Shown here in pieces: positions 1 to 64,000 of a DNA stretch of 64,000 nucleotides (positions are counted from its first letter, which is position 1; the number at the start of each line of letters is the position of its first letter). A program made the position numbers and the translations under genes. The notes beneath the pieces are model-generated. The model was given only the letters and a program-made list of their open reading frames with translations. It ran no database searches and had not been told where the DNA came from. Source of the stretch: Candidatus Sulfotelmatobacter sp. (lineage in GTDB: Bacteria; Acidobacteriota; Terriglobia; Terriglobales; Acidobacteriaceae); NCBI GenBank assembly GCA_049517555.1, contig JBEKRY010000001.1, forward strand, positions 700 to 64,699, in the 5' to 3' direction.

Positions 1-3000
1 ATGCAATCTCGTAAGGATTCGCTCCTGCGGCGTAGCTGCCTACAACCGCTCCAGTGCTGGCCAGGATCTTGGTGACCGTGCCCGGGTTGGCGTCATTCGT
101 CACCCAGATATTGACCCCATCGAACGCCAAACCGGCGGGGTAGCTCCCCGCAGTGTAAGTGCCGATTACCGCGCCGTTGCTTACTTGCAGCTTTGTAACC
201 GTGCCCGAATCGCTATTCGCCACCCACATGTTGGCCCCGTCGAAGGCTAGAGCCAGGGGTTCCTGTCCGACGCCGTAAGTGCCGATTACGGCGCCGGTAC
301 TGGCTTGTAACTCGGTGACGCTGGCAGCGTAGAAATTCGCTGTCCAGATATTCGATCCGTCGAACGCCACAGCGATCGGACCCTGCCCCACCGAAAAAGT
401 TTGAGGATACCACTGCAAAAGTGCAGCCCTCATTGCCGCAAGAGAAACCCCGCCAGCCGGTCCTTGTGGTCCCTGCGGACCGGCCGGACCGGTCGCACCA
501 ATTGGTCCCTGCGGGCCGGTTGAGCCGGGTGCTCCCGCTGGTCCTTGCGGCCCCGGAGGTCCTTGCGGTCCTTGTGTGCCGTTAAATGTCTGCGCCGGGA
601 CGAAGGTGACAATTCCGTTGGGTGCAACTGAAAGACCTGTCGGTTGCGGAGTAGAACCGGAGGACCCGAATAACAGATTGAGGTTGGCCGATGGAGTCGC
701 TCCGTCGGCATTCAGCGTCTGCCAGCGAAAGGTCTGACTGCTGGCTGTGGTGCCGTTCGATGCGGAAGCGATGAGGTCGAGTGGATTGGATGGCGAACCC
801 GACGTGGCCGAGTTGCCGGTGGAGGGAAGGATTAATCCTCCGGCGAAGTTGCCGGCGCCTTGAACGTCGAGCGGATATTGCGGCGCGGTTGTGCCGATGC
901 CTACATTCACACTGGCGCCGCCATTCACGCCTGTAATTGCGCCCAGCACCAGCGCGTTGCTCTCAGTAACCTCGGCATTGGAGCCGACTGCGGTGGCATT
1001 GCTCAGGCTTCCCGTTCCGAATGCCGTGCCAGATCCCAGCCCTGTGTCATTGAGACCGGTCCCCGGTGTGCCGTCGAGCACCTGTCCGGCAAAGGATCCG
1101 ATGGCCGAATTGAAAGCGCCCGTGGTGTTGTTGATGAGCGTGTTCACTCCCACGCCGGCGTTGTTGCTGCCCGTCGTGTTGCCGAAGAGTGCGTATCCAA
1201 CCGCGGTGTTATTGCTGCCGGTAGTGTTGTTGAGAAGCGAATTTTCTCCGACTGCGGTGTTGACGTTGCCCGTAGTCGTGGTGTTTCCCGAGAACCCAAG
1301 GAATGCGTTCGCGCTCGCGTAAGAGCCATAGGCAAACAGGATGCTTCCGATCTGGTAACCGCTCCCCGTCACCACTCCACTCGCGGTCAGGTTCCCGCTC
1401 ACTGATTGATTGCCCGTAAATGAGTTCGTGCCGAGAGTGGCGAACGGTCCCGGGTTTGCCAGGCTCAGCGTGACATTGCCGCTGGTACCTCCGCCGGTCA
1501 AGCCCGGTCCTGCCGTGACGCCGGTAATTGTTCCGCCTCCACCACCGCCTCCGCTGGCCGATGTCGTTTGCACCGTGCCATCGGGGAACATGAAACCGCC
1601 AACTGAAGATCGGATGGTCCCGGCCACATCCAGTGGATAGGCGGGCGTGGTCGTGCCGATGCCGACATTGACGTTGCCCGTTCCTCCATTTACGCCGGCG
1701 ATGCTTCCCAGAACCATGGCATTGCTTTCGTCGACAAGGGCATTGGCCCCAACAGCGGTCGCATTGGAGAAGCTGTTATTCGCTGCTCCGGAGTTCGCAT
1801 GGGCGCCGAGGAAAGTGTTCAGGCTGCCCGTAAAGGCACCGGTTGTCCCACCCGCTCCGTAGCCCAAGCCCGTGTTATTGCTGCCCGTACTATTGCTCAG
1901 CGCTTCATAGCCGACGCCCGTGTTGAAGTTGCCCGCGACGTTGGATTGCAGGGCGTGCGAACCGTCTGCCGTATTCCATGCGCCCGTGATGTTCTGTTCC
2001 AACGCCCTTTCCCCGCTAGCAGTGTTGAAGGTGCCTAGAGTGTTGCTATAGAGAGATTCATAGCCGCTCGCCGTGTTACTTGAGCCGCTCGTGTTGAAGT
2101 AGAGCGACTGGTAGCCGCTGGCGGTGTTGTCCCACCCGTTGGTGTCGCTGTAGAGAGCCTGAAAGCCAGTGGCGGTATTGTCATTGCCTGTGCTGCTGTA
2201 AAGCGCTTGCGCCCCCATGGCTGTGTTATTGTTGCCGTTAGCGTTCGTCGCCAGCGCCTGAAACCCATTGGCAGTGTTAAGGTTGCCGCCATCGAGCAAA
2301 GCAAGTGATCCAAAACCGGTCGCGGTGTCGGATTTGCCAGCAGCAAAGGCGGACTTGTTGCCCGCGAAACCGAGAAACGCACTGGTGGTGCCGCTGGACC
2401 CGGATGCGAACAACTGCTCATCCATTCGGTAGCCTCCGAAAGGACCGCTCGACGCATTAACCGAAAGGCCAAAAACCGAACCGCCAAAAATCGATCCGGC
2501 AGCATTAATGTTTACTGCGTTAACAGTCCCACCGTTGATCGTTCCGTGCTCCCCTACATCCAGAGTCGCAATAGGCGACCTAGTGCCGATACCGATGCCA
2601 GTCGTGGTTTGAAACATGCCTGAGTTGCCGAGGTCGCCAGAATCGTCGGTGAAGATGGGAATATAGTTGGCAGTGCCAGAATTGGTAGGTGCTTTAGTTT
2701 TCGCGGTAGTGGGTACGCCAGTGCTCGAAGCGTTTTCTGCCTGCACCGGGCTCGCCATGACGAAGGCCGAGGGTGGAAGTCCTCCGATTGTTTCCGCGTC
2801 GCCGGCCTTGAAGGCATAGGGAGCGCTGACCAGCAGCACGCGCGGTTGCTCGGCTTGCCCTGAAATCTGCACCCCTACCCAGCGCGCCTCCACCGAGTCG
2901 GGGTTGGTCGATCCCAGTAAAGCCGTGTAGTGGCCATTGCTGTCGGCGGTGACATTCTGCGTTTCCAGCCACAGCGCCGCGCCTCCGGTCTGCTCCCCGT

Positions 3001-3187
3001 ACAGTGCGAATGTAATACCAACCACACCAGTCAGAGCATCACCGTTGAGATCCTTTGCCGTTCCGCCAAAGCGGACGAGGCGCGGCAGAGCGGAAATTCC
3101 CGCGGGCGACTGCCCATTTGCAGGGGGCGGAGTGTAGACGAATGTTAAGGAAAGAGCAAAGAGCAGAACGGCAAAGCGGCGGCTCAT
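1..3187 (-). CDS. Secreted fibre/adhesin-like repeat protein, partial (3' end runs off the window; at least 1062 aa). It has a signal peptide and two blocks of 14-15-residue NTA-G--AL beta-roll-type repeats, each followed by a [14 protein letters not shown] junction. These are followed by a collagen-like Gly-X-Y segment and ~40-aa AFDG-N-IW-V-N propeller-type repeats.
   Basis: Absent from the ORF track because there is no stop in the window. I hand-translated the minus strand from the ATG at 3187 ([26 protein letters not shown]...). I spot-checked the frame near 2100 ([19 protein letters not shown]), near 1680 ([19 protein letters not shown]), near 900 ([19 protein letters not shown]), at 580-450 (collagen-like) and at 58-2 ([19 protein letters not shown]). 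No minus-strand ORF in the track lies in this frame (codon first bases at positions = 1 mod 3), which fits one uninterrupted frame. Confidence 0.8.
451..580 (-). repeat. Collagen-like triple-helix repeat (about 14 consecutive Gly-X-Y triplets) inside the fibre-like CDS
   Basis: Direct translation gives [44 protein letters not shown]. At DNA level it is a run of ggNcc(N)4 units. Confidence 0.85.
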
Positions 3188-3506
3188 CGAGATCTCCTGG
3201 GCGGATTTTCGGATGCGGGCCAAACGGGGGAGTCGGTCCCGCAATAATTCGTCGAAGTAGAATGCAATCCACCGCAGGCTGTCCATGCGGAGGGTCTGAA
3301 GAGAGTCTGAGTTTTTGATGAGTAAATAAGTGCTGCAAGATCTGAGACTTAGGCGAAGTAGGCTCTTGGTTCTGGGCCGCATCGCGAGCCCGTTGATAAT
3401 CGCCCCGGCGCGGGATAGAATCTGCCGACCGAAACGGAGCTTTGGCCTCCCCGATTTGATCTTCCGCCAGAGTGCCTGCGGAATGGCGTAATTCCGGTCT
3501 AGCGAT

Positions 3507-5915
3507 ATGGATTCGAGCAGTCACAGACAGAATGTACTAAGGACCTTTGGCCCGTTTACGTTCGATCCGGATTGCGGTGAGCTGGCTCGGAACGGATCCC
3601 GCATCCGGCTGCAGCCCCAGCCTGCGCTCGTCTTGATTCTGTTGACCGATCAGCCCGGCAAACTCATTCCGCGGGAAGAAATCTATCGCGCGGTGTGGGG
3701 AGAAAATACCCATGTAGATTTCGAGCAATCGCTGAACTACTGCATCAGACAGATTCGCTCTGCGTTGCGGGATGACGCAGACCATCCGACCTATCTCGAA
3801 ACCGTTCCGAAACGTGGTTATCGGTTTCTATGCCCCGTGGCTTCAACGAGTGACGGGGAATCGCGCTCTGACAAGTCCGAATCTGCGGGAGCAGTGACGG
3901 TGACGGTGTTGGCGACGGCCGCAAGACCGGAAGGTTCGCCGAGCCAGCAATCCAGTGTCCGCGCGAAGGTGTGGGCGCTGGCATTTGGAGTATTGATCGT
4001 GCTCGCTACATCTGCGATTTTGTGGCGGACATTTCGTGTGAAATCTGCTTCACTGCGTGCGAGCGATACAGTGGTTCTCGCCGACTTTGCCAACAGTACA
4101 GGGGATCCCATTTTCGACGACACCCTGAAGACAGCGCTCAACGTCTCCTTGCGGCAGTCGCCGTTCCTGAATGTGCTTCCCGAGAGCGAAATCTCGAAGA
4201 CCCTCCAGCTGATGACCCGTCCACCGGGGACGAAACTTACATCCGAATTAGCTCGGGAGATCTGTCAGCGGGCGGGCAGCAAGGCGTATATCGCAGGATC
4301 AATTGGCAGTCTGGGCAGCGAATACGTGTTGGGGTTAAAGGCGGTAAATTGCGAGAGTGGAGATATGCTGGCGCAGGAGCAGGTGACCGCCACGTCCCAG
4401 GAGAAAGTGCTCGACAGGCTTGGCGAGGCCGCAGCCAAGCTGCGCGGCGAACTGGGCGAATCGCTGGCGACGGTCAACAGGTTCGATGTTCCGCTTGAAC
4501 AGGCCACTACTTCTTCTCTGGAAGCACTGAAAGAATACAGCCTTGGCATGAAGGCATTTAGCGAAAAAGGCGCCCCCGCGTCCCTGCCACATGCTCAGCG
4601 GGCGATCGAACTCGATCCCAATTTTGCTCTTGGATATTGGGCCGTTGGCGACGACTACGGCAGTCTTGCCGAGGTAGGACGGGCCAGTGAGTACCTCACG
4701 AAAGCATTTCAGTTGCGCGAACACGCCAGCGAACGCGAAAGATTGACGATCACCGGCATCTACTATCTCGTCGTTACCGGGGAACTTGAGAAGGCGGCCC
4801 AGACCTATCAGCAGGAAATTGAGAGCTATACACGGGACTCCGTAGCGTATGGCCATTTGAGCGTTGTGTTCACCCAACTGGGACAGTACGAGAAGTCCGC
4901 GGAGATTGCACGCCAGGCCCTGCGCATCGCACCGAATGAGCTGGGTTGGTACGAGAACCTGGCCAATACCGCCATTTCTTTGCAGCGATTCGACCAAGCG
5001 CAGCAGATCATTCGCGAGGCACAGACGCGAAAATTGGACGGAGCGGGCCTCCGTAGCGCTCTCTACGATCTGGCGTTTCTCGGCGCTGATCCTGTGGCGA
5101 TGGAGGAACAACAAAAGTGGTTTGCGGGCCAGCCAGAAGAAAATTTTGGACTGGCAATGGCAGCTGACACCGAGGCCTACGCCGGTCATGTAGGTAAGGC
5201 GCGGCAGTTGACCAAGCTCGCAGTTGACTCCGCCATTCGGTCGGACAGCAAAGAAACGGGCGCCACGTGGCAGGCGAATCTCGCTTTGCAACAAGCGGCT
5301 TACGGCAATGCGGCAGAGGCCAGGCAGCTAGCGAATGACGCTCTCCATCTAGCTCCCGCGAGTCAGGGTGTCGATGTCGAAGTCGCACTCGCGTTTGCCG
5401 TGGCGGGGGACACGGGACGAACCGCGGCCTTGGTTCAGGACTTAACTGAACGATTCCCATTAGACACGCAGATGCAGTCGCTTTGGCTACCCGCAATTCG
5501 TTCGCAACTGGCGCTCGATAACAAGAATCCGGCTGCGGCCGTGAATGCTTTGCAGATCGTTTCGCCGATCGAATTTGGCAATATCATCTTTGACAACAAT
5601 ACCTGCCTCGATCATGTGTATATTCGCGGGCAGGCATACCTGGCCGATGGAAAGGGCACCGCCGCCGCCGCCGAATTTCAGAAGATTCTCGACCACAACG
5701 GACTGGTTGTGAATTGCTGGACCGGAGCGCTAGCCCATTTGGGAGTGGCTCGAGCGAATGTTCTTGAGGGAAGAACCTCGCAAGGTGCGCAGGCAGATGC
5801 GGCCCGCGTGCGGGCGCTCGCCGCCTACAAAGATTTCCTCACCCTCTGGAGAGACGCCGACCCCGGCATTCCGATCCTGAAAGAAGCTAAAGCCGAGTAC
5901 GCGAAGCTACAGTGA
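3507..5915 (+). CDS. CadC/ToxR-like membrane-bound transcriptional regulator. It has an N-terminal OmpR/PhoB-type winged-helix DNA-binding domain, one TM helix, a TolB-N-like periplasmic domain and TPR repeats.
   Basis: 802-aa ORF. The N-terminus matches the wHTH trans_reg_C pattern (FTFDPDCGELARNGSRIRLQPQPALVLILL...REEIYRAVWG...LNYCIRQIRSAL...YLETVPKRGYRF). A hydrophobic helix follows (VWALAFGVLIVLATSAILW), and the C-terminal half has TPR-like periodic A/L/Y repeats. Confidence 0.8.
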   Translation: MDSSSHRQNVLRTFGPFTFDPDCGELARNGSRIRLQPQPALVLILLTDQPGKLIPREEIYRAVWGENTHVDFEQSLNYCIRQIRSALRDDADHPTYLETVPKRGYRFLCPVASTSDGESRSDKSESAGAVTVTVLATAARPEGSPSQQSSVRAKVWALAFGVLIVLATSAILWRTFRVKSASLRASDTVVLADFANSTGDPIFDDTLKTALNVSLRQSPFLNVLPESEISKTLQLMTRPPGTKLTSELAREICQRAGSKAYIAGSIGSLGSEYVLGLKAVNCESGDMLAQEQVTATSQEKVLDRLGEAAAKLRGELGESLATVNRFDVPLEQATTSSLEALKEYSLGMKAFSEKGAPASLPHAQRAIELDPNFALGYWAVGDDYGSLAEVGRASEYLTKAFQLREHASERERLTITGIYYLVVTGELEKAAQTYQQEIESYTRDSVAYGHLSVVFTQLGQYEKSAEIARQALRIAPNELGWYENLANTAISLQRFDQAQQIIREAQTRKLDGAGLRSALYDLAFLGADPVAMEEQQKWFAGQPEENFGLAMAADTEAYAGHVGKARQLTKLAVDSAIRSDSKETGATWQANLALQQAAYGNAAEARQLANDALHLAPASQGVDVEVALAFAVAGDTGRTAALVQDLTERFPLDTQMQSLWLPAIRSQLALDNKNPAAAVNALQIVSPIEFGNIIFDNNTCLDHVYIRGQAYLADGKGTAAAAEFQKILDHNGLVVNCWTGALAHLGVARANVLEGRTSQGAQADAARVRALAAYKDFLTLWRDADPGIPILKEAKAEYAKLQ

Positions 5916-6655
5916 GCGCACTGAACCTGCCGGTGAGTGGATGTTTTCGTTAGACACTCTAAGCGGAAGTGATGCCCGGAGTCGCGTTCTCGCGTCACCA
6001 TGCCCGGAGTCTTTGCCGGCATGATCGCTGGAGTTGCCACCGTCATCTTTCTCATGCTCAGTCACCGGGATCCCTTACGGCTGGAGCCCCGGCTTCGTGG
6101 CCTTTTGCCCTAAAATTCTAATCGCGGCACTCGGGCAAAGCGGAAGTAACGGAAAGGTGCGACCGCGGTGCTGTAGAAAGGGTTCTTTTTTCTCCATCCC
6201 GACGACTCTATGGGATACGGTGGTGATCGCACGCAAGGCCACTACCGCTCGCAGCTGACTTTTCAAATCAGCCAATTCCATTGCCTGCGCTTCCCAGCAG
6301 TCGCCTCCGATCGGCGATTACTTTTTCGAGCTCCCGTTTGGGTATGCTCCTCGGCAGCGATTCCACGCCTCAGTCGTTTCTGCATTTGACATTTTCAAGC
6401 GCGCGCATGGTCCGATAGCCGCACGTCTGATGCGCACGAAACCTGAACCCTGAGCCTATTTTCATGTGCGTTGACGGAATTCTCTCCGCCTTGCGGATTG
6501 CTACGACCTTTGGTGAGTCGCTACCAGCGCCAAATTTCAATGCAGGCGAAACGTCTGGAAGTTCAGATGCTCGTTTCCATCTCGAGTGAGCAACGTTTCT
6601 AAAAACGTTCTCAGCCAGCAAAAATCTTCCGATTGGATTCGAGGTCGAGGCAACC

Positions 6656-9600
6656 ATGTTCAAAGCAACAACCGCCATTGCGAGCCTGCTTTTCGTCGCG
6701 TGCGTCTGCGCTTTTTTTCACCTGGCCTCTGCGCCCCTGGCCACGACGGGCGTCGTTTCCGCTCTTCTTCTAACCCTGGTTGTAACGATAAGCGGGAGGG
6801 GGTGGCGGCGGGATGCACAGCAGAAGAGACTGTTTCTGCGCTCTGGAATGGTTAAGTATGTTGGATTTCGTGGATCTTTTCAGCTTTTTCAGGTTCTCTG
6901 TTTACTCCTGTTGTGGCCGGCTCAGTCCTGGGCAGCCTTTACCATCTTGTTCAACGGTGTAGTTTCGATCGTGGATACTGGAAGCATCGTTCTCAGTAAT
7001 CCCGCGGACGTAGTCGTGGATACGGCGGGGAATGTATACCTCTCTGATACAAGTAACAGCCGAATCGTAAAGCTGGCGCCGGATGGCACTGCATCCGTGC
7101 TCGCCATTACCGGGCTGGCTCCCGCGCTGAGTTCTCCCGCAGGGCTCGCGGTCGATGTATCGGGGAATCTGTACATCGCCGACGCGGGAAACGCTCGCGT
7201 TGTGAAAGTCGATTCGCTGGGAAACGGCACGCCCGTCAGCACGCCGAGTATTACATTGAGTTCACCTCAGGGAGTGGCCGTAGACGCATCCAGCAACATA
7301 TTTGTTTCCGATACCGGAAACAATCGGATCGTGGAGGTCACGGCCGGGGGCACAGCTTCTGTGCTCAGCATCACTGGCTTGGGCACAGCCTTCAACACAC
7401 CGCTCGGTCTGGCTCTCGATCCCGCAGGAGATCTCTTCATCGCCGATTCAGTGAATAGCCGCATCGTGGAGGTAGCTGCGGGTGGAACGGTTGGGAGCGT
7501 GCTCAACGTCTCCGGCGTGAGCCTCACCACCCCGGCTGGGGTGGCGGCAGACACCTTGGGCAATCTCTATGTCGCCGACACGACGAGTACCCAGATCATC
7601 ATAGTGAACATCGCCTACGGATCGGCTTCCTTAATCAATACCGGCGCGGTGACGCTCAATCAGCCGCAAGGGGTTGCAGTCAGTGCTTCCGGTCTGCTGT
7701 ACGTTGCCGACACGGCTGACAACAGGGCGATCTCGGTAGCGACATCTTCGGTTGCCTACGGTCATAGTCAACTCGGAACTTCCACCGGCAAAGTTCTAAC
7801 CTTACCCTTCACGGTTGGGATTATCGCCACCGTAGGCAATGTGAAGGTCTTTACCGATGGAGTTGAGAACCTCGACTTCACTTTGCAAGGGACTAATACC
7901 TGCACGGCTGGAACAACCGGAGACGTGCCCTGCTCAGTGGACGTACAGTTTCTTCCGACCGCGCCCGGTTTGCGCCGGGGAGCGATCGTAATTTATGACA
8001 ACAGCAATCCCGAAGTTCCATTGATCACCGTTCCCCTCTATGGATCTGGCGATGCTCCGTTGGCAGCGCTCTCCCCAGGTACCGCCGGTGTGGTCAGCAC
8101 GGGTGCAACAGCCCTGAGCGCGCCCTTTCAGGTTGCATTCGACGGAGCCGGTAACATGTACGTTGCGAATTATGGAAGCGCCGCCGGCAACGTGGTGAAA
8201 GTGCCCGCCGGTGGCGGCACCGCGACGGTGGTGAGCACCCCCGGATTCACCCTGGCTGGAGCCATCGGCGTAGCGCTGGATGGAGCGGGCAATCTCTACA
8301 TTTCCGACCACTACAACAGCCGCATCTTGGAGGTTACGGCGGGAGGCGTGGTTTCGGCATTGAACATCTACGGAGTGAGCCCGGCGCTGGGCATAACCGG
8401 AGCAATCGCGATCGATGAAGCGGGCAATCTGTACATTTCGGATTACGGAGTGGGCCGCATCGTCAAGGTGACGCCTTCCGGGGCGGGATCCGTGCTGGGC
8501 ACAGGAAGCTTTACGTTTCCCAGTGACGAGGTGCTGGGGGTGGCCGTGGATGCGGCGGGAACGGTCTACATTCCGGATCCCGCCGGCAATGGCGTGGTGA
8601 AGGTTACGGCAGCGGGAGCGGCTTCGCTGGTGGTTGCCCCGGGCATCACTCCGCCTCTGAGCTCTCCCCAAGGCGTAGCCGTGGACGCCTTCGGCAACCT
8701 CTACATCGCCGACGCGGGAAACGAGCGAATCGTGGAAATCACCACGGCAGGGGTCGCCTCGGTGGTGCAGATGCCGGGCCAGTCCCTGGTCACTGACTAT
8801 GGAGTTACCGTCGATGCCTCCGGGAACGTCTTCATCCCGGACTTCGGCGCCAACCACATCGTAGAGGTGAGCGTGGCAGGTGCCAGTCTGTCTTTTCCCA
8901 ACACAAACGTCGGTTCAACCAGCCCTGCGCTGACCGCAACCGTAACTAATATCGGCGACCTGCCGCTGTTGTTTAGCACCGCTCCCACGTATACGGCGAA
9001 CTTTTCCGAAGACACCGGGGATGGGAACTTGTGCGCGATCAGTACATCGCTCGATCCCGGGTTGGCCTGCGATGCGGCGGTCGAGTTCACGCCGCAATCG
9101 GGAGGAAATCTCAGCGCCGGCATCGTGGTCACCAACAACAATCTCAACGTTGCCGGCGCGACCGAAACAGTCGCGGTCAGCGGCACCGGCATTGTCGTGG
9201 CAGACACCACGGCGGTAGCGGTATCCACCAGCCCAACCAGCGCGAACCTTGGACAACCGATTACCATCACGGCCCTCGTGACCGATACGGCGACCGGCCA
9301 TACGGCCACCATCCCGACGGGCGGCGTGACATTCATGGACACGGTCGGATCGACCTCCATCTCGCTCAACGGCGGCGCCGCCGTCACCCTGAATGGAGCA
9401 GGCGCTGCGATTCTTACCGGAGTCACGCTGAGTGGCGTGGGCACGCACACCATCACGGCCAGCTACGCGGGCGTGACCGGCACTTTCGCCCCCAGCAGCA
9501 ACACCACCTCCATCGTGATTTCGGCTCTGGCCAGCGCGGTTACGCTGAACGTCGCGCCCGGCAGTTCGGTGGTGGCTGGGACAGCGGCCACCCTGACCGC

Positions 9601-12600
9601 GACGGTCACGGCCAACGGCGCTCCGGTCACGACCGGCACGGTGCTTTTCTGTAACGCAACGGCCGCGCAGTGCGTCGGCGAGGCCGTCTATGGCAGCGCC
9701 CAGTTGACCCTGGCGGGAACTGCCGCGATCAAGCTCACGCTGGGAGCGGGCGTTTACAGCATCACCGCCGCATTTCAAGCCACCAGTTCGACTCTGGCCG
9801 GGGTGTCCGCGCCGCAGCCGCTTACGGTCACGGGCGCCGCCAGTTACTTATCCTCCACCACCATTGCGGAGACCGGGGTTGCCGGCAACTATACGCTGAC
9901 CGGCACGGTCACCGCCTTCGGAGCGGTCGTACCTACCGGGACGGTTTCTTTCCTCGACACCACGGCCGGCAACGGCGTGGTGGGAACGGCGGCGCTCAAT
10001 CCCGCCAGCCTCGGCTTCACTTTCCTGCCGGCCGCCGGTTCGCCGGTGGGCGCCGGCCAGGCGCCCCAGGACACGGTTCTGGGCGACTTCAATCACGACG
10101 GAAAACTGGATTTGGTGGTACTGAACAATGGCGATCAAACCATCAGCGTCCTGTTGGGCAACGGTGACGGAACCTTTCAACCCCAGGTCACTTATGCAGT
10201 CGGGCATCAGAGCCAGGGGATCGCGATGGGCGACTTCAACGGGGATGGAAATCTTGATCTGGTCGTGTCTAACTATATCGACGACACCGTCAGCGTTCTG
10301 CTCGGCAACGGGAATGGAACCTTCGCCCCGCAGGTGACCTACGCGACCGCTCACCGGCCGCAGGGTATTGCGGTTGCCGATTTCAACGGCGACGGACATC
10401 TTGACCTGGCGGTGGTGGCTACCTTCGGTGCGGATGTCAGCATTCTGCTCGGCCAGGGCGATGGCACGTTCGTTGCCGATAGTCCCGCGACCTTCGCGGT
10501 CGGCGGCGATCCTGTGGCCATTGCGACCGCAGACTTCAATGGGGATGGAAATGCCGATCTGGTCGTCACCAACTCCGGAGACGGCTCGGTCAGCGTTCTG
10601 CTGGGACATGGCGATGGGACCTTCCAGAGCCAGATCGTTCTTACTATCCCTGACGAGCCCGATCTCACCCCGATCGCGGTCGGAGATTTCAATGGAGATG
10701 GAATTCCCGACTTCGCGGTGGGAGACGCGGAGTACGACGACATTTACGTATTCCTGGGCATCAACGGTCTGACCTTTCAACCGCCCGTGGCTTATACCGT
10801 AGGAGTCGCGCCATTCGGAATCGTGGCCGCCGACTTCCAGGGCACCGGACACCTGGACTTGGCGGTCACCAATCTCGGCGACAGCACGGTGAGTTTGCTG
10901 CTCAACCAGGGAGACGGCTCGGGAACGTTCCAAACCCAGGTCACTTTCCCGGCGGGGAGCACCCCTCTGGGCATTGCCGCCGGCGACTTGAACGGAGACG
11001 GGCTTCCGGATTTGGCCGTAGCAAACAACACTTACTCAGCCCCGTTTACCGCCAGCATTCTGCTTGCGGCCCAGACCGAGACTGCCGTCGCCACCGGGCA
11101 GGCGGTCTACGGAACCGGCACGCACAACGTTCTCGCCAGCTATCCCGGTGATGCTGACCGTGCGCCTAGCCAATCGACCACGGTGCCCCTGGCCGCCATT
11201 CCGCAGACAACTACGGCTACCACATTCACGGCTGCACCCAATCCGGCCTTCGCAGGACAGCCGGTCACGCTCACGGCGACCGTAGCCCCCGCGCCCACCG
11301 GTACGCCTCTCGGCACGGTGAGCTTTTACAACGGGTCCGCTCTGCTGGGCACGGCAACCGTCAACTCTTCCGGCGTCGCCACTTTCGTAGGCAGCCTGCC
11401 GGTAGGTGTCTTAAGCGTCACCGCCGTCTACTCCGGCAATGCCGGATTTGCCGGCTCCACTTCAACCGCCCAGACGGTCACCGTTAACCTGAACCCAACC
11501 GCGACCGCCCTGGCGGCGGCACCCAATCCGGCCAGCGTTGGCCAGTCGGTTACGCTCACCGCCACCGTGAACCCACCCCCGCTCTTCGACTTGGGACGGC
11601 GAGGTCATGCAGTTCCGGGACCTATATCGCTCGGAACCGTCAGCTTCTACTACGGCCCGACGCTTCTTGGGAGCGGCGACGTCAACTCGTCGGGCGTGGC
11701 CACATCGTCCACGACTACGCTGCCGGTGGGAGCGGACGGCCTGACGGCGGTGTATTCGGGCGACTCCAATTTTGCCGGGTCCACATCGATCGCATATACC
11801 GAGACGATCACAGGGGCGGCAACGAGCACGACTACTGTGCTGACGGCATTGCCGAATCCAGCCATTGCCGGGCAATCGGTCACGCTCGCCGCCACGGTTG
11901 CGCCTGCACCGACAGGAACGCCCACAGGAACGGTCAGCTTCTACGACGGCACCACGTTGCTGGGCACGATGGCGGTCAATTCGTCCGGCATCGCTGACTT
12001 CATCGACACCAGCTTGCCAGTGGGAGCGTTGAGTATCACGGCAGTCTATTCCGGCAATGCGGGATTCTCCGGCTCGACATCGACGGTAGTTACTGAAACG
12101 GTGTCGCCGGCAACGACTGCCACCGCAACCACCACCACGCTCACGGCCTCACCCAACCCCCTGTTCGACGGGCAGACCGTAACCTTTACCGCAACCGTCA
12201 CGCCGGCCCCAACCGGAACGTCCGCCGGCATCGTTTCGTTCTATAGCGGAACCACCCTGCTGGGTACCGGCACGCTCAACGCCGCCGGAGTAGCTACGCT
12301 GACTCTCAGCAGCCTGGCGGTCGGCGTCGACAGCATCACGGCGGTGTATCCGGGCAATGCCGGCTTCGCCCCGTCCACTTCTTCCACTCTCAGCCAGACC
12401 GTAAACACAGCCTATACCGTGAGCGGTCCCACCACGCCGGTCCCGGTCGCGCCGGGAGGTTCGGTCAATATCAACCTCACGGTGCCTCCATTAGGAGGTG
12501 CGTTCAACAGCGTAGTCACGCTGTCGGCTTCCGGGCTTCCGCCGGGCGCAACTGCGACGTTCAATCCTCCGACGGTTACGCCGGGGACTGCGGGCGCGCC

Positions 12601-12925
12601 CACGGTGATGACCATACAACTGGCGGCGGTCACGGCCAGCATTCCTGCCGGCGACATTCCTGCCAACCCCCGGGGAGTCCCGGTCACGCTGTTCAGCATG
12701 GCATTCCTTCTGTTTGGCGGCGTGCTGGGACGCAAACGCATGCGAAGAGGACTGGTGCTGGTCCTAGCGCTGGCGAGTCTGGGAGTGGGGACCTCGCTGC
12801 TCACCGGGTGCGGGGGCGGTTTCGCCAATACTCCCTCCACGCAGGCCAGAACTTACACGGTTACAGTCACGGGAACGAGCGGGTCGTTCCAAGCCTCGAC
12901 GACAGTGACACTGGTGGTGGAATGA
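6656..12925 (+). CDS. Giant (2089 aa) cell-surface mosaic protein. In order it has many NHL repeats, Ig-like domains, about 8 FG-GAP/VCBS repeats, 5 near-identical Ig-like (Big_3-type) repeats and a C-terminal two-helix/lipobox-like module.
   Basis: Long ORF. The NHL signature recurs (PxGVAVDxxGNLYIADxGNxRIVE) across roughly 6970-8880. The FG-GAP signature (GDFNGDGxLDLVVxNxxxxTVSVLLGNGDGTF) recurs across roughly 10080-11060. Repeated units of the form PNPAxAGQxVTLTATVAPAPTGTPxGTVSFYxG...AVYSGNAGFAGSTS span roughly 11200-12400. The start is uncertain: the ATG at 6656 has GAGG 8 nt upstream, while the internal ATG at 6848 gives a cleaner signal peptide (LCLLLLWPAQSWA). Confidence 0.85.
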   Translation: MFKATTAIASLLFVACVCAFFHLASAPLATTGVVSALLLTLVVTISGRGWRRDAQQKRLFLRSGMVKYVGFRGSFQLFQVLCLLLLWPAQSWAAFTILFNGVVSIVDTGSIVLSNPADVVVDTAGNVYLSDTSNSRIVKLAPDGTASVLAITGLAPALSSPAGLAVDVSGNLYIADAGNARVVKVDSLGNGTPVSTPSITLSSPQGVAVDASSNIFVSDTGNNRIVEVTAGGTASVLSITGLGTAFNTPLGLALDPAGDLFIADSVNSRIVEVAAGGTVGSVLNVSGVSLTTPAGVAADTLGNLYVADTTSTQIIIVNIAYGSASLINTGAVTLNQPQGVAVSASGLLYVADTADNRAISVATSSVAYGHSQLGTSTGKVLTLPFTVGIIATVGNVKVFTDGVENLDFTLQGTNTCTAGTTGDVPCSVDVQFLPTAPGLRRGAIVIYDNSNPEVPLITVPLYGSGDAPLAALSPGTAGVVSTGATALSAPFQVAFDGAGNMYVANYGSAAGNVVKVPAGGGTATVVSTPGFTLAGAIGVALDGAGNLYISDHYNSRILEVTAGGVVSALNIYGVSPALGITGAIAIDEAGNLYISDYGVGRIVKVTPSGAGSVLGTGSFTFPSDEVLGVAVDAAGTVYIPDPAGNGVVKVTAAGAASLVVAPGITPPLSSPQGVAVDAFGNLYIADAGNERIVEITTAGVASVVQMPGQSLVTDYGVTVDASGNVFIPDFGANHIVEVSVAGASLSFPNTNVGSTSPALTATVTNIGDLPLLFSTAPTYTANFSEDTGDGNLCAISTSLDPGLACDAAVEFTPQSGGNLSAGIVVTNNNLNVAGATETVAVSGTGIVVADTTAVAVSTSPTSANLGQPITITALVTDTATGHTATIPTGGVTFMDTVGSTSISLNGGAAVTLNGAGAAILTGVTLSGVGTHTITASYAGVTGTFAPSSNTTSIVISALASAVTLNVAPGSSVVAGTAATLTATVTANGAPVTTGTVLFCNATAAQCVGEAVYGSAQLTLAGTAAIKLTLGAGVYSITAAFQATSSTLAGVSAPQPLTVTGAASYLSSTTIAETGVAGNYTLTGTVTAFGAVVPTGTVSFLDTTAGNGVVGTAALNPASLGFTFLPAAGSPVGAGQAPQDTVLGDFNHDGKLDLVVLNNGDQTISVLLGNGDGTFQPQVTYAVGHQSQGIAMGDFNGDGNLDLVVSNYIDDTVSVLLGNGNGTFAPQVTYATAHRPQGIAVADFNGDGHLDLAVVATFGADVSILLGQGDGTFVADSPATFAVGGDPVAIATADFNGDGNADLVVTNSGDGSVSVLLGHGDGTFQSQIVLTIPDEPDLTPIAVGDFNGDGIPDFAVGDAEYDDIYVFLGINGLTFQPPVAYTVGVAPFGIVAADFQGTGHLDLAVTNLGDSTVSLLLNQGDGSGTFQTQVTFPAGSTPLGIAAGDLNGDGLPDLAVANNTYSAPFTASILLAAQTETAVATGQAVYGTGTHNVLASYPGDADRAPSQSTTVPLAAIPQTTTATTFTAAPNPAFAGQPVTLTATVAPAPTGTPLGTVSFYNGSALLGTATVNSSGVATFVGSLPVGVLSVTAVYSGNAGFAGSTSTAQTVTVNLNPTATALAAAPNPASVGQSVTLTATVNPPPLFDLGRRGHAVPGPISLGTVSFYYGPTLLGSGDVNSSGVATSSTTTLPVGADGLTAVYSGDSNFAGSTSIAYTETITGAATSTTTVLTALPNPAIAGQSVTLAATVAPAPTGTPTGTVSFYDGTTLLGTMAVNSSGIADFIDTSLPVGALSITAVYSGNAGFSGSTSTVVTETVSPATTATATTTTLTASPNPLFDGQTVTFTATVTPAPTGTSAGIVSFYSGTTLLGTGTLNAAGVATLTLSSLAVGVDSITAVYPGNAGFAPSTSSTLSQTVNTAYTVSGPTTPVPVAPGGSVNINLTVPPLGGAFNSVVTLSASGLPPGATATFNPPTVTPGTAGAPTVMTIQLAAVTASIPAGDIPANPRGVPVTLFSMAFLLFGGVLGRKRMRRGLVLVLALASLGVGTSLLTGCGGGFANTPSTQARTYTVTVTGTSGSFQASTTVTLVVE

Positions 12926-13005
12926 GAGTGATCTTAACTCCGCCAACTCGGCGAACCGAAGTCAGCAAACGAGCAGCGAACAAGATAAGGACGAGGATAA
13001 ATTCA

Positions 13006-13605
13006 ATGAAGAAATTAACATCAGTCAAGACGGCCGCTTTCCTTCTGCTGGCTCTCGGATGCGCAACCATGGCTCCCCGTCCGGCAGCGGCACAGAGTGG
13101 CTCCCGGGTGGATATCGGTGTCGCCTATAACTATGTCCGGACGAACGCGCCGCCGGGTGACTGCGGATGCTTCACGATGAATGGCGGAAGCGGCTGGGTA
13201 GCATTTAACTTCAGCCACTCCTTCGGCATCGTCGGCGAAATTGCCAGCCAGCATGCTTCGAACATCGCCAGCAGCGGTGCGGACCTGACGCTTACGTCGT
13301 ATCTGGCGGGTCCGCGCTACACGTGGGGGCACGCCCACCATTTCGCGCCCTTCACTCAGGTACTGCTCGGCGGAGCCCATGCCAGTGGAAGTCTGGCTCC
13401 GGGCAGTTCCGGGCTGCCAGGATCAGCCAACTCTTTTGGCATGATCGCGGGCGGCGGATTGGATATCGGGCTCACCCGGCACATCGCGGTGCGAGCGTTT
13501 GAGGCAGACTATTATCTGACGCGCTTCAATAACGGCGTGAACGATCATCAGAACAATCTTCGCCTCGCCGTCGGCCTGATCATCCGGTTTGGCGGAGGCC
13601 ACTAG
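13006..13605 (+). CDS. Small outer-membrane beta-barrel protein (OmpA-N/OmpW-like, 8-strand type)
   Basis: The ORF-track frame is 12808..13605. I place the start at the ATG at 13006, preceded by AAGGACGAGGA. This gives the signal peptide MKKLTSVKTAAFLLLALGCATMAPRPAAAQ. Alternating hydrophobic beta-strand patterns follow (DIGVAYNYV, GWVAFNFSHSFGIVGE, LRLAVGLIIRF). Confidence 0.7.
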   Translation: MKKLTSVKTAAFLLLALGCATMAPRPAAAQSGSRVDIGVAYNYVRTNAPPGDCGCFTMNGGSGWVAFNFSHSFGIVGEIASQHASNIASSGADLTLTSYLAGPRYTWGHAHHFAPFTQVLLGGAHASGSLAPGSSGLPGSANSFGMIAGGGLDIGLTRHIAVRAFEADYYLTRFNNGVNDHQNNLRLAVGLIIRFGGGH

Positions 13606-13808
13606 CCGGAAGATGGGCGAGTGAAAACTATCTTTTGGCGTCCGTCGCTGCTTTCCGCCTCCGCAATCGGTGTGTACCCGTGGAAAGGAAAACCATGGAA
13701 AAGTTTGGCGGAGAAACAACCTGACATGGGACTTTTAATTTCGCACAAATGACGTTCCGCATCGAGCCTGCGGAGCCAGGTCTCCCCCTTGAACATCTTA
13801 AGACAAAT

Positions 13809-15161
13809 TCAAACCGGCACTCGGGGCGCGGGCGTCAGCCGTTTGCAGAATTGATAGAGGATCCACACGCTCACCCGGAATGCGCCCAGTAACAGCCCGA
13901 GAAGAAACGTAGCCACGACTCCTCGCGGTTTCGTGCGCGCGTACACAACGTTCATACTCCATGCCGGGCTGGTATATACCGTCCCCGCACTGGTTGCGCC
14001 GATGCGATTCCTGACTGGCGGCTCGTAGACGATCTTTTCGATTCCACCGTTAAAAAACTTTGCCATTTGCAAAATGCGTCTGCTGTACGACGCCCTCGCA
14101 CTGAGCGGCAACGTGCCTCGGCTGCGGTACTTCAGAATCAGGCTGGAGGCTTCCGCGGCGTGGCGCAGGGCCGCGGTGACTCCGTTGGCGGTGATGGGAT
14201 CGACCATGGCTGCAGCTTCGCCGGCAATGAGCCAGTTCGGGCCAGCTACTCCGACTTGTGCTCGGGAGCGAAAGGACGTCACGTTGGTGGGATTGAGAAC
14301 TCCCTCCCGCAGTAGCGGCTCAAACCGTGGAAACTTCATCAGTTGCTGACTGAAAATGTCTTCCATAGAAGATCCGCTTTCGCGCTTCGCTTTTATCGCT
14401 GCGCCAGTGGCGATATATCCGACGCTGATCATGTTCGGGCTGACAGGGATCTCCCAAATCCACTCGAGATATTCCGATGGCATGGGATCCATGTACAGAG
14501 TCGTCCCTTCCGGGGACTCAGAGACCGGGAAATAGTTCCACATCGCCACCTTCGTGGGGCCACTGTAAATGGCGGGAAGATTAAATTCCCGGGCCAGCAG
14601 ACACGTGGCAAAACCGGACGCGTCGATAAACCAGGGCGAAGAGAGGCGCGCACCTCCAGCCGTCCGAACTGAAGAGATATTCCTTCCATCTCTTCCATTT
14701 CTTTCGATCCCAACCACTTTGTCTCGCACCAGAGTGACGCCGCTGGCGATCGTCCTGTTGAGAAGTTCACGGTCCAGGCGAAGGCGATCCACATGCAAAG
14801 TCCGCAATTCGATATGGAAGGGCTTTCCAGCCAGCCAGGCGGAGGGAACATACTGCTCGGAGGTGCCGTCGCGCAATTTCACCGTGACATGACGTTTCCA
14901 GGTCGCCATCTGTGCGCTGATCAGGTCGTCCATGGGCAGCCCCAACGCGCTTAATAGGTCCGGAGCCGACCAATCCAATGACTCCCCAACCGGCTGGCGA
15001 ATCGCCTCTGCGGGCTCAATGCAGATGACATTGAGCCCTGCTCTCGCGAGCTGCAAAGAGGCCGCCTTCCCAGCCAAGCCGCCCCCGATCACGGTTACAT
15101 CACAATGAATCTCCAGCTTTTGGCCGGGCGCAGGTTCGGTGCTGGGCGGCAGATTGTCCAT
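13809..15161 (-). CDS. FAD-dependent oxidoreductase of the flavin-dependent halogenase-like family, with a C-terminal hydrophobic helix
   Basis: 450-aa ORF. It has the GxGxxG motif (VTVIGGGLAGKAA), PVGESL, and a WxWxIP-type motif EWIWEIPV encoded at 14445-14462. The C-terminus carries VVATFLLGLLLGAFRVSVWILYQF. Confidence 0.65.
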   Translation of the reverse strand: MDNLPPSTEPAPGQKLEIHCDVTVIGGGLAGKAASLQLARAGLNVICIEPAEAIRQPVGESLDWSAPDLLSALGLPMDDLISAQMATWKRHVTVKLRDGTSEQYVPSAWLAGKPFHIELRTLHVDRLRLDRELLNRTIASGVTLVRDKVVGIERNGRDGRNISSVRTAGGARLSSPWFIDASGFATCLLAREFNLPAIYSGPTKVAMWNYFPVSESPEGTTLYMDPMPSEYLEWIWEIPVSPNMISVGYIATGAAIKAKRESGSSMEDIFSQQLMKFPRFEPLLREGVLNPTNVTSFRSRAQVGVAGPNWLIAGEAAAMVDPITANGVTAALRHAAEASSLILKYRSRGTLPLSARASYSRRILQMAKFFNGGIEKIVYEPPVRNRIGATSAGTVYTSPAWSMNVVYARTKPRGVVATFLLGLLLGAFRVSVWILYQFCKRLTPAPRVPV

Positions 15162-15463
15162 GCTTCAAGTCATTTTGTCGATTGCGCCTTAATCCCCACG
15201 ATTAAAGGCGTTTGCGATGTCTTGGCAAAGAAACCTGCGCCCGCGTTTCGACATCGCGGGAAAGTATCATCGGCGGTCCAGGTGTCTCAATAATCGAAAT
15301 CCACTAGAACCAAGATTCCAGACATTCGTATGCCGCATTGCTCGACTACGGAGAGACGCCGGTTGGTCCCGTTGGCTAATATATTTCGATTATTGACCCA
15401 CCCTGGCTGAGATGTGATCGTGGTGACATTTTGGGTGAGTCAGGGGTTATGGGGAGGGTGGTA

Positions 15464-16063
15464 ATGGCAGTCTCGAATCCTGCGGTTCCCAACATTCATA
15501 GCGCACCAAGACCAAATGCCGGCTTTTTCGAGAAGCTGAATACGCGTTGGCATGAGCGTGCACTACAGGTTTTCATGTTTATTGTGCTCGCGCATTGGGC
15601 CGAGCACCTTGTCCAGGCTTACCAGATTTACGTTATGGGATGGCCTCGTCCGAAGGCTCTGGGCTTGCTTGGTTTGTGGTATCCCTGGCTGATCCAGACA
15701 GAAACATTGCATTACGGCTATGCTTTGGTGATGCTCATTGGCCTGTGGATCTTCCGCAAAGGCTTTACCGGACGGTCACACACCTGGTGGATGGTGGCGT
15801 TCTGGATTCAGTTCTGGCATCACATTGAACACTTTCTGCTCATCTGGCAAGCCACGACTCACCACAATTTCTGGGGAAAGCCGGTACCCTGCAGCGTCCT
15901 GCAGCTGATCTTCCCGCGGGTCGAATTGCATCTTTTCTACAACTCGATCGTGTTCATCCCGATGGTCATCGCGATGTATTACCACATGTTCCCGTCCGAA
16001 GGGGAGGGGAATCCGGCTTGCACCTGCGAGTGGGGCCGGCATGAGTTGGCGCAAGCTGCCTGA
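15464..16063 (+). CDS. Integral membrane protein of unknown function with an internally duplicated H-x-x-E-H-x5-Q motif
   Basis: ORF-track frame is 15431..16063. The ATG at 15464 follows GGGAGGG by 5 nt. The protein has four to five hydrophobic helices. AHWAEHLVQAYQ and WHHIEHFLLIWQ lie at equivalent positions in the two halves. Confidence 0.6.
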   Translation: MAVSNPAVPNIHSAPRPNAGFFEKLNTRWHERALQVFMFIVLAHWAEHLVQAYQIYVMGWPRPKALGLLGLWYPWLIQTETLHYGYALVMLIGLWIFRKGFTGRSHTWWMVAFWIQFWHHIEHFLLIWQATTHHNFWGKPVPCSVLQLIFPRVELHLFYNSIVFIPMVIAMYYHMFPSEGEGNPACTCEWGRHELAQAA

Positions 16064-16520
16064 TCACAGAGTGCGTAACCGTCTTTCGCGGCAGAAACTC
16101 GCGAGACGCCTCGCAGGTTTCGTCTGCGCTGCAACTTTATTTACGGTCGGCTGTTCCAGGCCGGTCGAACTGCCGCCTTTTGTCGAGATTGAGCACGAAA
16201 TTTCGCCTCAGCCCGCAAGGGTTGGACCCGTTACGGTCACTCTCAAGTTGGCCGATGCCACCGGCAAAGCTCTCACGGGAGCGCACATTGCGGTTGAGGC
16301 TGACATGTCGCACCCTGGGATGAACCCGCTATTCGCTGAGGCGAAAGAAGCCGAGCCGGGCCGTTACCAGGCTCACTTAGAGTTTCAGATGGCGGGTGAT
16401 TGGGTTATCCTCATCCATGTCACGCTGCCCGACGGGAAGAAATTGGAACGACAGATTGACGTGAGGGGCGTCCAACCTGGCGTTCAATCCGGCGTTCAAC
16501 CTGGCGTTCAACATAACTAG
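16041..16520 (+). CDS. FixH/YtkA-like domain lipoprotein
   Basis: 159-aa ORF with a lipoprotein signal (RRLAGFVCAATLFTVGC). The domain pattern is VTVTLKLADATGKALTGAHIAVEADMSHPGM...GRYQAHLEFQMAGDWVILIHV, typical of YtkA/FixH-like domains. It overlaps the upstream gene by 23 nt. Confidence 0.65.
   Translation: MSWRKLPDHRVRNRLSRQKLARRLAGFVCAATLFTVGCSRPVELPPFVEIEHEISPQPARVGPVTVTLKLADATGKALTGAHIAVEADMSHPGMNPLFAEAKEAEPGRYQAHLEFQMAGDWVILIHVTLPDGKKLERQIDVRGVQPGVQSGVQPGVQHN
16467..16514 (+). repeat. Four tandem 12-bp units (ggcgtYcaaYcY) encoding GVQP-GVQS-GVQP-GVQH at the C-terminus of the FixH-like lipoprotein
   Basis: Read directly: ggcgtccaacct ggcgttcaatcc ggcgttcaacct ggcgttcaacat. Confidence 0.9.
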
Positions 16521-16528
16521 GCAAGCTG

Positions 16529-17992
16529 TTGAATCCATCCTCCATTCCGGCCCTGGAAACTTCTGAATCGCTTCCGTTCGATCTGATGCGTGTACCTGGC
16601 TTGGGCCATTTGTTCCGCTGGCGTTATGCCCGCCCTCTGCTGCAGGCACCACTGCTCGTCCTCAGCCTGGTAATGATCCTGCACGGATTGTTCGGGCCAA
16701 CTCTCGCGCCAAAGAATCTAGCCACAACCCTGAGCTGGCTGCACTTTCGCGGTGTGCTGGTGCTGGTGCTATTGTGCGCGGGGAATTTTTTCTGTCTGGC
16801 CTGCCCTTTCATGCTGGTGCGTCAGGCGGCGCGACGATTCTTCACGCCTCGGTTTACTTGGCCGCGGGCCTTGCGCAATAAGTGGCTTTCGGTTGGTCTT
16901 TTTGCGTTGATCCTCTTCACTTACGAGCTGTTCGATCTGTGGTCATCGCCGTGGTGGACGGCCTGGCTGATCGTGGCCTACTTCCTCTCCGTGCTCGTGG
17001 TGGATGGGTTTTTCAAGCACGCTTCGTTCTGCAAGTTTGTTTGTCCCATCGGACAATTCAACTTTGTAGCTTCCACGCTTTCGCCGTTCGAAGTGAAGGT
17101 CCGAGAACAGGATGTTTGCACGCGCTGCCATACCAAGGATTGCATCCGCGGCAGGCGGGAACCGGTGTCGGATCTGGTAACGATTCGCGGCTGTGAACTG
17201 GCTCTGTTTTTGCCCAGCAAAGTCGGGAACATGGATTGCACGTTCTGCCTGGACTGCGTTCATGCCTGCCCACACGACAACATTGGCATCTTGAGCCGGC
17301 TGCCGGCGAGTGAATTGATGGTGGATCCAATACGATCAGGGATCGGGTACTTCTCGCGGCGGAAGGATCTGGCAGCGCTGGCAATCGTGTTCACGTTTGG
17401 AGCACTGCTGAATGCGTTTGGAATGGTCAGTCCGGTTTATGCTGTGGAGACTTGGCTCGGAACAATGTTGCATGTAAGTCACGAAGCCCCTGTGCTGGGA
17501 CTGATCTTCACATTCTTTTTGATCGTGGAGCCGGTTCTGCTGCTGGGCCTGGCTGCTTGGTTGACCCGCATATGGGCCCACAGTCCACGCGCCCTGTTGC
17601 CACTGGCGGTGCGATACACGTATGGCTTGGTTCCTCTGGGCTTCGGAATGTGGTTGGCGCACTATTGCTTTCACTTTTTAACCGGGCTCTACACGCTGAT
17701 CCCCGTCACGCAAAACGCGATCGCGAGTCTGGGCCGGCCCTTTCTGGGAGAGCCGCGTTGGACTTTGACGGGACTGCCAGCAAACGTCGTGCAAGTCGTT
17801 GAGATTGGATTCCTGGTGCTTGGATTTGCCGGCTCTCTGGTGGTGACCTATGGTCTGGCGGAAGATGACTCGCCGAATCACCCGCTGCGGGCGTTTCTTC
17901 CCTGGGCGGCGGTTTGCTTGGTTCTTTGGTGTGCATCGCTGTGGTTGATGTTTCAGCCCATGGAAATGCGCGCCATGTTGATGAGCGGATAG
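16529..17992 (+). CDS. Polytopic membrane 4Fe-4S ferredoxin-type protein (FixG/CcoG / NapH-MauN-like)
   Basis: 487-aa ORF with a TTG start per the track; the start is uncertain. Cys motifs are CLACP, CKFVCPIGQF, CTRCHTKDC and CTFCLDCVHACP (CxxCxxCxxxCP). There are multiple hydrophobic helices on both sides of the Cys-rich loop. Confidence 0.7.
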   Translation: MNPSSIPALETSESLPFDLMRVPGLGHLFRWRYARPLLQAPLLVLSLVMILHGLFGPTLAPKNLATTLSWLHFRGVLVLVLLCAGNFFCLACPFMLVRQAARRFFTPRFTWPRALRNKWLSVGLFALILFTYELFDLWSSPWWTAWLIVAYFLSVLVVDGFFKHASFCKFVCPIGQFNFVASTLSPFEVKVREQDVCTRCHTKDCIRGRREPVSDLVTIRGCELALFLPSKVGNMDCTFCLDCVHACPHDNIGILSRLPASELMVDPIRSGIGYFSRRKDLAALAIVFTFGALLNAFGMVSPVYAVETWLGTMLHVSHEAPVLGLIFTFFLIVEPVLLLGLAAWLTRIWAHSPRALLPLAVRYTYGLVPLGFGMWLAHYCFHFLTGLYTLIPVTQNAIASLGRPFLGEPRWTLTGLPANVVQVVEIGFLVLGFAGSLVVTYGLAEDDSPNHPLRAFLPWAAVCLVLWCASLWLMFQPMEMRAMLMSG

Positions 17993-18006
17993 CCGCAATT
18001 GGTTGA

Positions 18007-18615
18007 ATGACGATGCTGAATCGCCGTACACGTGCGGGAAAAGTTTCGGTTGGGCTTCTGGTTGCGCTCTTGCTGGTGTCGCATACGCCAGCCCGCGCGC
18101 ACAACGGGCCGCCGTTTCCTATTATTGAGAACAAGAAAGTTGGGCCTTGTATAGTTGCTCTTTGGACTCATCCTGACGTTGGCACCGGAGCCTTTTATGT
18201 GTTCGTGGAGCCGGAGCCGGGTGCAACGCTACCGGACGATCTGAAGATCAAGATAGGCGTTCAGCCCGTTACCGGTCGGCTGCCTGAAACATTTTATGAG
18301 GCCGAGCACGTGAAGTCGCGTGGACCGGTGCAATACAACGCTCAGGCCCAGTTCGACCGGCAGGAGTTGTGGCGTGTGCGTCTTGTGATTCGGAGTGCGC
18401 AAGGCAATGGCGAGGCGACCGCCGACGTTGAAGTAACGCCGCCCGGGTTCGGGCGGTGGGACCTTTTGTTGTATCTTTTGCCATTTCTGTTTGTGGCGTT
18501 CCTGTGGGTTCTTGGTATATCGCGCATGAAGCGCCGCAAGAACGCGCGATTGCGCGACGGAGCCGAAGCGGCAATCGCCGCGCAGACAGCCGGCCCCGAG
18601 AAAAGTTCCAATTGA
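18007..18615 (+). CDS. Secreted, C-terminally membrane-anchored protein of unknown function; the predicted mature N-terminus is His
   Basis: 202-aa ORF. The signal peptide ends ...LLVSHTPARA followed by HNGPPFPI. The C-terminal helix is WDLLLYLLPFLFVAFLWVLGI, followed by a basic tail (SRMKRRKNARLR). Confidence 0.6.
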   Translation: MTMLNRRTRAGKVSVGLLVALLLVSHTPARAHNGPPFPIIENKKVGPCIVALWTHPDVGTGAFYVFVEPEPGATLPDDLKIKIGVQPVTGRLPETFYEAEHVKSRGPVQYNAQAQFDRQELWRVRLVIRSAQGNGEATADVEVTPPGFGRWDLLLYLLPFLFVAFLWVLGISRMKRRKNARLRDGAEAAIAAQTAGPEKSSN

Positions 18616-18656
18616 CGCTGCGATTCTCTAAATGTTCTCGTGGAGGCTGGTTTCTG

Positions 18657-21600
18657 ATGTGCGTCAACTCGATGCGATGTTGCAGCCCTGCTTCCGCTCC
18701 GCGCGACAGGCGATCAGGCAGTTTTCAGCGTGCGATGTTGTCGCTTCTTCTCGGAAGCCTTGTGACGGTACTCTCGGGATGCCATTCCAGCCCCAAGCTG
18801 CCCGAGAAAGGATCGAAGGCCTATGCCGATGTGGTTTCAGCTTTCTATGTCGGGCTCGCTGCCCTCCAGGTTGGCGATGACGTTCACGCCGAGAGCAAGC
18901 TTTCGGAGCTGACCCAACTCGTACCCACGGAACCTGCCGGATGGGCGAACTGGGGCGTGCTCGCGTTGCGCCAGCGAAACTACGACCTAGCCGCGCAAAG
19001 GCTGGAGCGGGCCCGCGATCTCGCGCCGCAAAATGATCAGATTTACGATCTGCTGGGGATCCTTGAAGGCCAACGCGGCCATTCCGCGGAAGCGATTGCA
19101 GACTTACGGAAAGCCGTCGACCTCAATCCGAAGAATCTGCGCGCCGCCTATGCGCTTGCGGAAGAAATCGAACGCGAGGGGGACGCCAACAGCGAGGCTG
19201 AATTTCAGCAGGTGATCGAGAAGATTCTGGCGGCGCAGCCGGACAATCTCGCCGCGTTGCTCGAGTTGAGCCGCGTTGCCGCAAAGCGGGGCGATGCCGC
19301 CACACTCAAGTCAGCGGTAGCCGAGATCAGCGCCCGCTCCTCCGCATGGCCGCCCGAAGTGCAGCAGCAACTTGCAACCGTGCAGGCTGCGGCGGCTGGA
19401 ACGGATTTACGGGCAGCCGCCACGCGGACCACTTTTCTGCGCAACGTGCTCATGCGCGTTCCCGAGTACCGGCAGAGTCTCTCCGTCATCAAGGCGCCCG
19501 CTGGCGAAGAGGCGCGGCCCTTCACCCACTTTGTGCGAATGGAATCGCCTGTCTTTATGCCTGCCCCGGCAGACACCGCGATTCAATTCCCCGTTCAGCC
19601 AGTCGCGGATGACAACGATCATTGGAATGGGAGTCGAAGTTGGAATTGGATTGGAGCCATCCAACTGGGCAGCGCCGGCGTGCCCGTTATTGCCGTGGCC
19701 AATGGCCGCGAAGTGCATTTGTCTTTGCCCAGCGGCGCAACGCTTCCCTTTCCCGGTGGACCGTCTAACGTTCCGCCGTTGCCTGAGGGAGTTTTGCAGG
19801 TCGACTTCAACTACGATTTCAAAACCGATCTCGTGCTCGCGGGCGCGGGAGGAGTGCGTTTGTTCCGCCAGGACAGTCCGAGCGTGTTCACTGATGTAAC
19901 GACACAGACCAAGTTGCCCAAATCTGTGACCAACGCCCGCTATACGGGCGCGTGGGCAGTCGACATTGAAGCGGACGGTGATCTCGATATCGTTCTGGGC
20001 TCAAAGGATTCGCTTCCGACTGTATTGAGAAACAATGGAGACGGCACATTCTTAGCCATCCATCCTTTTGCCGGAATCACGGGCGCGGTCGGATTTGCCT
20101 GGGCTGACCTCGACGGTGACGGCAACCCCGATGCCGCCATCATTGACGGCGCGGGCCGGTTGCACGTCTTCATGAATGAGCGGCAAGGGCAGTTCCGTGA
20201 GCGTCCGCTCCCCGCAGGATTGCCGCTCGTGAAAGCAATTGCCGTCGCCGACGCGAACAATGATGGAGTTCTCGATCTCCTGGCGGTGCAGGCTGACGGA
20301 GCCATCATTCGGATTTCTGACAAGAACGAAGGAGAAAGCTGGGAGACCGCAGAGATCGCAAGAATCCCGGACCCTGCCAAAAATCTCGCGGGCGAGGTGC
20401 GACTCCACGTTGCTGACCTCGACAACAACGGAGCCCTCGATCTTTTTCTGGCTCCGACAAAGCAGGGGCCTGGTGCAGCCGGGGCTTTGATTTGGCTCGG
20501 CGATGACAAGGGCAAATTCGTGCCGCTGGACCATCCTGCAGGACCAGCTTTGGTGTTTGACGCCGGAGACTTGAAGGGCGACGGCAAGCTTGATCTGGTG
20601 GGGCTTAGCGCCGACGGAGCGCCCGTCCAAGGGATGAATCAGGGATCGAAGAATTATCACTGGCAGATCGTTCGGCCGCACGCGGTACAAGCCGTCGGCG
20701 ATCAGCGCATCAATCCATTCGGCATCGGCGGCGAAATTGAAATTCGCTCCGGCTTGCTGGTGCAGAAGCAGCCAATCACCGGACCGCAACTTCATTTCGG
20801 ATTAGGGGAACAGACCGAGGCGGAGATCGTGCAAGTAGTCTGGCCGAATGGAACGGTGCGCGCCGAGTTCGGCGTGAAAGCGGACACCGAGATCGTGACC
20901 GAGCAACGCCTGAAGGCTTCCTGTCCGTTCCTCTTCGCTTATAACGGAAAGCAGATGGAGTTCGTGAAAGACGCTGTTCCCTGGGGGTCGGCGATCGGCC
21001 TGCGTATCAATACTCTTGGTTCTGCGCAAATCGCGGCGACCGGAGAATGGTACAAGATTGGCCGCGACCAACTCGTGCCGCACGACGGCTACTACGACCT
21101 GCGCATCACGGCGGAGTTGTGGGAGGTTTATTACTACGATTATCTGGCGCTGATGGCCGTCGACCATCCGGTGGGCACGGAGATTTTTGTCGATGAACGT
21201 TTCGTAATTCCTCCGCTGAAGCTTGGCCTCACGACCGTGGCTACGCCGCACGAAATTGCGCGGGCCATCGACGACACGGGCCAGGACGTTACTGACATCG
21301 TCCGTACGCTCGACGGAAAAGCCCTTGCCAGCTTCGGGCGCGGCCAGTATCAGGGCATCACGCGCGATCATTACCTTGAAGTTGACCTCGGCGGCGACGC
21401 GCCGAGAAGCGGCCCCCTCTATCTAATCGCACAGGGATCGATTCACGACACCGAGTCGTCGGTGAACGTCGCCATCACCCAAGGCAGCCGCTGGCGGGCT
21501 CACGGGTTGAGCCTGGAAGTTCCGGATGGCCACGGTGGCTGGGTCACGGCGCAGGACAATCTGGGCTTTCCGGCGGGGCGGAAGAAAACAATTCTTTTCA

Positions 21601-22235
21601 ACCTGACCAACGTCTTTCGGCCTGGCACTCCGCGCCGCGTGCGAATCCGAACCAATCTGGAAATTTACTGGGATGCCATTCATTGGGCGCAGGGCGCGCC
21701 AGACACGCAACTGAAGACGGTGACTCTGAATCCCAGCCTGGCCGATCTGCATTATCGCGGATATTCCGTCATGCACATGCCGGGGGCTGCACGAGCGCCC
21801 GAGGTGCCCGACTACAGCCAGATCGAAGGGACCAAGCAGCGCTGGCGCGATCTGATCGGCTACTACACCCGCTATGGCGACGTGCGCGAACTTGTCGACC
21901 ACATCGACGATCGTTACGTGATTGTGAATTCAGGAGATGAACTCTCTCTGCGTTTCCCGGAGCAACCGCCTCCGCCGGCGGGCTGGGTGCGCGACTTCGT
22001 GATTGTCGGTGACGGCTGGATCAAAGACGGCGACTACAACTCCACGTTCTCGAAGACCGTGCTCCCTCTTCCGTATCACGCCAAGAATGAGTACACCACG
22101 CGGCCCGGTCGCCTCGAAGACGAATGGGTTTACCAGCAGCATCCCGACGACTGGAAAAACTATCACACGCGTTATGTCACTCCTGATGTCTTCAAGAACG
22201 CGCTAAGGGATGCAAGGGGTGAAACCGGCAAATGA
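18657..22235 (+). CDS. Lipoprotein with N-terminal TPR repeats, FG-GAP/VCBS repeats, an ASPIC/UnbV domain and a ~470-aa uncharacterised C-terminal region
   Basis: The track ORF starts at 18456 and overlaps the upstream gene. I place the start at the ATG at 18657 (GGAGG 9 nt upstream), giving ...RAMLSLLLGSLVTVLSGC (lipobox). FG-GAP-like segments include DIEADGDLDIVLG...NNGDGTF and ADLDGDGNPDAAII. The ASPIC/UnbV-like segment is NPFGIGGEIEIRSG...LHFGLGEQTEAEIVQVVWPNGT. Confidence 0.75.
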   Translation: MCVNSMRCCSPASAPRDRRSGSFQRAMLSLLLGSLVTVLSGCHSSPKLPEKGSKAYADVVSAFYVGLAALQVGDDVHAESKLSELTQLVPTEPAGWANWGVLALRQRNYDLAAQRLERARDLAPQNDQIYDLLGILEGQRGHSAEAIADLRKAVDLNPKNLRAAYALAEEIEREGDANSEAEFQQVIEKILAAQPDNLAALLELSRVAAKRGDAATLKSAVAEISARSSAWPPEVQQQLATVQAAAAGTDLRAAATRTTFLRNVLMRVPEYRQSLSVIKAPAGEEARPFTHFVRMESPVFMPAPADTAIQFPVQPVADDNDHWNGSRSWNWIGAIQLGSAGVPVIAVANGREVHLSLPSGATLPFPGGPSNVPPLPEGVLQVDFNYDFKTDLVLAGAGGVRLFRQDSPSVFTDVTTQTKLPKSVTNARYTGAWAVDIEADGDLDIVLGSKDSLPTVLRNNGDGTFLAIHPFAGITGAVGFAWADLDGDGNPDAAIIDGAGRLHVFMNERQGQFRERPLPAGLPLVKAIAVADANNDGVLDLLAVQADGAIIRISDKNEGESWETAEIARIPDPAKNLAGEVRLHVADLDNNGALDLFLAPTKQGPGAAGALIWLGDDKGKFVPLDHPAGPALVFDAGDLKGDGKLDLVGLSADGAPVQGMNQGSKNYHWQIVRPHAVQAVGDQRINPFGIGGEIEIRSGLLVQKQPITGPQLHFGLGEQTEAEIVQVVWPNGTVRAEFGVKADTEIVTEQRLKASCPFLFAYNGKQMEFVKDAVPWGSAIGLRINTLGSAQIAATGEWYKIGRDQLVPHDGYYDLRITAELWEVYYYDYLALMAVDHPVGTEIFVDERFVIPPLKLGLTTVATPHEIARAIDDTGQDVTDIVRTLDGKALASFGRGQYQGITRDHYLEVDLGGDAPRSGPLYLIAQGSIHDTESSVNVAITQGSRWRAHGLSLEVPDGHGGWVTAQDNLGFPAGRKKTILFNLTNVFRPGTPRRVRIRTNLEIYWDAIHWAQGAPDTQLKTVTLNPSLADLHYRGYSVMHMPGAARAPEVPDYSQIEGTKQRWRDLIGYYTRYGDVRELVDHIDDRYVIVNSGDELSLRFPEQPPPPAGWVRDFVIVGDGWIKDGDYNSTFSKTVLPLPYHAKNEYTTRPGRLEDEWVYQQHPDDWKNYHTRYVTPDVFKNALRDARGETGK

Positions 22236-24043
22236 CTGCCAACCGCATCGCGAGGGCCATTGTCGTTCTCTTCTTTATAGGGCTATTGGCTACTCCTTTT
22301 GTTATTAAGCGGATGACGGCGAGGCGGGAAGCCGACCGATCGAAGTTCGACGCAAAGACTGCATTGGCACGCCACGGGTTTTATCTCGAAGAGGTCTCTC
22401 AAGCGGCCGGCATCAATTTTGTCCATCAATCTCCGAAGCTTGATCCGAAATTAGATCCCATCATGCCCGAGGTTGCTTCGATGGGAGCGTCGGTGTCGAT
22501 CGTCGATTTCGATCGTGACGGCTGGCCCGACATCTACGTTACGAACAGCGCGATCGGGAGCAAGAATGCTCTCTATCGCAACCTGCATGACGGAACTTTC
22601 AAAGACGTGGCCGGTGAACTGGGCATTGCCGACGTGAACCAGCCCGGCACTGGCGTTTCGACCGGCGCGGTTTGGGGAGACTACGACAATGATGGGTATG
22701 AGGATTTGTTCCTGATCAAGTGGGGACGACCGGAACTGTTTCACAATGATCAGGGCCATGGCTTCACCCGCGTGACCGAGCAAGCTGGATTGCCGCCCTG
22801 GATCAACGCCAACACGGCCATCTGGTTCGATTACGACGGCGACGGACTTCTGGACCTTTTTGTTGGGGGCTACTATTCGGAGGACATTGATCTGTGGCAT
22901 CTGACCACGACGCGCATCATGCCCGAGAGCTTTGAATATGCCAAGAACGGCGGGCGAAAGTATTTGTTTCATAATCTCGGCAGCGGGAAATTCGAAGAAG
23001 TCAGCGCGAAAGTTGGCATTAACAGCCGACGTTGGGCCCTGGCGGCTGCCGCGGCGGATCTGCGTGGCACGGGCCATCCTGATCTGTTTGTTGCGAATGA
23101 TTATGGAGTGTCGGAGCTTTACTTCAATGACGGCAAACGGTTTCATGAGGTCGGCGAACAGACGGGCGTCGGCTTTGCCCCCAAAAGCGGCATGAATGCT
23201 GCGTTTGGCGACATCCTCAATCAAGGCAGATACTCGGTTTACGTTTCCAATATTTCGGAGGACGGCATTCTTATTCAGGGGAATAACTTGTGGGTGCCGA
23301 AGGAAGGCACTGCGGGTAACGCCGTTAAGTATCAGAATCTGGCGCGCGACTTTGGGGTGGAACTTGGAGGATGGAGTTTCGGCGCGCAGTTTGGCGATTT
23401 GAATAACGATGGAACGCTCGACCTGTATTTAACCAATGGTTACATCTCTCTCGACCGCAAGCGAAGTTACTGGTATGACTTCTCGAAAGTTGCCGGCGGG
23501 AACAGTACCATTATTGGCGATGCCAAGAATTGGCCGGCATTTGAGGGACGCAGTTTGTCGGGCTACCAAACGAAGAGAGTCTGGCTCAACGATGGCGCCG
23601 GCAGATTCGTCGATGTTGCCCAGGCCATTGGCGCTACCGATACTTATGACGGACGTTCCGTAGCGCTCGTCGATTTATGGAATCGCGGTGTGCTCGACGT
23701 GGTTGTCGCCAACCAGAATGGACCATTGCTGCTTTACAAAAATACGGTCGCGCTAGAGAACCAGTGGATCGAATTCGAACTGGAAGGAACCAGCTCAGAT
23801 CACGGCGGCAGCAACCGCAGCGCGATCGGCGCCCAGGTGACGCTGTTTTGGAATGGCCAGCAGCAGGTGCAAGAAGTTTCCGGTGGCAGCGGTTTCGCCG
23901 CGCAGAATGATCGGCGGTTGCATTTCGGTCTGGGCAGGAATGCGCAGATTGAGAAGGCGATCATTCGATGGCCATCAGGTAAGGTTCAAACTCTCGACCA
24001 ACCCGTTGCCAATCAATTACACAAGGTGAAGGAGCCCGCATGA
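22232..24043 (+). CDS. CRTAC1-family protein (FG-GAP/VCBS repeats + ASPIC/UnbV domain) with an N-terminal signal anchor
   Basis: 603-aa ORF whose start overlaps the upstream stop (ATGA). Supporting sequence: AIVVLFFIGLLATPFVI; VDFDRDGWPDIYVTN...YRNLHDGTFKDV; WGDYDNDGYEDLF; and the C-terminal segment AIGAQVTLFWNGQQQVQEVSGGSGFAAQNDRRLHFGLG...IRWPSG. Confidence 0.85.
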   Translation: MTANRIARAIVVLFFIGLLATPFVIKRMTARREADRSKFDAKTALARHGFYLEEVSQAAGINFVHQSPKLDPKLDPIMPEVASMGASVSIVDFDRDGWPDIYVTNSAIGSKNALYRNLHDGTFKDVAGELGIADVNQPGTGVSTGAVWGDYDNDGYEDLFLIKWGRPELFHNDQGHGFTRVTEQAGLPPWINANTAIWFDYDGDGLLDLFVGGYYSEDIDLWHLTTTRIMPESFEYAKNGGRKYLFHNLGSGKFEEVSAKVGINSRRWALAAAAADLRGTGHPDLFVANDYGVSELYFNDGKRFHEVGEQTGVGFAPKSGMNAAFGDILNQGRYSVYVSNISEDGILIQGNNLWVPKEGTAGNAVKYQNLARDFGVELGGWSFGAQFGDLNNDGTLDLYLTNGYISLDRKRSYWYDFSKVAGGNSTIIGDAKNWPAFEGRSLSGYQTKRVWLNDGAGRFVDVAQAIGATDTYDGRSVALVDLWNRGVLDVVVANQNGPLLLYKNTVALENQWIEFELEGTSSDHGGSNRSAIGAQVTLFWNGQQQVQEVSGGSGFAAQNDRRLHFGLGRNAQIEKAIIRWPSGKVQTLDQPVANQLHKVKEPA

Positions 24044-24918
24044 GCCAGCAGACGAGCGCGCCAGCATTTCCTCCGCAATCGCCAGCCGGGTCCCCTCAAG
24101 CGCCAACTCAGAAGACGCCTTGGTTCAGCCTCGACAACCGTTACATCGCGCCCGCTTTTATTACCTGCATTCTGCTGGCTGGTCATTTGTCGTTCGGCAT
24201 TCTCGAGAGCTATCAGAAGACGCTGCTTGCGATCGTTACAAGTATTGGACTCGAACTCGTGCTCGGGCGGATTTTCTTTCACAAATGGGTACACCCCGCC
24301 AGCGCTTACATCTCGGGGATCAGTGTCGGCATTCTGGTGCGGTCGCCGGCCTTCTGGCCGTACGCGCTGTGTAGCGCGATTTCTATCACGTCCAAGTATG
24401 TGTTGCGGGTGAAGGGCCGTCACATCTGGAATCCGTCTAACTTCGGCATTTCGGTGATGCTGTTTCTGGCTGCGGAGACCGTGGCCACGTTAAGCATCCA
24501 GTGGGGCAATTACCTTTTGCCCATGCTCGTGATCTGGGCGCTGGGATCAGTGATTATCTGGCGACTGCGGCGGTTTCACATCACGGGCATTTATGTCGCG
24601 TCGTTCATTGCCTTCGCATTCGTTCGCAGCTGGATGACCGGAAGCCCCTGGCAATCGGAGATTGCGCCGATTACCGGTCCCATGTACCAGCTCTTCATTT
24701 TCTTCATGATTACCGATCCGAAAACCACAGTGCGGTCCAAGCGAGGGCAGTGTCTGGTCGTGTTTCTAGTAGCTGTGGTGGAAATGATTCTGCGGTTAGA
24801 CCAGATCGTTTACGCACCTTTTTATGCGCTATTCGTGGTGGGTCCAACGGCCATGCTGATCGAGATCTGGCTGGATTCCCGCCACGCAAACGCTGCAAAA
24901 CTGACGGTGGCTCGGTGA
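24040..24918 (+). CDS. Stand-alone RnfD/NqrB-like polytopic membrane protein
   Basis: 292-aa ORF with an ATGA overlap with the upstream gene. It carries family-type motifs HIWNPSNFG and FFMITDPKTT (compare FNPA and FFMATDPVT in RnfD/NqrB). I see no SGAT-type flavinylation motif. Confidence 0.6.
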   Translation: MSQQTSAPAFPPQSPAGSPQAPTQKTPWFSLDNRYIAPAFITCILLAGHLSFGILESYQKTLLAIVTSIGLELVLGRIFFHKWVHPASAYISGISVGILVRSPAFWPYALCSAISITSKYVLRVKGRHIWNPSNFGISVMLFLAAETVATLSIQWGNYLLPMLVIWALGSVIIWRLRRFHITGIYVASFIAFAFVRSWMTGSPWQSEIAPITGPMYQLFIFFMITDPKTTVRSKRGQCLVVFLVAVVEMILRLDQIVYAPFYALFVVGPTAMLIEIWLDSRHANAAKLTVAR

Positions 24919-26798
24919 CGGCTGGTAAACGGGCTCCGCGATCTCAAAGGCCACTGCGCCGTGTCGTTTATTCCCTGCTGCTGGTTGCTCTGTTTATGTT
25001 GACGAGTTGCAAGCCAAAGGCATCGAGCGAGCCAAAAGCTGTTCCGGTGACTCCGGCGCAGATTCCCACGCCAGTAGCGTCTCAAGCCCAATCCGCTGCA
25101 CCCGACTCGCCCGCGAAACTTCCTCGCCCCTCCGGTCCCATTGAGTTCACGGATGTCACTGCCCAGGCAGGCATTCATTTCAAACACAACAGCGGCGCGT
25201 TCGGCAAGAAGTATCTTCCGGAGACCATGGGCAGCGGCGTTTGTTTCTTGGATTACGACAATGACGGATGGCAGGACATTCTGCTGGTCAATTCCATGGA
25301 CTGGCCGGGGCATAAATCTGGCAATTCGTTTCCCGCGCTTTATCACAACAATCGAGACGGAACGTTCACCGATGTGACGCGGCAGGCTGGTCTCGCGGTG
25401 GAGATGTATGGGCTCGGTTGCGCCATCGGCGACTATGACAACGACGGCTATGTCGACATTTACATCACCACCGTTGGGTCCAACCATCTTTTCCACAATC
25501 TGGGCAATGGCAAGTTTGCCGACGTTACCGCTAAAGCTGGAGTAGCCGATCCGGGATTCTCCGCGAGCGCGGTGTGGTTTGATTATGACAACGACGGGAA
25601 GCTGGATCTTTTCGTCGCCCACTACATCGACTGGTCCATTGAGACCGATCAATACTGTTCACTCGACAACAAGAACAAGTCGTACTGCACTCCGCAGAGG
25701 TATAAGGGCCAAAGCTCCGCGCTCTTCCACAACAAGGGCGATGGAACGTTTGAGAACGTCACGCGACGCGCCGGACTCTACGATCCCACGAGCAAATCGC
25801 TTGGGGTCGCTTTATTGGACTACGACAACGATGGCTGGCTCGATCTTTTTGTTTCCAACGATACGGAACCAAACAAGCTCTACCGCAACAATCACAACGG
25901 AACCTTCACGGATGTAGCGGTCGCGGCCGGCGTGGCTTACAGCGAAGCAGGCACGGTGCGCGCTGGGATGGGTACGGACGCGGCCGACTACGACAACTCG
26001 GGATGGCAGAGCCTGGTGATCGGCAACTTCACCAACGAGGGGATGGCGCTTTACCACAACGATGGCTCGGGGCTATTCACGGATGAAGCGCCGGCGACGG
26101 GCATTAGCAGGATATCGACCAAGTCGCTGACGTTTGGCACGTTCTTTTTTGACTACGATCTTGATGGTCTGCCCGATATTCTCGCGGTCAACGGCCACGT
26201 CTCCGACGACATCAGCGTGGTGCAGCCACAAGTTAAGTATGCCCAACCGCCGCATTTGTTCCGCAACTTAGGCAAGAACAAGTTCGAGGAGGTAACCACA
26301 AGACTGGGCTCCGCGCTGCAACGTCCGATCGTGGGCCGCGGCGCGGCCTACGCAGATTTCGACAACGACGGTGATCTGGATTTACTGATCACTGCCAACA
26401 ACGGACCAGCGCGGTTGCTGCGCAACGACAACGGCAACCAGTACGACATGCTGCGGGTGAAGACCGTGGGCACACGATCGAACCGCGATGGCATCGGCGC
26501 GAAGGTCACGGTCAAGACAAACGCGGGAACACGCCTGTTCGCCATGGTGAAAACAGGTTCAAGCTATTTATCCCAAAGCGAACTGCCGCTCACCTTCGGC
26601 TTGGGCAAACCGGGAGCAGGCAAGACGGTGAGACTGGAGGTCGTCTGGCCCAGCGGCCAGAAAGATATGATCCCAAACATCATGCCGAATCAGTTCATCA
26701 CGGTGAAAGAAGGCAAAGGTATTGTTTCGACACAGCCCATCGTGTTTTCCAAGACCGGCCCCCCGCAGTCGTCGGCGCCCGCCTCTTCGCAAAAGTGA
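24915..26798 (+). CDS. CRTAC1-family lipoprotein (FG-GAP/VCBS repeats + ASPIC/UnbV domain)
   Basis: The track ORF starts at 24501, inside the upstream gene. An in-frame GTG at 24915 overlaps the upstream TGA (GTGA) and gives VTAGKRAPRSQRPLRRVVYSLLLVALFMLTSC (lipobox). Supporting sequence: LDYDNDGWQDILLVN; GDYDNDGYVDIYI; and the C-terminal segment GIGAKVTVKTNAG...GSSYLSQSELPLTFGLG...VVWPSG. Confidence 0.8.
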   Translation: MTAGKRAPRSQRPLRRVVYSLLLVALFMLTSCKPKASSEPKAVPVTPAQIPTPVASQAQSAAPDSPAKLPRPSGPIEFTDVTAQAGIHFKHNSGAFGKKYLPETMGSGVCFLDYDNDGWQDILLVNSMDWPGHKSGNSFPALYHNNRDGTFTDVTRQAGLAVEMYGLGCAIGDYDNDGYVDIYITTVGSNHLFHNLGNGKFADVTAKAGVADPGFSASAVWFDYDNDGKLDLFVAHYIDWSIETDQYCSLDNKNKSYCTPQRYKGQSSALFHNKGDGTFENVTRRAGLYDPTSKSLGVALLDYDNDGWLDLFVSNDTEPNKLYRNNHNGTFTDVAVAAGVAYSEAGTVRAGMGTDAADYDNSGWQSLVIGNFTNEGMALYHNDGSGLFTDEAPATGISRISTKSLTFGTFFFDYDLDGLPDILAVNGHVSDDISVVQPQVKYAQPPHLFRNLGKNKFEEVTTRLGSALQRPIVGRGAAYADFDNDGDLDLLITANNGPARLLRNDNGNQYDMLRVKTVGTRSNRDGIGAKVTVKTNAGTRLFAMVKTGSSYLSQSELPLTFGLGKPGAGKTVRLEVVWPSGQKDMIPNIMPNQFITVKEGKGIVSTQPIVFSKTGPPQSSAPASSQK

Positions 26799-26984
26799 CG
26801 AGCCAACTCTTGCAACCGATTACCAATTGCGGTCTCTAGCATTTTTATACTATTGCCCCTTAGACCCTGCGCCATTAACGTCTCTAAGCGAAATTGTGAG
26901 CGTCGTTCTTGAAGCGGGAAACTTTTGGGTTTGCAAAACCTCGGATCTTGTAAAACAGGGTTCCACGTCGCCGGAGTTGGGGGA

Positions 26985-27623
26985 ATGAGAGTGCTGAAAG
27001 GCTGCTCCGAAAAAATTTCCCTGCCAGTAAAGCGCGTTGCACTCGAAGGCGTTGCCGCCCAGCCGGGAGCATCGGCCTTTCAGCTCGCCAGTCTCCTCGA
27101 ACAGTTTCATCGTGTAACAAACGACGCAAACAAGTTGGTTCTCGGCCGCGCGGCGGGCGATCTGACCAGCAGGTTGCATTCGGGTTCGTGGTCGGCGACG
27201 GAATGCCTGGACCATCTCACAAGGACGACGCTCTCATTTCTGCCGGCCATCTCACGGGCGATTGCGACCGCTCCCGAGCTCGCCACGAATCGCTCGCTCC
27301 GTACCGGAACGATCGCCTTACTCTTGATTCGTAATCTGGAACCTCCGTATCGTCTCCGCTACAAAGTTATCCCCGAACTCGTGCCGCAGAAAACGGGTTT
27401 TGAGGCTGCATGGTCGAACTTTGAGAGGTCACAATCGCAGGTCTCCGAAGGCGTCCAGGCGGCGGTCGGTTTCGCCATCGACAAGGTGCAGGTGCGGTGT
27501 CCGGTGTATGCGCGAATAAGCTACAACGTCTATGGGGCTTTTCGCATGCTGGCCGCTCATCAACGCCGCCATCTCTGGCAGATGCAGCAGATTCTTACAG
27601 CGCTCGACCGAAAACGGTCTTGA
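26985..27623 (+). CDS. DinB-family (DinB_2-like) protein
   Basis: ORF-track frame is 26925..27623; the ATG at 26985 follows GGGGGA. SWSATECLDHLTRT and the C-terminal AAHQRRHLWQMQQI are typical His-containing DinB helices. Confidence 0.6.
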   Translation: MRVLKGCSEKISLPVKRVALEGVAAQPGASAFQLASLLEQFHRVTNDANKLVLGRAAGDLTSRLHSGSWSATECLDHLTRTTLSFLPAISRAIATAPELATNRSLRTGTIALLLIRNLEPPYRLRYKVIPELVPQKTGFEAAWSNFERSQSQVSEGVQAAVGFAIDKVQVRCPVYARISYNVYGAFRMLAAHQRRHLWQMQQILTALDRKRS

Positions 27624-27651
27624 AAGGCGCACTTTACGGGCCGCACCAGTC

Positions 27652-28287
27652 ATGAACTCCGCAAACGACGACAGCCAGAATTCAAAAAGCCATCCCGATC
27701 CTCAGCCGGCAAAGCCCGCCACTAAAATCAGAATCATCGAAGATGCGGAAGCCACCGGAGAAACGGCTGCCGCCTACGACTTTTGGCGAGCCGGGTCGGG
27801 AAGACAGCAAGTTCCCGGCATCATGAAGTGCTTCGGAGCGCGGCCGGACTTCCTGCGGCGCATCATTGAAATGGGAAACACGATCCATTTCTCGGAAGGA
27901 CACCTTTCGCGCCGCCACAAAGAGATGATCGCCAGCTACGTCTCTTATCTGAACCGCTGCCCGTATTGACTGGACAGCCATGCCTACTTCCTGCGGGTTC
28001 AGGGAGCATCCGATCAATGTGTAAAAGCACTCATCGAGGGCAAGCTCGACGAAGCCGGCCTTACGGCGGCGGAGCGCGCCCTATTGGCATATGTGGAGCT
28101 GATTACTCACGCCGCTTACCGATCAACTCCCGAAGACGTTGAGAAACTGCGAGTCGCCGGATGGAAGGAAGAACAGATTTCAGAAGCGGTATACATCGCG
28201 GCTCTGTTCGCTTTTTTCAATCGGGTTGCGGACGCCTTCGGCGTGCCTTCTCAGGACTATCTCGGAACCGGAAAATTGACGCCGTGA
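27652..28287 (+). CDS. AhpD/carboxymuconolactone-decarboxylase-family peroxidase-related protein with an in-frame TGA (27967-27969) at the second Cys of the CxxCxxxH motif. It is either a candidate selenoprotein (211 aa including Sec) or a nonsense pseudogene.
   Basis: Track ORFs 27532..27969 and 28084..28287 share one frame and are separated only by this TGA. I checked codons 27970-28083 and found no further stop. The translation around the TGA is ...HKEMIASYVSYLNRCPY-TGA-LDSHAYFLRV.... The domain continues after the TGA (LTAAERALLAYVELITH...AALFAFFNRVADAFG). The paralog at 29741-30313 has CYFCQHAH at the same place. Confidence 0.7.
27987..28006 (+). other. SECIS-like hairpin beginning 17 nt downstream of the in-frame TGA
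   Basis: The arm cttcctg (27987-27993) pairs with cagggag (28000-28006), giving 7 bp including one G-U. The 6-nt loop is CGGGUU, with G at loop position 2. The loop starts 24 nt after the UGA, inside the range described for bacterial SECIS elements. Confidence 0.45.
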
Positions 28288-28297
28288 GTGCGATCTT

Positions 28298-29617
28298 CTA
28301 TTGAGTCCCGAACGCATCTGAGTAGCGGGGGAGTAAGAGGTTGGTGGCGGCTGCCAATCCCAGCGCGGCTGCCAGAAGAATCAGGAGAGAAGAATACGAA
28401 CCCGTCGCATCGAAGGCCCGCCCCAGGATCACCGGACCGATGGCTCCCGCGGCAGCATAAAACGTCCAGGTAAGACCGTACAGAGTGGAGAAAGCGCGAA
28501 GCCCAAAATAACGAGTCAGCAGGTACGGTGTAATGGCGGCTTCCCCTCCGGCACCCACACCAATCAGCGCAGCAGCCAGGCAGCCCGCGGGAAAACTGGT
28601 CGCGCGAGCGAGAAGAAAAATGCCCAGCGCGGTAATGAGATTGATAACAAGCGCGACGCGTGGGCCGAAAAATCGGTCGAGGAGCCAGCCCACCCCAATC
28701 CTACCCAGCAGACTTGATCCTCCGAGTACGGACGCGCACAGCGCCGCATTTCCGGCAGTCAGGCCGCGATCGGTGAGCAAAGCTGACAAGTGAGTGATCG
28801 CTCCATTCATACTGATCGAACTCACGAAAAGAATGGCGGTGATAATCCAGAAGGCCGAAGAACGCAGGCCCCGCTGCCATGTCGTTCCAGAATGAGGAAC
28901 CGGAGCGGACTCGCGCTCGATTGCGCCACGCTCGTGGATATAGCGCCAACTGAGAGGCAAGCCGAGGAGCAACGCAAGCCCGCCGAGTGTGGCATAGGCT
29001 GCGCGCCAGCCACTCCAAGTGATCACGAATTGAGCGACGACGGGCAAAATCATGGCGCCCAATCCTGCTCCAACCATCACGAAGGCCAAGGCCGTCCCCA
29101 AGCGCCTCTGAAACCAGGTGGAAATCGATCGCGAATATGCGAGATGAGCTGCCCCATTCCCAACAATCCCCAGCACGAAGCAAGTCAGGTAGAACTGCCA
29201 CAAACCAGCGTGCAGCAGAGACAGCGAGGCGATGGCGCACGCATACACCGTCATGCAAATAAGGATGATGCGGCGAGGGCCAAAGCGGTCAATCCACCGC
29301 CCGAGCACTGGGGAGACGACGCCCAACGTGACGGCTGCAATGGCGAATCCGCTGGAGATGGCCTCACGACTCCAGGCGAATTCCGCCGCCAACGGCTTCA
29401 CAAAAACGGAGAATGTATAAACGAACAGCGAACCGAATCCCGCCATCACACCGAGACACGCCGCCAACACTACGCGCCAGCCGTAATATCCGAGATCGGA
29501 TTCGGTGAGGTCGGAAGTCATTTCGGTAGATTGCATTTGTGCCTTAAGGCCAAGTTCGCGCTTACTTTCCAAAGCCAAGACCTCGGCGATGGCTTTGGCA
29601 GGATTCGAATAGTACAC
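28298..29617 (-). CDS. MFS transporter (oxalate/formate-antiporter-like subfamily by appearance)
   Basis: 439-aa ORF with about 12 hydrophobic helices and the MFS loop motif GRWIDRFGPRR. The start may be the internal Met at 29536 (MQSTEMTS). Confidence 0.8.
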   Translation of the reverse strand: MYYSNPAKAIAEVLALESKRELGLKAQMQSTEMTSDLTESDLGYYGWRVVLAACLGVMAGFGSLFVYTFSVFVKPLAAEFAWSREAISSGFAIAAVTLGVVSPVLGRWIDRFGPRRIILICMTVYACAIASLSLLHAGLWQFYLTCFVLGIVGNGAAHLAYSRSISTWFQRRLGTALAFVMVGAGLGAMILPVVAQFVITWSGWRAAYATLGGLALLLGLPLSWRYIHERGAIERESAPVPHSGTTWQRGLRSSAFWIITAILFVSSISMNGAITHLSALLTDRGLTAGNAALCASVLGGSSLLGRIGVGWLLDRFFGPRVALVINLITALGIFLLARATSFPAGCLAAALIGVGAGGEAAITPYLLTRYFGLRAFSTLYGLTWTFYAAAGAIGPVILGRAFDATGSYSSLLILLAAALGLAAATNLLLPRYSDAFGTQ

Positions 29618-29740
29618 GGGTTGCCTCGCGGCCTCTCTAGTGTTTTTGGAGTATTGCCGCGATTGTAGGGAAGGGATTACAAGAAGCCGCTAAAGGCGAC
29701 CGCGGCAAACCAGACGAAGTGGATGTTTAAGGAGATTTTT

Positions 29741-30313
29741 ATGGCGCACATTCGACTACCGGAAGGTATTCCTGGAATTTTGGGGCCGATGGCCCTCAGT
29801 CCTGAGACTGCAAAACCTCTCAATGCACTCGCCGAGGTGCTTTTGCGTGGTCCGAATTCGTTGTCGGCGGCGGACCGAGAAATGATTGCGACCTACGTGT
29901 CATCGCAGAACGATTGCTACTTCTGTCAACACGCTCATGGTGCTGTGGCTGCTTACCGGCTCAACGGGAATGACCAACTCGTTGACAGTGTGAAGGCGAA
30001 TTTTGAGGTGGCTGCAATTTCGGAGAAGCTGAAGGCCTTGCTCGCCATCGCCGGCAAAGTACAGCAGGGCGGCAAGCAAGTCACGAATGAGGATGTCGCT
30101 CGTGCCCGGCAGCAGGGCGCAACCGATAAAGAAATCCACGATACAGTTCTGATTGCAGCCGCATTCTGTATGTACAACCGCTATGTGGATGGGCTAGCGA
30201 CGTGGGCACCCACCGACGCCGACCTCTATCGTGAGAATGGAAGACGGCTTGCCGACGAAGGCTACGTCCAGTCGACCGCACATCTACCTGCCCCGCAGAA
30301 AGAGTGTGCCTAG
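29741..30313 (+). CDS. AhpD/carboxymuconolactone-decarboxylase-family peroxidase-related protein (Cys form)
   Basis: ORF-track frame is 29723..30313; the ATG at 29741 follows AAGGAG by 7 nt. It has DREMIATYVSSQNDCYFCQHAH (CxxCxxxH) and a C-terminal ...LIAAAFCMYNRYVDGL. Confidence 0.8.
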   Translation: MAHIRLPEGIPGILGPMALSPETAKPLNALAEVLLRGPNSLSAADREMIATYVSSQNDCYFCQHAHGAVAAYRLNGNDQLVDSVKANFEVAAISEKLKALLAIAGKVQQGGKQVTNEDVARARQQGATDKEIHDTVLIAAAFCMYNRYVDGLATWAPTDADLYRENGRRLADEGYVQSTAHLPAPQKECA

Positions 30314-30441
30314 TCTTCACCGAAAGGGCGCACGCCTTCCCGAGGGCAGGACAAAACCTGGCAAACAACCGAAGTCCAACCTCGGCGGTGGTTTCCAACC
30401 AAAATCAGTCGAAGGATAATTCTTATTTATCAGAGGAGCTT

Positions 30442-31545
30442 ATGAATCGGCGCAACTTTCTCCAATCGACCGGCGCCATCTGCGCGGGTTGGGCAGTGAC
30501 AAGATCAATGCCAGTCTTCGCCGACGCGTTAGGTTCGGCCGGCAACTGGCGGACCTTCGAGGTCACTACGAGGGTAGAAGTATTGAAGCCAAGTGGAGTC
30601 ACTCACATCTGGCTGCCGTCCGCGCTGATTCGTGATACGCCGTTTCAGAGAACACATGCCAACAAGTTCCGCGTTGAGGGTGGATCGGCCAAGTTCAGCA
30701 AGGACAAGCCGAACGCCCTCGGGATCGTGTCGGCGACTTACCCGGCTAACGCGAAGCCCGTGCTGACGCTGACCAGCCAGGTTTCTGTGAAGAACTACGC
30801 CGTCGAACTCTCGGTACCCGGCAGCGCGCCACACGTTTCACCGCACGTCGCAAAAGAAGAGCTCGACTATTTTCTTCAGCCCAGCCGCTATGTGCCTACC
30901 GACGGCATTGTGAAAGAGACCGCTCTCAAAGCGACCGCCGGCACGACCACCGACGCGGAGAAGGCTCGCGCCATTTACGACTGGGTGGTGGACAACACAT
31001 TTCGCGATCCGAAGGTCCGAGGCTGTGGACGCGGCGACATTCGGTTTATGCTGGAGTCGGGCGACATGGGTGGAAAATGTGCCGACTTGAATGCCCTTTA
31101 CGTTGGTCTGGCACGCTCCGTTGGCCTGCCAGCGCGGCATGTTTATGGTTTGCGGATTGCTAAATCGGACTTGGGCTATAAAAGCCTCGGAATAGCGACG
31201 GACCAAGCCACCAAGGGCCAGCACTGCCGCACGGAGGTATACCTTCGCGAACACGGCTGGGTTCCAGTGGACCCGGCAGACGTACGCAAGGTGGTTCTGG
31301 AGGAACCGCCGGGAAATCGTCCTCTGAGCGATGAGATGGTGTCGAGGGCGCGCAATCGCCTGTTCGGCTCATGGGAGATGAACTGGATGGCATATAACTA
31401 CGCTCACGACGTAGCGCTGCCAGGTTCCGCCAAACAGCCGTTGGTTTATTTCATGTATCCGCAGGCGGAAACAGGGGAGGGACGAGTGGATCCATTCGAT
31501 CCGGACAACTTCAAGTATGAAATCACGGTGAAGGAGAAGATCTAG
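30442..31545 (+). CDS. TAT-exported transglutaminase-like (Cys-His-Asp fold) protein
   Basis: ORF-track frame is 30304..31545; the ATG at 30442 follows GAGGAG. The twin-arginine signal is MNRRNFLQSTGAICAGWAV. Core motifs are GGKCADLNALYVGLARSVGLPAR, HCRTEVY and WVPVDP. Confidence 0.75.
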   Translation: MNRRNFLQSTGAICAGWAVTRSMPVFADALGSAGNWRTFEVTTRVEVLKPSGVTHIWLPSALIRDTPFQRTHANKFRVEGGSAKFSKDKPNALGIVSATYPANAKPVLTLTSQVSVKNYAVELSVPGSAPHVSPHVAKEELDYFLQPSRYVPTDGIVKETALKATAGTTTDAEKARAIYDWVVDNTFRDPKVRGCGRGDIRFMLESGDMGGKCADLNALYVGLARSVGLPARHVYGLRIAKSDLGYKSLGIATDQATKGQHCRTEVYLREHGWVPVDPADVRKVVLEEPPGNRPLSDEMVSRARNRLFGSWEMNWMAYNYAHDVALPGSAKQPLVYFMYPQAETGEGRVDPFDPDNFKYEITVKEKI

Positions 31546-31680
31546 CTTTCTCACCGATGACGATAGGCGTTCTAACAGGCGGAGCGATGCCCGCCTCCAT
31601 CCCGACGAATCTATGGGATACTGTGTCGCTGCGCTGCGTGGGTTGCATCCAGTGCAACGACTTCTGAAAGGACTTTTCTT

Positions 31681-33378
31681 GTGAAGACTCTTGTGGCTGC
31701 CCTCACGATTTCGCTTTGTTCCATTTGTTCCCCGGTTGCGGCTCAACAGTTTTCTTCCGTCCCCGGCCAAGGCAGATCGATGGTTGTAACAAAGCTGGGA
31801 ATTGTGGCGGCGCCGCAATTTCTCGCCTCCCAGGCCGGCGCGCACATTCTGGAACAGGGCGGCAACGCCGTGGACGCGGCAATTGCTGCAAACGCCGTCA
31901 TGGGCGTGGTGCAGCCGTACGTGAACGGCATGGGCGGAGATCTGTTCGCCATTTACTATGACGCGAAGACGAAGAAGCTCTATGGATTGAACTCCAGCGG
32001 CTGGACGCCGAAGGGGATCACGATCGAATACTTGAAATCGCACGGCGTCGATCACATCAATCCCATCGGCGTGGAGACCATCGACATCCCCGGTACCGTC
32101 GCGGGATGGGATGCGTTGCGCGGCCGTTTCGGTGCGCTGCCGTTTTCTGAAATCCTGGCGCCCGCGATTTACTACGCACAGAATGGATTCCCATTGGCTG
32201 AGAGGAACGCCCGCTACTGGGTCGCCAAGAGTTTGATGCAGCAGCCGGGCTACAGAGAGACGTACCTGCCCAACGGCGTCGCTCCGATGGTGGGCGATGA
32301 ATTCAAGAATCCCGCACTCGCCAATTCGCTCCGGCAAGTGGCACAGCATGGCCGAGATGCGTTCTACAACGGCCCGATGACGGAGACGATGGTGAGGTTC
32401 CTGCAGGCCCACGGCGGTACGCACACGCTTGAAGATTTTCGCGACTTTCACCCCGAGTGGGTCGAGCCCATCTCGACGACATATCGCGGCTGGACCGTCT
32501 ACGAGCTTCCACCCAATGGGCAAGGAATTGCGGCATTAACGATGTTGAACATCATGGAGCAGTTTCCGCTTGGACAGTATGGGCATGACTCCGCGGATGC
32601 TCTGCAGATCATGATTGAGGCGAAAAAACTGGCTTACGCGGATATGTATAAATATGTCGGCGATCCGCGATTCACGCCGGTTCCGGTGAAGGAGATGCTC
32701 TCGAAGGATCTGGCGAAGAAGCGTGCGGCACTGATCAAGATGGATAAGGCCGCGTGCGAAGTGGTTCCTTCCGACATCGAGAAGATGCTCGACGCTCACG
32801 GCAATTCGACGATCTACCTTTCGGCGATCGATAAAGATGGAAATATCGTTTCCCTGATCCAGAGTAACTACGCGGGCTACGGCACCGGAATGGTCGCGCC
32901 CGGGCTGGGTTTTTCGTTTCACAACCGAGGTGCGGGGTTTCAGTTAACGCCGGGGCTGCCTAATTCGCTGGCCGGCCACAAACGGCCACTGCACACGATT
33001 ATTCCGGCGTTCATGGAGAAGGACGACATTCATATCGGGTTCGGCATCATGGGAGGCTGGAACCAGGCTCAGGCGCACGCGCAGTTTGTTGCGAATGTGG
33101 TGGATTATGGAATGAACGTGCAGGCAGCGCTGGAGCAGCCAAGGTTCACGAAAGGAACGTTTGAAGGCTGCGATGTGCAGATGGAAAGCACGATTCCGGA
33201 ATCCGTAAGAGATGAATTGACCAAGCGCGGACACCAGATCGAACTGCTTGAGCCATTTTCCTTCACGGTGGGACAAGGAGAAGCCGTGGTGAGAGACACA
33301 AAACGAAATGTGAACTTTGCCGGCGCAGATCCCCGTTCCGATGGCGAAGCGATTCCACAGGAGCCGACTACTAAGTGA
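31681..33378 (+). CDS. ggt: Gamma-glutamyltransferase
   Basis: 565-aa ORF with a GTG start after AAAGGA and a signal peptide. GGT-type blocks include QAGAHILEQGGNAVDAAIAANAVMGVVQPYVNGMGGDLF, STIYLSAIDKDGNIVSLIQSN, PGLGFSFHNRG and RPLHTIIPAF. Confidence 0.9.
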   Translation: MKTLVAALTISLCSICSPVAAQQFSSVPGQGRSMVVTKLGIVAAPQFLASQAGAHILEQGGNAVDAAIAANAVMGVVQPYVNGMGGDLFAIYYDAKTKKLYGLNSSGWTPKGITIEYLKSHGVDHINPIGVETIDIPGTVAGWDALRGRFGALPFSEILAPAIYYAQNGFPLAERNARYWVAKSLMQQPGYRETYLPNGVAPMVGDEFKNPALANSLRQVAQHGRDAFYNGPMTETMVRFLQAHGGTHTLEDFRDFHPEWVEPISTTYRGWTVYELPPNGQGIAALTMLNIMEQFPLGQYGHDSADALQIMIEAKKLAYADMYKYVGDPRFTPVPVKEMLSKDLAKKRAALIKMDKAACEVVPSDIEKMLDAHGNSTIYLSAIDKDGNIVSLIQSNYAGYGTGMVAPGLGFSFHNRGAGFQLTPGLPNSLAGHKRPLHTIIPAFMEKDDIHIGFGIMGGWNQAQAHAQFVANVVDYGMNVQAALEQPRFTKGTFEGCDVQMESTIPESVRDELTKRGHQIELLEPFSFTVGQGEAVVRDTKRNVNFAGADPRSDGEAIPQEPTTK

Positions 33379-33657
33379 ATGAACCTATGCGCTTGCAGAG
33401 GTCATGGGCATGTCCCTCCTGGAAGTTTTAGAGAGCGCCCTTTCTTCCAGTAATCCTCAGCAGACAAATTTTCTCGCGCGAGCCGAATTTGCCGGATCTT
33501 CGGCCAGATCTGGCTGCGAGACCCTATCAGCCCCCTGTCGTACGTGACAGTTCCCTGACCTCGGCAAACCGATTGGAATGGAGAAAGCCGGTTTGCTTTC
33601 CGCGAATCGGACACCAACGAAGGGCAAGCTGCGGGCGCGCTCTAGCCAAGCAACAAG

Positions 33658-33701
33658 TTGCAGCATATTGCAATCACGACCATCTCATGCTGCAATTTTT
33701 T
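33658..33701 (+). terminator. Terminator-like hairpin followed by a T6 run, in the long ggt-SulP spacer
   Basis: The arm ttgcagcat (33658-33666) pairs with atgctgcaa (33687-33695) and is followed by tttttt (33696-33701). The 20-nt loop is long for an intrinsic terminator. Confidence 0.3.
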
Positions 33702-33876
33702 GACACGATCGTCGTTAAAATATGGGATTCTCTTCGTGGAGGCGCGTGCAAGAAAACCTCTTTCAGCGGCAAGTTCGCCTAATGTCTAGTATTGCAATCG
33801 ACTCTATAGTATACTGCTGCAGGTTCTACTGAAATGCCACTCTCGCGCCAGCCAGCAAGAGCTGCGGAGGAATACC

Positions 33877-34068
33877 GTGGTCCCCTTCTTTCAGAAAACC
33901 TGCTTCTTTTGGTGGATTTTAGCGACGCTGATTATTTTGCGTTGGTTCCACCTGTTCGCGTCGTCGGCGGACGATGAGGGAGCTTTCGAGACAGCCGATT
34001 CCCCCGAAGAAGCCTCTGCAAGTTCCAAACAGATTCAGTCGGGAAGCGCAAAGAGTTTAGTTACCTGA
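33877..34068 (+). CDS. Possible small (63 aa) single-pass membrane protein upstream of SulP
   Basis: The GTG start follows GGAGGA by 5 nt. It has one hydrophobic helix (FFWWILATLIILRWFHLFA) and then an acidic/Ser-rich tail. I recognise no homology. Confidence 0.3.
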   Translation: MVPFFQKTCFFWWILATLIILRWFHLFASSADDEGAFETADSPEEASASSKQIQSGSAKSLVT

Positions 34069-34112
34069 AAGAGAACGGGCGCACGTTCACGCGAAGGGCG
34101 AGGTAAATCGGA

Positions 34113-35882
34113 ATGAAGTTCAACTACTCATGGGGGAAAACACGCCTCGATTTGCTCGCGGGCGTTACTGTCGCTGCGATCTCGTTGCCACAAGCGATGG
34201 CGTACGCGCTCATCGCTGGGGTCGACCCGCGCTTTGGGCTGTATTCCGCAATCGTAGTAACACTGGTGGCCTCGATCTTTGGCTCGTCGTCGCACTTGAT
34301 TAACGGTCCGACCAACGCGATTTCGCTCGTGGTTTTCAGCGCCCTCGGATTTTTCAGTCCCGACGCGCGGCTCGACGCTTACCAGGCCATGTTCCTGTTG
34401 GGAATCATGATTGGCAGCATCCAGATCCTGATCGCGATATTCAAACTTGGGGACCTGACGCGCTATATTTCCGAGTCGGTCGTAATCGGTTTCATGGCCG
34501 GCGCTGGCACTTTAGTAGCAATAACCCAACTGGGCAATCTGACGGGCTTGCGCGATCGTGGAACCGGGCAGCAGCATGTGCTTTACCGCATTTGGCTCAC
34601 CCTGAGTGCCGGCCATGTCAATCCAAAGGCCCTTGGCATTGGACTGGGGACGATTGTTCTCGTCGTTTTACTGAGAAAATTGGCGCGCCAATACCATCTG
34701 CCACAATTTGACATGCTGATGGCCTTGATTATTGCCGCACTTGTGGCTGCAGCTTTCGGATGGTCCAAGCCAGCGCTGGATGGAACGACCGTTATTTCTG
34801 TCGTGGGCAGCGTCCCGCGCAGTCTCCCGATGCCGCATATTCCTCGGATCCAATTCTGGTGGGTGAAGGAATTGTCGGGAAGTGCGCTGGCCATTGCTTT
34901 TCTAGGACTCCTGGAAGCATTGGCGATCGCGAAATCGATTGCCAACACCACCCGCCAGACGCTCGATTACAACCGCCAGTGTCTGGCTGAGGGTCTGGCC
35001 AATGTCACTGGAGGATTTTTTCAATGCCTGCCCGGCTCCGGCTCCTTAACGCGCTCGGCTATCAACTTTCAAGCCGGGGCTGTGAGCCGCGCGTCCGGAG
35101 TCTTCGCGGCAGGAACGGTCGCGCTTACCCTGGTTGCGCTGGCACCCTTTGCCCGCTACATTCCGAAAGCCGCTCTGGCCGGGCTTCTGCTGGTCACAGC
35201 GGTGCGGCTGGTCGATTGGAAGCGGCTGAGCTATGCCATGCGCGCTTCTCGGTACGATGCCGCGTTAGTTTTAGTTACCGCCTTCTCTGCAATCTTTATC
35301 AGTGTTGAGTTTTCCATCCTGATCGGCGTGGCCTTGTCGGTTCTGATGTTTGTTCCGCGCGCCTCGCTCCTGCGTTGGAACGAGTTGGTGGTGAGCAGTG
35401 ACCGCGTCATACGAGAGCACCTGCCGGAAGACCAGCCTTGCAAGGCAATGATGCTCTACGATTTGGAAGGCGAATTGTTCTTCGGTGCGGCCCCGGAGCT
35501 CGACCGTTGTTTCGATCATCTGAGACGACGCACCGAGGACGAAGATATTCATTTCTTGGTACTACGCGTTAAGCGGACCCGCAATCCCGACATGGTCTCG
35601 CTCGAACGCTTCGATCATTTCATGCATGAGATGGAGACACGAGGAGTGACAGTATTGCTTTGTGGCGTTCGTCCAGATTTAGCGAAGGCCATGGCGAATT
35701 TGCGGTTTCACGATTGGTTGGCGCCGGACCGTGTCTTTCCGGAAGAAGCGGAAAAGTTTTCTGCCACTCTCAGGGCCGTTCGCCACGTCTATGAGCTCCT
35801 GGAAGATAATCCCTGCGATCATTGCATGCAGATCGAGGTTGCAGAAACTGACCGGCGGCCTCTGTATTACATGGTTAGCTGA
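34113..35882 (+). CDS. SulP-family anion transporter with a C-terminal STAS domain
   Basis: 589-aa ORF. The N-terminal SulP signature is LLAGVTVAAISLPQAMAYALIAGVDPRFGLYSAIV. It is polytopic, with a STAS-like tail (MMLYDLEGELFFGAAPEL...). Confidence 0.9.
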   Translation: MKFNYSWGKTRLDLLAGVTVAAISLPQAMAYALIAGVDPRFGLYSAIVVTLVASIFGSSSHLINGPTNAISLVVFSALGFFSPDARLDAYQAMFLLGIMIGSIQILIAIFKLGDLTRYISESVVIGFMAGAGTLVAITQLGNLTGLRDRGTGQQHVLYRIWLTLSAGHVNPKALGIGLGTIVLVVLLRKLARQYHLPQFDMLMALIIAALVAAAFGWSKPALDGTTVISVVGSVPRSLPMPHIPRIQFWWVKELSGSALAIAFLGLLEALAIAKSIANTTRQTLDYNRQCLAEGLANVTGGFFQCLPGSGSLTRSAINFQAGAVSRASGVFAAGTVALTLVALAPFARYIPKAALAGLLLVTAVRLVDWKRLSYAMRASRYDAALVLVTAFSAIFISVEFSILIGVALSVLMFVPRASLLRWNELVVSSDRVIREHLPEDQPCKAMMLYDLEGELFFGAAPELDRCFDHLRRRTEDEDIHFLVLRVKRTRNPDMVSLERFDHFMHEMETRGVTVLLCGVRPDLAKAMANLRFHDWLAPDRVFPEEAEKFSATLRAVRHVYELLEDNPCDHCMQIEVAETDRRPLYYMVS

Positions 35883-35887
35883 CGGGC

Positions 35888-36538
35888 TTAACGCTTCCGC
35901 GGTCCCGGACTCGGCGTCCAGGATGCCGATCGTCCCCAGTCGCTTTCGTAGACGAAATCTGCCAGCGGTTTCCGTTGTCGCGGGGCCAGTTCTTTCTGCC
36001 TGAACTTCTCTGGCAGTTCCGCCGGGCTGCCGGGATAGCCGATGGCGGCGACCGCGACAGGTTCATGATCTTGAGGAATTGAAAACTCATGGCGAGCCTT
36101 TTCGATGTCGAAGCCGGCCATCTGATGCACCACTAATCCCGACACAGTTGCCTGCACCGTAAGATTGGCGATCGCCTGACCGACATCATGAAATGCGTGC
36201 CGATTGGGCTTTCCGTTCGACGGGAACGTCATTCGGGCGATGGACAGGATGAGAACCGGGGCGTGCTGCGCCCATTGCACATTGAATTCAACCAAACAGC
36301 CCAGCAGTCGGTCGAAGTCGGATTTGTTTTCTTTCGTGGCCACGATGAAACTCCATGGCTGCTCGTTCCGGCAGGACGGAGCCCATCGCGCCGCTTCCAG
36401 CAGACTGGCCAAAGTTTTCGGTTCAACGGGCGTTGAGGCGAAGGCTACGGGACTTCGTCGACCGGCAAGCAAAGGATGAATGGGGACTTCGCAAATCTTC
36501 TGTTCGTCTTCCGGACTGGTCGGTGCGTCTTTCGCCAT
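35888..36538 (-). CDS. Nitroreductase-family flavoprotein
   Basis: 216-aa ORF. Nitroreductase blocks include LLAGRRSPVAF...LLEAARWAPSCRNEQPWSFIV and HQMAGFD. Confidence 0.8.
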   Translation of the reverse strand: MAKDAPTSPEDEQKICEVPIHPLLAGRRSPVAFASTPVEPKTLASLLEAARWAPSCRNEQPWSFIVATKENKSDFDRLLGCLVEFNVQWAQHAPVLILSIARMTFPSNGKPNRHAFHDVGQAIANLTVQATVSGLVVHQMAGFDIEKARHEFSIPQDHEPVAVAAIGYPGSPAELPEKFRQKELAPRQRKPLADFVYESDWGRSASWTPSPGPRKR

Positions 36539-36615
36539 CCACTCTCCCCGTTTTCCTTGGGCTTAAGTGCGGATCTTTTTCAGCTAATCTTCTTACCATT
36601 GATTCTCTCGCTAGT

Positions 36616-37425
36616 TTACCAGTGATCCTCGACAGCCGGCCGGCGTTGAAGCACTCTGCCGAGTATGCGTTCTTCAAGCGCGGCGAAGCGGGCGCTGCCG
36701 CGGGTGCGTGGTCGAGGGAGGTTTACGATTTCATCCAACGCGACGCGGCCTCCTTCAATCAGGATGACGCGGTCCGCCAGACTGATGGCCTCGGCAACGT
36801 CATGGGTTACGAGCATGGCGGTAAAACCGCGGCCGCGCCAAACGTCTTCGATGAGTTGCTGCATTTCGATGCGCGTGAGCGCGTCGAGCGATCCCAGAGG
36901 TTCATCGAGCAGCAACAAATTCGGATCATGGACAAGCGCGCGAGCCAAAGCTACCCTTTGTCGCTGCCCACCCGATAAAGTAGCAGGCCAGTCATCGGCT
37001 CTTTCTGCCAGACCAACTTGCGCCAAGACTTTTCTTGCCTGCGGGATGAGCGCTGGCTCGAGGCCGAGCATGACGTTGGGGAGAATTCGTCTCCACGGCA
37101 GCAGGCGAGAATCCTGGAACATGACTCGTACATCCGGCTTGCCGTGGGCCTTTGTAACGTAATCTGCAGGGTCGGCCACAATAATGGTTCCAGATTGCGG
37201 CGTTTCCAAACCCGCAACGGACCGCAGCAGAGTGCTCTTGCCACATCCGCTGCGACCGACAATGGCGACAAATTCACCGGCGGGAACTTCAACGTCGAAG
37301 TTCTCGAGCACGGTGCGTCCACCAAACGCAATGCTGACACTTTTGATTGCGACTGACACGCCGCGTGAGCATTGAGTGTGCTGGGTGGCGATCTCTTTCT
37401 GTTTCGAACTGAAAGTAACTGACAA
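36616..37425 (-). CDS. ssuB: Aliphatic sulfonate ABC transporter ATP-binding protein
   Basis: 269-aa ORF with Walker A ([11 protein letters not shown]), the signature [15 protein letters not shown] and Walker B (LLLLDEP). It sits downstream of ssuA and ssuC. Confidence 0.8.
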
Positions 37426-37434
37426 AATGATCCC

Positions 37435-38250
37435 TTATCGTGCCGTCTGATACGCCGGATTCCAGCGCAGCCAGTAGCGTTCCAGTGCCTTCGCCAGAAG
37501 GTCGGCGAGTTTCCCCAAAATCGCGTAAAGCAGAATGCCGACCACCATGACGTCGGTCTGCATAAATTCGCGTGCGTTCATGGTCATGTAGCCGATGCCC
37601 GAACGCGCTGAAATCGTTTCGGCGACGATCAAGATGACCCACATCAATCCGAGCGAAAAGCGCACTCCTACCAGAATGGAGGGCAACGCTCCAGGAAGAA
37701 TAATCTCGCGGTAGAGCGCCCAGCCAGACAGACCATAAGTTCTCCCCATCTCCAGAAGTCCGCGGTCGACCGAACGAATGCCGTGAAAGGTGTTGATGTA
37801 GATGGGGAAAAAAACGCCCAGCGCAACCAGAAAGAGTTTCGCCGATTCGTCGATGCCGAACCACAGGATGACCAGCGGGATCAGCGCCAGCGGAGGGATG
37901 TTGCGAACCATTTGAATCGTGGTGTCGAGCAATACTTCAGCCCAACGCAGCGAGGCGGTGAGCAATCCGAGCAAAAGTCCCACCCCGCCACCAACGACGA
38001 AACCCGACAACGCGCGCAGAGTACTGACCCGAACATGCATCCACAATTCACCGGAGGCGCTGAGTTCGATGAACGAACTTACCACTGCGCGTGGCGAGGG
38101 CAGGAATCGACCGGGCAGAATCCCAGCAGAAGATGCCCACTGCCAGGCGATCAACAGCGCAACGGGCACGATCCACGGCAACGCTTGCTTCGCGAGAATG
38201 CCCGGTCGAAGCTGGGTCTTCACGGGGGGATGTTTTTGAGGCTGATTCAT
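37435..38250 (-). CDS. ssuC: Aliphatic sulfonate ABC transporter permease
   Basis: ORF-track frame is 37435..38313. I place the start at the internal Met at 38250 (MNQPQKH...), which removes a 53-nt overlap with ssuA. The protein is a BPD-type permease (EAA-loop region ...RSVDRGLLEMGRTYG). Confidence 0.8.
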   Translation of the reverse strand: MNQPQKHPPVKTQLRPGILAKQALPWIVPVALLIAWQWASSAGILPGRFLPSPRAVVSSFIELSASGELWMHVRVSTLRALSGFVVGGGVGLLLGLLTASLRWAEVLLDTTIQMVRNIPPLALIPLVILWFGIDESAKLFLVALGVFFPIYINTFHGIRSVDRGLLEMGRTYGLSGWALYREIILPGALPSILVGVRFSLGLMWVILIVAETISARSGIGYMTMNAREFMQTDVMVVGILLYAILGKLADLLAKALERYWLRWNPAYQTAR

Positions 38251-38260
38251 GATTGCTGGC

Positions 38261-39244
38261 TCAGCGTTTGGCCTGGGTTCCGGTCGACGTTCCCTGCAGC
38301 GTCGCATCGACAATATTAATGTGCTTGGGAATCAACTTGAGTTCGTAGAAGGCATCGGCGATTCTTTGTTGCTCGGCCAGCACGGCGTCGTTGACGGGCG
38401 TCACACCATAGCCGCCACGCGATAGTGCGAGCTCAAGGGTCGCTTGATCCAAGCCGATCTGCGGTTGCAAGGCTGCGGCTGCTTCTTTCGGATTCGTTTT
38501 CGCCCAATGATCCACGGCAGCTACTTCGTCCAGGACGATCGCAACTATATCGGCGCGTCTTGCGGCATAGAGCCGGGAGGCAAGAAAAAATTGGTGATTG
38601 CTGACTACCCCGTTGCCATCGGCGAGAATGCGGGCGCCGGTTTGTTTTTGAGCCGCGGCCAGAAACGGCTCCCAAATCGCCCACGCGTCCACGCTGCCGC
38701 GCTCGAAGGCCGCTCGCGCATCCGCCGGCGTGAGGAAGATTGTGTCGATGTCCTTGTATTGCACTCCTGCCTTTTCAAGCAGCTTCACCAGCAAGAAGTG
38801 AACATTGGAGCCTTTGTTGAGCGCCACTTTCTTGCCCTTGAGCTCGGCAACTGTCTTGATGGGCGAGTCTTTGGGAACGAGAATGGCCTCAGCCGCGGAA
38901 GCCGGCGGCTCGTTTCCGACGTAAATCAGATCCGCTCCGGCTGCCTGAGCGAAGATGGGTGGGGCTTCACCCACCGTTCCGAAGTCGATCGCGCCCACGT
39001 TCAAACCTTCCAGCAGCTGTGGCCCAGCGGGAAATTCGGTCCACTGGACTTCAACGTGCAGCGGCGCCAGCCGTTTCTCCAAACTGCCGCGCGCCTTCAG
39101 CAGGACCAGCGTGCCGTATTTCTGGTATCCAATGCGGATGACGCTATCCGCATTTTGGGCTAATGCAAATGGCGCTAATGTCATTAGGACCGCGATGAGT
39201 GCCACGATCACGCGATGAAACATTGCCAGTGGAGAATTGCGCAT
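38261..39244 (-). CDS. ssuA: Aliphatic sulfonate ABC transporter periplasmic substrate-binding protein
   Basis: 327-aa ORF with a signal peptide. SsuA-like blocks include IRIGYQKYGTLVLLKARGSLEKRL, GAIDFGTVGEAPPIFAQAAG and GSVDAWAIWEPF. Confidence 0.8.
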   Translation of the reverse strand: MRNSPLAMFHRVIVALIAVLMTLAPFALAQNADSVIRIGYQKYGTLVLLKARGSLEKRLAPLHVEVQWTEFPAGPQLLEGLNVGAIDFGTVGEAPPIFAQAAGADLIYVGNEPPASAAEAILVPKDSPIKTVAELKGKKVALNKGSNVHFLLVKLLEKAGVQYKDIDTIFLTPADARAAFERGSVDAWAIWEPFLAAAQKQTGARILADGNGVVSNHQFFLASRLYAARRADIVAIVLDEVAAVDHWAKTNPKEAAAALQPQIGLDQATLELALSRGGYGVTPVNDAVLAEQQRIADAFYELKLIPKHINIVDATLQGTSTGTQAKR

Positions 39245-39311
39245 AAGTCTGAATCCTTAGTCGATCTTGTTCTGCGAATATCGATTTCGCTCCGCGAATT
39301 ACGAATCATGT

Positions 39312-40517
39312 TCAGGAATAAAATGACGGCTTCGGCAGCTGACGATTCAAGGCCCAGTCGCCCAATTCGCGAATCTTGTAGTCGACCGGATCATGCAGGG
39401 TGTGCGTGCGCAGGTTGCGCCAGAAGCGGTCGATCCGCGCCGGACCGGCGGCGGCGCGCGCTCCCATGACCTCAAACATCCGGTTGGTAATCTCCAGGCC
39501 AACGTTGTTGGTGGCCACCTTCGCGGTGGCGACGTCGAGCGCGCACTTGCCGCGCTGATTCTCCGTGAGTGCGTCTCCACTCTCCCAGGCGCGCTGCAGA
39601 GACTCTCCTGCGATGTCGGTGAGGGCCTGCGCAGCCTGAAGGTTGACGAAGAAACTGCCGTAATTCGCCAGAATGTAGGGATCTTCCGTGGCGCTCTTTG
39701 CGGTTGAAGCGACCCACGGCCTGGTTTGCGCCAGAGTATAGTTGCGCGATTCCTCCAGCGCTCCTTCCGCGATTCCCAGAAAAATATTACTGAGAATCAG
39801 CTGCGCAATGCAGGAACGCAAGGACGCTCTGATGCTGCCCAAAGGACCGGGTGTTTTTAGAAACTCTTCCTGCCCGACGGCCACGTCGCAAAACTCCACG
39901 GTTCCGCTGTCGGTTTGCCGCTGGCCCATGGCATCCCAGTCATCGAGAATGCGAATCCCTGGCCGACCGGAAGGTATGGCGGCTACCATAAACTTTTCGT
40001 CTACGGAGCGAATCGCGGAAACGATCAGCATGTCGGAGTCGAGGGCCCCGGAACAGAAACTCTTGCGACCGTTGATGACGGGTCCGACTCCACCTTTAGC
40101 GCTTAGGCTCGTGCGCTTGTCGAGCGGATTGAGGGCGTTGCCCCAGAACCATTTATTGCAGACGGTTTCGGAAAAGAGCTCTTCGGTCTGTGGCCACGAT
40201 CCGTAGAGCGATACGGAAGCCAGCATGAGATGCTGAAAGCCGAACAGGTGGGCGATCGAACTATCGACACGCGCGAAGGCTCGAACGAGTTTCATCGTGT
40301 CCGGCCATTCCATTCCCCAACCGCCCAGGGCTGCCGGAATCGTCACGTTGAGCAGTCCGCTCGCGCGCAACAGGTCCCGCTCAGTTTTCGCGGTACCACC
40401 CCCTTTATCTCGCTCAACGGCAGTTTGAGCGAATACCGCGATCAATTGATCGGCAATCTCGAAAGCGTGCTGCCGGGGCGGAACATTCACTGCGATGTGA
40501 TGCACTGTAGAAAGCAC
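39312..40517 (-). CDS. Acyl-CoA-dehydrogenase-fold sulfur-acquisition oxidoreductase (SfnB/DszC-like)
   Basis: The track ORF extends to 40763. An in-frame GTG at 40517 follows GGAGAGG by 6 nt and gives a 401-aa product. Supporting blocks: FAQTAVERDKGGG, HLFGFQH, WGNALNP, GQRQTDSG and the C-terminal RFWRNLRTHTLHDPVDYK. Confidence 0.7.
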   Translation of the reverse strand: MLSTVHHIAVNVPPRQHAFEIADQLIAVFAQTAVERDKGGGTAKTERDLLRASGLLNVTIPAALGGWGMEWPDTMKLVRAFARVDSSIAHLFGFQHLMLASVSLYGSWPQTEELFSETVCNKWFWGNALNPLDKRTSLSAKGGVGPVINGRKSFCSGALDSDMLIVSAIRSVDEKFMVAAIPSGRPGIRILDDWDAMGQRQTDSGTVEFCDVAVGQEEFLKTPGPLGSIRASLRSCIAQLILSNIFLGIAEGALEESRNYTLAQTRPWVASTAKSATEDPYILANYGSFFVNLQAAQALTDIAGESLQRAWESGDALTENQRGKCALDVATAKVATNNVGLEITNRMFEVMGARAAAGPARIDRFWRNLRTHTLHDPVDYKIRELGDWALNRQLPKPSFYS

Positions 40518-40601
40518 TGCCGTCCTCTCCTGTCGTAAGACATGTCGCCCATACTCTGCGCGGCTGCCCGCTGTTTCTCCACCAACATCTCTGTTCAATT
40601 G

Positions 40602-40619
40602 GTGTTGCTCCAGCAACAC
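40602..40619. promoter_or_regulatory. Perfect 7-bp inverted repeat GTGTTGC-N4-GCAACAC; candidate activator (UAS) site in the divergent sulfur-gene spacer
   Basis: Read directly. It lies about 95 bp upstream of the plus-strand sigma-54 element. Confidence 0.3.
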
Positions 40620-40699
40620 TTCCCTGTCGACCGAACCGCCTGAAATTCGCTGTAACCGCGTGAAAACGTGAAATTCAGGCACATAGCTGCTTCTCTCTG

Positions 40700-40718
40700 T
40701 TGGCAAGACAATTGCCAA
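40700..40718 (+). promoter_or_regulatory. Sigma-54 (-24/-12) promoter element TGGCAA-N5-TTGCC upstream of ssuD. It sits inside the perfect palindrome TTGGCAA-N5-TTGCCAA, so the same motif reads on both strands.
   Basis: GG is at 40702-40703 and GC at 40714-40715, with the canonical 10-nt spacing. The ssuD ATG is 47 nt downstream of the GC. A sigma-54 enhancer-binding protein is encoded at 44667-45800. Confidence 0.55.
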
Positions 40719-40761
40719 AGCTGATGTGGAAGTCAGTCCTCCCCGGAAAGAGATCGAAAAC

Positions 40762-41925
40762 ATGGAAGTATTCTGGTTCTTACCAACTCACGGAGACGGT
40801 CGTTACCTGGGCAGCGCCGAGCAGGCGCGGACCGTCAATTACGGCTATTTGAAGCAGGTGGCTCAAGCCGCCGACCAGCTTGGGTTTGTGGGCGTGTTAT
40901 TGCCCACCGGCAGGTCGTGTGAAGACGCATGGGTCGTGGCGTCAGCTCTGGTCCCGGTAACCACCAGGCTGAAGTTCTTAGTCGCGATTCGCCCCGGAAT
41001 CACTTCGCCCACGGCTGCCGCGCGAATGGCAGCGACGTTCGACCGGCTTTCCGAGGGACGGCTGCTGATTAATGTTGTGACCGGCGGTGATCCTGACGAA
41101 GCGCTCGGCGACGGCGTTTTTCTCACTCACGACGAGCGTTATGAAGTGACGGAAGAATTCCTTCAGATATGGCGCGAAGCAGTGGCTGGTAAGGCTATTT
41201 CGCTGAACGGAAAACATCTTCATGTGGAGAATGCAAAAGTCTTATATCCGTCGGTGCAAAAGCCGCATCCTCCGCTCTATTTCGGAGGGTCATCGAAGGT
41301 TGCTTATGGCTTAGCCGCTCGGCAGGTTGACGTCTATCTAACCTGGGGTGAACCGCCAAAAGCGGTTGAGGAAAAGATTTCAGCCGTGCGGCGTCTCGCG
41401 GAGGAACAGGGCCGCTCCGTTCGGTTCGGCATTCGGCTTCACGTTATTGTCCGGGAAACAGAGAAGGAAGCATGGGCGGCCGCGAATGATCTGATTCGCT
41501 ACGTCGACGACGACACGATCGCTCGAGCGCAAAAAACATTCGCGCGGTTCGATTCTGAAGGACAGCGCCGCATGGCGGAGTTGCACCGCGGAGGCCGTGA
41601 AACACTGGAAGTCAGTCCCAATCTCTGGGCAGGTGTGGGCCTGGTGCGCGGTGGCGCCGGCACGGCTTTAGTTGGCGATCCGGCGACGGTTGCAAAACGA
41701 ATGCAGGAGTATGCCGACCTGGGAATCGAAACCTTCATCTTGTCGGGGTATCCGCATCTCGAAGAAGCGTATCGTGTGGCCGATTTGCTGTTTCCACATT
41801 TGCCGCTTTCATCGAAATCAGAAAGATCGGTGGGAAACATCACTGGACCGTTCGGAGAGCTGGTCGCGAACGAATATCAGCCGCGCACACCAGAGGCTAC
41901 GCCGGTTCCGGCGCAACAAAGTTAG
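40762..41925 (+). CDS. ssuD: FMNH2-dependent alkanesulfonate monooxygenase
   Basis: ORF-track frame is 40726..41925, with the start at the Met at 40762 ([17 protein letters not shown]...). The protein matches the SsuD/luciferase-like pattern throughout ([35 protein letters not shown]). Confidence 0.9.
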
Positions 41926-41975
41926 TCGCGAAGGGCAATCGGGTCAGTCCCCGCACGCTAAACAAAGGGGGAACG

Positions 41976-42980
41976 GTGAACTGCTTGAAGAGCGCCAGGT
42001 TTGTATCTCTCATCGCGGTGGTGATCGTGGCGGCGATGGCGGTGGGCTGCAGCCGCAAGACTTCTGTGAAGCCCGCGACCATTAAGTTGGACTACGCCTA
42101 TTACAACCCGGTGAGCCTGGTACTGAAGGATAAGAAATTTCTGGAGCAGGATCTCGCCAGTAATGGCATTTCCGTTGAGTGGACACAGAGCCTCGGTAGC
42201 AACAAAGCGTTGGAACTCCTGAACAGCAAGAGCGTCGATTTTGGGTCGACGGCTGGGGCCGCCGCGCTCATCGGAAAAGCCAATGGCAATCCGATTAAAG
42301 CTATCTATGTCTACTCTCGCCCCGAGTGGACGGCTCTGGTTGTGCGCAAAGATTCTCCCATCGAGAAAATCGAAGATCTCAAGGGAAAGAAAGTGGCGGT
42401 GACGCGCGGGACTGACCCTCACATATTCCTGTTGCGCGCGCTTCACGAAGCTGGGCTGACCGAAAAAGATATTCAGATCGTCGTACTGCAGCATCCCCAG
42501 GGGGGGATCGCACTTGAAAAGGGAGACGTGGACGCCTGGGCGGGCTTGGATCCGATGATGGCGCAAACCGAGATTGAGAGCGGATCCCGGCTTTTCTATC
42601 GGAACGTGAATTTCAACAGCTACGGAGTGCTGAACGTGCGCGAAGAGTTTGCCAGGCAATACCCCGCGTATGTGGAGCGCGTGCTGGCGGCCTATGAGAA
42701 GGCTCGCCTCTGGGCCCTGCAGAACCCGGAGGAATTTCGCAAACTATTTGCCGGCGACACGAAGCTCGACGATTCTGTGATCACGAAGGTTCTGGAGCGC
42801 ACAGACTTGACCAACTCGACGATCGGAGACAACCAGAGACAGGTAATTATGGCCAGCGGCGACGTGTTGAAACAGAACAACGTTATCAACAGTAATACCG
42901 ACGTGAGCGCTACCGTGAACAATCTGATCGAGCCTCGATATGCCCAAGACGTAGTCAACAAGAGCCTGGCGCAGAAATGA
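41976..42980 (+). CDS. Sulfonate/taurine-type ABC transporter substrate-binding lipoprotein (second set)
   Basis: 334-aa ORF with a GTG start after AGGGGGA and a lipobox (VAAMAVGC). It has NMT1/SsuA-like blocks (VDFGSTAGAAALIGKANG, GDVDAWAGLDP). Confidence 0.75.
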   Translation: MNCLKSARFVSLIAVVIVAAMAVGCSRKTSVKPATIKLDYAYYNPVSLVLKDKKFLEQDLASNGISVEWTQSLGSNKALELLNSKSVDFGSTAGAAALIGKANGNPIKAIYVYSRPEWTALVVRKDSPIEKIEDLKGKKVAVTRGTDPHIFLLRALHEAGLTEKDIQIVVLQHPQGGIALEKGDVDAWAGLDPMMAQTEIESGSRLFYRNVNFNSYGVLNVREEFARQYPAYVERVLAAYEKARLWALQNPEEFRKLFAGDTKLDDSVITKVLERTDLTNSTIGDNQRQVIMASGDVLKQNNVINSNTDVSATVNNLIEPRYAQDVVNKSLAQK

Positions 42981-43816
42981 GCACCGCGGAGCAGAACCGA
43001 AGGCTCGTCTGGAAAGGCGGTACGGCGGAATCGACGGCGAAGCCGCCAGACAACCATGGACGAATTCATATTCCAGACGGACTTCTGGGCTGGATCATTC
43101 CCGTGGGAGTATTGCTCGCATGGGAACGGCTTGCGAGCCTGGGGATTCTTCCCCCCAATTGGCTGCCCGCACCAACAGTCGTCGGCAAGACGATCTATCA
43201 GTTAGCCGTTGCCGGCGATTTGCTCAAACACGCGGGAACAACCATTGCCCGCGTCGCGGTCGGATTTCTCCTCGGCGCGAGCGCAGGCACACTTTTCGGC
43301 GGTCTCACCGGCTACCTGCCGATTGCTCGCAAGCTGCTCGATCCTTCATTGCAGGCGCTGCGCAGCGTTCCTTCGATCGCGTGGGTTCCGCTCTTCTTGT
43401 TGTGGCTCGGCATCCAGGAGACCTCAAAGATTGCACTCATCTCCGTGGGCGCGTTCTTCCCGGTTTATTTGAACCTCTCGGTTGCCATGCGACACGTCGA
43501 TCCGAAGTTGCTTGAAGTTGGCAAATTGTACCGGCTGAGCAGTTTTCAAATGGTTCGACGGCTCATTCTTCCGGCGGTGTTACCGGAGTACATCGTGGGG
43601 CTGCGCAGTGGATTGGGGCTGGCGTGGATGTTTGTTGTTGCTGCCGAACTCCTGGGAGCGAGCAGCGGGATCGGATATCTCATGGTGGATGGCGAGATGA
43701 CTGGCCGCGCCGCCGTCATCTTAGCCAGCGTGATACTTTTCGCCATCTTCGGCAAGGTCACCGACTGGGGTATGAACGCGGTCGGCCGCAGACTTCTTGG
43801 TCACAGAGCCCGCTGA
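42977..43816 (+). CDS. ABC transporter permease (SsuC/TauC-like, second set)
   Basis: 279-aa ORF with an ATGA overlap with the upstream gene. It has the BPD-type permease pattern. Confidence 0.8.
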   Translation: MSTAEQNRRLVWKGGTAESTAKPPDNHGRIHIPDGLLGWIIPVGVLLAWERLASLGILPPNWLPAPTVVGKTIYQLAVAGDLLKHAGTTIARVAVGFLLGASAGTLFGGLTGYLPIARKLLDPSLQALRSVPSIAWVPLFLLWLGIQETSKIALISVGAFFPVYLNLSVAMRHVDPKLLEVGKLYRLSSFQMVRRLILPAVLPEYIVGLRSGLGLAWMFVVAAELLGASSGIGYLMVDGEMTGRAAVILASVILFAIFGKVTDWGMNAVGRRLLGHRAR

Positions 43817-43872
43817 CTCCGAACAATGAAGGTAACGCATCCCCTCCGAACTCCCGTTGGAGATTGAGATTT

Positions 43873-44670
43873 ATGGCCAGCGATAGCTTTCAGAAGAGCG
43901 GCGCGGTCGACATTCAAATCACAGGGAAAACCTTTTCAGGTTCCAAGGGTACTCTCTTGGCTTTGAAAGATATTCTGCTAACGATCAACCCCGGAGAATT
44001 CGTGTGCATTGTCGGCGGCAGTGGCTGCGGGAAGACGACGTTGCTGAGAATCATCGCTGGCCTGGAGACCGAGTATGAGGGCGCCGTTTTTCTCGACGGC
44101 AAGAAACTCGCAGGACCGGGCTTGGATCGGGGTGTGGTTTTCCAGGAGCACCGCCTCCTTTCCTGGCTCACGGTGCATGACAACGTTGGGTTTGGACTTG
44201 CAGGTCTGTCTCGCGAAGAACGCAGCCGAGATGTTCGACGCTACATCGGCCTGGTCGGGCTGGATGAGTTCGAGTATGGATACCCTCACCAGCTTTCTGG
44301 CGGCATGTCGCAGCGAGTGGCCATTGCGCGAGCACTGGCGGGGCGGCCTGAAGTGCTATTGCTGGACGAGCCTTTCGCGTCCCTCGATGCGCTGACTCGA
44401 ATGCGCATGCAACAGGAAATCCTGCGGATTTGGGAAGCAGAGCAAACTACGATCGTTCTTGTTACTCACGACATCGAGGAAGCGGTATTTCTTGCGGACC
44501 GGGTTGTCATCATGTCTCCGCAGCCAGGCACGATCAGGAATATCCTGCCGGTCCGCTTGTCACGGCCACGCGACCGCTCCGATCGGGAATTTGTGCGAGT
44601 GCGCAAATTGGTCCACGATGAGTTGTTTGCGCAGAACGGAATGGCACATCTTGCTCCTGACAATTTCTAG
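43873..44670 (+). CDS. ABC transporter ATP-binding protein (SsuB/TauB-like, second set)
   Basis: The track ORF starts at 43624, inside the permease gene. The ATG at 43873 follows GGAG. It has Walker A (GGSGCGKTTLL), the signature LSGGMSQRVAIARAL and Walker B (LLLDEP). Confidence 0.8.
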   Translation: MASDSFQKSGAVDIQITGKTFSGSKGTLLALKDILLTINPGEFVCIVGGSGCGKTTLLRIIAGLETEYEGAVFLDGKKLAGPGLDRGVVFQEHRLLSWLTVHDNVGFGLAGLSREERSRDVRRYIGLVGLDEFEYGYPHQLSGGMSQRVAIARALAGRPEVLLLDEPFASLDALTRMRMQQEILRIWEAEQTTIVLVTHDIEEAVFLADRVVIMSPQPGTIRNILPVRLSRPRDRSDREFVRVRKLVHDELFAQNGMAHLAPDNF

Positions 44671-45800
44671 CTGGCGAAGGAATCAGGGAGGATCGGCGAA
44701 GCCTTTGGTTGTCGGCCGTTGGGTAACTCGCCGCATTGCATCAGTTTGGCCCGAACAATATTCCGGCTGACGCCGAGCAACCGCGCCGTCTGAACCTGGT
44801 TGCGGTGACAGAATTCATAGGCGGTTTTCGTAATCGCGGTCTCGATCTCGGAGTACAAGTTGGGACTGCCATCTTCAAAGACTGCAAGTAGCGCCTCACG
44901 CAGACCGTCGAAGGGCTGCGCTCGACCATTTGTGGCAACTCGGAGCCCGAGTGGAGAAAGCCTCAAGTCTTCTGGTCTTACGACATTTTCCCGGCAAACC
45001 AGGAGAGCGTGATGGATGACGTTTTCCAACTCGCGAGTATTGCCGGGCCAGGAATGCCCACTAACGAGTACATCGGACGCATCCGCGCTCAGTTCAGGAT
45101 CCCTGAGCCCCAGCCGTTCCCCATAAACTCTAAGAAAATGTTGTGCCAAGGGCAGAATGTCGCCCGGCCGTTCGCGCAACGGAGGAATGTGGAGTGAGGC
45201 GACCTGGAGCCGGTAATAAAGATCTTCGCGGAAACGTCCCGCGGCAACGGCATCTTCAAGATTTACGTTGGTTGCAGCCACCACGCGAACGTCGATCGCC
45301 ACCGGACTGCGTGAACCCAGCCGGACTACCTGGCGCTCTTGCAGCACTCGGAGCAGCTTTACTTGCATGGCGAAGGGCAAATCTCCGATCTCGTCCAGGA
45401 ATAACGTTCCCCCGCGAGCCGCTTCAAACCATCCGGCCCGGGCTACGGTTGCTCCGGTGAATGAGCCGCGCTCATGACCAAACAATTCGCTTTCTACCAG
45501 GCTTTCAGAAAAGGCCCCGCAATTTACGGCCACAAAAGGACTGTCAGCCCGCGGGCTCAGCTTGTGCACATGTCTGGCAATGAGTTCCTTGCCCGTACCG
45601 GTTTCCCCAGTGACCAGCACGTTCGCGGTGCTGGGGCCTATCAATTGAATTCTTTCAAGTAACGCCTTGGACTTAAGGTCTTCAAATACCAGCGCAGACG
45701 CCCTTGGACCAAAGGGCACGACAGCGGGGCCGGGAAAACTTAGAAGCGGCTTGGGAACCGGAGACAGTGACATTGTAAACCCTACTATATGAATTGACAT
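44667..45800 (-). CDS. Sigma-54-dependent transcriptional activator lacking an N-terminal receiver/sensor domain (SfnR-like architecture)
   Basis: 377-aa ORF. The AAA+ sigma-54 interaction domain starts about 40 aa from the N-terminus ([35 protein letters not shown]). The C-terminal Fis-type HTH is [20 protein letters not shown]. The start may be the Met at 45773. Confidence 0.85.
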
Positions 45801-45954
45801 AATAGGATAAATTGCGGAGTGGTGTCAAGAATTATCCAATACATCAATGCGACACCCGGCGATTGTTCCCTGCTGCGAAAAGTTCCGGTCCAATCGGGGA
45901 GTCAATCTAGCTGATCTGGATTCTGCGCCGGCGATCTCTGGTACACTGGCGCGC

Positions 45955-46920
45955 ATGATGGCGAGCAGCCGTAGGCAATTTCTTGCACAGTGCGCGGGCG
46001 CAGCAGCAGGAGCCTTGCTTCTGCCCGACTTGGCGCGCGCAGCGGGAAGTTCTGAACCCTCGGTGAAGTTTCCCACCGTCCCCAGGGAAAGGATTGCGGT
46101 GGCGGCGTATCCCTTTCGCGAATTCATCGTGGGCTGGAATGGGTGGGACGGGAAGACTCCCAGCTCCGTGCCGGCGTCGCGGCAGATCGAGCTAACGGAT
46201 TTTGCAGCGCACGTGGCCGAAAGATTCAACGTCCACAAGATTGAGCCCTGGAGCCCGATCTTTCCTTCGACTGATCCCAAATATCTCAAGCAACTCCGAA
46301 GCGCCGTGGAGAAAGCGCACTCCGCCATCGTCGACATCGCCGTAGATGCCGGTCATAGTCAGTACGCGATGGACGCAGACGAGCGCGAGAAGTCCGTGAC
46401 CGGAAGCAAACACTGGATTGATGTAGGTGCAGCGCTCGGCTCTCCGAGCATTCGCACGCACATTGACAGCGCCAAGGATTCGAAGCCGGATGTAGGACGG
46501 GCCTCGGATACTCTCGCGCGGGTGACTGATTACGCGGCCAAAAAGAATGTTGTCGTGCACCTGGAGAACGACAATCCGGTCAGTGAAGATCCGTTTTTTA
46601 TTGTGCAGATCATTGAAAAGGTCAACAGTCCGTGGCTGCGGGCGCTGCCGGATTTTGGCAACTCGGTCGCGGCGCACGACGAGGACTTCGCCTATCGCGC
46701 GATTGATGCGATGTTTGCGCATGCCTACGGCATCTGCCACGTGAAGGACGGCGAGGTCGATGATGATGGCAAAGCCTCGCATGTCGACCTGGCGCGGACC
46801 TTTGCGATTCTGAAAAAGCACGGATACAAAGGCTATTGTTCAATCGAGTACGACGCGCCGGGCGACCCTTATAAGCCTACCGCGGACCTGGTGGAGAAGA
46901 CGGCGGAATTTCTTTCGTAG
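45955..46920 (+). CDS. TAT-exported sugar phosphate isomerase/epimerase (xylose-isomerase-like TIM barrel) family protein
   Basis: ORF-track frame is 45847..46920, with the start at the Met at 45955. The twin-arginine signal is MMASSRRQFLAQCAGAAAGALLLP. Supporting blocks are VVVHLENDN and YCSIEYD. Confidence 0.6.
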   Translation: MMASSRRQFLAQCAGAAAGALLLPDLARAAGSSEPSVKFPTVPRERIAVAAYPFREFIVGWNGWDGKTPSSVPASRQIELTDFAAHVAERFNVHKIEPWSPIFPSTDPKYLKQLRSAVEKAHSAIVDIAVDAGHSQYAMDADEREKSVTGSKHWIDVGAALGSPSIRTHIDSAKDSKPDVGRASDTLARVTDYAAKKNVVVHLENDNPVSEDPFFIVQIIEKVNSPWLRALPDFGNSVAAHDEDFAYRAIDAMFAHAYGICHVKDGEVDDDGKASHVDLARTFAILKKHGYKGYCSIEYDAPGDPYKPTADLVEKTAEFLS

Positions 46921-46997
46921 CGGGGACAGCGGATTCCTCGCTTCGATCGGAATGAGAATGCTGTTCTTTGCAACGACAAGTTGTCTTGGAGAACTAG

Positions 46998-47609
46998 ATG
47001 GCGGGACAAGGCGTTCAGCGGCGGGAAATGTTGCGCATTCTCGGGACGGCCGCGGTCGCGGCGCAGTTTCCTGGGTTCAGCAAATGGGGATTCGCCTGCG
47101 GGCATGTCGGCAATGCTGCGTTGCAGATCAAGCCGGCAGAATATCGTCCGCAGTTCTTTACGGCAGCCGAGTATGCCATGGTGGAGCGGTTGGCAGAGAT
47201 CATCATTCCCAGCGACACTTCGCCGGGTGCGAAGGAAGCTGGTGCCTCGGAATTCATTGATTTCATGGTCGCCAGTAATCCCGAGGTGCAATATCCGTTT
47301 CGGATGGGCCTTGGTTGGCTGAACGCGCATGCTGAGGACTTAGACGGAAAGCGATTTACGGAACTGACGCCGGAACAGCAGACTTCCCTGCTGGAGCCGT
47401 TGGGGTTCAAGGACAAGGCGCGTCCGGGCGAAGAACCAGGGCGCGAATTCTTCGCCATGATGCGCGAGTACACGGTGACGGGCTTCTATACCAGCGAAAT
47501 CGGCTTCAAGGAACTGGACAATCCGGCGCTGAAGTTCTATGCCGAGTCGCCGGAGTGTCCGCACAAAGGCGATCCAGAGCACTTGCATCTTGCGCAGGCT
47601 CATTCCTGA
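46998..47609 (+). CDS. Gluconate 2-dehydrogenase subunit 3-family small subunit (TAT signal)
   Basis: 203-aa ORF with RREMLRILGTAAVAAQ and FFTAAEYAMVERLAEIIIPSD. It lies immediately upstream of a GMC oxidoreductase, the usual pairing. Confidence 0.6.
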   Translation: MAGQGVQRREMLRILGTAAVAAQFPGFSKWGFACGHVGNAALQIKPAEYRPQFFTAAEYAMVERLAEIIIPSDTSPGAKEAGASEFIDFMVASNPEVQYPFRMGLGWLNAHAEDLDGKRFTELTPEQQTSLLEPLGFKDKARPGEEPGREFFAMMREYTVTGFYTSEIGFKELDNPALKFYAESPECPHKGDPEHLHLAQAHS

Positions 47610-47666
47610 GAGCAGGATGCTCAGCCCGACGAAACCCAGATTACGGAAACCCAGATTACAGAAACC

Positions 47667-49340
47667 ATGAGCAAACAAATCTACGACGTGATCGTGATTG
47701 GAACCGGGGCCGGCGGCGGCATGACGATCAAGACGCTGTGCGAGGCAGGACTCAAAGTCTGTGCTCTGAATGCGGGGCGGAGGCTCGATCCGGAGAAAGA
47801 CTTTCGCTACCATCGCATGCCCTGGGACATGAAGTTCCGCGGGCTCGACGATCCTCAGCGGAAGGAATCTTTTGGCTACATGGATGGCGAGTACACCAAG
47901 GCGGCGTGGGACCACGAGATTCCGTTCACGGTTGCACCGGGCACGAAGTGGATGTGGCCGCGTTGCAACGCCGTGGGTGGCAAGACGAATTTCTGGGGGC
48001 GCAGTTCGGCACGCTTTGGCGATATTGATTTTCACGCCGCGTCGCTCGATGGCTACGACGTGGACTGGCCCATCACCCATGACGAGATCAGTCCGTACTA
48101 CACGCGTGTCGAGAAAATGATTGGCGTGGCCAGCACGGTGCAGAACCGGCCGAGCAATCCGGATGGCTCGTACCTGCGGCCATTCAACTTCCGTTGCCTG
48201 GATTTCATTCTGCAGTCGGGGTGCAACAAAGTTGGAGTTCCGTATTTACCGGATCGTTGCGCGCAACTTACGCAGCCACATGAAGGACATCCGGCATGCC
48301 ACTTCTGCGGAGAATGTACGACAGGGTGCGATGTGGGCGCATTTTTCTCGACGCCGTATTTTCTGCTGCCGAAAGCAGAGGCGACTAAGAATCTTGAACT
48401 GCGCACGAATGCGCTCGCGAAAAATGTTCTGGTCGACGAGAACGGGCACGCCGCGGGCGTGGCTTACATCGATCGCAAGACCAAGCAGGAAGTAGAAGTA
48501 TACGGGCGCGCCGTGGTGGTGGCCGCATCTTGCATTGAGTCGGCGCGCATCATGCTGAACTCGAAGTCGCGGTATTGGCCGAACGGCGTTGCGAATTCCA
48601 GCGGCCAGTTGGGGCGCAATCTTTGCGACCATCTTTACGGCGAGTCGGCTCGCGGATACTTGCCGCAATTGGTCGGTCAGCCCAGCTTCCCCGACCACGT
48701 GGGCGACAGCACGATTGCGTGGATGCCGCGCTGGCAAAATCTGAAAGATCCGCACGAGGAGAAATTCGTTCGCGGATATTCAGTCTATCCGGATGGTGGG
48801 TGCGGAGAGTTTCCCGGATTCGCGACCGACTTGGACGGGTTTGGGTCGTCGTTTAAGCGCGAGATCAAGCGGCGGTATCCTTCGCCGGTGAGCTTCGGCA
48901 TTCAAGCGCCATCGCTGCGCTCGGATACGAATTTCATGGACATCGATCCTGAGGTCAAAGATCCATTCGGGATTCCCGTGGCCCGCATGCATTTCGAGTG
49001 GGACGAAAACGTGCTGAAGATGTTCGAGCATTCGAAGCGGGTTTGCGCCGAGGTGCTGCGTGCCTCCGGAGGCGTGGTCGAAGGGTCGGGCGGCGATCCA
49101 GAAATTCCTGGGTTTAGCCTGCACGAAACCGGCACATGCCGCATGGGAAACGATCCCAAGAATTTTGTGACGAACCGCTTTGGGCAGACGCACGATGTGC
49201 CCAACTTGTATGTATGCGATGCCAGTGTGTTTCTGAATTGTACCGACAAGACGACGACCATCAGCATTCTGGCATTTTCGCTGCGCACATCTGAGCATCT
49301 GATCGAGAACTTCCGTCAGGGTGAACATAAGACCGCGTGA
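47667..49340 (+). CDS. GMC-family FAD-dependent oxidoreductase
   Basis: 557-aa ORF. It has YDVIVIGTGAGGGMT (FAD fold) and the C-terminal GMC block HETGTCRMG...NLYVCDASVF. Confidence 0.8.
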   Translation: MSKQIYDVIVIGTGAGGGMTIKTLCEAGLKVCALNAGRRLDPEKDFRYHRMPWDMKFRGLDDPQRKESFGYMDGEYTKAAWDHEIPFTVAPGTKWMWPRCNAVGGKTNFWGRSSARFGDIDFHAASLDGYDVDWPITHDEISPYYTRVEKMIGVASTVQNRPSNPDGSYLRPFNFRCLDFILQSGCNKVGVPYLPDRCAQLTQPHEGHPACHFCGECTTGCDVGAFFSTPYFLLPKAEATKNLELRTNALAKNVLVDENGHAAGVAYIDRKTKQEVEVYGRAVVVAASCIESARIMLNSKSRYWPNGVANSSGQLGRNLCDHLYGESARGYLPQLVGQPSFPDHVGDSTIAWMPRWQNLKDPHEEKFVRGYSVYPDGGCGEFPGFATDLDGFGSSFKREIKRRYPSPVSFGIQAPSLRSDTNFMDIDPEVKDPFGIPVARMHFEWDENVLKMFEHSKRVCAEVLRASGGVVEGSGGDPEIPGFSLHETGTCRMGNDPKNFVTNRFGQTHDVPNLYVCDASVFLNCTDKTTTISILAFSLRTSEHLIENFRQGEHKTA

Positions 49341-50587
49341 GCGACGAGCGCATGCCGGTCCCGGAACTCCCCCCGCACGCCAGAGCGAACCCCGGTCGGC
49401 TGCGAGAGTTGGCGGCGCTTTTCTTCAAGTTAGGCACAATCAGTTTCGGCGGCCCTGCGGCGCACATCGCATTGATGGAAACAGAGGTCGTCCGCAAGCG
49501 CCAGTGGTTGACCCAGCAACAGTTTCTCGATTTGCTGGGCGCGGCCAACCTGATCCCCGGCCCTACTTCCACAGAGATGGCGATCAACGTGGGTTTCGTG
49601 CGCGCAGGCTGGGTGGGTCTGTGCGTGGCGGGCGTGAGCTTCATATTTCCGGCCGCGGTGATCACCGGAGTATTTGCCTGGGCTTACGTGCGGTTCGGGG
49701 CCTTGACGCAGGCTGTGTCAGTGCTCGCGGGCATCAAGGCGGCGGTAATCGCAGTCATCGCGATCGCGATTTGGCGGCTGGGAAAAACCGCGGTGAAGGG
49801 CGTGGGCTTGGCTGTGCTGGGCGCGTTATCGCTTGCAGCATTCTTTCTTGGAGTGAATCCGATTGCGATTCTTTTTGGCGGCGGATTGCTCGGCATGTTG
49901 GCGCGACGGGCGGCGAGCGTTCGCACTGCTGCGGCTTTACTGATATCGCCCCTGCTCTCACGGCGACCGTTCGCTGCAAGCACACCGCGAGGAACGTTGA
50001 CTTTCCGGTTGCGACCGCTCGGCGCGATCGCTGTCACTTCGGCCGCAGTCGCTGGAATCCGGCCATCCGTCTATCAGATCGGACTGTTTTTTCTTAAAGT
50101 GGGCGCGGCGCTTTATGGCGGAGGATATGTTCTGCTGGCTTTCCTGGAGCAAGGGTTAGTTCAGCAACATGCGTGGCTAACGCATCGGCAGTTGCTGGAT
50201 GCGGTAGCGATCGGACAGTTCACGCCAGGTCCAGTGCTTTCGACCGCGACATTTATCGGTTACATTCTGGGTGGCGTACCGGGCGCTGCGGTGGCGACCG
50301 TGGCAATTTTTCTGCCGTCATTTTTCTATGTGGCGCTGTTGGCTCCGGTGCTGTTTCGCTTGCGGCAGTCTGCGTGGATGGCGTCATTTCTGGATTCGGT
50401 GAATGTTTGCGCCGTGGCTCTGATGGGTGGAGTCACGTTCAAACTGGCAGCGGATGCGTTGCAGGGATGGCCATCCTGGGTGATCGCTCCGGTGGCGCTG
50501 CTCGTGTTGTTGCGCTGGAAACTGAGTCCGGCGTGGGTCGTGCTGGGCGGAGGAATTGCCGGGCTGTTGCTGGCGGCGTTCCGCTAG
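49337..50587 (+). CDS. chrA: Chromate transporter (two-domain ChrA)
   Basis: 416-aa ORF whose GTG start overlaps the upstream stop (GTGA). It has FFKLGTISFGGPAAHIALME and a second-half repeat FFLKVGAALYGGGYVLLAF. Confidence 0.85.
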   Translation: MSDERMPVPELPPHARANPGRLRELAALFFKLGTISFGGPAAHIALMETEVVRKRQWLTQQQFLDLLGAANLIPGPTSTEMAINVGFVRAGWVGLCVAGVSFIFPAAVITGVFAWAYVRFGALTQAVSVLAGIKAAVIAVIAIAIWRLGKTAVKGVGLAVLGALSLAAFFLGVNPIAILFGGGLLGMLARRAASVRTAAALLISPLLSRRPFAASTPRGTLTFRLRPLGAIAVTSAAVAGIRPSVYQIGLFFLKVGAALYGGGYVLLAFLEQGLVQQHAWLTHRQLLDAVAIGQFTPGPVLSTATFIGYILGGVPGAAVATVAIFLPSFFYVALLAPVLFRLRQSAWMASFLDSVNVCAVALMGGVTFKLAADALQGWPSWVIAPVALLVLLRWKLSPAWVVLGGGIAGLLLAAFR

Positions 50588-50655
50588 CCCTCAGCGCCTC
50601 AAGCTATTCGTTTTTTATTCGCCTATCGTTTCCTTTTGTGGTAAATCTATAGGCC

Positions 50656-51255
50656 ATGCGAAAGGCCGTCAAGCATCTCAAGAAATCCGATCCGGTCCTG
50701 CGGGCGATTATTGAACGCGTGGGTGTGTGCCGCATGGAATTCGGAGAGCCTGAATTTTGCAGTCTGGCGGAGTCGATTGTTTATCAGCAATTGAACGGAA
50801 CTGCGGCGGCGACAATCTTTGGCCGCTTTGTAGCACTGGCCGGAGAGCCGCTCACTCCGGAAGGAATTCTTAAGCTGAGCGATGAGCAACTGCGAAGCGT
50901 CGGACTCTCGAAGCAGAAGTCGGCTTATCTGAAAGATTTGGCGGCGAAGACAGCATCTGGATTGCTCGATTTTGTGCGACTGCCTGAACTGTCGGACGAC
51001 GAAGTCATCCAGCATCTGACGCAGGTAAAAGGCATCGGCGAGTGGACGGCGCACATGTTTCTGATGTTTTCCTTGCGGCGTCCGAACGTGCTGCCCACGG
51101 GCGACTATGGCGTGCAGGTTGCCATGAAAAAACACTACAAGAAGCGCAAGCTTCCCAAGCCGAAAGATATGCAGAAGATCGCGCGGGCCTGGGAACCTTA
51201 CCGCAGCGTAGCTTGCTGGTATATGTGGCGGAGTCTGGACATCAAGACTGTTTAA
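50656..51255 (+). CDS. DNA-3-methyladenine glycosylase II-type HhH-GPD base-excision enzyme (AlkA-like)
   Basis: 199-aa ORF. It has LSKQKSAYLKDLA and the HhH-GPD block VKGIGEWTAHMFLMFSLRRPNVLPTGDYGV. Confidence 0.8.
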   Translation: MRKAVKHLKKSDPVLRAIIERVGVCRMEFGEPEFCSLAESIVYQQLNGTAAATIFGRFVALAGEPLTPEGILKLSDEQLRSVGLSKQKSAYLKDLAAKTASGLLDFVRLPELSDDEVIQHLTQVKGIGEWTAHMFLMFSLRRPNVLPTGDYGVQVAMKKHYKKRKLPKPKDMQKIARAWEPYRSVACWYMWRSLDIKTV

Positions 51256-51268
51256 CAAGACTGTTTAA
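51243..51268. repeat. Perfect 13-bp tandem duplication (caagactgtttaa x2) spanning the AlkA-like stop codon
   Basis: Read directly. Copy 1 is 51243-51255 and contains the TAA stop. Copy 2 is 51256-51268. Confidence 0.95.
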
Positions 51269-51367
51269 CCACAGAGGACACTGGGGACACCGAGGAATGC
51301 ATGGAACAGCATCTAATTCTTGGCGCCTCTGTGAACCCGTGCGCCCTGTGTGGTTAAATGGTTGGCG

Positions 51368-51787
51368 ATGGCTGACATGAAGATTCGCGTGCTGGTGGCA
51401 AAGCCGGGACTGGACGGGCACGATCGCGGGGCGAAAGTGATTGCACGAGCCTTGCGCGACGCAGGGATGGAAGTCATTTACACCGGCCTGCGGCAGACTC
51501 CAGAGATGATCGTGAGCGCGGCCCTGCAGGAAGATGTGCAGGTGATCGGGCTGTCGATTCTTTCCGGGGCGCACAACGCCATCGTGCCGCGCGTGATGGA
51601 CTTGCTTAAGCAAAACAAAATGGATGACGTGATTGTGGTGCTGGGAGGGATTATCCCGAACCAGGATATTGAGGGGATGAAGAAGATCGGCGTGGCCGCG
51701 ATTTTCCAGCCGGGCACGGCGATGGACGATATCGTCCAGTTCATTCGCACCCATGTAAAGGGTCCCGGCGTGCCGGCGGCCGGTTAA
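51368..51787 (+). CDS. Cobalamin (B12)-binding domain protein (methylmalonyl-/isobutyryl-CoA-mutase small-subunit type), with no mutase large subunit in the window
   Basis: ORF-track frame is 51350..51787. It has [37 protein letters not shown] (DxHxxG motif) and ...VVLGGIIP. Confidence 0.85.
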
Positions 51788-52524
51788 TGGCGATGGCCGG
51801 ATTCAACGCGTCTCGCGCCCGGGAGATCCTCTCTCAAACCGTTGGTCCGGTTCCGTGGTATTGGAAAACTTTTCCCGCTTTCCGTTCTCTCGCCGGACGA
51901 CGCTTCGTCTGGTCCCATCATGGCGACCAAGGACCTATCGCCCACCTGGTAACTCTAGGCCTGGAGCAGGAACCGGACAAGGCTCGCCTCGCGCTCAACA
52001 CCTACTGCCGGCCGTTTCTGGTACCGCCGAATTTCGTTGGCATCTGGTGCCCGGAAGGGCGCAAGATTCGGCTGACCTGCTTCGATCCTGACCAGTTAGA
52101 AGCCTTTGATCTGGCGGAAGTCGCTGGCTGGTTCAAACCGTCCGCGGACCGCATTTACTCGGCAACCGCCCCAATTGCTGATTTCGAAGTGGCGCTCACG
52201 TTGGGCCCGGGCATGCACAAGATCGACACGCCCGCGGAGTTCACGACCGTCGACGAACTGATCATTCCCACCAGCTACAAGGCAATGTCGAACGATGACC
52301 CGGCCTTTGCACTTTTTGTTTTCTATCCGCAGGCGGGGCTGGTGGAAGTTTTGCCGCAGAAATGGTTTACGGCGGCGCAGTACCGCGTTGGCCAGCAGTG
52401 GATCCCGCGCGCCGCCCGCGATCCAGAGTCGCACCGCATCGTCGGCGAATGCTTTGACGTGGGAACGTTTCTTCTGGAAGAAGACGGCTGCCGGCTGGCG
52501 GAGTGGGTCGAGCGCAAAACCTGA
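51787..52524 (+). CDS. Hypothetical protein (245 aa), translationally coupled to the B12-binding gene
   Basis: The ORF has a TAATG stop-start overlap at 51785-51789. I recognise no motif. Codon usage looks native. Confidence 0.5.
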   Translation: MAMAGFNASRAREILSQTVGPVPWYWKTFPAFRSLAGRRFVWSHHGDQGPIAHLVTLGLEQEPDKARLALNTYCRPFLVPPNFVGIWCPEGRKIRLTCFDPDQLEAFDLAEVAGWFKPSADRIYSATAPIADFEVALTLGPGMHKIDTPAEFTTVDELIIPTSYKAMSNDDPAFALFVFYPQAGLVEVLPQKWFTAAQYRVGQQWIPRAARDPESHRIVGECFDVGTFLLEEDGCRLAEWVERKT

Positions 52525-52611
52525 GGCCACAGGGCGCATTGCGCGGTTCTGCCCGCGTGGTATACCGTAAACAGTTCGCGTCCTCGTTTCTCGACACATT
52601 ATTCTCAAGCC

Positions 52612-54321
52612 ATGCCTGATCGTAGCGAACCTCCAACCGTGAGCTCGTCCGCGCCCGCTAACGTCCTGCCGACGAGGGTTGATGCTACTTCCGCGCGCTT
52701 TGAAGCCAACATGCGTTTCCTGGCGGACTTGATGTCGCAAGTTCGCAACGAAGAAGAAACGGTTTCCGAAGGCGGCGGCGCAAAGGCCATCGAAAATCAG
52801 CATGCCAAGGGACGATTAACGGCGCGCGAGCGCATTGCGCTGCTGGCTGATCCGGATTCGTTTTTCGAGCTGGGCCTGTACGCGGCACACGGCATGTACG
52901 AAGAGTGGGGTGGCGCACCATCCGCAGGCGTGATCACCGGAATGGCGCGAGTTCAGACCCGGATGGTCATGATCATCGCCAACGACGCCACGGTCAAAGC
53001 TGGGGCGTTTTTTCCGATGACTTCAAAGAAGGTCATTCGGGCGCAGAACATTGCCGTTGAGAATCGCATTCCGACGATCTACCTGGTCGATTCCGCCGGC
53101 GTATTTTTGCCGCTGCAGGAAGATGTATTTCCCGACACCGACGATTTCGGCCGCGTGTTTCGCAACAACGCCGTAATGTCGGCGATGGGCATTCCCCAAA
53201 TCGCAGCCATCATGGGCATGTGCGTGGCGGGCGGCGGCTATCTGCCGGTGATGTGCGATCACGTGCTGATGACCGACGGCAGCGGATTGTTTCTTGCGGG
53301 TCCGGCGCTGGTGCAGGCGGCGATCGGACAGAAGGTTTCCGCCGAGGAGCTGGGCGGCGCGGCGATGCACTCGGCAATCAGCGGCACGGTCGATTTTCGC
53401 GAGGCGAACGACGAGGCCTGCATCGCGCGCATTCGCTCGATTGTGGAAAAGTGGGGGTACCGGCGGCTGTCTCCCTGGGACCGGAAGAAGCCAGTCGAGC
53501 CGGCGCTGACTGCCGAAGAAATCTACGGAATTTACGATTCGTCGCCGGCGCGTCCCTATGACATGAAAGAAGTGCTGGCGCGCGTGCTGGATGGCAGCCG
53601 CTTCGACGAGTACAAAGCGGAGTACGGAAAGACTCTGATCTGCGGCTACGGCCGCATCGGCGGTTTTGCCGTGGGAATTGTCGCCAACCAGAAACTGCAC
53701 GCGCAGCAGACGGATCATGAAGGCCACAAGCGAGTCGAGTTTGGAGGCGTGATCTACACGGAATCGGCAGAGAAAGCCGCACGCTTCATTATGGACTGCA
53801 ATCAGAATCTGATCCCGTTGATTTTTTTCCATGACGTCAACGGATTTATGGTGGGACGCGACGCAGAGTGGAGCGGCATCATCAAGGCGGGCGCGAAGCT
53901 GGTCAACGCGGTTTCGAATTCCGTAGTGCCGAAGATTACCGTGATCGTGGGCGGATCGTTTGGAGCCGGCCACTATGCGATGTGTGGGAAGGCGTTCGAT
54001 CCGCGGTTTGTGTTTGCCTGGCCGACAGCACGTTACGCTGTGATGAGCGGCGATTCGGCGGCAGCCACACTAGTTGAAATCAAAGTGAAACAGCTCGAGC
54101 GCGGGGGCAAGAAGTTGAGCGACGAAGAAAGAAAAGAACTGTACGAGTCGGTAAAGCGAACCTATGATGAGCAAACCGATCCGCGCTACGGAGCGGCGCG
54201 ACTGTGGATCGACAAGATCATCGACCCCATTGAAACACGGGATGCGATTACGCAGGCGCTGGAAGCGGCGGCGCTCAACCCGGATGTGCCGGAGTTCAAA
54301 GTTGGAGTGCTGCAAACCTGA
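52612..54321 (+). CDS. Acyl-CoA carboxylase carboxyltransferase (beta) subunit; the context suggests methylcrotonyl-CoA carboxylase beta
   Basis: 569-aa ORF with carboxyl-transferase blocks (GRLTARERIALLADPDSF, IIANDATVKAGAFFP, MGMCVAGGGYLP, AWPTARYAVMSG). HMG-CoA lyase and enoyl-CoA hydratase genes follow it. Confidence 0.8.
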   Translation: MPDRSEPPTVSSSAPANVLPTRVDATSARFEANMRFLADLMSQVRNEEETVSEGGGAKAIENQHAKGRLTARERIALLADPDSFFELGLYAAHGMYEEWGGAPSAGVITGMARVQTRMVMIIANDATVKAGAFFPMTSKKVIRAQNIAVENRIPTIYLVDSAGVFLPLQEDVFPDTDDFGRVFRNNAVMSAMGIPQIAAIMGMCVAGGGYLPVMCDHVLMTDGSGLFLAGPALVQAAIGQKVSAEELGGAAMHSAISGTVDFREANDEACIARIRSIVEKWGYRRLSPWDRKKPVEPALTAEEIYGIYDSSPARPYDMKEVLARVLDGSRFDEYKAEYGKTLICGYGRIGGFAVGIVANQKLHAQQTDHEGHKRVEFGGVIYTESAEKAARFIMDCNQNLIPLIFFHDVNGFMVGRDAEWSGIIKAGAKLVNAVSNSVVPKITVIVGGSFGAGHYAMCGKAFDPRFVFAWPTARYAVMSGDSAAATLVEIKVKQLERGGKKLSDEERKELYESVKRTYDEQTDPRYGAARLWIDKIIDPIETRDAITQALEAAALNPDVPEFKVGVLQT

Positions 54322-54432
54322 CATTGCCATGTATTTGCACGGATGTACCGGATCGGACGCTTAACCGCAACGTTTCTTATTTCTTGCCTTTTGGTCCGTG
54401 AAAGTTCGCATTAACCTGTGGCCGCTAAATTT

Positions 54433-55311
54433 ATGTCTGATCCGGTCAAACTGATTGAGTGTCCACGAGATGCCTGGCAGGGGCTGAAGGGGTTGATTCC
54501 TGCCGAACTGAAAGTAGATTACCTCAAGGCGTTAATCAGCGTCGGATTCAAACACATTGATGCAGTGTCGTTCGTATCGCCGAATGCCGTGCCGCAGATG
54601 GCGGACTCGGAAGAAGTGTTGAAAGAACTCGATCCGCCAGACGATGTGGAAATCATCGGTATCGTCGTCAACGAAAAGGGCGCGCAGCGGGCGATTGAGA
54701 CGAAAGCGGTATCGACGCTGGGCTTTCCCTATTCGATTTCCGAGACCTTCCTGCGCAAGAATCAGAACCAGTCGCCCGAGGCGGCGCTCGAAGAATTGGA
54801 GAAGATTCAGAACAAGGCCGACGACGGTGGGCTTGACGTTGTGGCTTATATCTCAATGGCGTTCGGAAATCCGTACGGCGACCTGTGGAATCCCGAAGAA
54901 GTGACCGAGGCGATCTCGCTGATGGAAGTGGACAATCTGAAAATGATCTCGCTGGCCGACACGGTGGGTATGGCAACCCCGCAGCAGGTCAGCGAACTGG
55001 TGGGCGCGGTGATGGCGAAGTTCGACTATCTCGAGATTGGCGTGCATTTGCACAGCCGCCCCCAGCAAGCAGCCGAAAAGATTCTGGCCGCCTACGATGC
55101 GGGATGCCGGAGATTCGATTCCGTGTTGGGAGGGTTGGGTGGATGTCCCTTTGCGCAGGACGCTCTGGTTGGTAACATCCCGACTGAGAAAGTTATCGAA
55201 GCACTCACGCAGCGAGGCGCTGAGTTGCCGGCGTTGAAGCCGTTGGATTCCCTGCTGAAGGCGGCGGCGGGGATCGGCGCAAAGTTTTCCAGTGCGGGTG
55301 CTGCGGATTAG
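54433..55311 (+). CDS. Hydroxymethylglutaryl-CoA lyase-family protein
   Basis: ORF-track frame is 54418..55311. It has VKLIECPRDAWQG, AVSFVSPNAVPQMADS, LADTVGMATP and GLGGCPFA. Confidence 0.75.
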   Translation: MSDPVKLIECPRDAWQGLKGLIPAELKVDYLKALISVGFKHIDAVSFVSPNAVPQMADSEEVLKELDPPDDVEIIGIVVNEKGAQRAIETKAVSTLGFPYSISETFLRKNQNQSPEAALEELEKIQNKADDGGLDVVAYISMAFGNPYGDLWNPEEVTEAISLMEVDNLKMISLADTVGMATPQQVSELVGAVMAKFDYLEIGVHLHSRPQQAAEKILAAYDAGCRRFDSVLGGLGGCPFAQDALVGNIPTEKVIEALTQRGAELPALKPLDSLLKAAAGIGAKFSSAGAAD

Positions 55312-55327
55312 AGTGCACTTTCAAGAT

Positions 55328-56110
55328 ATGGATTTCAAAGCGATCCAGCTCGGATACGACGGCGGCGTAGCTACCATTACTCTGAACCGTCCTGAAAAGC
55401 GCAACGCCATCAGCTTCGAACTGATTGACGACCTGCTGCGCGCGCTGGAGGAGGTGGAGAAGTCAGAGGCCATCGTCCTGATCGTGACCGGAGCAGGCAG
55501 GGCATTTTGCTCTGGGATGGATCTGGAGAATCTGAAATCGCTGTTGGGCTGTTCGCCGGAACAGAACCTGCAGGATTCGCAGACCATGGTGCAGTTGTTT
55601 CGCTCGCTGTATGAATTCCCTAGAGTCACGATCGCCGCAGTCAATGGCCCGGCGATCGCCGGCGGGACTGGGCTGGCGCTGCTGTGCGACTTCACGCTGG
55701 CCGTTCCGGAGGCGAAGTTCGGCTACACCGAGGTACGCATCGGCTTTGTGCCCGCGATTGTTTCAACATTCCTGTTGCGGCAGGTGGGGGAAAAACAGGC
55801 TCGCGATCTTCTGCTGACGGGAAGAATCTTTGGGGCAGACGAGGCAGCGCATATGGGTCTGATCAATGAGATTGTGCCCGCGGAGAATTTGATGGCGCGG
55901 GCCCGTCAGTTGGCAGCGCTGCTGATCGAAAACAGTCCGGCATCGTTGCGCGCGACCAAACAATTGCTCACCGATCATGCTCGGGCCGAGATCGATGTTC
56001 AGATTGAAGCAGCGGTGCGGGAGAATGCCGCGATTCGCGCGACCTCGGATTTCCGTGAAGGGATTTCGTCATTCCTCGAGAAGCGCAAACCAGTGTGGAC
56101 GGGGAAATGA
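55328..56110 (+). CDS. Enoyl-CoA hydratase/isomerase (crotonase) family; the context suggests methylglutaconyl-CoA hydratase
   Basis: ORF-track frame is 55292..56110, with the start at the Met at 55328. It has ATITLNRPEKRNAIS, VTGAGRAFCSGMDL and AAVNGPAIAGGTGLALLCD. Confidence 0.8.
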   Translation: MDFKAIQLGYDGGVATITLNRPEKRNAISFELIDDLLRALEEVEKSEAIVLIVTGAGRAFCSGMDLENLKSLLGCSPEQNLQDSQTMVQLFRSLYEFPRVTIAAVNGPAIAGGTGLALLCDFTLAVPEAKFGYTEVRIGFVPAIVSTFLLRQVGEKQARDLLLTGRIFGADEAAHMGLINEIVPAENLMARARQLAALLIENSPASLRATKQLLTDHARAEIDVQIEAAVRENAAIRATSDFREGISSFLEKRKPVWTGK

Positions 56111-56535
56111 ATTCAAACAACCATGCGTTCCACGAAACACGGCTGCGCGTGCGCTATGCTGAAACCGACCAGATGGGCGTTGTCTACCATGCAAACCATT
56201 TGATTTGGTTTGAGGTGGGCCGAGTGGAGTTGCTGCGCGAGCTAGGCTTTTCCTACCGGGATATGGAACGTGAGGATGGGCGCTACATCGCTGTCGCTGA
56301 AGTTACGTGCCGTTATCGCGCTCCGGTATTCTACGACGATGAAATTGTGGTGAGGACACGTCTGAAGACCGCGCGGGAATCGGTGGTTGTTTTCAGCTAC
56401 GAATTGGTACGAGCTGACAACCGCACGCTTGTGGCGGAAGGCGAGACCACGCACATCGTCACCGATTCAAAGATGAAAGTTGCGGCGCTGCCGGAAAAGT
56501 ATTTAACGGCGTTCCGCGCAGCCATGGGGAAATAA
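56107..56535 (+). CDS. YbgC/4HBT-family acyl-CoA thioesterase
   Basis: ATGA overlap with the upstream stop. It has VRYAETDQMGVVYHANHLIWFEVGRVELLRELG (hotdog fold). Confidence 0.8.
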   Translation: MNSNNHAFHETRLRVRYAETDQMGVVYHANHLIWFEVGRVELLRELGFSYRDMEREDGRYIAVAEVTCRYRAPVFYDDEIVVRTRLKTARESVVVFSYELVRADNRTLVAEGETTHIVTDSKMKVAALPEKYLTAFRAAMGK

Positions 56536-56551
56536 CGATGGGAAGGGTTGC

Positions 56552-58087
56552 TTGAACGCACTGCACATCAACGGAAACGATCTCACGCTCGAAGCTGTAG
56601 GCGAAGTCGCGAATATTGAATCCCGGCGCGCCGCGCTGCTTTCGCCGGACGCGCGGCAGGCAGTCAACCTGGCACGTGCGGTTGTCGACGAGATTGTCGC
56701 CAGCAACAAACTCGCTTACGCCATCACCACGGGCGTCGGCAAGCTGAGCGACGTGCGCATCGCCGGCGACCAGATTCGCGAGTTGCAGGTAAACCTGGTG
56801 CGTTCGCATGCGGTTGGCGTAGGAGAGCCGCTGGCCGTTGCCGAGACGCGGGCAATGATGTTGCTGCGGGCGAATTCGCTCGCCAAGGGCCACTCCGGGG
56901 TGCGCGCCATCGTCATTGATACTCTTTGCGAAATGCTCAACCGCGGCGTCACGCCCTATGTGCCGTCGCAGGGCAGCGTAGGCGCGAGCGGCGATCTGGC
57001 TCCCCTGGCACATCTGGCGCTGGCTCTGATTGGCGAGGGTGAGTGCTTTGACGACCGAGCAGTGCGCGTTCCCAGCGCGGAGGCGTTCAAGCGAGCGCAG
57101 ATCAAGCCGCTCGTGCTTGAGGCCAAGGAAACGATTTCGCTCATCAATGGAACGCAGGCCATGCTGGCGATCGGAACTCTGGCGCTACTGGCGGCGGAAA
57201 CGCTCGTAGATACCGCCGACGTTTTGGGCGGACTGTGCTGCGACGCACTCAAAGGAACCGATACGGCTTTTGACGAGCGCATCCACAAGGCGCGGCCACA
57301 CGCCGGACAAGTGAAAACCGCGGCCAACCTGCGCCGCATGCTGGAAGGAAGCCAGATCCGCGAGTCGCACCGCGATTGCGGTCGCGTGCAGGACGCTTAC
57401 TCGTTGCGCTGCATCCCACAAGTCCACGGAGCGGTGCGCGATACGCTGGCGCACTGTCGCGAAGTGTTTGAAATTGAGGCTAATTCCGCAGTCGACAATC
57501 CGCTGGTGTTTTTAACGGATGCAAAGAATGCTGAGGGCGATGTCATCTCCGGCGGAAATTTTCACGGCGAACCTTTGGCATTTGCGTTAGACTTTCTTGC
57601 CATCGCGCTCAGTGCGCTCGCCGGCATCAGCGAGCGCCGGATCGAACGGCTTGTAAATCCAGCGCTCAGCGAGGGTTTGCCTCCGTTTCTTGCCGCCGGT
57701 GCCGGCCTTAATTCCGGCTTTATGATGCCGCAGGTCACGGCGGCGGCTCTGGTGAGCGAGAACAAAGTACTGGCCCATCCTGCCTCCGTTGATTCAATTA
57801 CTACATCTGGGAACAAGGAGGATTACGTCTCGATGGGGATGACTGCCGCGACTAAGCTGAAGCGCATCGTTGACAATACACGAAATGTATTGGCCATCGA
57901 GGCTATGGCGGTGGCGCAGGCGCTCGATTTTCTTGCGCCGCTAAAAACTTCGAAGCGCGGCCAGATGGCGCATGCTTCGATCCGCTCGGTGTGCCCAACT
58001 ATGGAAAAAGACCGCGTAATGTACGGCGATTTCGCTCGGATTGCTGCCCTCCTCGGCAGTGGAAAAGTGGCCGAGGCACTGCGCTAA
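56552..58087 (+). CDS. hutH: Histidine ammonia-lyase
   Basis: 511-aa ORF with a TTG start per the track. It has the MIO-forming [17 protein letters not shown] block and colinear HAL/PAL blocks. Confidence 0.9.
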
Positions 58088-58110
58088 GCGAAGGTCGACA
58101 ACTCAAGCAC

Positions 58111-58524
58111 ATGACTACCCTTACGGAATACTTGAAATTTCATACTAAGACGCATCGAGCCTATGTGCACATCACGCCGCAGGTCGAGCAGATCGTTGCC
58201 AAGAGCGGAGTGAGGGAGGGGATGGTGCTGGTCTCGGCCATGCACATCACTGCGGGCGTGTATGTCAACGATAATGAGAGCGGCTTGATCGAAGACATCG
58301 ACCAGTGGTTGGAACATCTGGCGCCATTTCGCAAAGATTACAAGCATCATGAGACGGGCGAGGACAACGGCGACTCCCATCTGAAAGCGCTGCTAATCCA
58401 TCATGAAGTGATCGTACCCATAACCGCGGGCAAGCTCGATCTGGGCACGTGGCAGCGAATTTTCTATGCGGAATTCGACGGGCAGCGAGACAAGCGGGTC
58501 ATTGTAAAAGTTATGGGGGAGTGA
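58111..58524 (+). CDS. YjbQ/UPF0047-family protein (secondary thiamine-phosphate synthase family)
   Basis: The track ORF starts at 57991, inside hutH; I place the start at the ATG at 58111. It has [29 protein letters not shown] and [17 protein letters not shown]. Confidence 0.8.
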
Positions 58525-58528
58525 CGAT

Positions 58529-59071
58529 ATGTCCGAAGAACTGACCGAATTGCAGGAACACGCGGAGCATGCGAAACACGATCCCACGCTCGCGCCCGTC
58601 TCGTTGACTATGGCGGTGCTGGCCGTGCTGGTGGCGGTGGTGACGCTACTCGGACATCGCGCCCACACGGAAGAAGTTGTGCTTCAGGCGAAGTCGTCCG
58701 ATCAGTGGGCATACTATCAAGCCAAGAATATCCGGCGGCATACGGATGAACTTTTCCTCGACTTAACTTCCGTGGAAGCGACCACCGACCCGGCGGTGCT
58801 CGCGAAGGAACGCGACAAATATTCAAGCGAGGCTACGCGCTACAAGGATGAGCAAAAAGGAATCGAAGACACTGCCCATGAGATGGAGGCAGAAGTTGCG
58901 CATGAAAGAAATCGTGCCGACCGCTTCGACCTGGCCGAAGTCCTCCTGGAAGTGGGCTTGGTGATCACGTCGATCACGCTGCTCTCCGGGCGAAGAATCT
59001 TCTGGGCTTTGGGTATTCTCCTCGGAGTCGTGGGCATCGTCGTGGCCACGACGGGATTCCTGGTGCATTGA
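58529..59071 (+). CDS. DUF4337-like membrane protein
   Basis: 180-aa ORF. It has an internal helix, SDQWAYYQAKNIRR, a coiled region and two C-terminal helices. Confidence 0.55.
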   Translation: MSEELTELQEHAEHAKHDPTLAPVSLTMAVLAVLVAVVTLLGHRAHTEEVVLQAKSSDQWAYYQAKNIRRHTDELFLDLTSVEATTDPAVLAKERDKYSSEATRYKDEQKGIEDTAHEMEAEVAHERNRADRFDLAEVLLEVGLVITSITLLSGRRIFWALGILLGVVGIVVATTGFLVH

Positions 59072-59102
59072 GCGATCGGATCGGGGACGCGGCCGGAACC
59101 GG

Positions 59103-60884
59103 TTAGGCGCGCCCGCTCTTCGGTACGGAAGAGGCGGCCAACGTTTCGTCATTTCCTCCGGCCTTGACTACGAGGAACTGACCGATCGCCAGCGCATCCA
59201 TGCGGGTGCGCCGGAAGCAGTCGACCGCTTCTTCCGGAGTGCAGACGATGGGCTCATTCTCGTTGAAGCTGGTGTTCAGAATTACGGGAGTCCCGGTCTT
59301 GCGATGGAAAGCCGAGATCAGGTCGTAGTACATCGGATTTTCCTCGCGAGTCACGCTCTGCAAACGGCCGGTATCGTCCACATGGTTCACTGCACATAGT
59401 TCTTTACGCTTCTCCGACCGGATTTTGTAAACGTGCAACATAAAGGGCGAGGGGTGATTGTGCTCGAAGTACTCATGCTGATGGTCGGCCATAATTGATG
59501 GAGCGAAGGGGCGAAACCACTCGCGCTGCTTGATGCGGGCGTTGAGAACCTCCTTCATATTTGGCAAACCCGGGTGGGCGACGATCGAGCGATTGCCGAG
59601 CGCGCGCGGGCCCCACTCCATGCGTCCCTGAAACCAGCCGACGACCTTGCCGGCGGCGATCTCTTCGGCAACCTCATCGAGTAGTGCGGCGCAGTCCAAC
59701 TTGCGATATTGCAAATCGGCGCTCTGTAATGCCGATTGAATGCGCGACTCGGAAAAATCCGGACCGAGGTAAGAATTCGTCATTTGGTGCCGACGAGGCT
59801 GTTTCAGCACGGAATGATACGTGTGCAGAGCTGCTCCAATGGCCAAGCCCTCGTCCCCAGCGGCCGGCTGAATGTAAGTCCGGCGAAACGGAGTACGGTC
59901 GAATATCTTGCCGTTGGCCACGCTGTTGAGTGCACAGCCGCCTGCCATGGCGAGGTCTTCGGAAGGCACTCGGCCGTGAAGCTGGTTCAGCAGATGAAAG
60001 ACAATCTCTTCAAAGTGATGCTGAAGGGCGAATGCCAGGTCCATGTCACGCTGGGAAATTTCGGCATGCGGCCGACGTGGCTCGCCAAATAACTTCTCCA
60101 TCCGGTCCGAGAAATGGCGCGCCAGCTTAACGGTACCGTCTGGCAACACCTGCATTCCCTGGTTGCTGCCGAGCGGTTTGAAATAACTGAGATCAAGATG
60201 AAAGCCACCATTCTTAGGCGTTACGATCTTGCCGATCTCGCTGCAAAATGTGTCCTTGCCGTAAGGCGCGAGTCCCATGACTTTGCCCTCATCGCCGTAC
60301 TGGCTATAGCCGATGAATTCGCAAATCATGGTATAGAAACTGCCCAACGAGTGCGGCAGGAATACGCGGTCGAGAACTTCAATCTCGTTGTTTTCGCAAC
60401 GAGCCATCATCGTCGAAACAAAATCGCCGGAACCGTCATAGCTGAATCCAGCCGCTTTTTCCCAGGGCGAGCAGTAGTACGCACTGGCGATGTGGGCGAT
60501 GTGGTGTTCGACATGGTGCTCCTGAAAACGCAGCTGTGTGGAATCAACATCGAGCGCCTTGGCGAGCAGCGAACGCACATCGCGCATCTTCTCTTTGCGC
60601 TGGCGGAGATGAATGAAATTCAGAATCTTGGCCGGATTCGCGAGGGCGTATTGAACTTTCTTCGCAAGATTCGCGTCGCTATCCTGGCCAACGGCTACGT
60701 GTTCGACATCAGAAATCTTCACGCCGATTGCGTCCAGGCAAGCCTTTGCCGACAGCGCCGGAAAACCGCCGAAATGTTTATGACGGTTCAGCCGTTCCTC
60801 GGCAATGGCGAATTTCACTTCGCCGTCGAGCAGGATCGCCGCAGAGGCGTCGGCGTGAAACATATTGAGGCCCAAGATGATCAT
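59103..60884 (-). CDS. Carbamoyltransferase (NodU/CmcH family)
   Basis: 593-aa ORF. It has MIILGLNMFHADASAAILLDGEVKFAIAEERLNRHKH and the C-terminal block VILNTSFNENEPIVCTPEEAVDCF. Confidence 0.85.
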   Translation of the reverse strand: MIILGLNMFHADASAAILLDGEVKFAIAEERLNRHKHFGGFPALSAKACLDAIGVKISDVEHVAVGQDSDANLAKKVQYALANPAKILNFIHLRQRKEKMRDVRSLLAKALDVDSTQLRFQEHHVEHHIAHIASAYYCSPWEKAAGFSYDGSGDFVSTMMARCENNEIEVLDRVFLPHSLGSFYTMICEFIGYSQYGDEGKVMGLAPYGKDTFCSEIGKIVTPKNGGFHLDLSYFKPLGSNQGMQVLPDGTVKLARHFSDRMEKLFGEPRRPHAEISQRDMDLAFALQHHFEEIVFHLLNQLHGRVPSEDLAMAGGCALNSVANGKIFDRTPFRRTYIQPAAGDEGLAIGAALHTYHSVLKQPRRHQMTNSYLGPDFSESRIQSALQSADLQYRKLDCAALLDEVAEEIAAGKVVGWFQGRMEWGPRALGNRSIVAHPGLPNMKEVLNARIKQREWFRPFAPSIMADHQHEYFEHNHPSPFMLHVYKIRSEKRKELCAVNHVDDTGRLQSVTREENPMYYDLISAFHRKTGTPVILNTSFNENEPIVCTPEEAVDCFRRTRMDALAIGQFLVVKAGGNDETLAASSVPKSGRA

Positions 60885-60940
60885 GAACTAGTTTCGTCTC
60901 CTCTGACGGTGCAGGTGTAATCGGGTCATTCTCTATCGAA

Positions 60941-63229
60941 TCATTCTTCCAGGCGGGCATTTCGGTTGGAGTTCGCGGTCGGAGTTTTCTGAGCAGCGTC
61001 AATCAAGGCGGAGGCATTTACTGCGAGCCGTCTTCCGCTGGCGATCGATTCATTGATGCGGAGCGTCGCGAGCGTAGCGCATACCAAATCCTCGAACCGG
61101 ATGGGCGATTCGTCCCTCCGTTGTGCGGCTTGCGCGAATGCTGCCCACTCGCCGCGATGTCCTTTATCCTGGCGCCAGCGTGAATGGACCACTTCTTTGC
61201 GGCCGTTGCGGACTAATTCGAGACGGCGAAAGTCATCGAGCACCGCGGCGCTGCCTCCGCCGAACACTTCGATTCGCTCCTTGGACAATGCTCGGTCGCC
61301 GTTCGCTAGATAGCTAACCGATCCCTCAGAGCCATTCGCAAAACGAAGCGAGACCAGCACATTGTCACCGCTGTAGCGCGGTGAGTTTCCGACGGCTCTG
61401 GCCTCGGCCTCGACGACGGGCGAATTCGCAAGAAACATCAACAGATCCACGAAATGGCATACTTCACCGAGAATGCGGCCGCCTCCTTGCTCGCGATCGT
61501 TGACCCAGTGGTCGGCGGGAAGATATCCCGCGTTGACGCGACAGTGCAGCGCCAGCGGCTCCGAAATTGGCGCGAGGAACGACTTCATGCGCGCCGTCAT
61601 GGGCGCGAAACGGCGGTTGAATCCGACCATCAGCACTGAGCGGCTGGAGGAACGAATTCCAAGATAAGCGCCGGCAATCGAGCGCAATTCCTCCTCAGAA
61701 AGGCAGAGCGGCTTCTCACAGAAGACGTGTTTCCCCGCGGCGAGCGCGGAAAGCACTTGTCTTGCATGAAGATGATGGCGAGTAGCGATCACGACCGCGT
61801 TGATCGCGGGGTCGTGAATGACTTGCGCCTCGTCGGTGGTGGCATAGCGAAAACCAAATTTGCGCCCGGCATGTTGTGCGTGAGGTCCAGTCGCGGCGCA
61901 CACTCCGACCAGCGTGGTACTGGCTGACGCTTTCATTGCGGGAATGAGTGTGCCGGTGGAAAAAACTCCAGCGCCGAGCAGACCGACGGAAATGCCGCTC
62001 AAGGCTTCCTGCGATCGCGGCTGGCCCGGGACGCGGTCAGGGAGAACTGTAAGGGTACGGGCCGCGTCCTCGCTCCCTGCGTACTGAATCACCACGCCCA
62101 GAAATGGCTCGCGCGATTTTCCGGTAATCAAGTCATATGCACTCTGGGCGCGCTCAATGGAAAAACGATGTGTGATCAAGGCACCGACGTCAATTTTATT
62201 TTCGGCGAGAAGTTGCACAAACGCTTCCATGTTGCGATTCTCGGACCAACGCACGTAGCCAATTGGATAGTCGCGCCCTTTTTGCTCGTAAGCCGCGTCA
62301 TAACGCCCCGGACCGTAAGAACGCGAGACGCGGAAGTCGAGTTCCTTTTCGTAATACGCTTTGCGCTCAATGTCCATACCAACAGTACCGACAGCGACGA
62401 CGACGGCGCGATCGCGGGCAATCGCGCCGGCCAGATTCACCGGATCGCTGCTGGGCGTTTCGGCGGTGATGAGAACCGAGTCAACGCCCGCGCCACGCGA
62501 CGTCTCCATGCAGAGATCGCGAAACGTTGCGGCTGAGTTGGCCGCGCCGTCGGCCCCCATCTGCCGGGCTAGATCGACGCGCACAGGGTCTAGATCCATG
62601 CCGAGAACGCGGCAGCCCGCCGCCTTCAGAAGCTGTACCGTGAGTTGGCCCAGCAGACCAAGGCCAATCACCGCAACCAGATCGCCGAGCTTGGCTTCGG
62701 CATTCCGTATGCCGTGCAGAGCAACCGCTCCCAGCGTCGCGAAAGCGGCCTCATCGAATGGAACTTTGTCGGTGCCGGCCACACCGCCGCTGATCGTTCG
62801 CGCAGGAATACGTGCCACGAGTAGCCGCGGCACACATGCAATCTCCGCGTGAACGGCAAATCCAGCTCCGGCGCAAGCGACGCGATCCCCGGGCTGCAAG
62901 TCGGTTACGCCTTCGCCCACCGCGATGACCGTTCCCGCGCTGCTGTAGCCAGGACTTTGTGGCTGGTCGAGACGGCTGCGCACCGACTGGATCGCCGAGA
63001 AAATTCCGTCGCGCTGCACTTTACTGATTACTTCGCGCACCAAGTCAGGTCTCGACTGTGCCTTTTGCAACAGACTCTTCCGGGCGAACTCGGCGGACGC
63101 GCGCTCAGTTCCGGCAGATACGACCGAGGCCGCGACGCGCACCAGCACGCAGCCGGGCAGAAGTTGCGGCGCGGGAACGTCTTCCACCGTGATCTCGCCC
63201 GTGCGCGCGTGTTGCAGAATCTGCTTCAT
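60941..63229 (-). CDS. Bi-domain oxidoreductase: an N-terminal zinc-type alcohol-dehydrogenase-like domain fused to a C-terminal Gfo/Idh/MocA-type domain
   Basis: 762-aa ORF. N-terminal blocks are PGCVLVRVAASVVSAGTE, GYSSAGTVIAVGEGV and VIGLGLLGQL. The second Rossmann fold is VGLLGAGVFSTGTLIPA, followed by ...HVFCEKPL. Confidence 0.7.
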   Translation of the reverse strand: MKQILQHARTGEITVEDVPAPQLLPGCVLVRVAASVVSAGTERASAEFARKSLLQKAQSRPDLVREVISKVQRDGIFSAIQSVRSRLDQPQSPGYSSAGTVIAVGEGVTDLQPGDRVACAGAGFAVHAEIACVPRLLVARIPARTISGGVAGTDKVPFDEAAFATLGAVALHGIRNAEAKLGDLVAVIGLGLLGQLTVQLLKAAGCRVLGMDLDPVRVDLARQMGADGAANSAATFRDLCMETSRGAGVDSVLITAETPSSDPVNLAGAIARDRAVVVAVGTVGMDIERKAYYEKELDFRVSRSYGPGRYDAAYEQKGRDYPIGYVRWSENRNMEAFVQLLAENKIDVGALITHRFSIERAQSAYDLITGKSREPFLGVVIQYAGSEDAARTLTVLPDRVPGQPRSQEALSGISVGLLGAGVFSTGTLIPAMKASASTTLVGVCAATGPHAQHAGRKFGFRYATTDEAQVIHDPAINAVVIATRHHLHARQVLSALAAGKHVFCEKPLCLSEEELRSIAGAYLGIRSSSRSVLMVGFNRRFAPMTARMKSFLAPISEPLALHCRVNAGYLPADHWVNDREQGGGRILGEVCHFVDLLMFLANSPVVEAEARAVGNSPRYSGDNVLVSLRFANGSEGSVSYLANGDRALSKERIEVFGGGSAAVLDDFRRLELVRNGRKEVVHSRWRQDKGHRGEWAAFAQAAQRRDESPIRFEDLVCATLATLRINESIASGRRLAVNASALIDAAQKTPTANSNRNARLEE

Positions 63230-64000
63230 GCCGTAGCCACATGTTGCGGAGGGAGCGACTCGGCTTCAAACTTTCGCGCTCCTCCATCCATGAATGTTTT
63301 CATCCACAGTTCGAGCGTCAGGAATTGCCAAAGCTGCATCGACCAGTCGTGCCGGCCGCTACGATGCTCATCAATGTAACGCTGTACGACCGCAGGCTGA
63401 AATAGGCCACGGTTGCGCAGTTGCGCCGGTGAAAGCAAATCATCCAGCATTTCCTTAAGGTCATGCGCCAACCAATAGTCTACTGGAGCGGCGAAGCCGG
63501 CTTTCGGCTGCCGCAACACCTCGCGCGGCAAAACATCCTGCATCGCTTTACGGAAGATGTATTTCGTCATTGGCTGCAGAAAGCCGTGTACCTTCATCTT
63601 CGGTGGAACATTCCATGCTACAAATTCGGCCAGCTCACGATCCAGAAACGGAACCCGCACTTCGACCGACGACGCCATACTCATCTTGTCGTTGTAAGTG
63701 AGATTGAGGCTCGTCATGAAGATTTTGGTGTCGAGATAGAGCATCTGGTGCAGGAAGTCGGTATCGCAAACGCGGCTGAATGCGGCGCGGTGCTCGCAGG
63801 CAGGATCAGAGGCTGAAACTTCGTCGATGAACGAAGGAGTGTAGAGATTCGACTTCTGGTCCGCATTGAGATAGGTACAGTTTGCGATGAAGCGGTCGAC
63901 GGGGTCGAGCGATGCACTGCGTGCCATTTTTTTCGCCAGGCGCAATCTTCCCTTCAGAATGCTGCCGCGAAAGCTCGGCAGTGCCGCGAAACCAGCCTCA
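63226..64000 (-). CDS. Asparagine synthase (glutamine-hydrolysing) family, C-terminal part; the 5' end lies beyond the window
   Basis: The track ORF is 63226..63945, but I checked that the frame stays open to position 64000 (...EAGFAALPSFRGSILKGRLRLAKK...). It has the AsnB-type block DKMSMASSVEVRVPFLD and KAGFAAPVDYWL. Its stop overlaps the downstream start by 4 nt. Confidence 0.85.
   Translation of the reverse strand, partial: EAGFAALPSFRGSILKGRLRLAKKMARSASLDPVDRFIANCTYLNADQKSNLYTPSFIDEVSASDPACEHRAAFSRVCDTDFLHQMLYLDTKIFMTSLNLTYNDKMSMASSVEVRVPFLDRELAEFVAWNVPPKMKVHGFLQPMTKYIFRKAMQDVLPREVLRQPKAGFAAPVDYWLAHDLKEMLDDLLSPAQLRNRGLFQPAVVQRYIDEHRSGRHDWSMQLWQFLTLELWMKTFMDGGARKFEAESLPPQHVATA

Follow-up and report, generated by a model that had tools for sequence, protein, structure and literature searches.

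The window analyzed here, a 64-kb stretch of DNA from a soil acidobacterium, carries at positions 15464-26798 eight tightly packed genes (g1 to g8), and these raise the question of whether a metal- and electron-handling module (g1 to g4, module A) and a set of envelope propeller proteins (g5 to g8, module B) work as one system or are unrelated neighbors. The original prediction described a single, translationally coupled operon. Recomputation of the coordinates confirmed eight plus-strand open reading frames with junctions of -23, +8, +14, +41, -4, -4, and -4 nt, in order, and ATGA or GTGA stop-start overlaps at 22232, 24040, and 24915. The widest spacing, at +41 nt, separates g4 from g5 (18615-18657). 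A GGAGGG Shine-Dalgarno sequence is located ahead of the g1 start codon (ATG at 15464), and no terminator-like signal above chance was detected within the cluster. Conserved elements preceding g1 (15377..15428) are candidates for a promoter or operator; the palindrome TGTGATCGTGGTGACA occurred in 0.1% of random 140-nt windows, and the region had no Rfam match. Judged from the gene packing, the arrangement is compatible with cotranscription. Analysis by Pfam, NCBIfam, and motif inspection also upheld the domain descriptions given for g1 to g8 (Table 1).

Table 1. Features of the g1-to-g8 region, with positions in the window
Feature	Position	Strand	Description
FAD-dependent monooxygenase/halogenase-like protein	13809..15161	-	450 aa, C-terminal TM helix; divergent from g1
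First upstream element, TAATAT-N8-ATTATTGA	15377-15396	+	In 27/39 orthologous upstream regions
Palindrome, TGTGATCGTGGTGACA	15413-15428	+	In 10/39 orthologous upstream regions, with at most 2 mismatches
g1	15464..16063	+	199-aa four-helix membrane protein, internal duplication, His/Glu motifs
g2	16041..16520	+	YtkA-domain lipoprotein (PF13115, 6e-13); lipobox Cys, DMSHPGM
g3	16529..17992	+	Polytopic NapH/MauN/CcoG-type ferredoxin membrane protein
g4	18007..18615	+	Secreted eight-strand beta-sandwich; predicted mature N terminus His32 (AxA/H-x-GPP, cleavage at the slash); C-terminal TM anchor
g5	18657..22235	+	1192-aa lipoprotein: TPR, FG-GAP (FG-GAP_3) propeller, UnbV_ASPIC, ~470-aa C-terminal domain
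g6	22232..24043	+	Signal-anchored UnbV (enediyne E4)-type protein; FG-GAP + UnbV_ASPIC propeller; orthodox g7 partner
g7	24040..24918	+	UnbU (enediyne E5)-type membrane protein; RnfD/NqrB fold, without the covalent-FMN site
g8	24915..26798	+	CRTAC1-like lipoprotein, FG-GAP + UnbV_ASPIC; diverged paralogue

By sequence comparison, g7 is a member of the UnbU (E5) family, and g6, which immediately precedes it, is an UnbV (E4) protein. In tblastn searches, g7 matched UnbU-annotated genes at 28 to 32% identity, and its homologues carry the JGI label "enediyne biosynthesis protein E5." The g6 protein matched UnbV genes of PKS-type clusters from other organisms over its full length (44 to 46% identity; E about 1e-146 to 1e-150); it also matched E4 of Streptomyces clavuligerus (29% identity; E = 6e-42) and human CRTAC1 (9etn; 2e-15). 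An UnbV-then-UnbU pair was found beside every distant UnbU homologue whose contig reached far enough to show neighbors, and single proteins in which UnbU and UnbV are fused were also detected (P0245, P0323, P0380, and P0359). This identity had been missed in the original prediction, which held that the combination was not a described system; g6 and g7 represent the known UnbV/UnbU (E4/E5) pair of the enediyne PKS cassette. The overlapping pair is conserved in all enediyne PKS cassettes (PMC4480864), and the literature consulted describes E4 and E5 as conserved cassette genes only.

The g7 protein had been described as RnfD/NqrB-like. Taken literally, it would be a flavin-based ion-translocating subunit that wires a FixG/FixH-like module to the CRTAC1-like proteins. 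The likeness is real at the level of the fold: g7 matched Pfam NQR2_RnfD_RnfE at threshold (27.8 bits; cutoff, 27.7), and its family profile matched solved RnfD (8ahx_D; E = 4e-14) and NqrB (1e-5). A hint at redox partners comes from Metabacillus, in which the gene for an UnbU-like protein overlaps one for an AhpC/TSA-redoxin. Beyond the fold, however, the likeness fails. The RnfD match consisted of two pieces skipping RnfD residues 142 to 215, the loop bearing the covalently flavinylated Thr is missing from g7 in the profile alignment, and the [ST]GA[ST] motif occurred in 0 of 19 family members. The cluster and its flanks contain no RnfC/G/E/A/B or Nqr genes, and g3 and g2 fall under the FixG and FixH family thresholds. 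Without the covalent-FMN site, g7 is unlikely to function as an Rnf-like protein, and the literal ion-translocating explanation is considered improbable.

Enediyne clusters and related polyketide clusters require the E4/E5 pair, together with E3, to convert a hydrophobic polyene to the enediyne precursor. Enediyne intermediates undergo cryptic iodination, and the cassette products are reportedly iodinated polyynes. UnbV and UnbU were found within type I and type II PKS clusters of Streptomyces, Sinorhizobium, Serratia, and others. These contexts, the reported products, and the homology of g6/g7 to E4/E5 in the same arrangement would fit a remnant or dispersed polyyne- or enediyne-type pathway, in which g6/g7 process a polyene of a PKS or FAS encoded elsewhere and flavin halogenase-like neighbors halogenate it. 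The FAD-dependent protein encoded divergently from g1 matched Trp_halogenase (8e-17) and Lycopene_cycl (6e-14) in Pfam and, in NCBIfam, QhpG (best match, 3.5e-30), GoxB, CmlS, and LodB, all far below the cutoffs. About 11 loci carried a homologue of it (53 to 84% identity) either upstream or downstream of the cluster, and Trp-halogenase/QhpG-like FAD genes adjoined the cluster in about 18, in further agreement with such a pathway. Most loci, however, lack these FAD genes (they occur in 5 of 48 g1-seeded loci), and the gene in the window is possibly an accessory outside the core. Homologues of KS, PKSE, thioesterase, and DUF1702 were found neither in the 64-kb window nor in 80 genome loci; E3/DUF1702 always accompanied E4/E5 in the polyketide contexts examined. 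Furthermore, g6 and g7 are 67 to 92% identical among loci, and their block is near-universal across Terriglobia and Blastocatellia, which is a housekeeping-type pattern and not that of a patchy biosynthetic cluster. A remnant pathway thus retains only a very slim chance.

The two other propellers are g5 and g8. The g8 protein lacks the DYW...NWP...SLSG insert typical of true UnbV proteins in alignments and is 29 to 31% identical to UnbV genes of PKS-type clusters. The C-terminal domain of g5 had no Pfam, NCBIfam, or PDB relative; it is 60 to 95% identical across 68 loci and contains the invariant residues H123, H191, H216, H427, and C42 (numbering from domain residue 1). Alignment of UnbV proteins revealed that the invariant positions are mostly FG-GAP calcium-loop motifs, with neither conserved catalytic-type residues nor an invariant His, Cys, or Met to mark a copper site. 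Such a pattern, together with the resemblance of g6 to human CRTAC1, would suit a structural or adhesive module B, whose propellers are anchored by g7 and serve, without catalysis, as calcium-binding matrix or cell surface proteins as in animals. A giant NHL/FG-GAP/Big_3_5 surface protein encoded shortly upstream (6656-12925) points the same way. Pure adhesion makes little sense, however, for a pair (UnbV/UnbU) that is obligatory in clusters for enediynes and other polyketides; moreover, the translational coupling of g6 and g7 is strict, the two are at times fused, and module B is coupled to a redox/metal module. The probability of a noncatalytic role is therefore regarded as low.

The composition of module A suggests a role in metal and electron handling. 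The duplicated HxxEH motif predicted for g1 was found as HWAEH and HHIEH, with residues invariant among orthologues, and the protein contains the motifs H44xxE47H48, E80xxH83, H119H120xE122H123, E154xH156, and C186xC188. It fell into no Pfam or NCBIfam family, none of its at least 6164 homologues is named, and no PDB relative was detected by sequence or by fold. The AF2 model (pLDDT 79) shows four long helices. The g1 protein probably serves module A as a subunit that binds a metal or a cofactor. Its assignment as an FTR1 permease was rejected, given the lack of a Pfam match and the presence of HxxEH, not REXXE. In g2, the motif E-x-D-M-S-H-x-G-M-x-P, followed by M-x-GDW...H, is conserved and was kept in 23 of 31 extracted ORFs. 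The gene is dispensable, since it is absent from 7 of 40 module A loci. [quoted passage not shown]

The g3 protein contains CxxCP, CxxxCP, a CxxC-type cluster, and CxxCxxCxxxCP, as well as a C-terminal extension of ~230 aa with several TM helices, and its ferredoxin core aligns with PsaC. It scored below the cutoffs of every curated family by a wide margin: the best match was NapH/MauN TIGR02163 (1.4e-8; 34.6 bits versus a cutoff of 213), the match to NapH PRK09477 (1.1e-6) was far under the cutoff, and Pfam yielded nothing above threshold, with weak Fer4 matches. Matching genes in plasmid records are annotated NapH, YccM, or "4Fe-4S binding protein," and the partner of a g3 homologue in Deinococcus is an anchored protein rich in His. 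The proposed FixG/FixH-like assignment was consequently not supported, as g3 is closest to NapH/MauN and g2 is a YtkA protein, not FixH. CcoG is a cupric reductase according to work cited within PMC13344008. The copper- or electron-handling character proposed for g1 to g4 appears reasonable in view of the g2 motif, the polyferredoxin g3, and the N-terminal His and fold of g4.

The mature N-terminal His of g4 was predicted for the window's own protein and for 46 of 47 orthologues, the exception being a locus with frameshift-broken genes (L001). The protein belongs to no family, has no PDB sequence relative, and resembles no copper protein in sequence. A Foldseek search with the AF2 model (pLDDT 73; core, 80 to 90) gave as best matches the periplasmic copper proteins CrdA (9ll2; 6e-5) and then Tp34, FetP, and FtrA/P19; these matches are modest (E from 6e-5 to 1e-3; target-normalized TM, 0.55 to 0.69), and beta-sandwiches match promiscuously. 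From the model, g4 is a candidate copper-binding protein and a candidate link between the modules. Five independent assemblies (L030, L031, L035, L040, and L043) encode g4 and g5 in a single reading frame, and these fusions are topologically coherent.

Comparison of genomes revealed that the order g5-g6-g7-g8 is kept in 68 of 70 testable acidobacterial genomes and that g1 to g4 immediately precede this block in 40 of 66 loci, so the arrangement exceeds chance. Conservation extends to the recurrent adjacency of the modules and to the order within module B, but not to the cluster as a whole: the modules are separable, and 21 of 66 genomes had no module A within 10 kb of g5-g8. Module B can accordingly exist without module A. 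This separability would suit two unrelated neighbors: a self-contained periplasmic system for metal handling or uptake (g1 to g4) and a separate envelope module (g5 to g8), adjacent in Terriglobia through shared ancestry and not through function. A close relative (L004; g7 92% identical) is among the loci without module A, the g4/g5 gap is the largest in the cluster, one locus (L163) has g1 to g4 followed by a cytochrome c without g5 to g8, and three g1-seeded loci carry g1 alone. An Alginate_exp outer-membrane gene also recurs upstream of g1, and module A parallels FtrABCD through the P19-like g4, the polyferredoxin g3, and the duplicated motif in g1. On the other side stand the five g4-g5 fusions, the two loci (L034 and L082) in which module A is relocated but still near module B, the rejection of g1 as an FTR1 permease, and the survey seeded from g1, which found g5 next in line at 29 of 31 loci and g7 at 19 of 19. 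The fusions and this survey bear out the predicted coupling of g1-g4 to g5-g8, and the explanation by unrelated neighbors is judged unlikely, although it deserves serious weight.

[quoted passage not shown] Module B would be the conserved core, built around the UnbV/UnbU pair: g7 as an RnfD-fold membrane subunit without a flavin site, and g6, coupled to it in translation, as a calcium-type beta-propeller. The paralogous propeller lipoproteins g5 and g8 would extend this pair, g5 contributing a TPR arm and its 470-aa domain. Module A would be an accessory supply of metal, most likely copper, and/or of electrons. Electrons may be moved at the membrane by g3, a NapH/CcoG-type polyferredoxin, and metal may be held in the periplasm by g2, through its Met/His motif, and by the anchored g4, through its N-terminal His; g1 could provide a further metal or cofactor site within the membrane through its His/Glu residues. 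Handover would occur from g4 to g5, which are physically fused in some species, and the modules may form a physical complex. By analogy with enediyne clusters, the output would be an oxidative conversion of a hydrophobic, membrane-associated substrate produced without a PKS. The homology of g6/g7 to E4/E5, the UnbU-UnbV fusions, the universal pairing, the gene order of module B in 68 of 70 genomes, the frequent adjacency of the modules, the g4-g5 fusions, and the g1-seeded survey were counted for this cooperation, as were the metal or redox features of module A, among them the cytochrome c that follows it in L163. Counted against it were the 21 of 66 genomes with module B alone, the lack of copper-site residues in UnbV, the modest g4 fold matches, the position of g3 under all cutoffs, the lack of g1 relatives of known function, the description of E4 and E5 in the literature as no more than cassette genes, and the absence of E3/DUF1702.

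As a self-contained metal system, module A would resemble CcoG/CcoH or FtrABCD; the latter combines a copper protein of the P19 type with a small periplasmic protein, a permease in which acidic motifs are duplicated, and a polyferredoxin in the membrane (FtrD; PMC7415376). Module B compares with the enediyne cassette. The S. clavuligerus cassette, with the order DUF1702, VCBS(E4), UnbU, PKS, TE, shares -4 overlaps with the g6-g7 region. In contrast to the enediyne cassette, which includes a PKS, a thioesterase, and E3/DUF1702, the g1-to-g8 cluster has none of these and carries two extra propeller paralogues, g5 and g8. A PKS-less UnbV/UnbU pair, usually beside a probable copper/electron module, is widespread and extends the known contexts of this pair.

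Analysis of the cluster revealed eight ORFs on the plus strand, whose junctions of -23, +8, +14, +41, -4, -4, and -4 nt are exact with the start codons chosen in the original prediction. The ATGA/GTGA overlaps at positions 22232, 24040, and 24915 were borne out in the sequence. The genes are designated g1 to g8. Module A comprises g1 (a four-helix His/Glu protein), g2 (a YtkA lipoprotein), g3 (a polyferredoxin), and g4 (a beta-sandwich protein). Module B comprises g5 (a TPR/propeller lipoprotein), g6 and g7 (UnbV [E4]- and UnbU [E5]-type proteins, respectively), and g8 (a propeller lipoprotein). The ATG of g1 (15464) is preceded by a GGAGGG Shine-Dalgarno sequence, and orthologues have the same start position. 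Within the cluster, terminator-like sites were not more frequent than in shuffled sequence, a promoter scan gave chance-level results, and an Rfam scan matched no family, riboswitch, or sRNA. The conserved elements upstream of g1, listed in the table, are candidates for a promoter/operator or a 5'-UTR hairpin. A 27-nt inverted repeat (15281-15307/15376-15402) was ruled out as a conserved pair because the pairing is absent in other loci; its right-hand half alone falls within the conserved element. Neither a Fur-box-like nor a MerR-type operator reading of this region held up.

Features of the window and of loci from other genomes, plasmids, and metagenomes (L-numbers)
Feature	Source	Position (strand)	Description
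Conserved element	Window	15377-15396	TA(A/G)TA(T/C)-N8-(A/T)(C/T)TATTGA upstream of g1; in 27 of 39 orthologous upstream regions
CRP-type palindrome	Window	15413-15428	TGTGATCGTGGTCACA upstream of g1; in 10 of 39 orthologous upstream regions versus 0.1% of random 140-nt windows
Giant surface protein	Window	6656-12925 (+)	2089 aa, NHL/FG-GAP/Big_3_5; just upstream of the cluster
OMP_b-brl protein	Window	12808-13605	Counterpart upstream of g1
FAD enzyme	Window	13809-15161 (-)	Divergent; C-terminal TM helix
DinB_2 gene	Window	26925-27623 (+)	Downstream of g8
Alginate_exp-type outer-membrane beta-barrel gene	L001	97-1533	Directly upstream of g1
Alginate_exp-type outer-membrane beta-barrel gene	L098	4791-6362	Directly upstream of g1
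Alginate_exp-type outer-membrane beta-barrel gene	L141	8309-9886	Directly upstream of g1
Frameshifted module A genes	L001 (7.2-Mb contig)	2230-4680	g2, g3, and g4 homologues broken by several frameshifts; g1 and g5-g8 intact
g5-like paralogue	L038	573-4310	Divergently upstream of g5; module A absent
Three genes convergent to g8	L066	12686-16552 (-)	Also in L037, L048, L058, L071, L073, and L081
Type-II PKS/FAS-like cluster	L084 (GCA_000821245.2)	7283-20843	KS, CLF-like, KS, KR, ACP, aminotransferase, methyltransferase, and ApeI-like genes
Type-II PKS/FAS-like cluster	L088	1204-10831	KS, CLF-like, KS, KR, ACP
Type-II PKS/FAS-like cluster	L095 (Serratia plasmid NZ_MT039191.1)		KS, CLF-like, KS, KR, ACP
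UnbU-like gene	L093 (Metabacillus plasmid pB218)	8300-9687	Annotated RnfD; overlaps (-4) an AhpC/TSA-redoxin gene; no UnbV
Unannotated ORF run	L094 (Sinorhizobium meliloti T073 pSymA, NZ_CP021805.1)	4916-14532	355, 635, ~300, and 1911 aa
g3 homologue	L100 (Deinococcus ficus pDFI1)	5934-8215	Full length; 26% identity, 88% coverage; DUF305 and DUF3105 genes nearby
Module A without module B	L163	4373-8102	g1-g2-g3-g4, then directly a 185-aa c-type cytochrome, no g5-g8; divergent flavin amine oxidase ahead

Pfam analysis agreed with the predicted FG-GAP_3 and UnbV_ASPIC domains in g5, g6, and g8 and with the TPR in g5; the propeller and UnbV_ASPIC families (PF13517 and PF07593) passed both thresholds in all three proteins. 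The Pfam domain name "ASPIC and UnbV" denotes the UnbV family itself. g6 matched CRTAC1 (9etn_A) with an E value of 2e-15. Many g7 homologues bear the JGI name "enediyne biosynthesis protein E5." A tblastn search of annotated plasmids aligned g7 with genes annotated as "enediyne biosynthesis protein UnbU" (28% over 78% of g7, 3e-5; 31 to 32%, 1e-8). A Streptomyces clavuligerus plasmid carries the classical cassette in the order DUF1702 (E3), VCBS protein (E4/UnbV), UnbU (E5), type I PKS, and thioesterase, with 4-nt overlaps at both E3/E4 and E4/E5. Its E4 protein is 29% identical to g6 across about 540 residues (E = 6e-42), and g7 likewise lies directly downstream of an E4/UnbV-type gene, which it overlaps by 4 nt. 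Because the JGI names, the UnbU matches, the cassette context, and the g6-E4 alignment agree, g6 and g7 are, as judged from their sequences, an UnbV-UnbU pair.

All enediyne gene clusters carry E4 and E5. Papers on the cassette E10/E/E5/E4/E3 document its conservation and treat E4 (UnbV) and E5 (UnbU) only as conserved members of unassigned function (PMC4480864, PMC5181780). The literature searched contained no mechanistic paper on UnbU/UnbV or SgcE4/E5. The cassette protein meant in the "CalU15 acetylenase" proposal (PMC8341276) is ambiguous, so this proposal was given no weight here.

The original prediction had described g7 as RnfD/NqrB-like. The shared fold stood: g7 reached 27.8 bits against the Pfam NQR2_RnfD_RnfE cutoff of 27.7, and a profile of 19 diverse UnbU-like proteins matched both solved RnfD (8ahx_D; E = 4e-14) and NqrB (E of about 1e-5). 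g7 and RnfD/NqrB (PF03116; 8ahx_D, 7xk3_B) have the motifs H-x-(F/W)-N-P and (F)F-M-x-T-D-P in common, and K119, H128, N131, P132, N134, D226, and P227 are invariant in UnbU-like proteins. The FMN site and the partner subunits did not stand. The profile-RnfD alignment consists of two pieces and skips RnfD residues 142 to 215, the region in which the covalently flavinylated Thr of RnfD/NqrB sits, in an (S/T)GA(T/S) loop. This loop is deleted in g7, and the [ST]GA[ST] motif is absent from g7 and 18 diverse relatives. The split alignment and the missing motif therefore point to an RnfD fold without a defining cofactor site. g7 is also shorter (about 290 aa versus 320 to 415 aa), and no Rnf/Nqr subunits were found among the eight genes, the flanking genes, or the called genes of related loci. 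A literal Rnf-like role of g7, for which the Pfam and profile matches speak, is very unlikely given the deleted flavin loop and the missing partners. UnbU-like proteins are recurrently misnamed "RnfD," and the identity of g7 corrects this misannotation.

Neither the 64-kb window nor any of 80 acidobacterial loci gave a tblastn match to KS or DUF1702 queries. By Pfam, neither a PKS nor a thioesterase was detected in any of the eight genes or in the flanking ORFs closest to them (3507-13605, 13809-15161, and 26925-33378); the rest of the window was covered by the KS and DUF1702 tblastn queries only. The cluster might instead be one part of a dispersed secondary-metabolite pathway. The kinship of g6 and g7 with cassette proteins fits this possibility, and the absence of KS and DUF1702 from the window and the 80 loci makes it highly improbable.

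The g7 family has at least 8,000 homologues in the protein database, with about 2,076 representatives at 50% clustering; a HMMER search of 1.84 billion representative proteins returned 2,076 relatives at E ≤ 1e-3, of which 152 reached E ≤ 1e-30. Four proteins (P0245, P0323, P0380, and P0359) combine an UnbU-like N terminus with a following FG-GAP propeller, and three of the four also carry UnbV_ASPIC. Among distant homologues (30 to 45% identity), L086 and L090 contain an UnbV-then-UnbU pair with nothing else recognizable. UnbV also precedes UnbU in L084, L088, and L095. The overlapping arrangement of g6 and g7 recurs in L086, L088, L090, and L095; in L084 the two genes are not adjacent. In these three loci, a DUF1702-UnbV-UnbU triad lies within type-II PKS/FAS-like clusters, which suggests that E3/E4/E5 chemistry is used beyond classical enediyne PKSE pathways. 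The UnbV proteins of PKS-type clusters are 44 to 46% identical to g6 over the full length, compared with 29 to 31% for g8 and 22 to 29% for g5. The ORF run on the rhizobial symbiosis plasmid in the table looks like an enediyne-type E3-E4-E5-PKSE cassette. The Metabacillus gene pair represents another extracytoplasmic redox partner for the UnbU-type membrane family.

The UnbV proteins of PKS clusters carry lipoboxes; the UnbV/UnbU pair is therefore predicted to act outside the cytoplasm. Basic residues after the TM helix of g6 would allow a cytoplasmic propeller, but this signal is ambiguous and was set aside given the clear lipoboxes in PKS-cluster UnbV. The alignment showed no invariant His, Cys, or Met common to UnbV-type proteins. 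Asp, Gly, and Asn make up most of the invariant positions, together with Phe, Ala, Met, Arg, and Trp, a composition to be expected of FG-GAP calcium loops. g6 retains the orthodox UnbV motifs NGG, GWTLA, SNI, and DYW...NWP...SLSG, and g8 is without the last insert. A purely structural, adhesive role of module B would suit such calcium-loop propellers; with the UnbV/UnbU pair recurring in polyketide clusters and module B coupled to a metal/redox module, it is very improbable. The C-terminal region of g5 (about 470 aa, 20799-22235) has a mean column identity of 76%, four invariant His, and one invariant Cys. No relative of it was found in Pfam, NCBIfam, or PDB by phmmer or profile search. A hidden E3/DUF1702 domain was ruled out here, as BLASTP against the DUF1702 protein of L084 showed no similarity.

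To survey the neighborhood, g7 was used as seed with one genome per species, and all eight proteins were compared by tblastn with the 80 loci returned. Almost all loci belong to Acidobacteriota (Terriglobales, Bryobacterales-type, Acidiferrales, and Pyrinomonadaceae/Blastocatellia), with 67 to 92% identity to g7. The original prediction of a single eight-gene operon-like unit was upheld in part. The order g5-g6-g7-g8 was found in 68 of 70 testable loci, and g1, g3, and g4 lie directly upstream of module B in 40 of 66, g2 being present as well in 33 of these 40. Module A is partial in 3 of the 66 loci and relocated in two others (in L034 it lies downstream and keeps its strand; in L082 it is found on the opposite strand). 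The remaining 21 of the 66 loci lack it; they include the complete chromosome OZ240688.1 and L004, where g7 is 92% identical and unrelated minus-strand genes precede g5. The 21 loci have no conserved alternative gene upstream of g5.

Three look-ups of g1/g4 homologues revealed the full arrangement wherever the contig was long enough. In a g1-seeded metagenome scan (80 loci), g3 follows in 48/51, g5 in 29/31, and g7 in 19/19 testable loci; L163 and three loci that contain just g1 depart from this pattern. In the independent assemblies L030, L031, L035, L040, and L043, the g4 frame reads into g5 without a stop codon. The predicted fusion has a coherent topology: g4 is periplasmic and is followed by a TM helix, a basic loop in the cytoplasm, a second TM helix derived from the lipoprotein signal, and g5. 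The in-frame fusions and the g1-seeded survey support a functional coupling of g4 to g5. The coupling is not obligatory, because the g7-seeded survey finds module B without module A. L163 shows that module A can serve a partner other than module B, since a cytochrome c stands there in the place expected for g5-g8. That the two modules are independent neighbors would account for these separate occurrences; with the fusions and the recurrent linkage on the other side, we consider it unlikely. Either indel errors of long-read sequencing or decay of the module may explain the module A frameshifts in L001 (g7 88% identical).

Within module A, g1 and g4 belong to no family in Pfam or NCBIfam. The g1 model consists of four long helices (pLDDT 79). 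H44xxE47H48, E80xxH83, H119H120xE122H123, and H156 are invariant, and E154 and C186xC188 are nearly so; from the positive-inside rule, we infer that these residues lie in the periplasmic half of the bundle. Neither sequence nor profile search of the PDB gave a relative of g1, and no fold match was significant. A resemblance to cytochrome b (best fold match E = 2, TM 0.41 to 0.46) was too weak and was not relied on. An FTR1/EfeU/FtrC permease, with seven TM helices and two REXXE motifs, was ruled out in view of the four helices, the HxxEH motif, and the lack of any Pfam match at E ≤ 10.

The g2 and g3 proteins had been compared to FixH and FixG. The YtkA domain of g2 was recovered (PF13115 at 6e-13, 49.6 bits versus 25.9) and bears the conserved motif E-x-DMSH-x-GM-x-P; FixH (PF05751) was not matched. 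The Cys motifs listed for g3 are present (CLACP, CKFVCP, CxxC...C, and CTFCLDCVHACP), but the FixG/CcoG assignment failed. No Pfam family was above threshold, no FixG_C domain was found, and the best curated match, NapH/MauN TIGR02163 (1.4e-8), reached 34.6 bits against a cutoff of 213, with an extra C-terminal polytopic half present in g3. By its motifs, g3 is most probably a membrane polyferredoxin of the NapH/CcoG/NosR/FtrD type, outside all curated families. The Deinococcus g3 homologue, the only full-length one in the plasmid collection searched, is overlapped by the gene for a secreted, C-terminally anchored, extremely His-rich protein with a long His-rich insert.

The predicted mature N-terminal His of g4 held in the window and in 46 of 47 orthologues (AxA-H-x-GPP(F/Y)P, with H as the first mature residue); the exception is L001, with its frameshift-broken genes. 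All aligned orthologues keep the C-terminal TM anchor. The AF2 model of g4 is an eight-strand beta-sandwich (pLDDT 73, core 80 to 90). Its top Foldseek matches are the periplasmic copper-binding proteins Helicobacter pylori CrdA (6e-5), Tp34, FetP, and FtrA/P19 (E values of 6e-5 to 1e-3, target-normalized TM of 0.55 to 0.69, 9 to 14% identity), and sequence and profile searches of the PDB gave no match, including to copper proteins. A YcnI/DUF1775 assignment had been expected beforehand; Foldseek placed CrdA, Tp34, FetP, and P19 nearest instead. Members of the YtkA/CtaK family have been implicated in supplying copper to oxidases at the outer face of the membrane, and the polyferredoxin CcoG, which is of the same type as g3, acts as a cupric reductase (PMC13344008). 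Because of the fold and N-terminal His of g4, the g2 motif, the type of g3, and the parallels with the Deinococcus locus and with FtrABCD, it is reasonable but unproven that module A handles copper and/or transfers electrons.

Several genes flank the cluster. The FAD enzyme upstream of it gave sub-threshold best matches to QhpG, GoxB, LodB, and CmlS. The first three are protein-modifying Trp hydroxylases, and CmlS is a halogenase. About 11 genome loci have a homologue either upstream or downstream of the cluster. The presence of this enzyme alongside the NapH/MauN-like g3 hints that a quinone cofactor derived from a protein may be matured here, or that halogenation may take place. The three genes convergent to g8 were found in at least seven genomes, with and without module A, and encode a 536-aa Trp_halogenase-like FAD protein, a protein that weakly matches radical-SAM, and a protein resembling Asn_synthase. 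The outer-membrane protein gene preceding g1 in the window differs from the Alginate_exp-type gene of other loci. A g5-like paralogue lies divergently upstream of g5 in six loci without module A. In L012, L015, and L018, DinB_2 homologues (63 to 64% identical) precede g1 and are encoded on the other strand.

The best-supported interpretation is that the cluster encodes a two-module envelope system. Its core would be a PKS-free UnbV/UnbU machine enlarged by two paralogues. The metal/electron module would serve this core, docking through g4, in this organism and most relatives. The chemistry of g5-g8 may resemble, by analogy, that of the polyketide contexts, where E3/E4/E5 are needed to convert the PKS product to the enediyne precursor. 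Iodinated polyynes were reportedly described as enediyne cassette products by Gui et al. 2024 (Nat Chem Biol). A further reading is that UnbV/UnbU is a general, very widespread extracytoplasmic membrane oxidoreductase, composed of a propeller and a flavin-site-less RnfD-fold subunit, whose acidobacterial version is matured or fed by the copper-electron module; as a whole, this reading is distinctly unlikely. The dedicated feeding module would consist of YtkA, the N-terminal-His beta-sandwich, the CcoG-like polyferredoxin, and the new 4-TM His/Glu protein. If this is true, the acidobacterial version would reveal the cofactor logic of the pair, enediyne E4/E5 would be metal-dependent oxidases acting on membrane-dissolved polyenes, and Terriglobia would apply the same chemistry to an endogenous membrane lipid or hydrocarbon without a PKS.

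The original prediction regarded the combination as undescribed. The UnbV/UnbU pairing is already known, with some members automatically annotated as E5; the block itself is without description in the literature searched. No description was found there of a PKS-free, E3-free acidobacterial block with three propeller paralogues, of the g5 C-terminal domain, of the g1 and g4 families, of the g4-g5 fusion, or of the association with a YtkA/polyferredoxin module. A large proportion of soil Acidobacteriota carry the pair, strongly conserved and without a polyketide synthase, and most lineages have it linked to a putative copper/electron module, in some cases by fusion. Two families with thousands of members, that of the HxxEH protein g1 and that of the His-1 beta-sandwich g4, are without annotation. 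The main value of the cluster is a tractable PKS-free route to E4/E5 function, for example, in Silvibacterium bohemicum S15, a cultured carrier of the complete set of eight genes (L078; NZ_LBHJ01000002.1 136442-157236), together with a concrete, testable cofactor hypothesis, namely, copper via the N-terminal His of g4.

Comparison of module A with known metal and redox systems revealed partial likenesses. g3 shares the TM-embedded CxxCP and CxxxCP motifs and the two-cluster ferredoxin core with CcoG/FixG and NapH/MauN/NosR/FtrD, and its gene adjoins one for a YtkA-fold periplasmic protein, as in CcoG/FixG with CcoH/FixH. It differs in having about 230 additional aa at the C terminus, which form a polytopic extension, and in the lack of FixG_C; g2 is YtkA rather than FixH, and genes for cbb3 oxidase, nap, nos, or mau were not seen in the vicinity. 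The predicted mature His of g4 resembles that of histidine-brace-type copper proteins (CopC, YcnI, and LPMO), and g4 shares with YcnI a signal peptide, a beta-sandwich starting at His, and a C-terminal TM anchor. Among copper chaperones (CopC, YcnI, CtaK/YtkA, PCuAC, and CrdA), the YtkA domain links g2 to CtaK/YtkA, and the g4 model is closest to CrdA, whereas at the sequence level no similarity between g4 and these proteins was detected. FtrABCD and P19-FetMP are copper-dependent ferrous-iron uptake systems (PMC11966278, PMC7415376). The parts list of module A parallels FtrABCD: g4 would correspond by fold to the P19/FetP beta-sandwich, g2 to the second small periplasmic protein, g1 to the membrane protein with a duplicated acidic/His motif, and g3 to the membrane polyferredoxin. 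However, homology to FtrA, FtrB, or FtrC is absent at the sequence level, g1 has four TM helices with HxxEH instead of the 7-TM FTR1 permease with REXXE, and g4, in contrast to FtrA/P19, is membrane anchored and starts with His.

For module B, the closest nonacidobacterial UnbV (44 to 46% to g6) and UnbU (35 to 40% to g7) proteins are those of type-II PKS/FAS-like (aryl-polyene-like) clusters, which encode KS, CLF, KR, ACP, and tailoring enzymes; none of these was found in the window. Compared to the enediyne cassette, g6 and g7 are homologous to E4 and E5, in the same order and with the same 4-nt overlap, and the two systems also agree in the signal peptide or lipobox of the E4-type protein and in the polytopic nature of the E5-type protein. 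In contrast to the cassette, the cluster is without PKSE, thioesterase, and E3/DUF1702, and neither KS nor DUF1702 homologues were found in the window or in the 80 related loci. It contains two extra propeller paralogues, one bearing TPR and the novel 470-aa domain, and a metal/redox module usually stands ahead of the g5-g8 block. The enediyne cassette is patchy in its distribution, whereas g5-g8 is near-universal in Acidobacteriota.

Follow-up and report, generated by a model that had tools for sequence, protein, structure and literature searches.

The experimental archetype of the bacterial SECIS is that of Escherichia coli fdhF. The bSECIS model describes a hairpin with a loop of 3-9 nt, a stem of 4-16 bp and a UGA-to-loop distance of 16-37 nt, with a G among the first two nucleotides of the loop and a G or U after it, and an MFE of -7.5 kcal/mol or below (PMC13188914).

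The Sargasso Sea study introduced the 'AhpD-like protein' (COG2128, CxxU) as a new family of selenoproteins, which has been in the literature since 2005 (PMC1088965). It is the fourth most abundant selenoprotein family in the GOS data (PMC2398784), and a 2026 review places AhpD-like selenoproteins under TIGR01926 (PMC13188914). Acidobacteria have been known to possess selenoproteins since 2006, the genomes sequenced by that year showing selenoproteins without the selenouridine trait (PMC1794560). Within this phylum, an AhpD-like selenoprotein of the isolate Occallatibacter riparius DSM 25168 is listed as a computational prediction in Data S1 of the deep-Sep paper, where the organism is counted among the Sec-utilising ones, a class for which SelB, or SelA together with SelD, had to be present (PMC12013277). 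The proton-relay residues of AhpD itself have been defined (PMC3141380).

Here we describe a gene with an in-frame TGA in a 64,000-nucleotide stretch of DNA from Candidatus Sulfotelmatobacter sp. (GCA_049517555.1 JBEKRY010000001.1:700-64699), referred to below as the window. An initial annotation, made from the sequence, had proposed an AhpD/CMD-family selenoprotein with a SECIS-like hairpin and had noted that AhpD-like proteins are reported selenoproteins. The published record confirms the latter point (PMC1088965, PMC2398784, PMC13188914), and since such proteins have already been reported, the find adds no new family. Publications already cover the family, its motif and an ortholog from a cultured species of the same order; the gene is therefore an ordinary member of a described family, and its orthologous group has been reported before from a cultured acidobacterium.

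Results

Comparison with described systems

The predicted protein is 64% identical to the O. riparius AhpD-like selenoprotein over 186 residues, and the two share an identical ...LNRCPYULDSHAYFLRVQGA... segment. The marine representative of the family, MCB9421940.1, is 31% identical, with its U aligned to the TGA of the window. There is no essential difference from the AhpD-like family (COG2128/YciW, TIGR01926), the NCBIfam family being the same and Sec standing at the second position of CxxC. With Mycobacterium tuberculosis AhpD (TIGR00777) the protein shares the CMD/AhpD domain and the relay residues Glu-x11-Cys-x-x-Cys-x-x-x-His, whereas it differs in having a predicted Sec for the second Cys and no ahpC neighbour. 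A Tyr at the third motif position is shared with PA0269. The families NF041238 (Sargasso Sea 'hypothetical protein 1') and NF041047 likewise combine an AhpD-type domain with CxxU.

Profile scoring, carried out with Cys put at the TGA position, gave 96.8 bits for the NCBIfam family TIGR01926 'peroxidase-related enzyme' (cut-off 81.8), the match spanning protein residues 27-202 and positions 4-177 of the 178-position profile, and 64.8 bits for Pfam CMD PF02627 (E = 7e-18). Scores for canonical AhpD TIGR00777 (22.8 bits, cut-off 191.95) and for NF041238 AhpD_rel_CFYUT (67.8 bits, cut-off 175) were below threshold, so that the protein is a member of neither family, and the profile search returned no match to NF041047 'distant AhpD homolog'. 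Among PDB sequences, 6K40 (AhpD), 2OYO, 2PFX, 3C1L and 2PRR matched residues 53-205 with E = 1e-12 to 3e-17, and the CxxC segment of 6K40 aligns with the motif of the window protein. All five are Cys proteins, unlike the predicted Sec form of the window, and a structure of a Sec form was absent from the PDB sequences searched. We consider the product very probably to be an AhpD-like thiol/selenol oxidoreductase of 211 residues from a Terriglobales (Acidobacteriota) bacterium, belonging to the TIGR01926 'peroxidase-related' clade.

A single gene with a TGA at the second motif cysteine

The ORF list cuts the gene in two (27532..27969 and 28084..28287), with both pieces in the same frame. When the region is translated in that one frame, the sole stop inside it is the TGA of codon 106, which gives ...LNRCPY*LDSH... 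around the codon (the asterisk marking TGA) and ...EMIASYVSYLNRCPY*LDSHAYFLRVQGAS... over a longer stretch. A further 105 sense codons separate this TGA from the terminal one, and the start ATG at 27652 is matched by the N termini of full-length homologs in the alignment. The resulting motif is C103-P-Y-U106-L-D-S-H110, that is CxxU followed by xxxH, with U at the TGA codon. Cys103 stands twelve residues downstream of Glu91. When Cys homologs are aligned, E91, C103, Y105, C106 and H110 never vary, and they match the proton-relay residues of AhpD (PMC3141380). The coordinates of the features are collected in Table 1.

Table 1. Features of the AhpD-like gene, in window coordinates.
Feature	Position	Strand	Basis
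AhpD-like selenoprotein CDS (predicted), 211 codons plus terminal TGA	27652..28287	+	single-frame translation
Active-site segment: Glu91, Cys103, Tyr105, Sec106 (predicted), His110	27922..27981	+	alignment with Cys homologs
Glu91	27922-27924	+	translation
Cys103	27958-27960	+	translation
TAT, Tyr105, directly 5' of TGA	27964..27966	+	invariant codon
In-frame TGA, codon 106, predicted Sec codon, second position of the C-x-x-U motif	27967..27969	+	comparative conservation; aligns with Cys in distant homologs
His110	27979-27981	+	translation
SECIS hairpin (predicted), inside the CDS	27987..28006	+	folding and synonymous-site comparison
Hairpin 5' arm, CUUCCUG	27987-27993	+	
Apical loop, CGGGUU	27994-27999	+	
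Hairpin 3' arm, CAGGGAG	28000-28006	+	
Terminal TGA stop of the same gene	28285..28287	+	translation; orthologs end at the same position

A paralog 2 kb away (29723/29741-30313) is 29% identical, reads ...SSQNDCYFCQHAH and has Cys at the position aligned to the TGA. On all these points the initial annotation described the locus correctly: one frame split by a single TGA, a stop at the second Cys of C-x-x-C-x-x-x-H, 105 sense codons beyond it, a CMD/AhpD domain (here recovered through TIGR01926, PF02627 and the PDB sequences) and a paralog with Cys in the same column. The region 27652-28287 is one gene; it represents neither two fragments nor a pseudogene.

The TGA is conserved among related loci

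Metagenome contigs and species-representative genomes were used to examine the codon in relatives of the window, and TGA occupies the same codon in 159 of 160 related loci when the two sets are combined, far more than chance would give. Among the metagenome loci, 75 of 80 related contigs have TGA at exactly codon 106, at 57-98% amino-acid identity, and four more, at 54-57% identity, have it in a CPY*[IT][GD]SH context; the remaining one (L076) has TGC instead. The best 80 genome matches, which are 80 different GTDB species representatives and all Acidobacteriota/Terriglobales MAGs, have TGA in every case. Several of these MAGs are named Candidatus Sulfotelmatobacter. The window DNA is ∼99% identical to contig Ga0302307_10004932 and ∼90% identical to MAG MFD00964.bin.1.103, and its lineage is that of uncultured peat or forest-soil Terriglobales.

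The protein databases gave a mixed picture at the same position, with Cys aligned to the window TGA in 74 of the best 120 homologs and Trp printed in 45, all of the latter from JGI. The closest 43 of these 120 (66-86% identity, JGI) all show Trp, and the more distant ones Cys. For one Trp-type protein (P0008) the underlying codon is TGA, and translating the record with code 11 fails to reproduce the database protein; its Trp is therefore a gene-caller artefact on a short contig. Exact matches to the W-type database proteins were absent from the related loci. Cys is also found at the position in L076, L163, L165 and L166, and Cys-type homologs reach 64-73% identity to the window protein. A neighbour-joining tree, midpoint-rooted and without support values, suggests at least two switches between Sec and Cys. 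Damaged copies are rare: L075 is frameshifted 20 codons past the TGA, and in L168 AGA replaces the TGA.

Beyond the TGA the open frame has a length of exactly 105 codons in 152 of 156 loci, and the terminal stops of the orthologs stand at the same position, as TGA in 90, TAG in 35 and TAA in 29. Pairwise dN/dS is ∼0.05 before the TGA and ∼0.07 after it, with dS ∼1.5. As judged from these rates, purifying selection acts on the codons past the TGA, contrary to what a decaying pseudogene would show. Furthermore, with synonymous divergence approximately saturated at this value, the contigs carrying TGA are not copies of one clone. Among 18 family-supported genes of the window, this one included, 11 have TGA as their stop; as TGA thus terminates this gene and 10 of the 17 others checked, the genetic code is the standard one.

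The hairpin downstream of the TGA

A hairpin of seven pairs, one of them G-U, begins 17 nt past the TGA. It lies within all four constraints of the bSECIS model, with a loop of 6 nt, a stem of 7 bp, CG[G/U] at the start of the loop, 24 nt from UGA to loop and an energy of -7.5 kcal/mol for the 20-mer, the last exactly at the model limit. The resemblance to the bSECIS consensus consists in a hairpin inside the coding sequence just past the UGA, a small apical loop, and a G followed by G or U near the loop start; the difference is that the window hairpin is short and sits at the energy limit. No sequence is shared with the SECIS elements of E. coli. The 7-bp hairpin with loop CGGGUU that the initial annotation had drawn at this distance was thus recovered by sequence and fold, and the geometry ascribed to it agrees with the published model.

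On the window sequence alone, the hairpin is no better than chance and derives its significance only from relatives: folding gives a z-score of +0.8, and all seven pairs survive in 19.7% of synonymous recodings. Synonymous variation was compared in 129 distinct orthologs, over the 120 codon columns whose amino acid is both conserved and degenerate. It was entirely lacking in just six of these columns, namely TAC, TTC, CTG, CAG and GGA in the two arms and the TAT that precedes the TGA, and the chance of all five arm codons falling among six frozen columns is ∼3e-8. The codons of the loop vary (CGG/CGT, GTT/GTC/GTA), as do all flanking codons. The arm Gly is always GGA, which accounts for only ∼27% of Gly codons in these genes, GGC being commoner. 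Likewise, the Tyr codon before the TGA is TAT in 129 of 129 distinct orthologs and never TAC, with the other Tyr codons of the gene varying; TAC does occur before the TGA among the four distant TGA homologs. It is possible that this TAT is a context element for recoding.

Each pair of the hairpin is retained in 98-100% of 112 distinct segments. The changes observed are one-sided (U-A to U-G, or U-G to U-A), with no double compensatory change, and the lack of compensatory covariation follows from the invariance of the arms. The distant TGA homologs retain the hairpin with one-sided changes, and in L079 a Gly-to-Glu substitution turns the G-U pair into A-U. The Cys homologs L163, L165 and L166 retain the FLRxQG peptide with codons (CTC, CAA or GGC) that break the pairing. 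In L165 both types occur in one genome, a Cys copy without the hairpin beside a TGA copy with it. A similar hairpin is still present in the distant Cys homolog L076.

Genomic neighbourhood and Sec machinery

The neighbours of the gene encode a DinB_2 protein, an MFS transporter, the Cys paralog, a transglutaminase-like protein and a gamma-glutamyltransferase. The only frequent neighbour among relatives is the MFS transporter (56 loci). A seemingly conserved linkage to the Cys paralog proved spurious, the query having matched the Sec gene itself. AhpC/peroxiredoxin genes were found neither in the window nor within 5-10 kb in ∼165 relatives.

The 64 kb of the window contain no homologs of selA, selB or selD, no tRNA genes, tRNA-Sec included (ARAGORN), and no RNA families (Rfam); ten more large ORFs of the window are unrelated. 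In relatives, ARAGORN detected no tRNA-Sec in any related locus, and SelA, SelB and tRNA-Sec were absent from ∼1.9 Mb of DNA, all of it centred on this locus. Candidates for SelA and SelB obtained by tblastn with E. coli queries were a DgaE-like PLP enzyme (TIGR01437) and an EF-Tu adjoining EF-G, and so represent neither SelA nor SelB. A true SelD (TIGR00476, 368.6 bits) is encoded in seven loci with a TGA ortholog, ∼9 kb from it. The selD gene of these relatives is placed in the gidB-parA-parB ... yidC origin region, and no other sel genes surround it.

Discussion

Sequence comparison across ∼160 lineages shows selection on the UGA, the downstream frame, the TAT codon and the arms of the hairpin. 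It is almost certain that the in-frame TGA specifies a conserved selenocysteine and is not the mark of a broken gene, and a gene for an AhpD-like oxidoreductase with a Sec-UGA and a SECIS is, in our judgement, the highly likely reading of the locus. The AhpD/CMD selenoprotein with a SECIS-like hairpin that had been proposed at the outset is supported by the conserved TGA, the frozen arms and the purifying selection. For Sec decoding as such the support is indirect, coming from SelD in seven relatives with the TGA ortholog, from a second conserved TGA gene in 24 relatives and from the 64%-identical ortholog of the Sec-utilising O. riparius.

By this reading, UGA codon 106 would be translated as selenocysteine. 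The 7-bp hairpin would serve as the SECIS, recruiting SelB-GTP-Sec-tRNA(Sec) to a ribosome paused at the UGA, and translation would then run on to the real stop at 28285-28287. By analogy with AhpD, Sec106 may stand in for the second Cys of the proton relay and may cycle between a selenol and a selenenyl-sulfide with Cys103, thereby reducing an oxidised partner or a hydroperoxide.

The initial annotation had named a TGC-to-TGA pseudogene as the alternative. A recent mutation of this kind (or a sequencing error) would have inactivated a Cys-type gene and left the downstream frame to decay, and there are grounds for considering it: TGA and TGC differ by one base only, the nearby paralog (2 kb) has Cys, Cys homologs exist at 64-73% identity, and rare damaged copies such as L075 (frameshift) and L168 (AGA) do occur. 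The comparison of orthologs, which the annotation had itself suggested, found TGA and not TGC in this column, in 75 plus four metagenome loci and in 80 of 80 representatives from different species. Moreover, substitution beyond the TGA shows none of the relaxation that decay would bring (dN/dS ∼0.07, length kept in 152 of 156 loci), and the synonymous sites of the hairpin are frozen. We regard the pseudogene as extremely unlikely, and the comparative data exclude it. A genome-wide change of code, with TGA as a sense codon (codes 4 or 25), is what the public 'W' calls would imply if the Trp printed in 45 of the best 120 protein matches, all from JGI, were taken at face value. The DNA behind P0008 is TGA, however, its W being a gene-caller artefact, and TGA serves as the stop of this gene, of 90 among 154 orthologs and of 11 among 18 family-supported window genes; such a reassignment is next to inconceivable, and is excluded by this stop-codon usage.

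Recoding of the UGA to an amino acid other than Sec calls for a closer weighing, as SECIS-dependent delivery of Cys would leave an identical sequence signature. The codon could be read as Cys by a tRNA(Sec)-like tRNA(Cys)UCA together with a SelB-like factor, could receive its residue from an allo-tRNA, or could be read as Trp by near-cognate read-through helped by the hairpin. Experiments have shown that the selC* tRNA(Cys)UCA inserts Cys at opal codons, and Acidobacteria have been found to possess allo-tRNAs that may act as suppressors; selC*, on the other hand, is reported in Firmicutes, Thermodesulfobacteria, Nitrospirae and Proteobacteria, and not in Acidobacteria (PMC5389517). Relatives encode a true SelD, the Acidobacteria genomes of 2006 had selenoproteins without the selenouridine trait (PMC1794560), and the site is one at which Sec and Cys are known to replace each other in a published family of selenoproteins. 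TGC would be the simpler way to encode Cys, and is the codon that the Cys clade uses. Given SelD, the history of the family and the simplicity of TGC, we hold non-Sec recoding to be very unlikely. There is a similarly slim prospect, compatible with the conserved UGA, the frozen hairpin and the SelD of relatives, that the codon is served by the SECIS hairpin but read not, or not solely, as Sec. The site would then be a conditional Sec/Cys one, where a UCA-anticodon tRNA of the tRNA(Sec)-like or allo type might insert Cys or Ser in Terriglobales, for example in selenium-scarce acidic peat. Finally, the hairpin might be a by-product of the conserved Y-F-L-R-V-Q-G peptide written in common codons, any read-through being independent of it. 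The proportion of synonymous recodings that keep the seven pairs, the similar hairpin of the Cys homolog L076 and the lack of compensatory covariation are all compatible with this explanation. It fares poorly against the five arm codons, which are identical in 129 of 129 orthologs despite a dS of ∼1.5 and include the less common GGA, no other codon of the gene being frozen except the one before the UGA; against the three Cys homologs, which have drifted to CTC, CAA or GGC under the same peptide; and against L079, where the Gly-to-Glu change makes an A-U pair of the G-U. Hence a hairpin arising merely from the peptide is most improbable.

The locus should be annotated as a single gene; in relatives, public gene calls either break it in two or place Trp at the catalytic position. 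The predicted AhpD-like selenoprotein is conserved in 80 or more species of Terriglobales from peat and forest soils, often with a second, deiodinase-like selenoprotein gene nearby, which implies that the redox defence of abundant soil Acidobacteria depends in part on selenium. General knowledge of selenoproteins is unchanged by these results; their practical value lies in the corrected annotation and in the conservation of this predicted selenoprotein across many soil Terriglobales.

The deiodinase-like gene is present in 24 related loci, at 0.3-7.6 kb from the AhpD-like gene. Its product shares 53-65% identity with a published selenoprotein of O. riparius, whose Sec position (GSYT-U-PPF) is occupied by TGA in every one of the 24 loci.

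A predicted second selenoprotein gene and selD near the AhpD-like gene

A deiodinase-like gene with an in-frame TGA accompanies the AhpD-like gene in 24 related loci, at a distance of 0.3-7.6 kb. The motif reads GSYT-TGA-PPF, with the TGA codon present in 24/24 loci, and the encoded proteins share 53-65% identity with the published selenoprotein of the acidobacterium Occallatibacter riparius. On these sequence features, the gene is a predicted second selenoprotein gene. At three loci (L058, L059 and L069) it is the immediate same-strand successor of the AhpD-like gene; the window holds no copy of it. In three Terriglobia loci, selD was found within a conserved origin-proximal block, gidB-parA-parB-bactofilin-selD-ydjM...yidC-yidD, and in seven genomes this location leaves about 9 kb between selD and the AhpD-like gene.

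Codon context and variants at the UGA

The Tyr codon preceding the UGA is TAT in 129/129 orthologs and TAC in none, making it the sole frozen synonymous site outside the predicted SECIS hairpin. This invariance suggests that Sec insertion requires this codon context in the clade of the window gene; the distant TGA homologs L078-L080 have TAC before the UGA.

In public JGI gene calls, the orthologs P0001-P0043 and others carry Trp at the catalytic position. For P0008, the one Trp-type protein checked, the underlying codon is TGA, and the Trp is therefore a product of the gene caller's TGA-sense code on a short contig rather than of the DNA; mistranslated selenoproteins are thus present in the protein database. 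Two orthologs depart from the common form. The metagenome ortholog P0012 has AGA (Arg) in place of TGA with the hairpin intact; the substitution is due to a sequencing error or is natural, and in the latter case the variant would be inactive. At L075, a small deletion directly 3' of the hairpin causes a frameshift, with a stop 20 codons past the TGA; the copy is either truly damaged, which is rare, or misassembled.

Cys-type relatives

In a rough, unsupported NJ tree, two Cys-type homologs, P0044 and P0073, fall nearer to the Sec forms than does the main Cys clade, and the P0044 locus, which retains the CGGGTT loop, is two synonymous changes short of a working hairpin. Together, this grouping and near-hairpin suggest that Sec/Cys switching may be easy in the AhpD-like family. 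On a 1.3-Mb contig (L165), Cys-type and TGA-type copies stand in tandem 3' of an amino-acid permease gene, with the hairpin codons in the TGA copy only. The Cys-type TIGR01926 paralog in the window (95.3 bits, motif CYFCQHAH) shows only 29% identity to the Sec gene, and its true orthologs are close to the Sec gene in just a few relatives.

Gene neighbourhood

The MFS transporter gene adjoining the Sec gene does so in 56 related loci too. By gene content (a DinB_2 superfamily protein, the MFS transporter, a transglutaminase-like protein and gamma-glutamyltransferase), the surroundings have a thiol/redox flavour. Further 5' are three large genes in succession for FG-GAP / ASPIC-UnbV repeat proteins, and a 2089-aa ORF within a locally GC-richer stretch (63% GC at 8-12 kb vs about 57% elsewhere).

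Coordinates of features in the window and in related loci (L-numbers)
Feature	Position	Strand	Remark
2089-aa ORF	window 6656-12925	+	
FG-GAP / ASPIC-UnbV repeat ORFs	window 18456-26798	+	1259, 603, 765 aa
DinB_2 superfamily protein	window 26925-27623	+	ends 29 nt 5' of Sec gene
Tyr codon before UGA	window 27964-27966		
MFS transporter	window 28298-29617	-	convergent with Sec gene
Cys-type paralog	window 29723-30313	+	
Transglutaminase-like protein	window 30304-31545	+	
Gamma-glutamyltransferase	window 31681-33378	+	
Deiodinase-like gene	L069:573-1271	+	21 more loci besides these three
Deiodinase-like gene	L058:2804-3505	+	
Deiodinase-like gene	L019:548-1195	-	
selD-associated span	L148:19319-20389		
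selD-associated span	L170:10001-11071		
selD-associated span	L171:10001-11065		
Tandem family copies	L165:1501-2094; L165:2091-2732		
Cys-type homolog near Sec forms	L163:1312-1950		P0044
Cys-type homolog near Sec forms	L166:1501-2139		P0073
Trp-type ortholog DNA	L167:501-1100		
AGA ortholog	L168:501-1115		P0012
Frameshifted ortholog	L075, about 1497-1560
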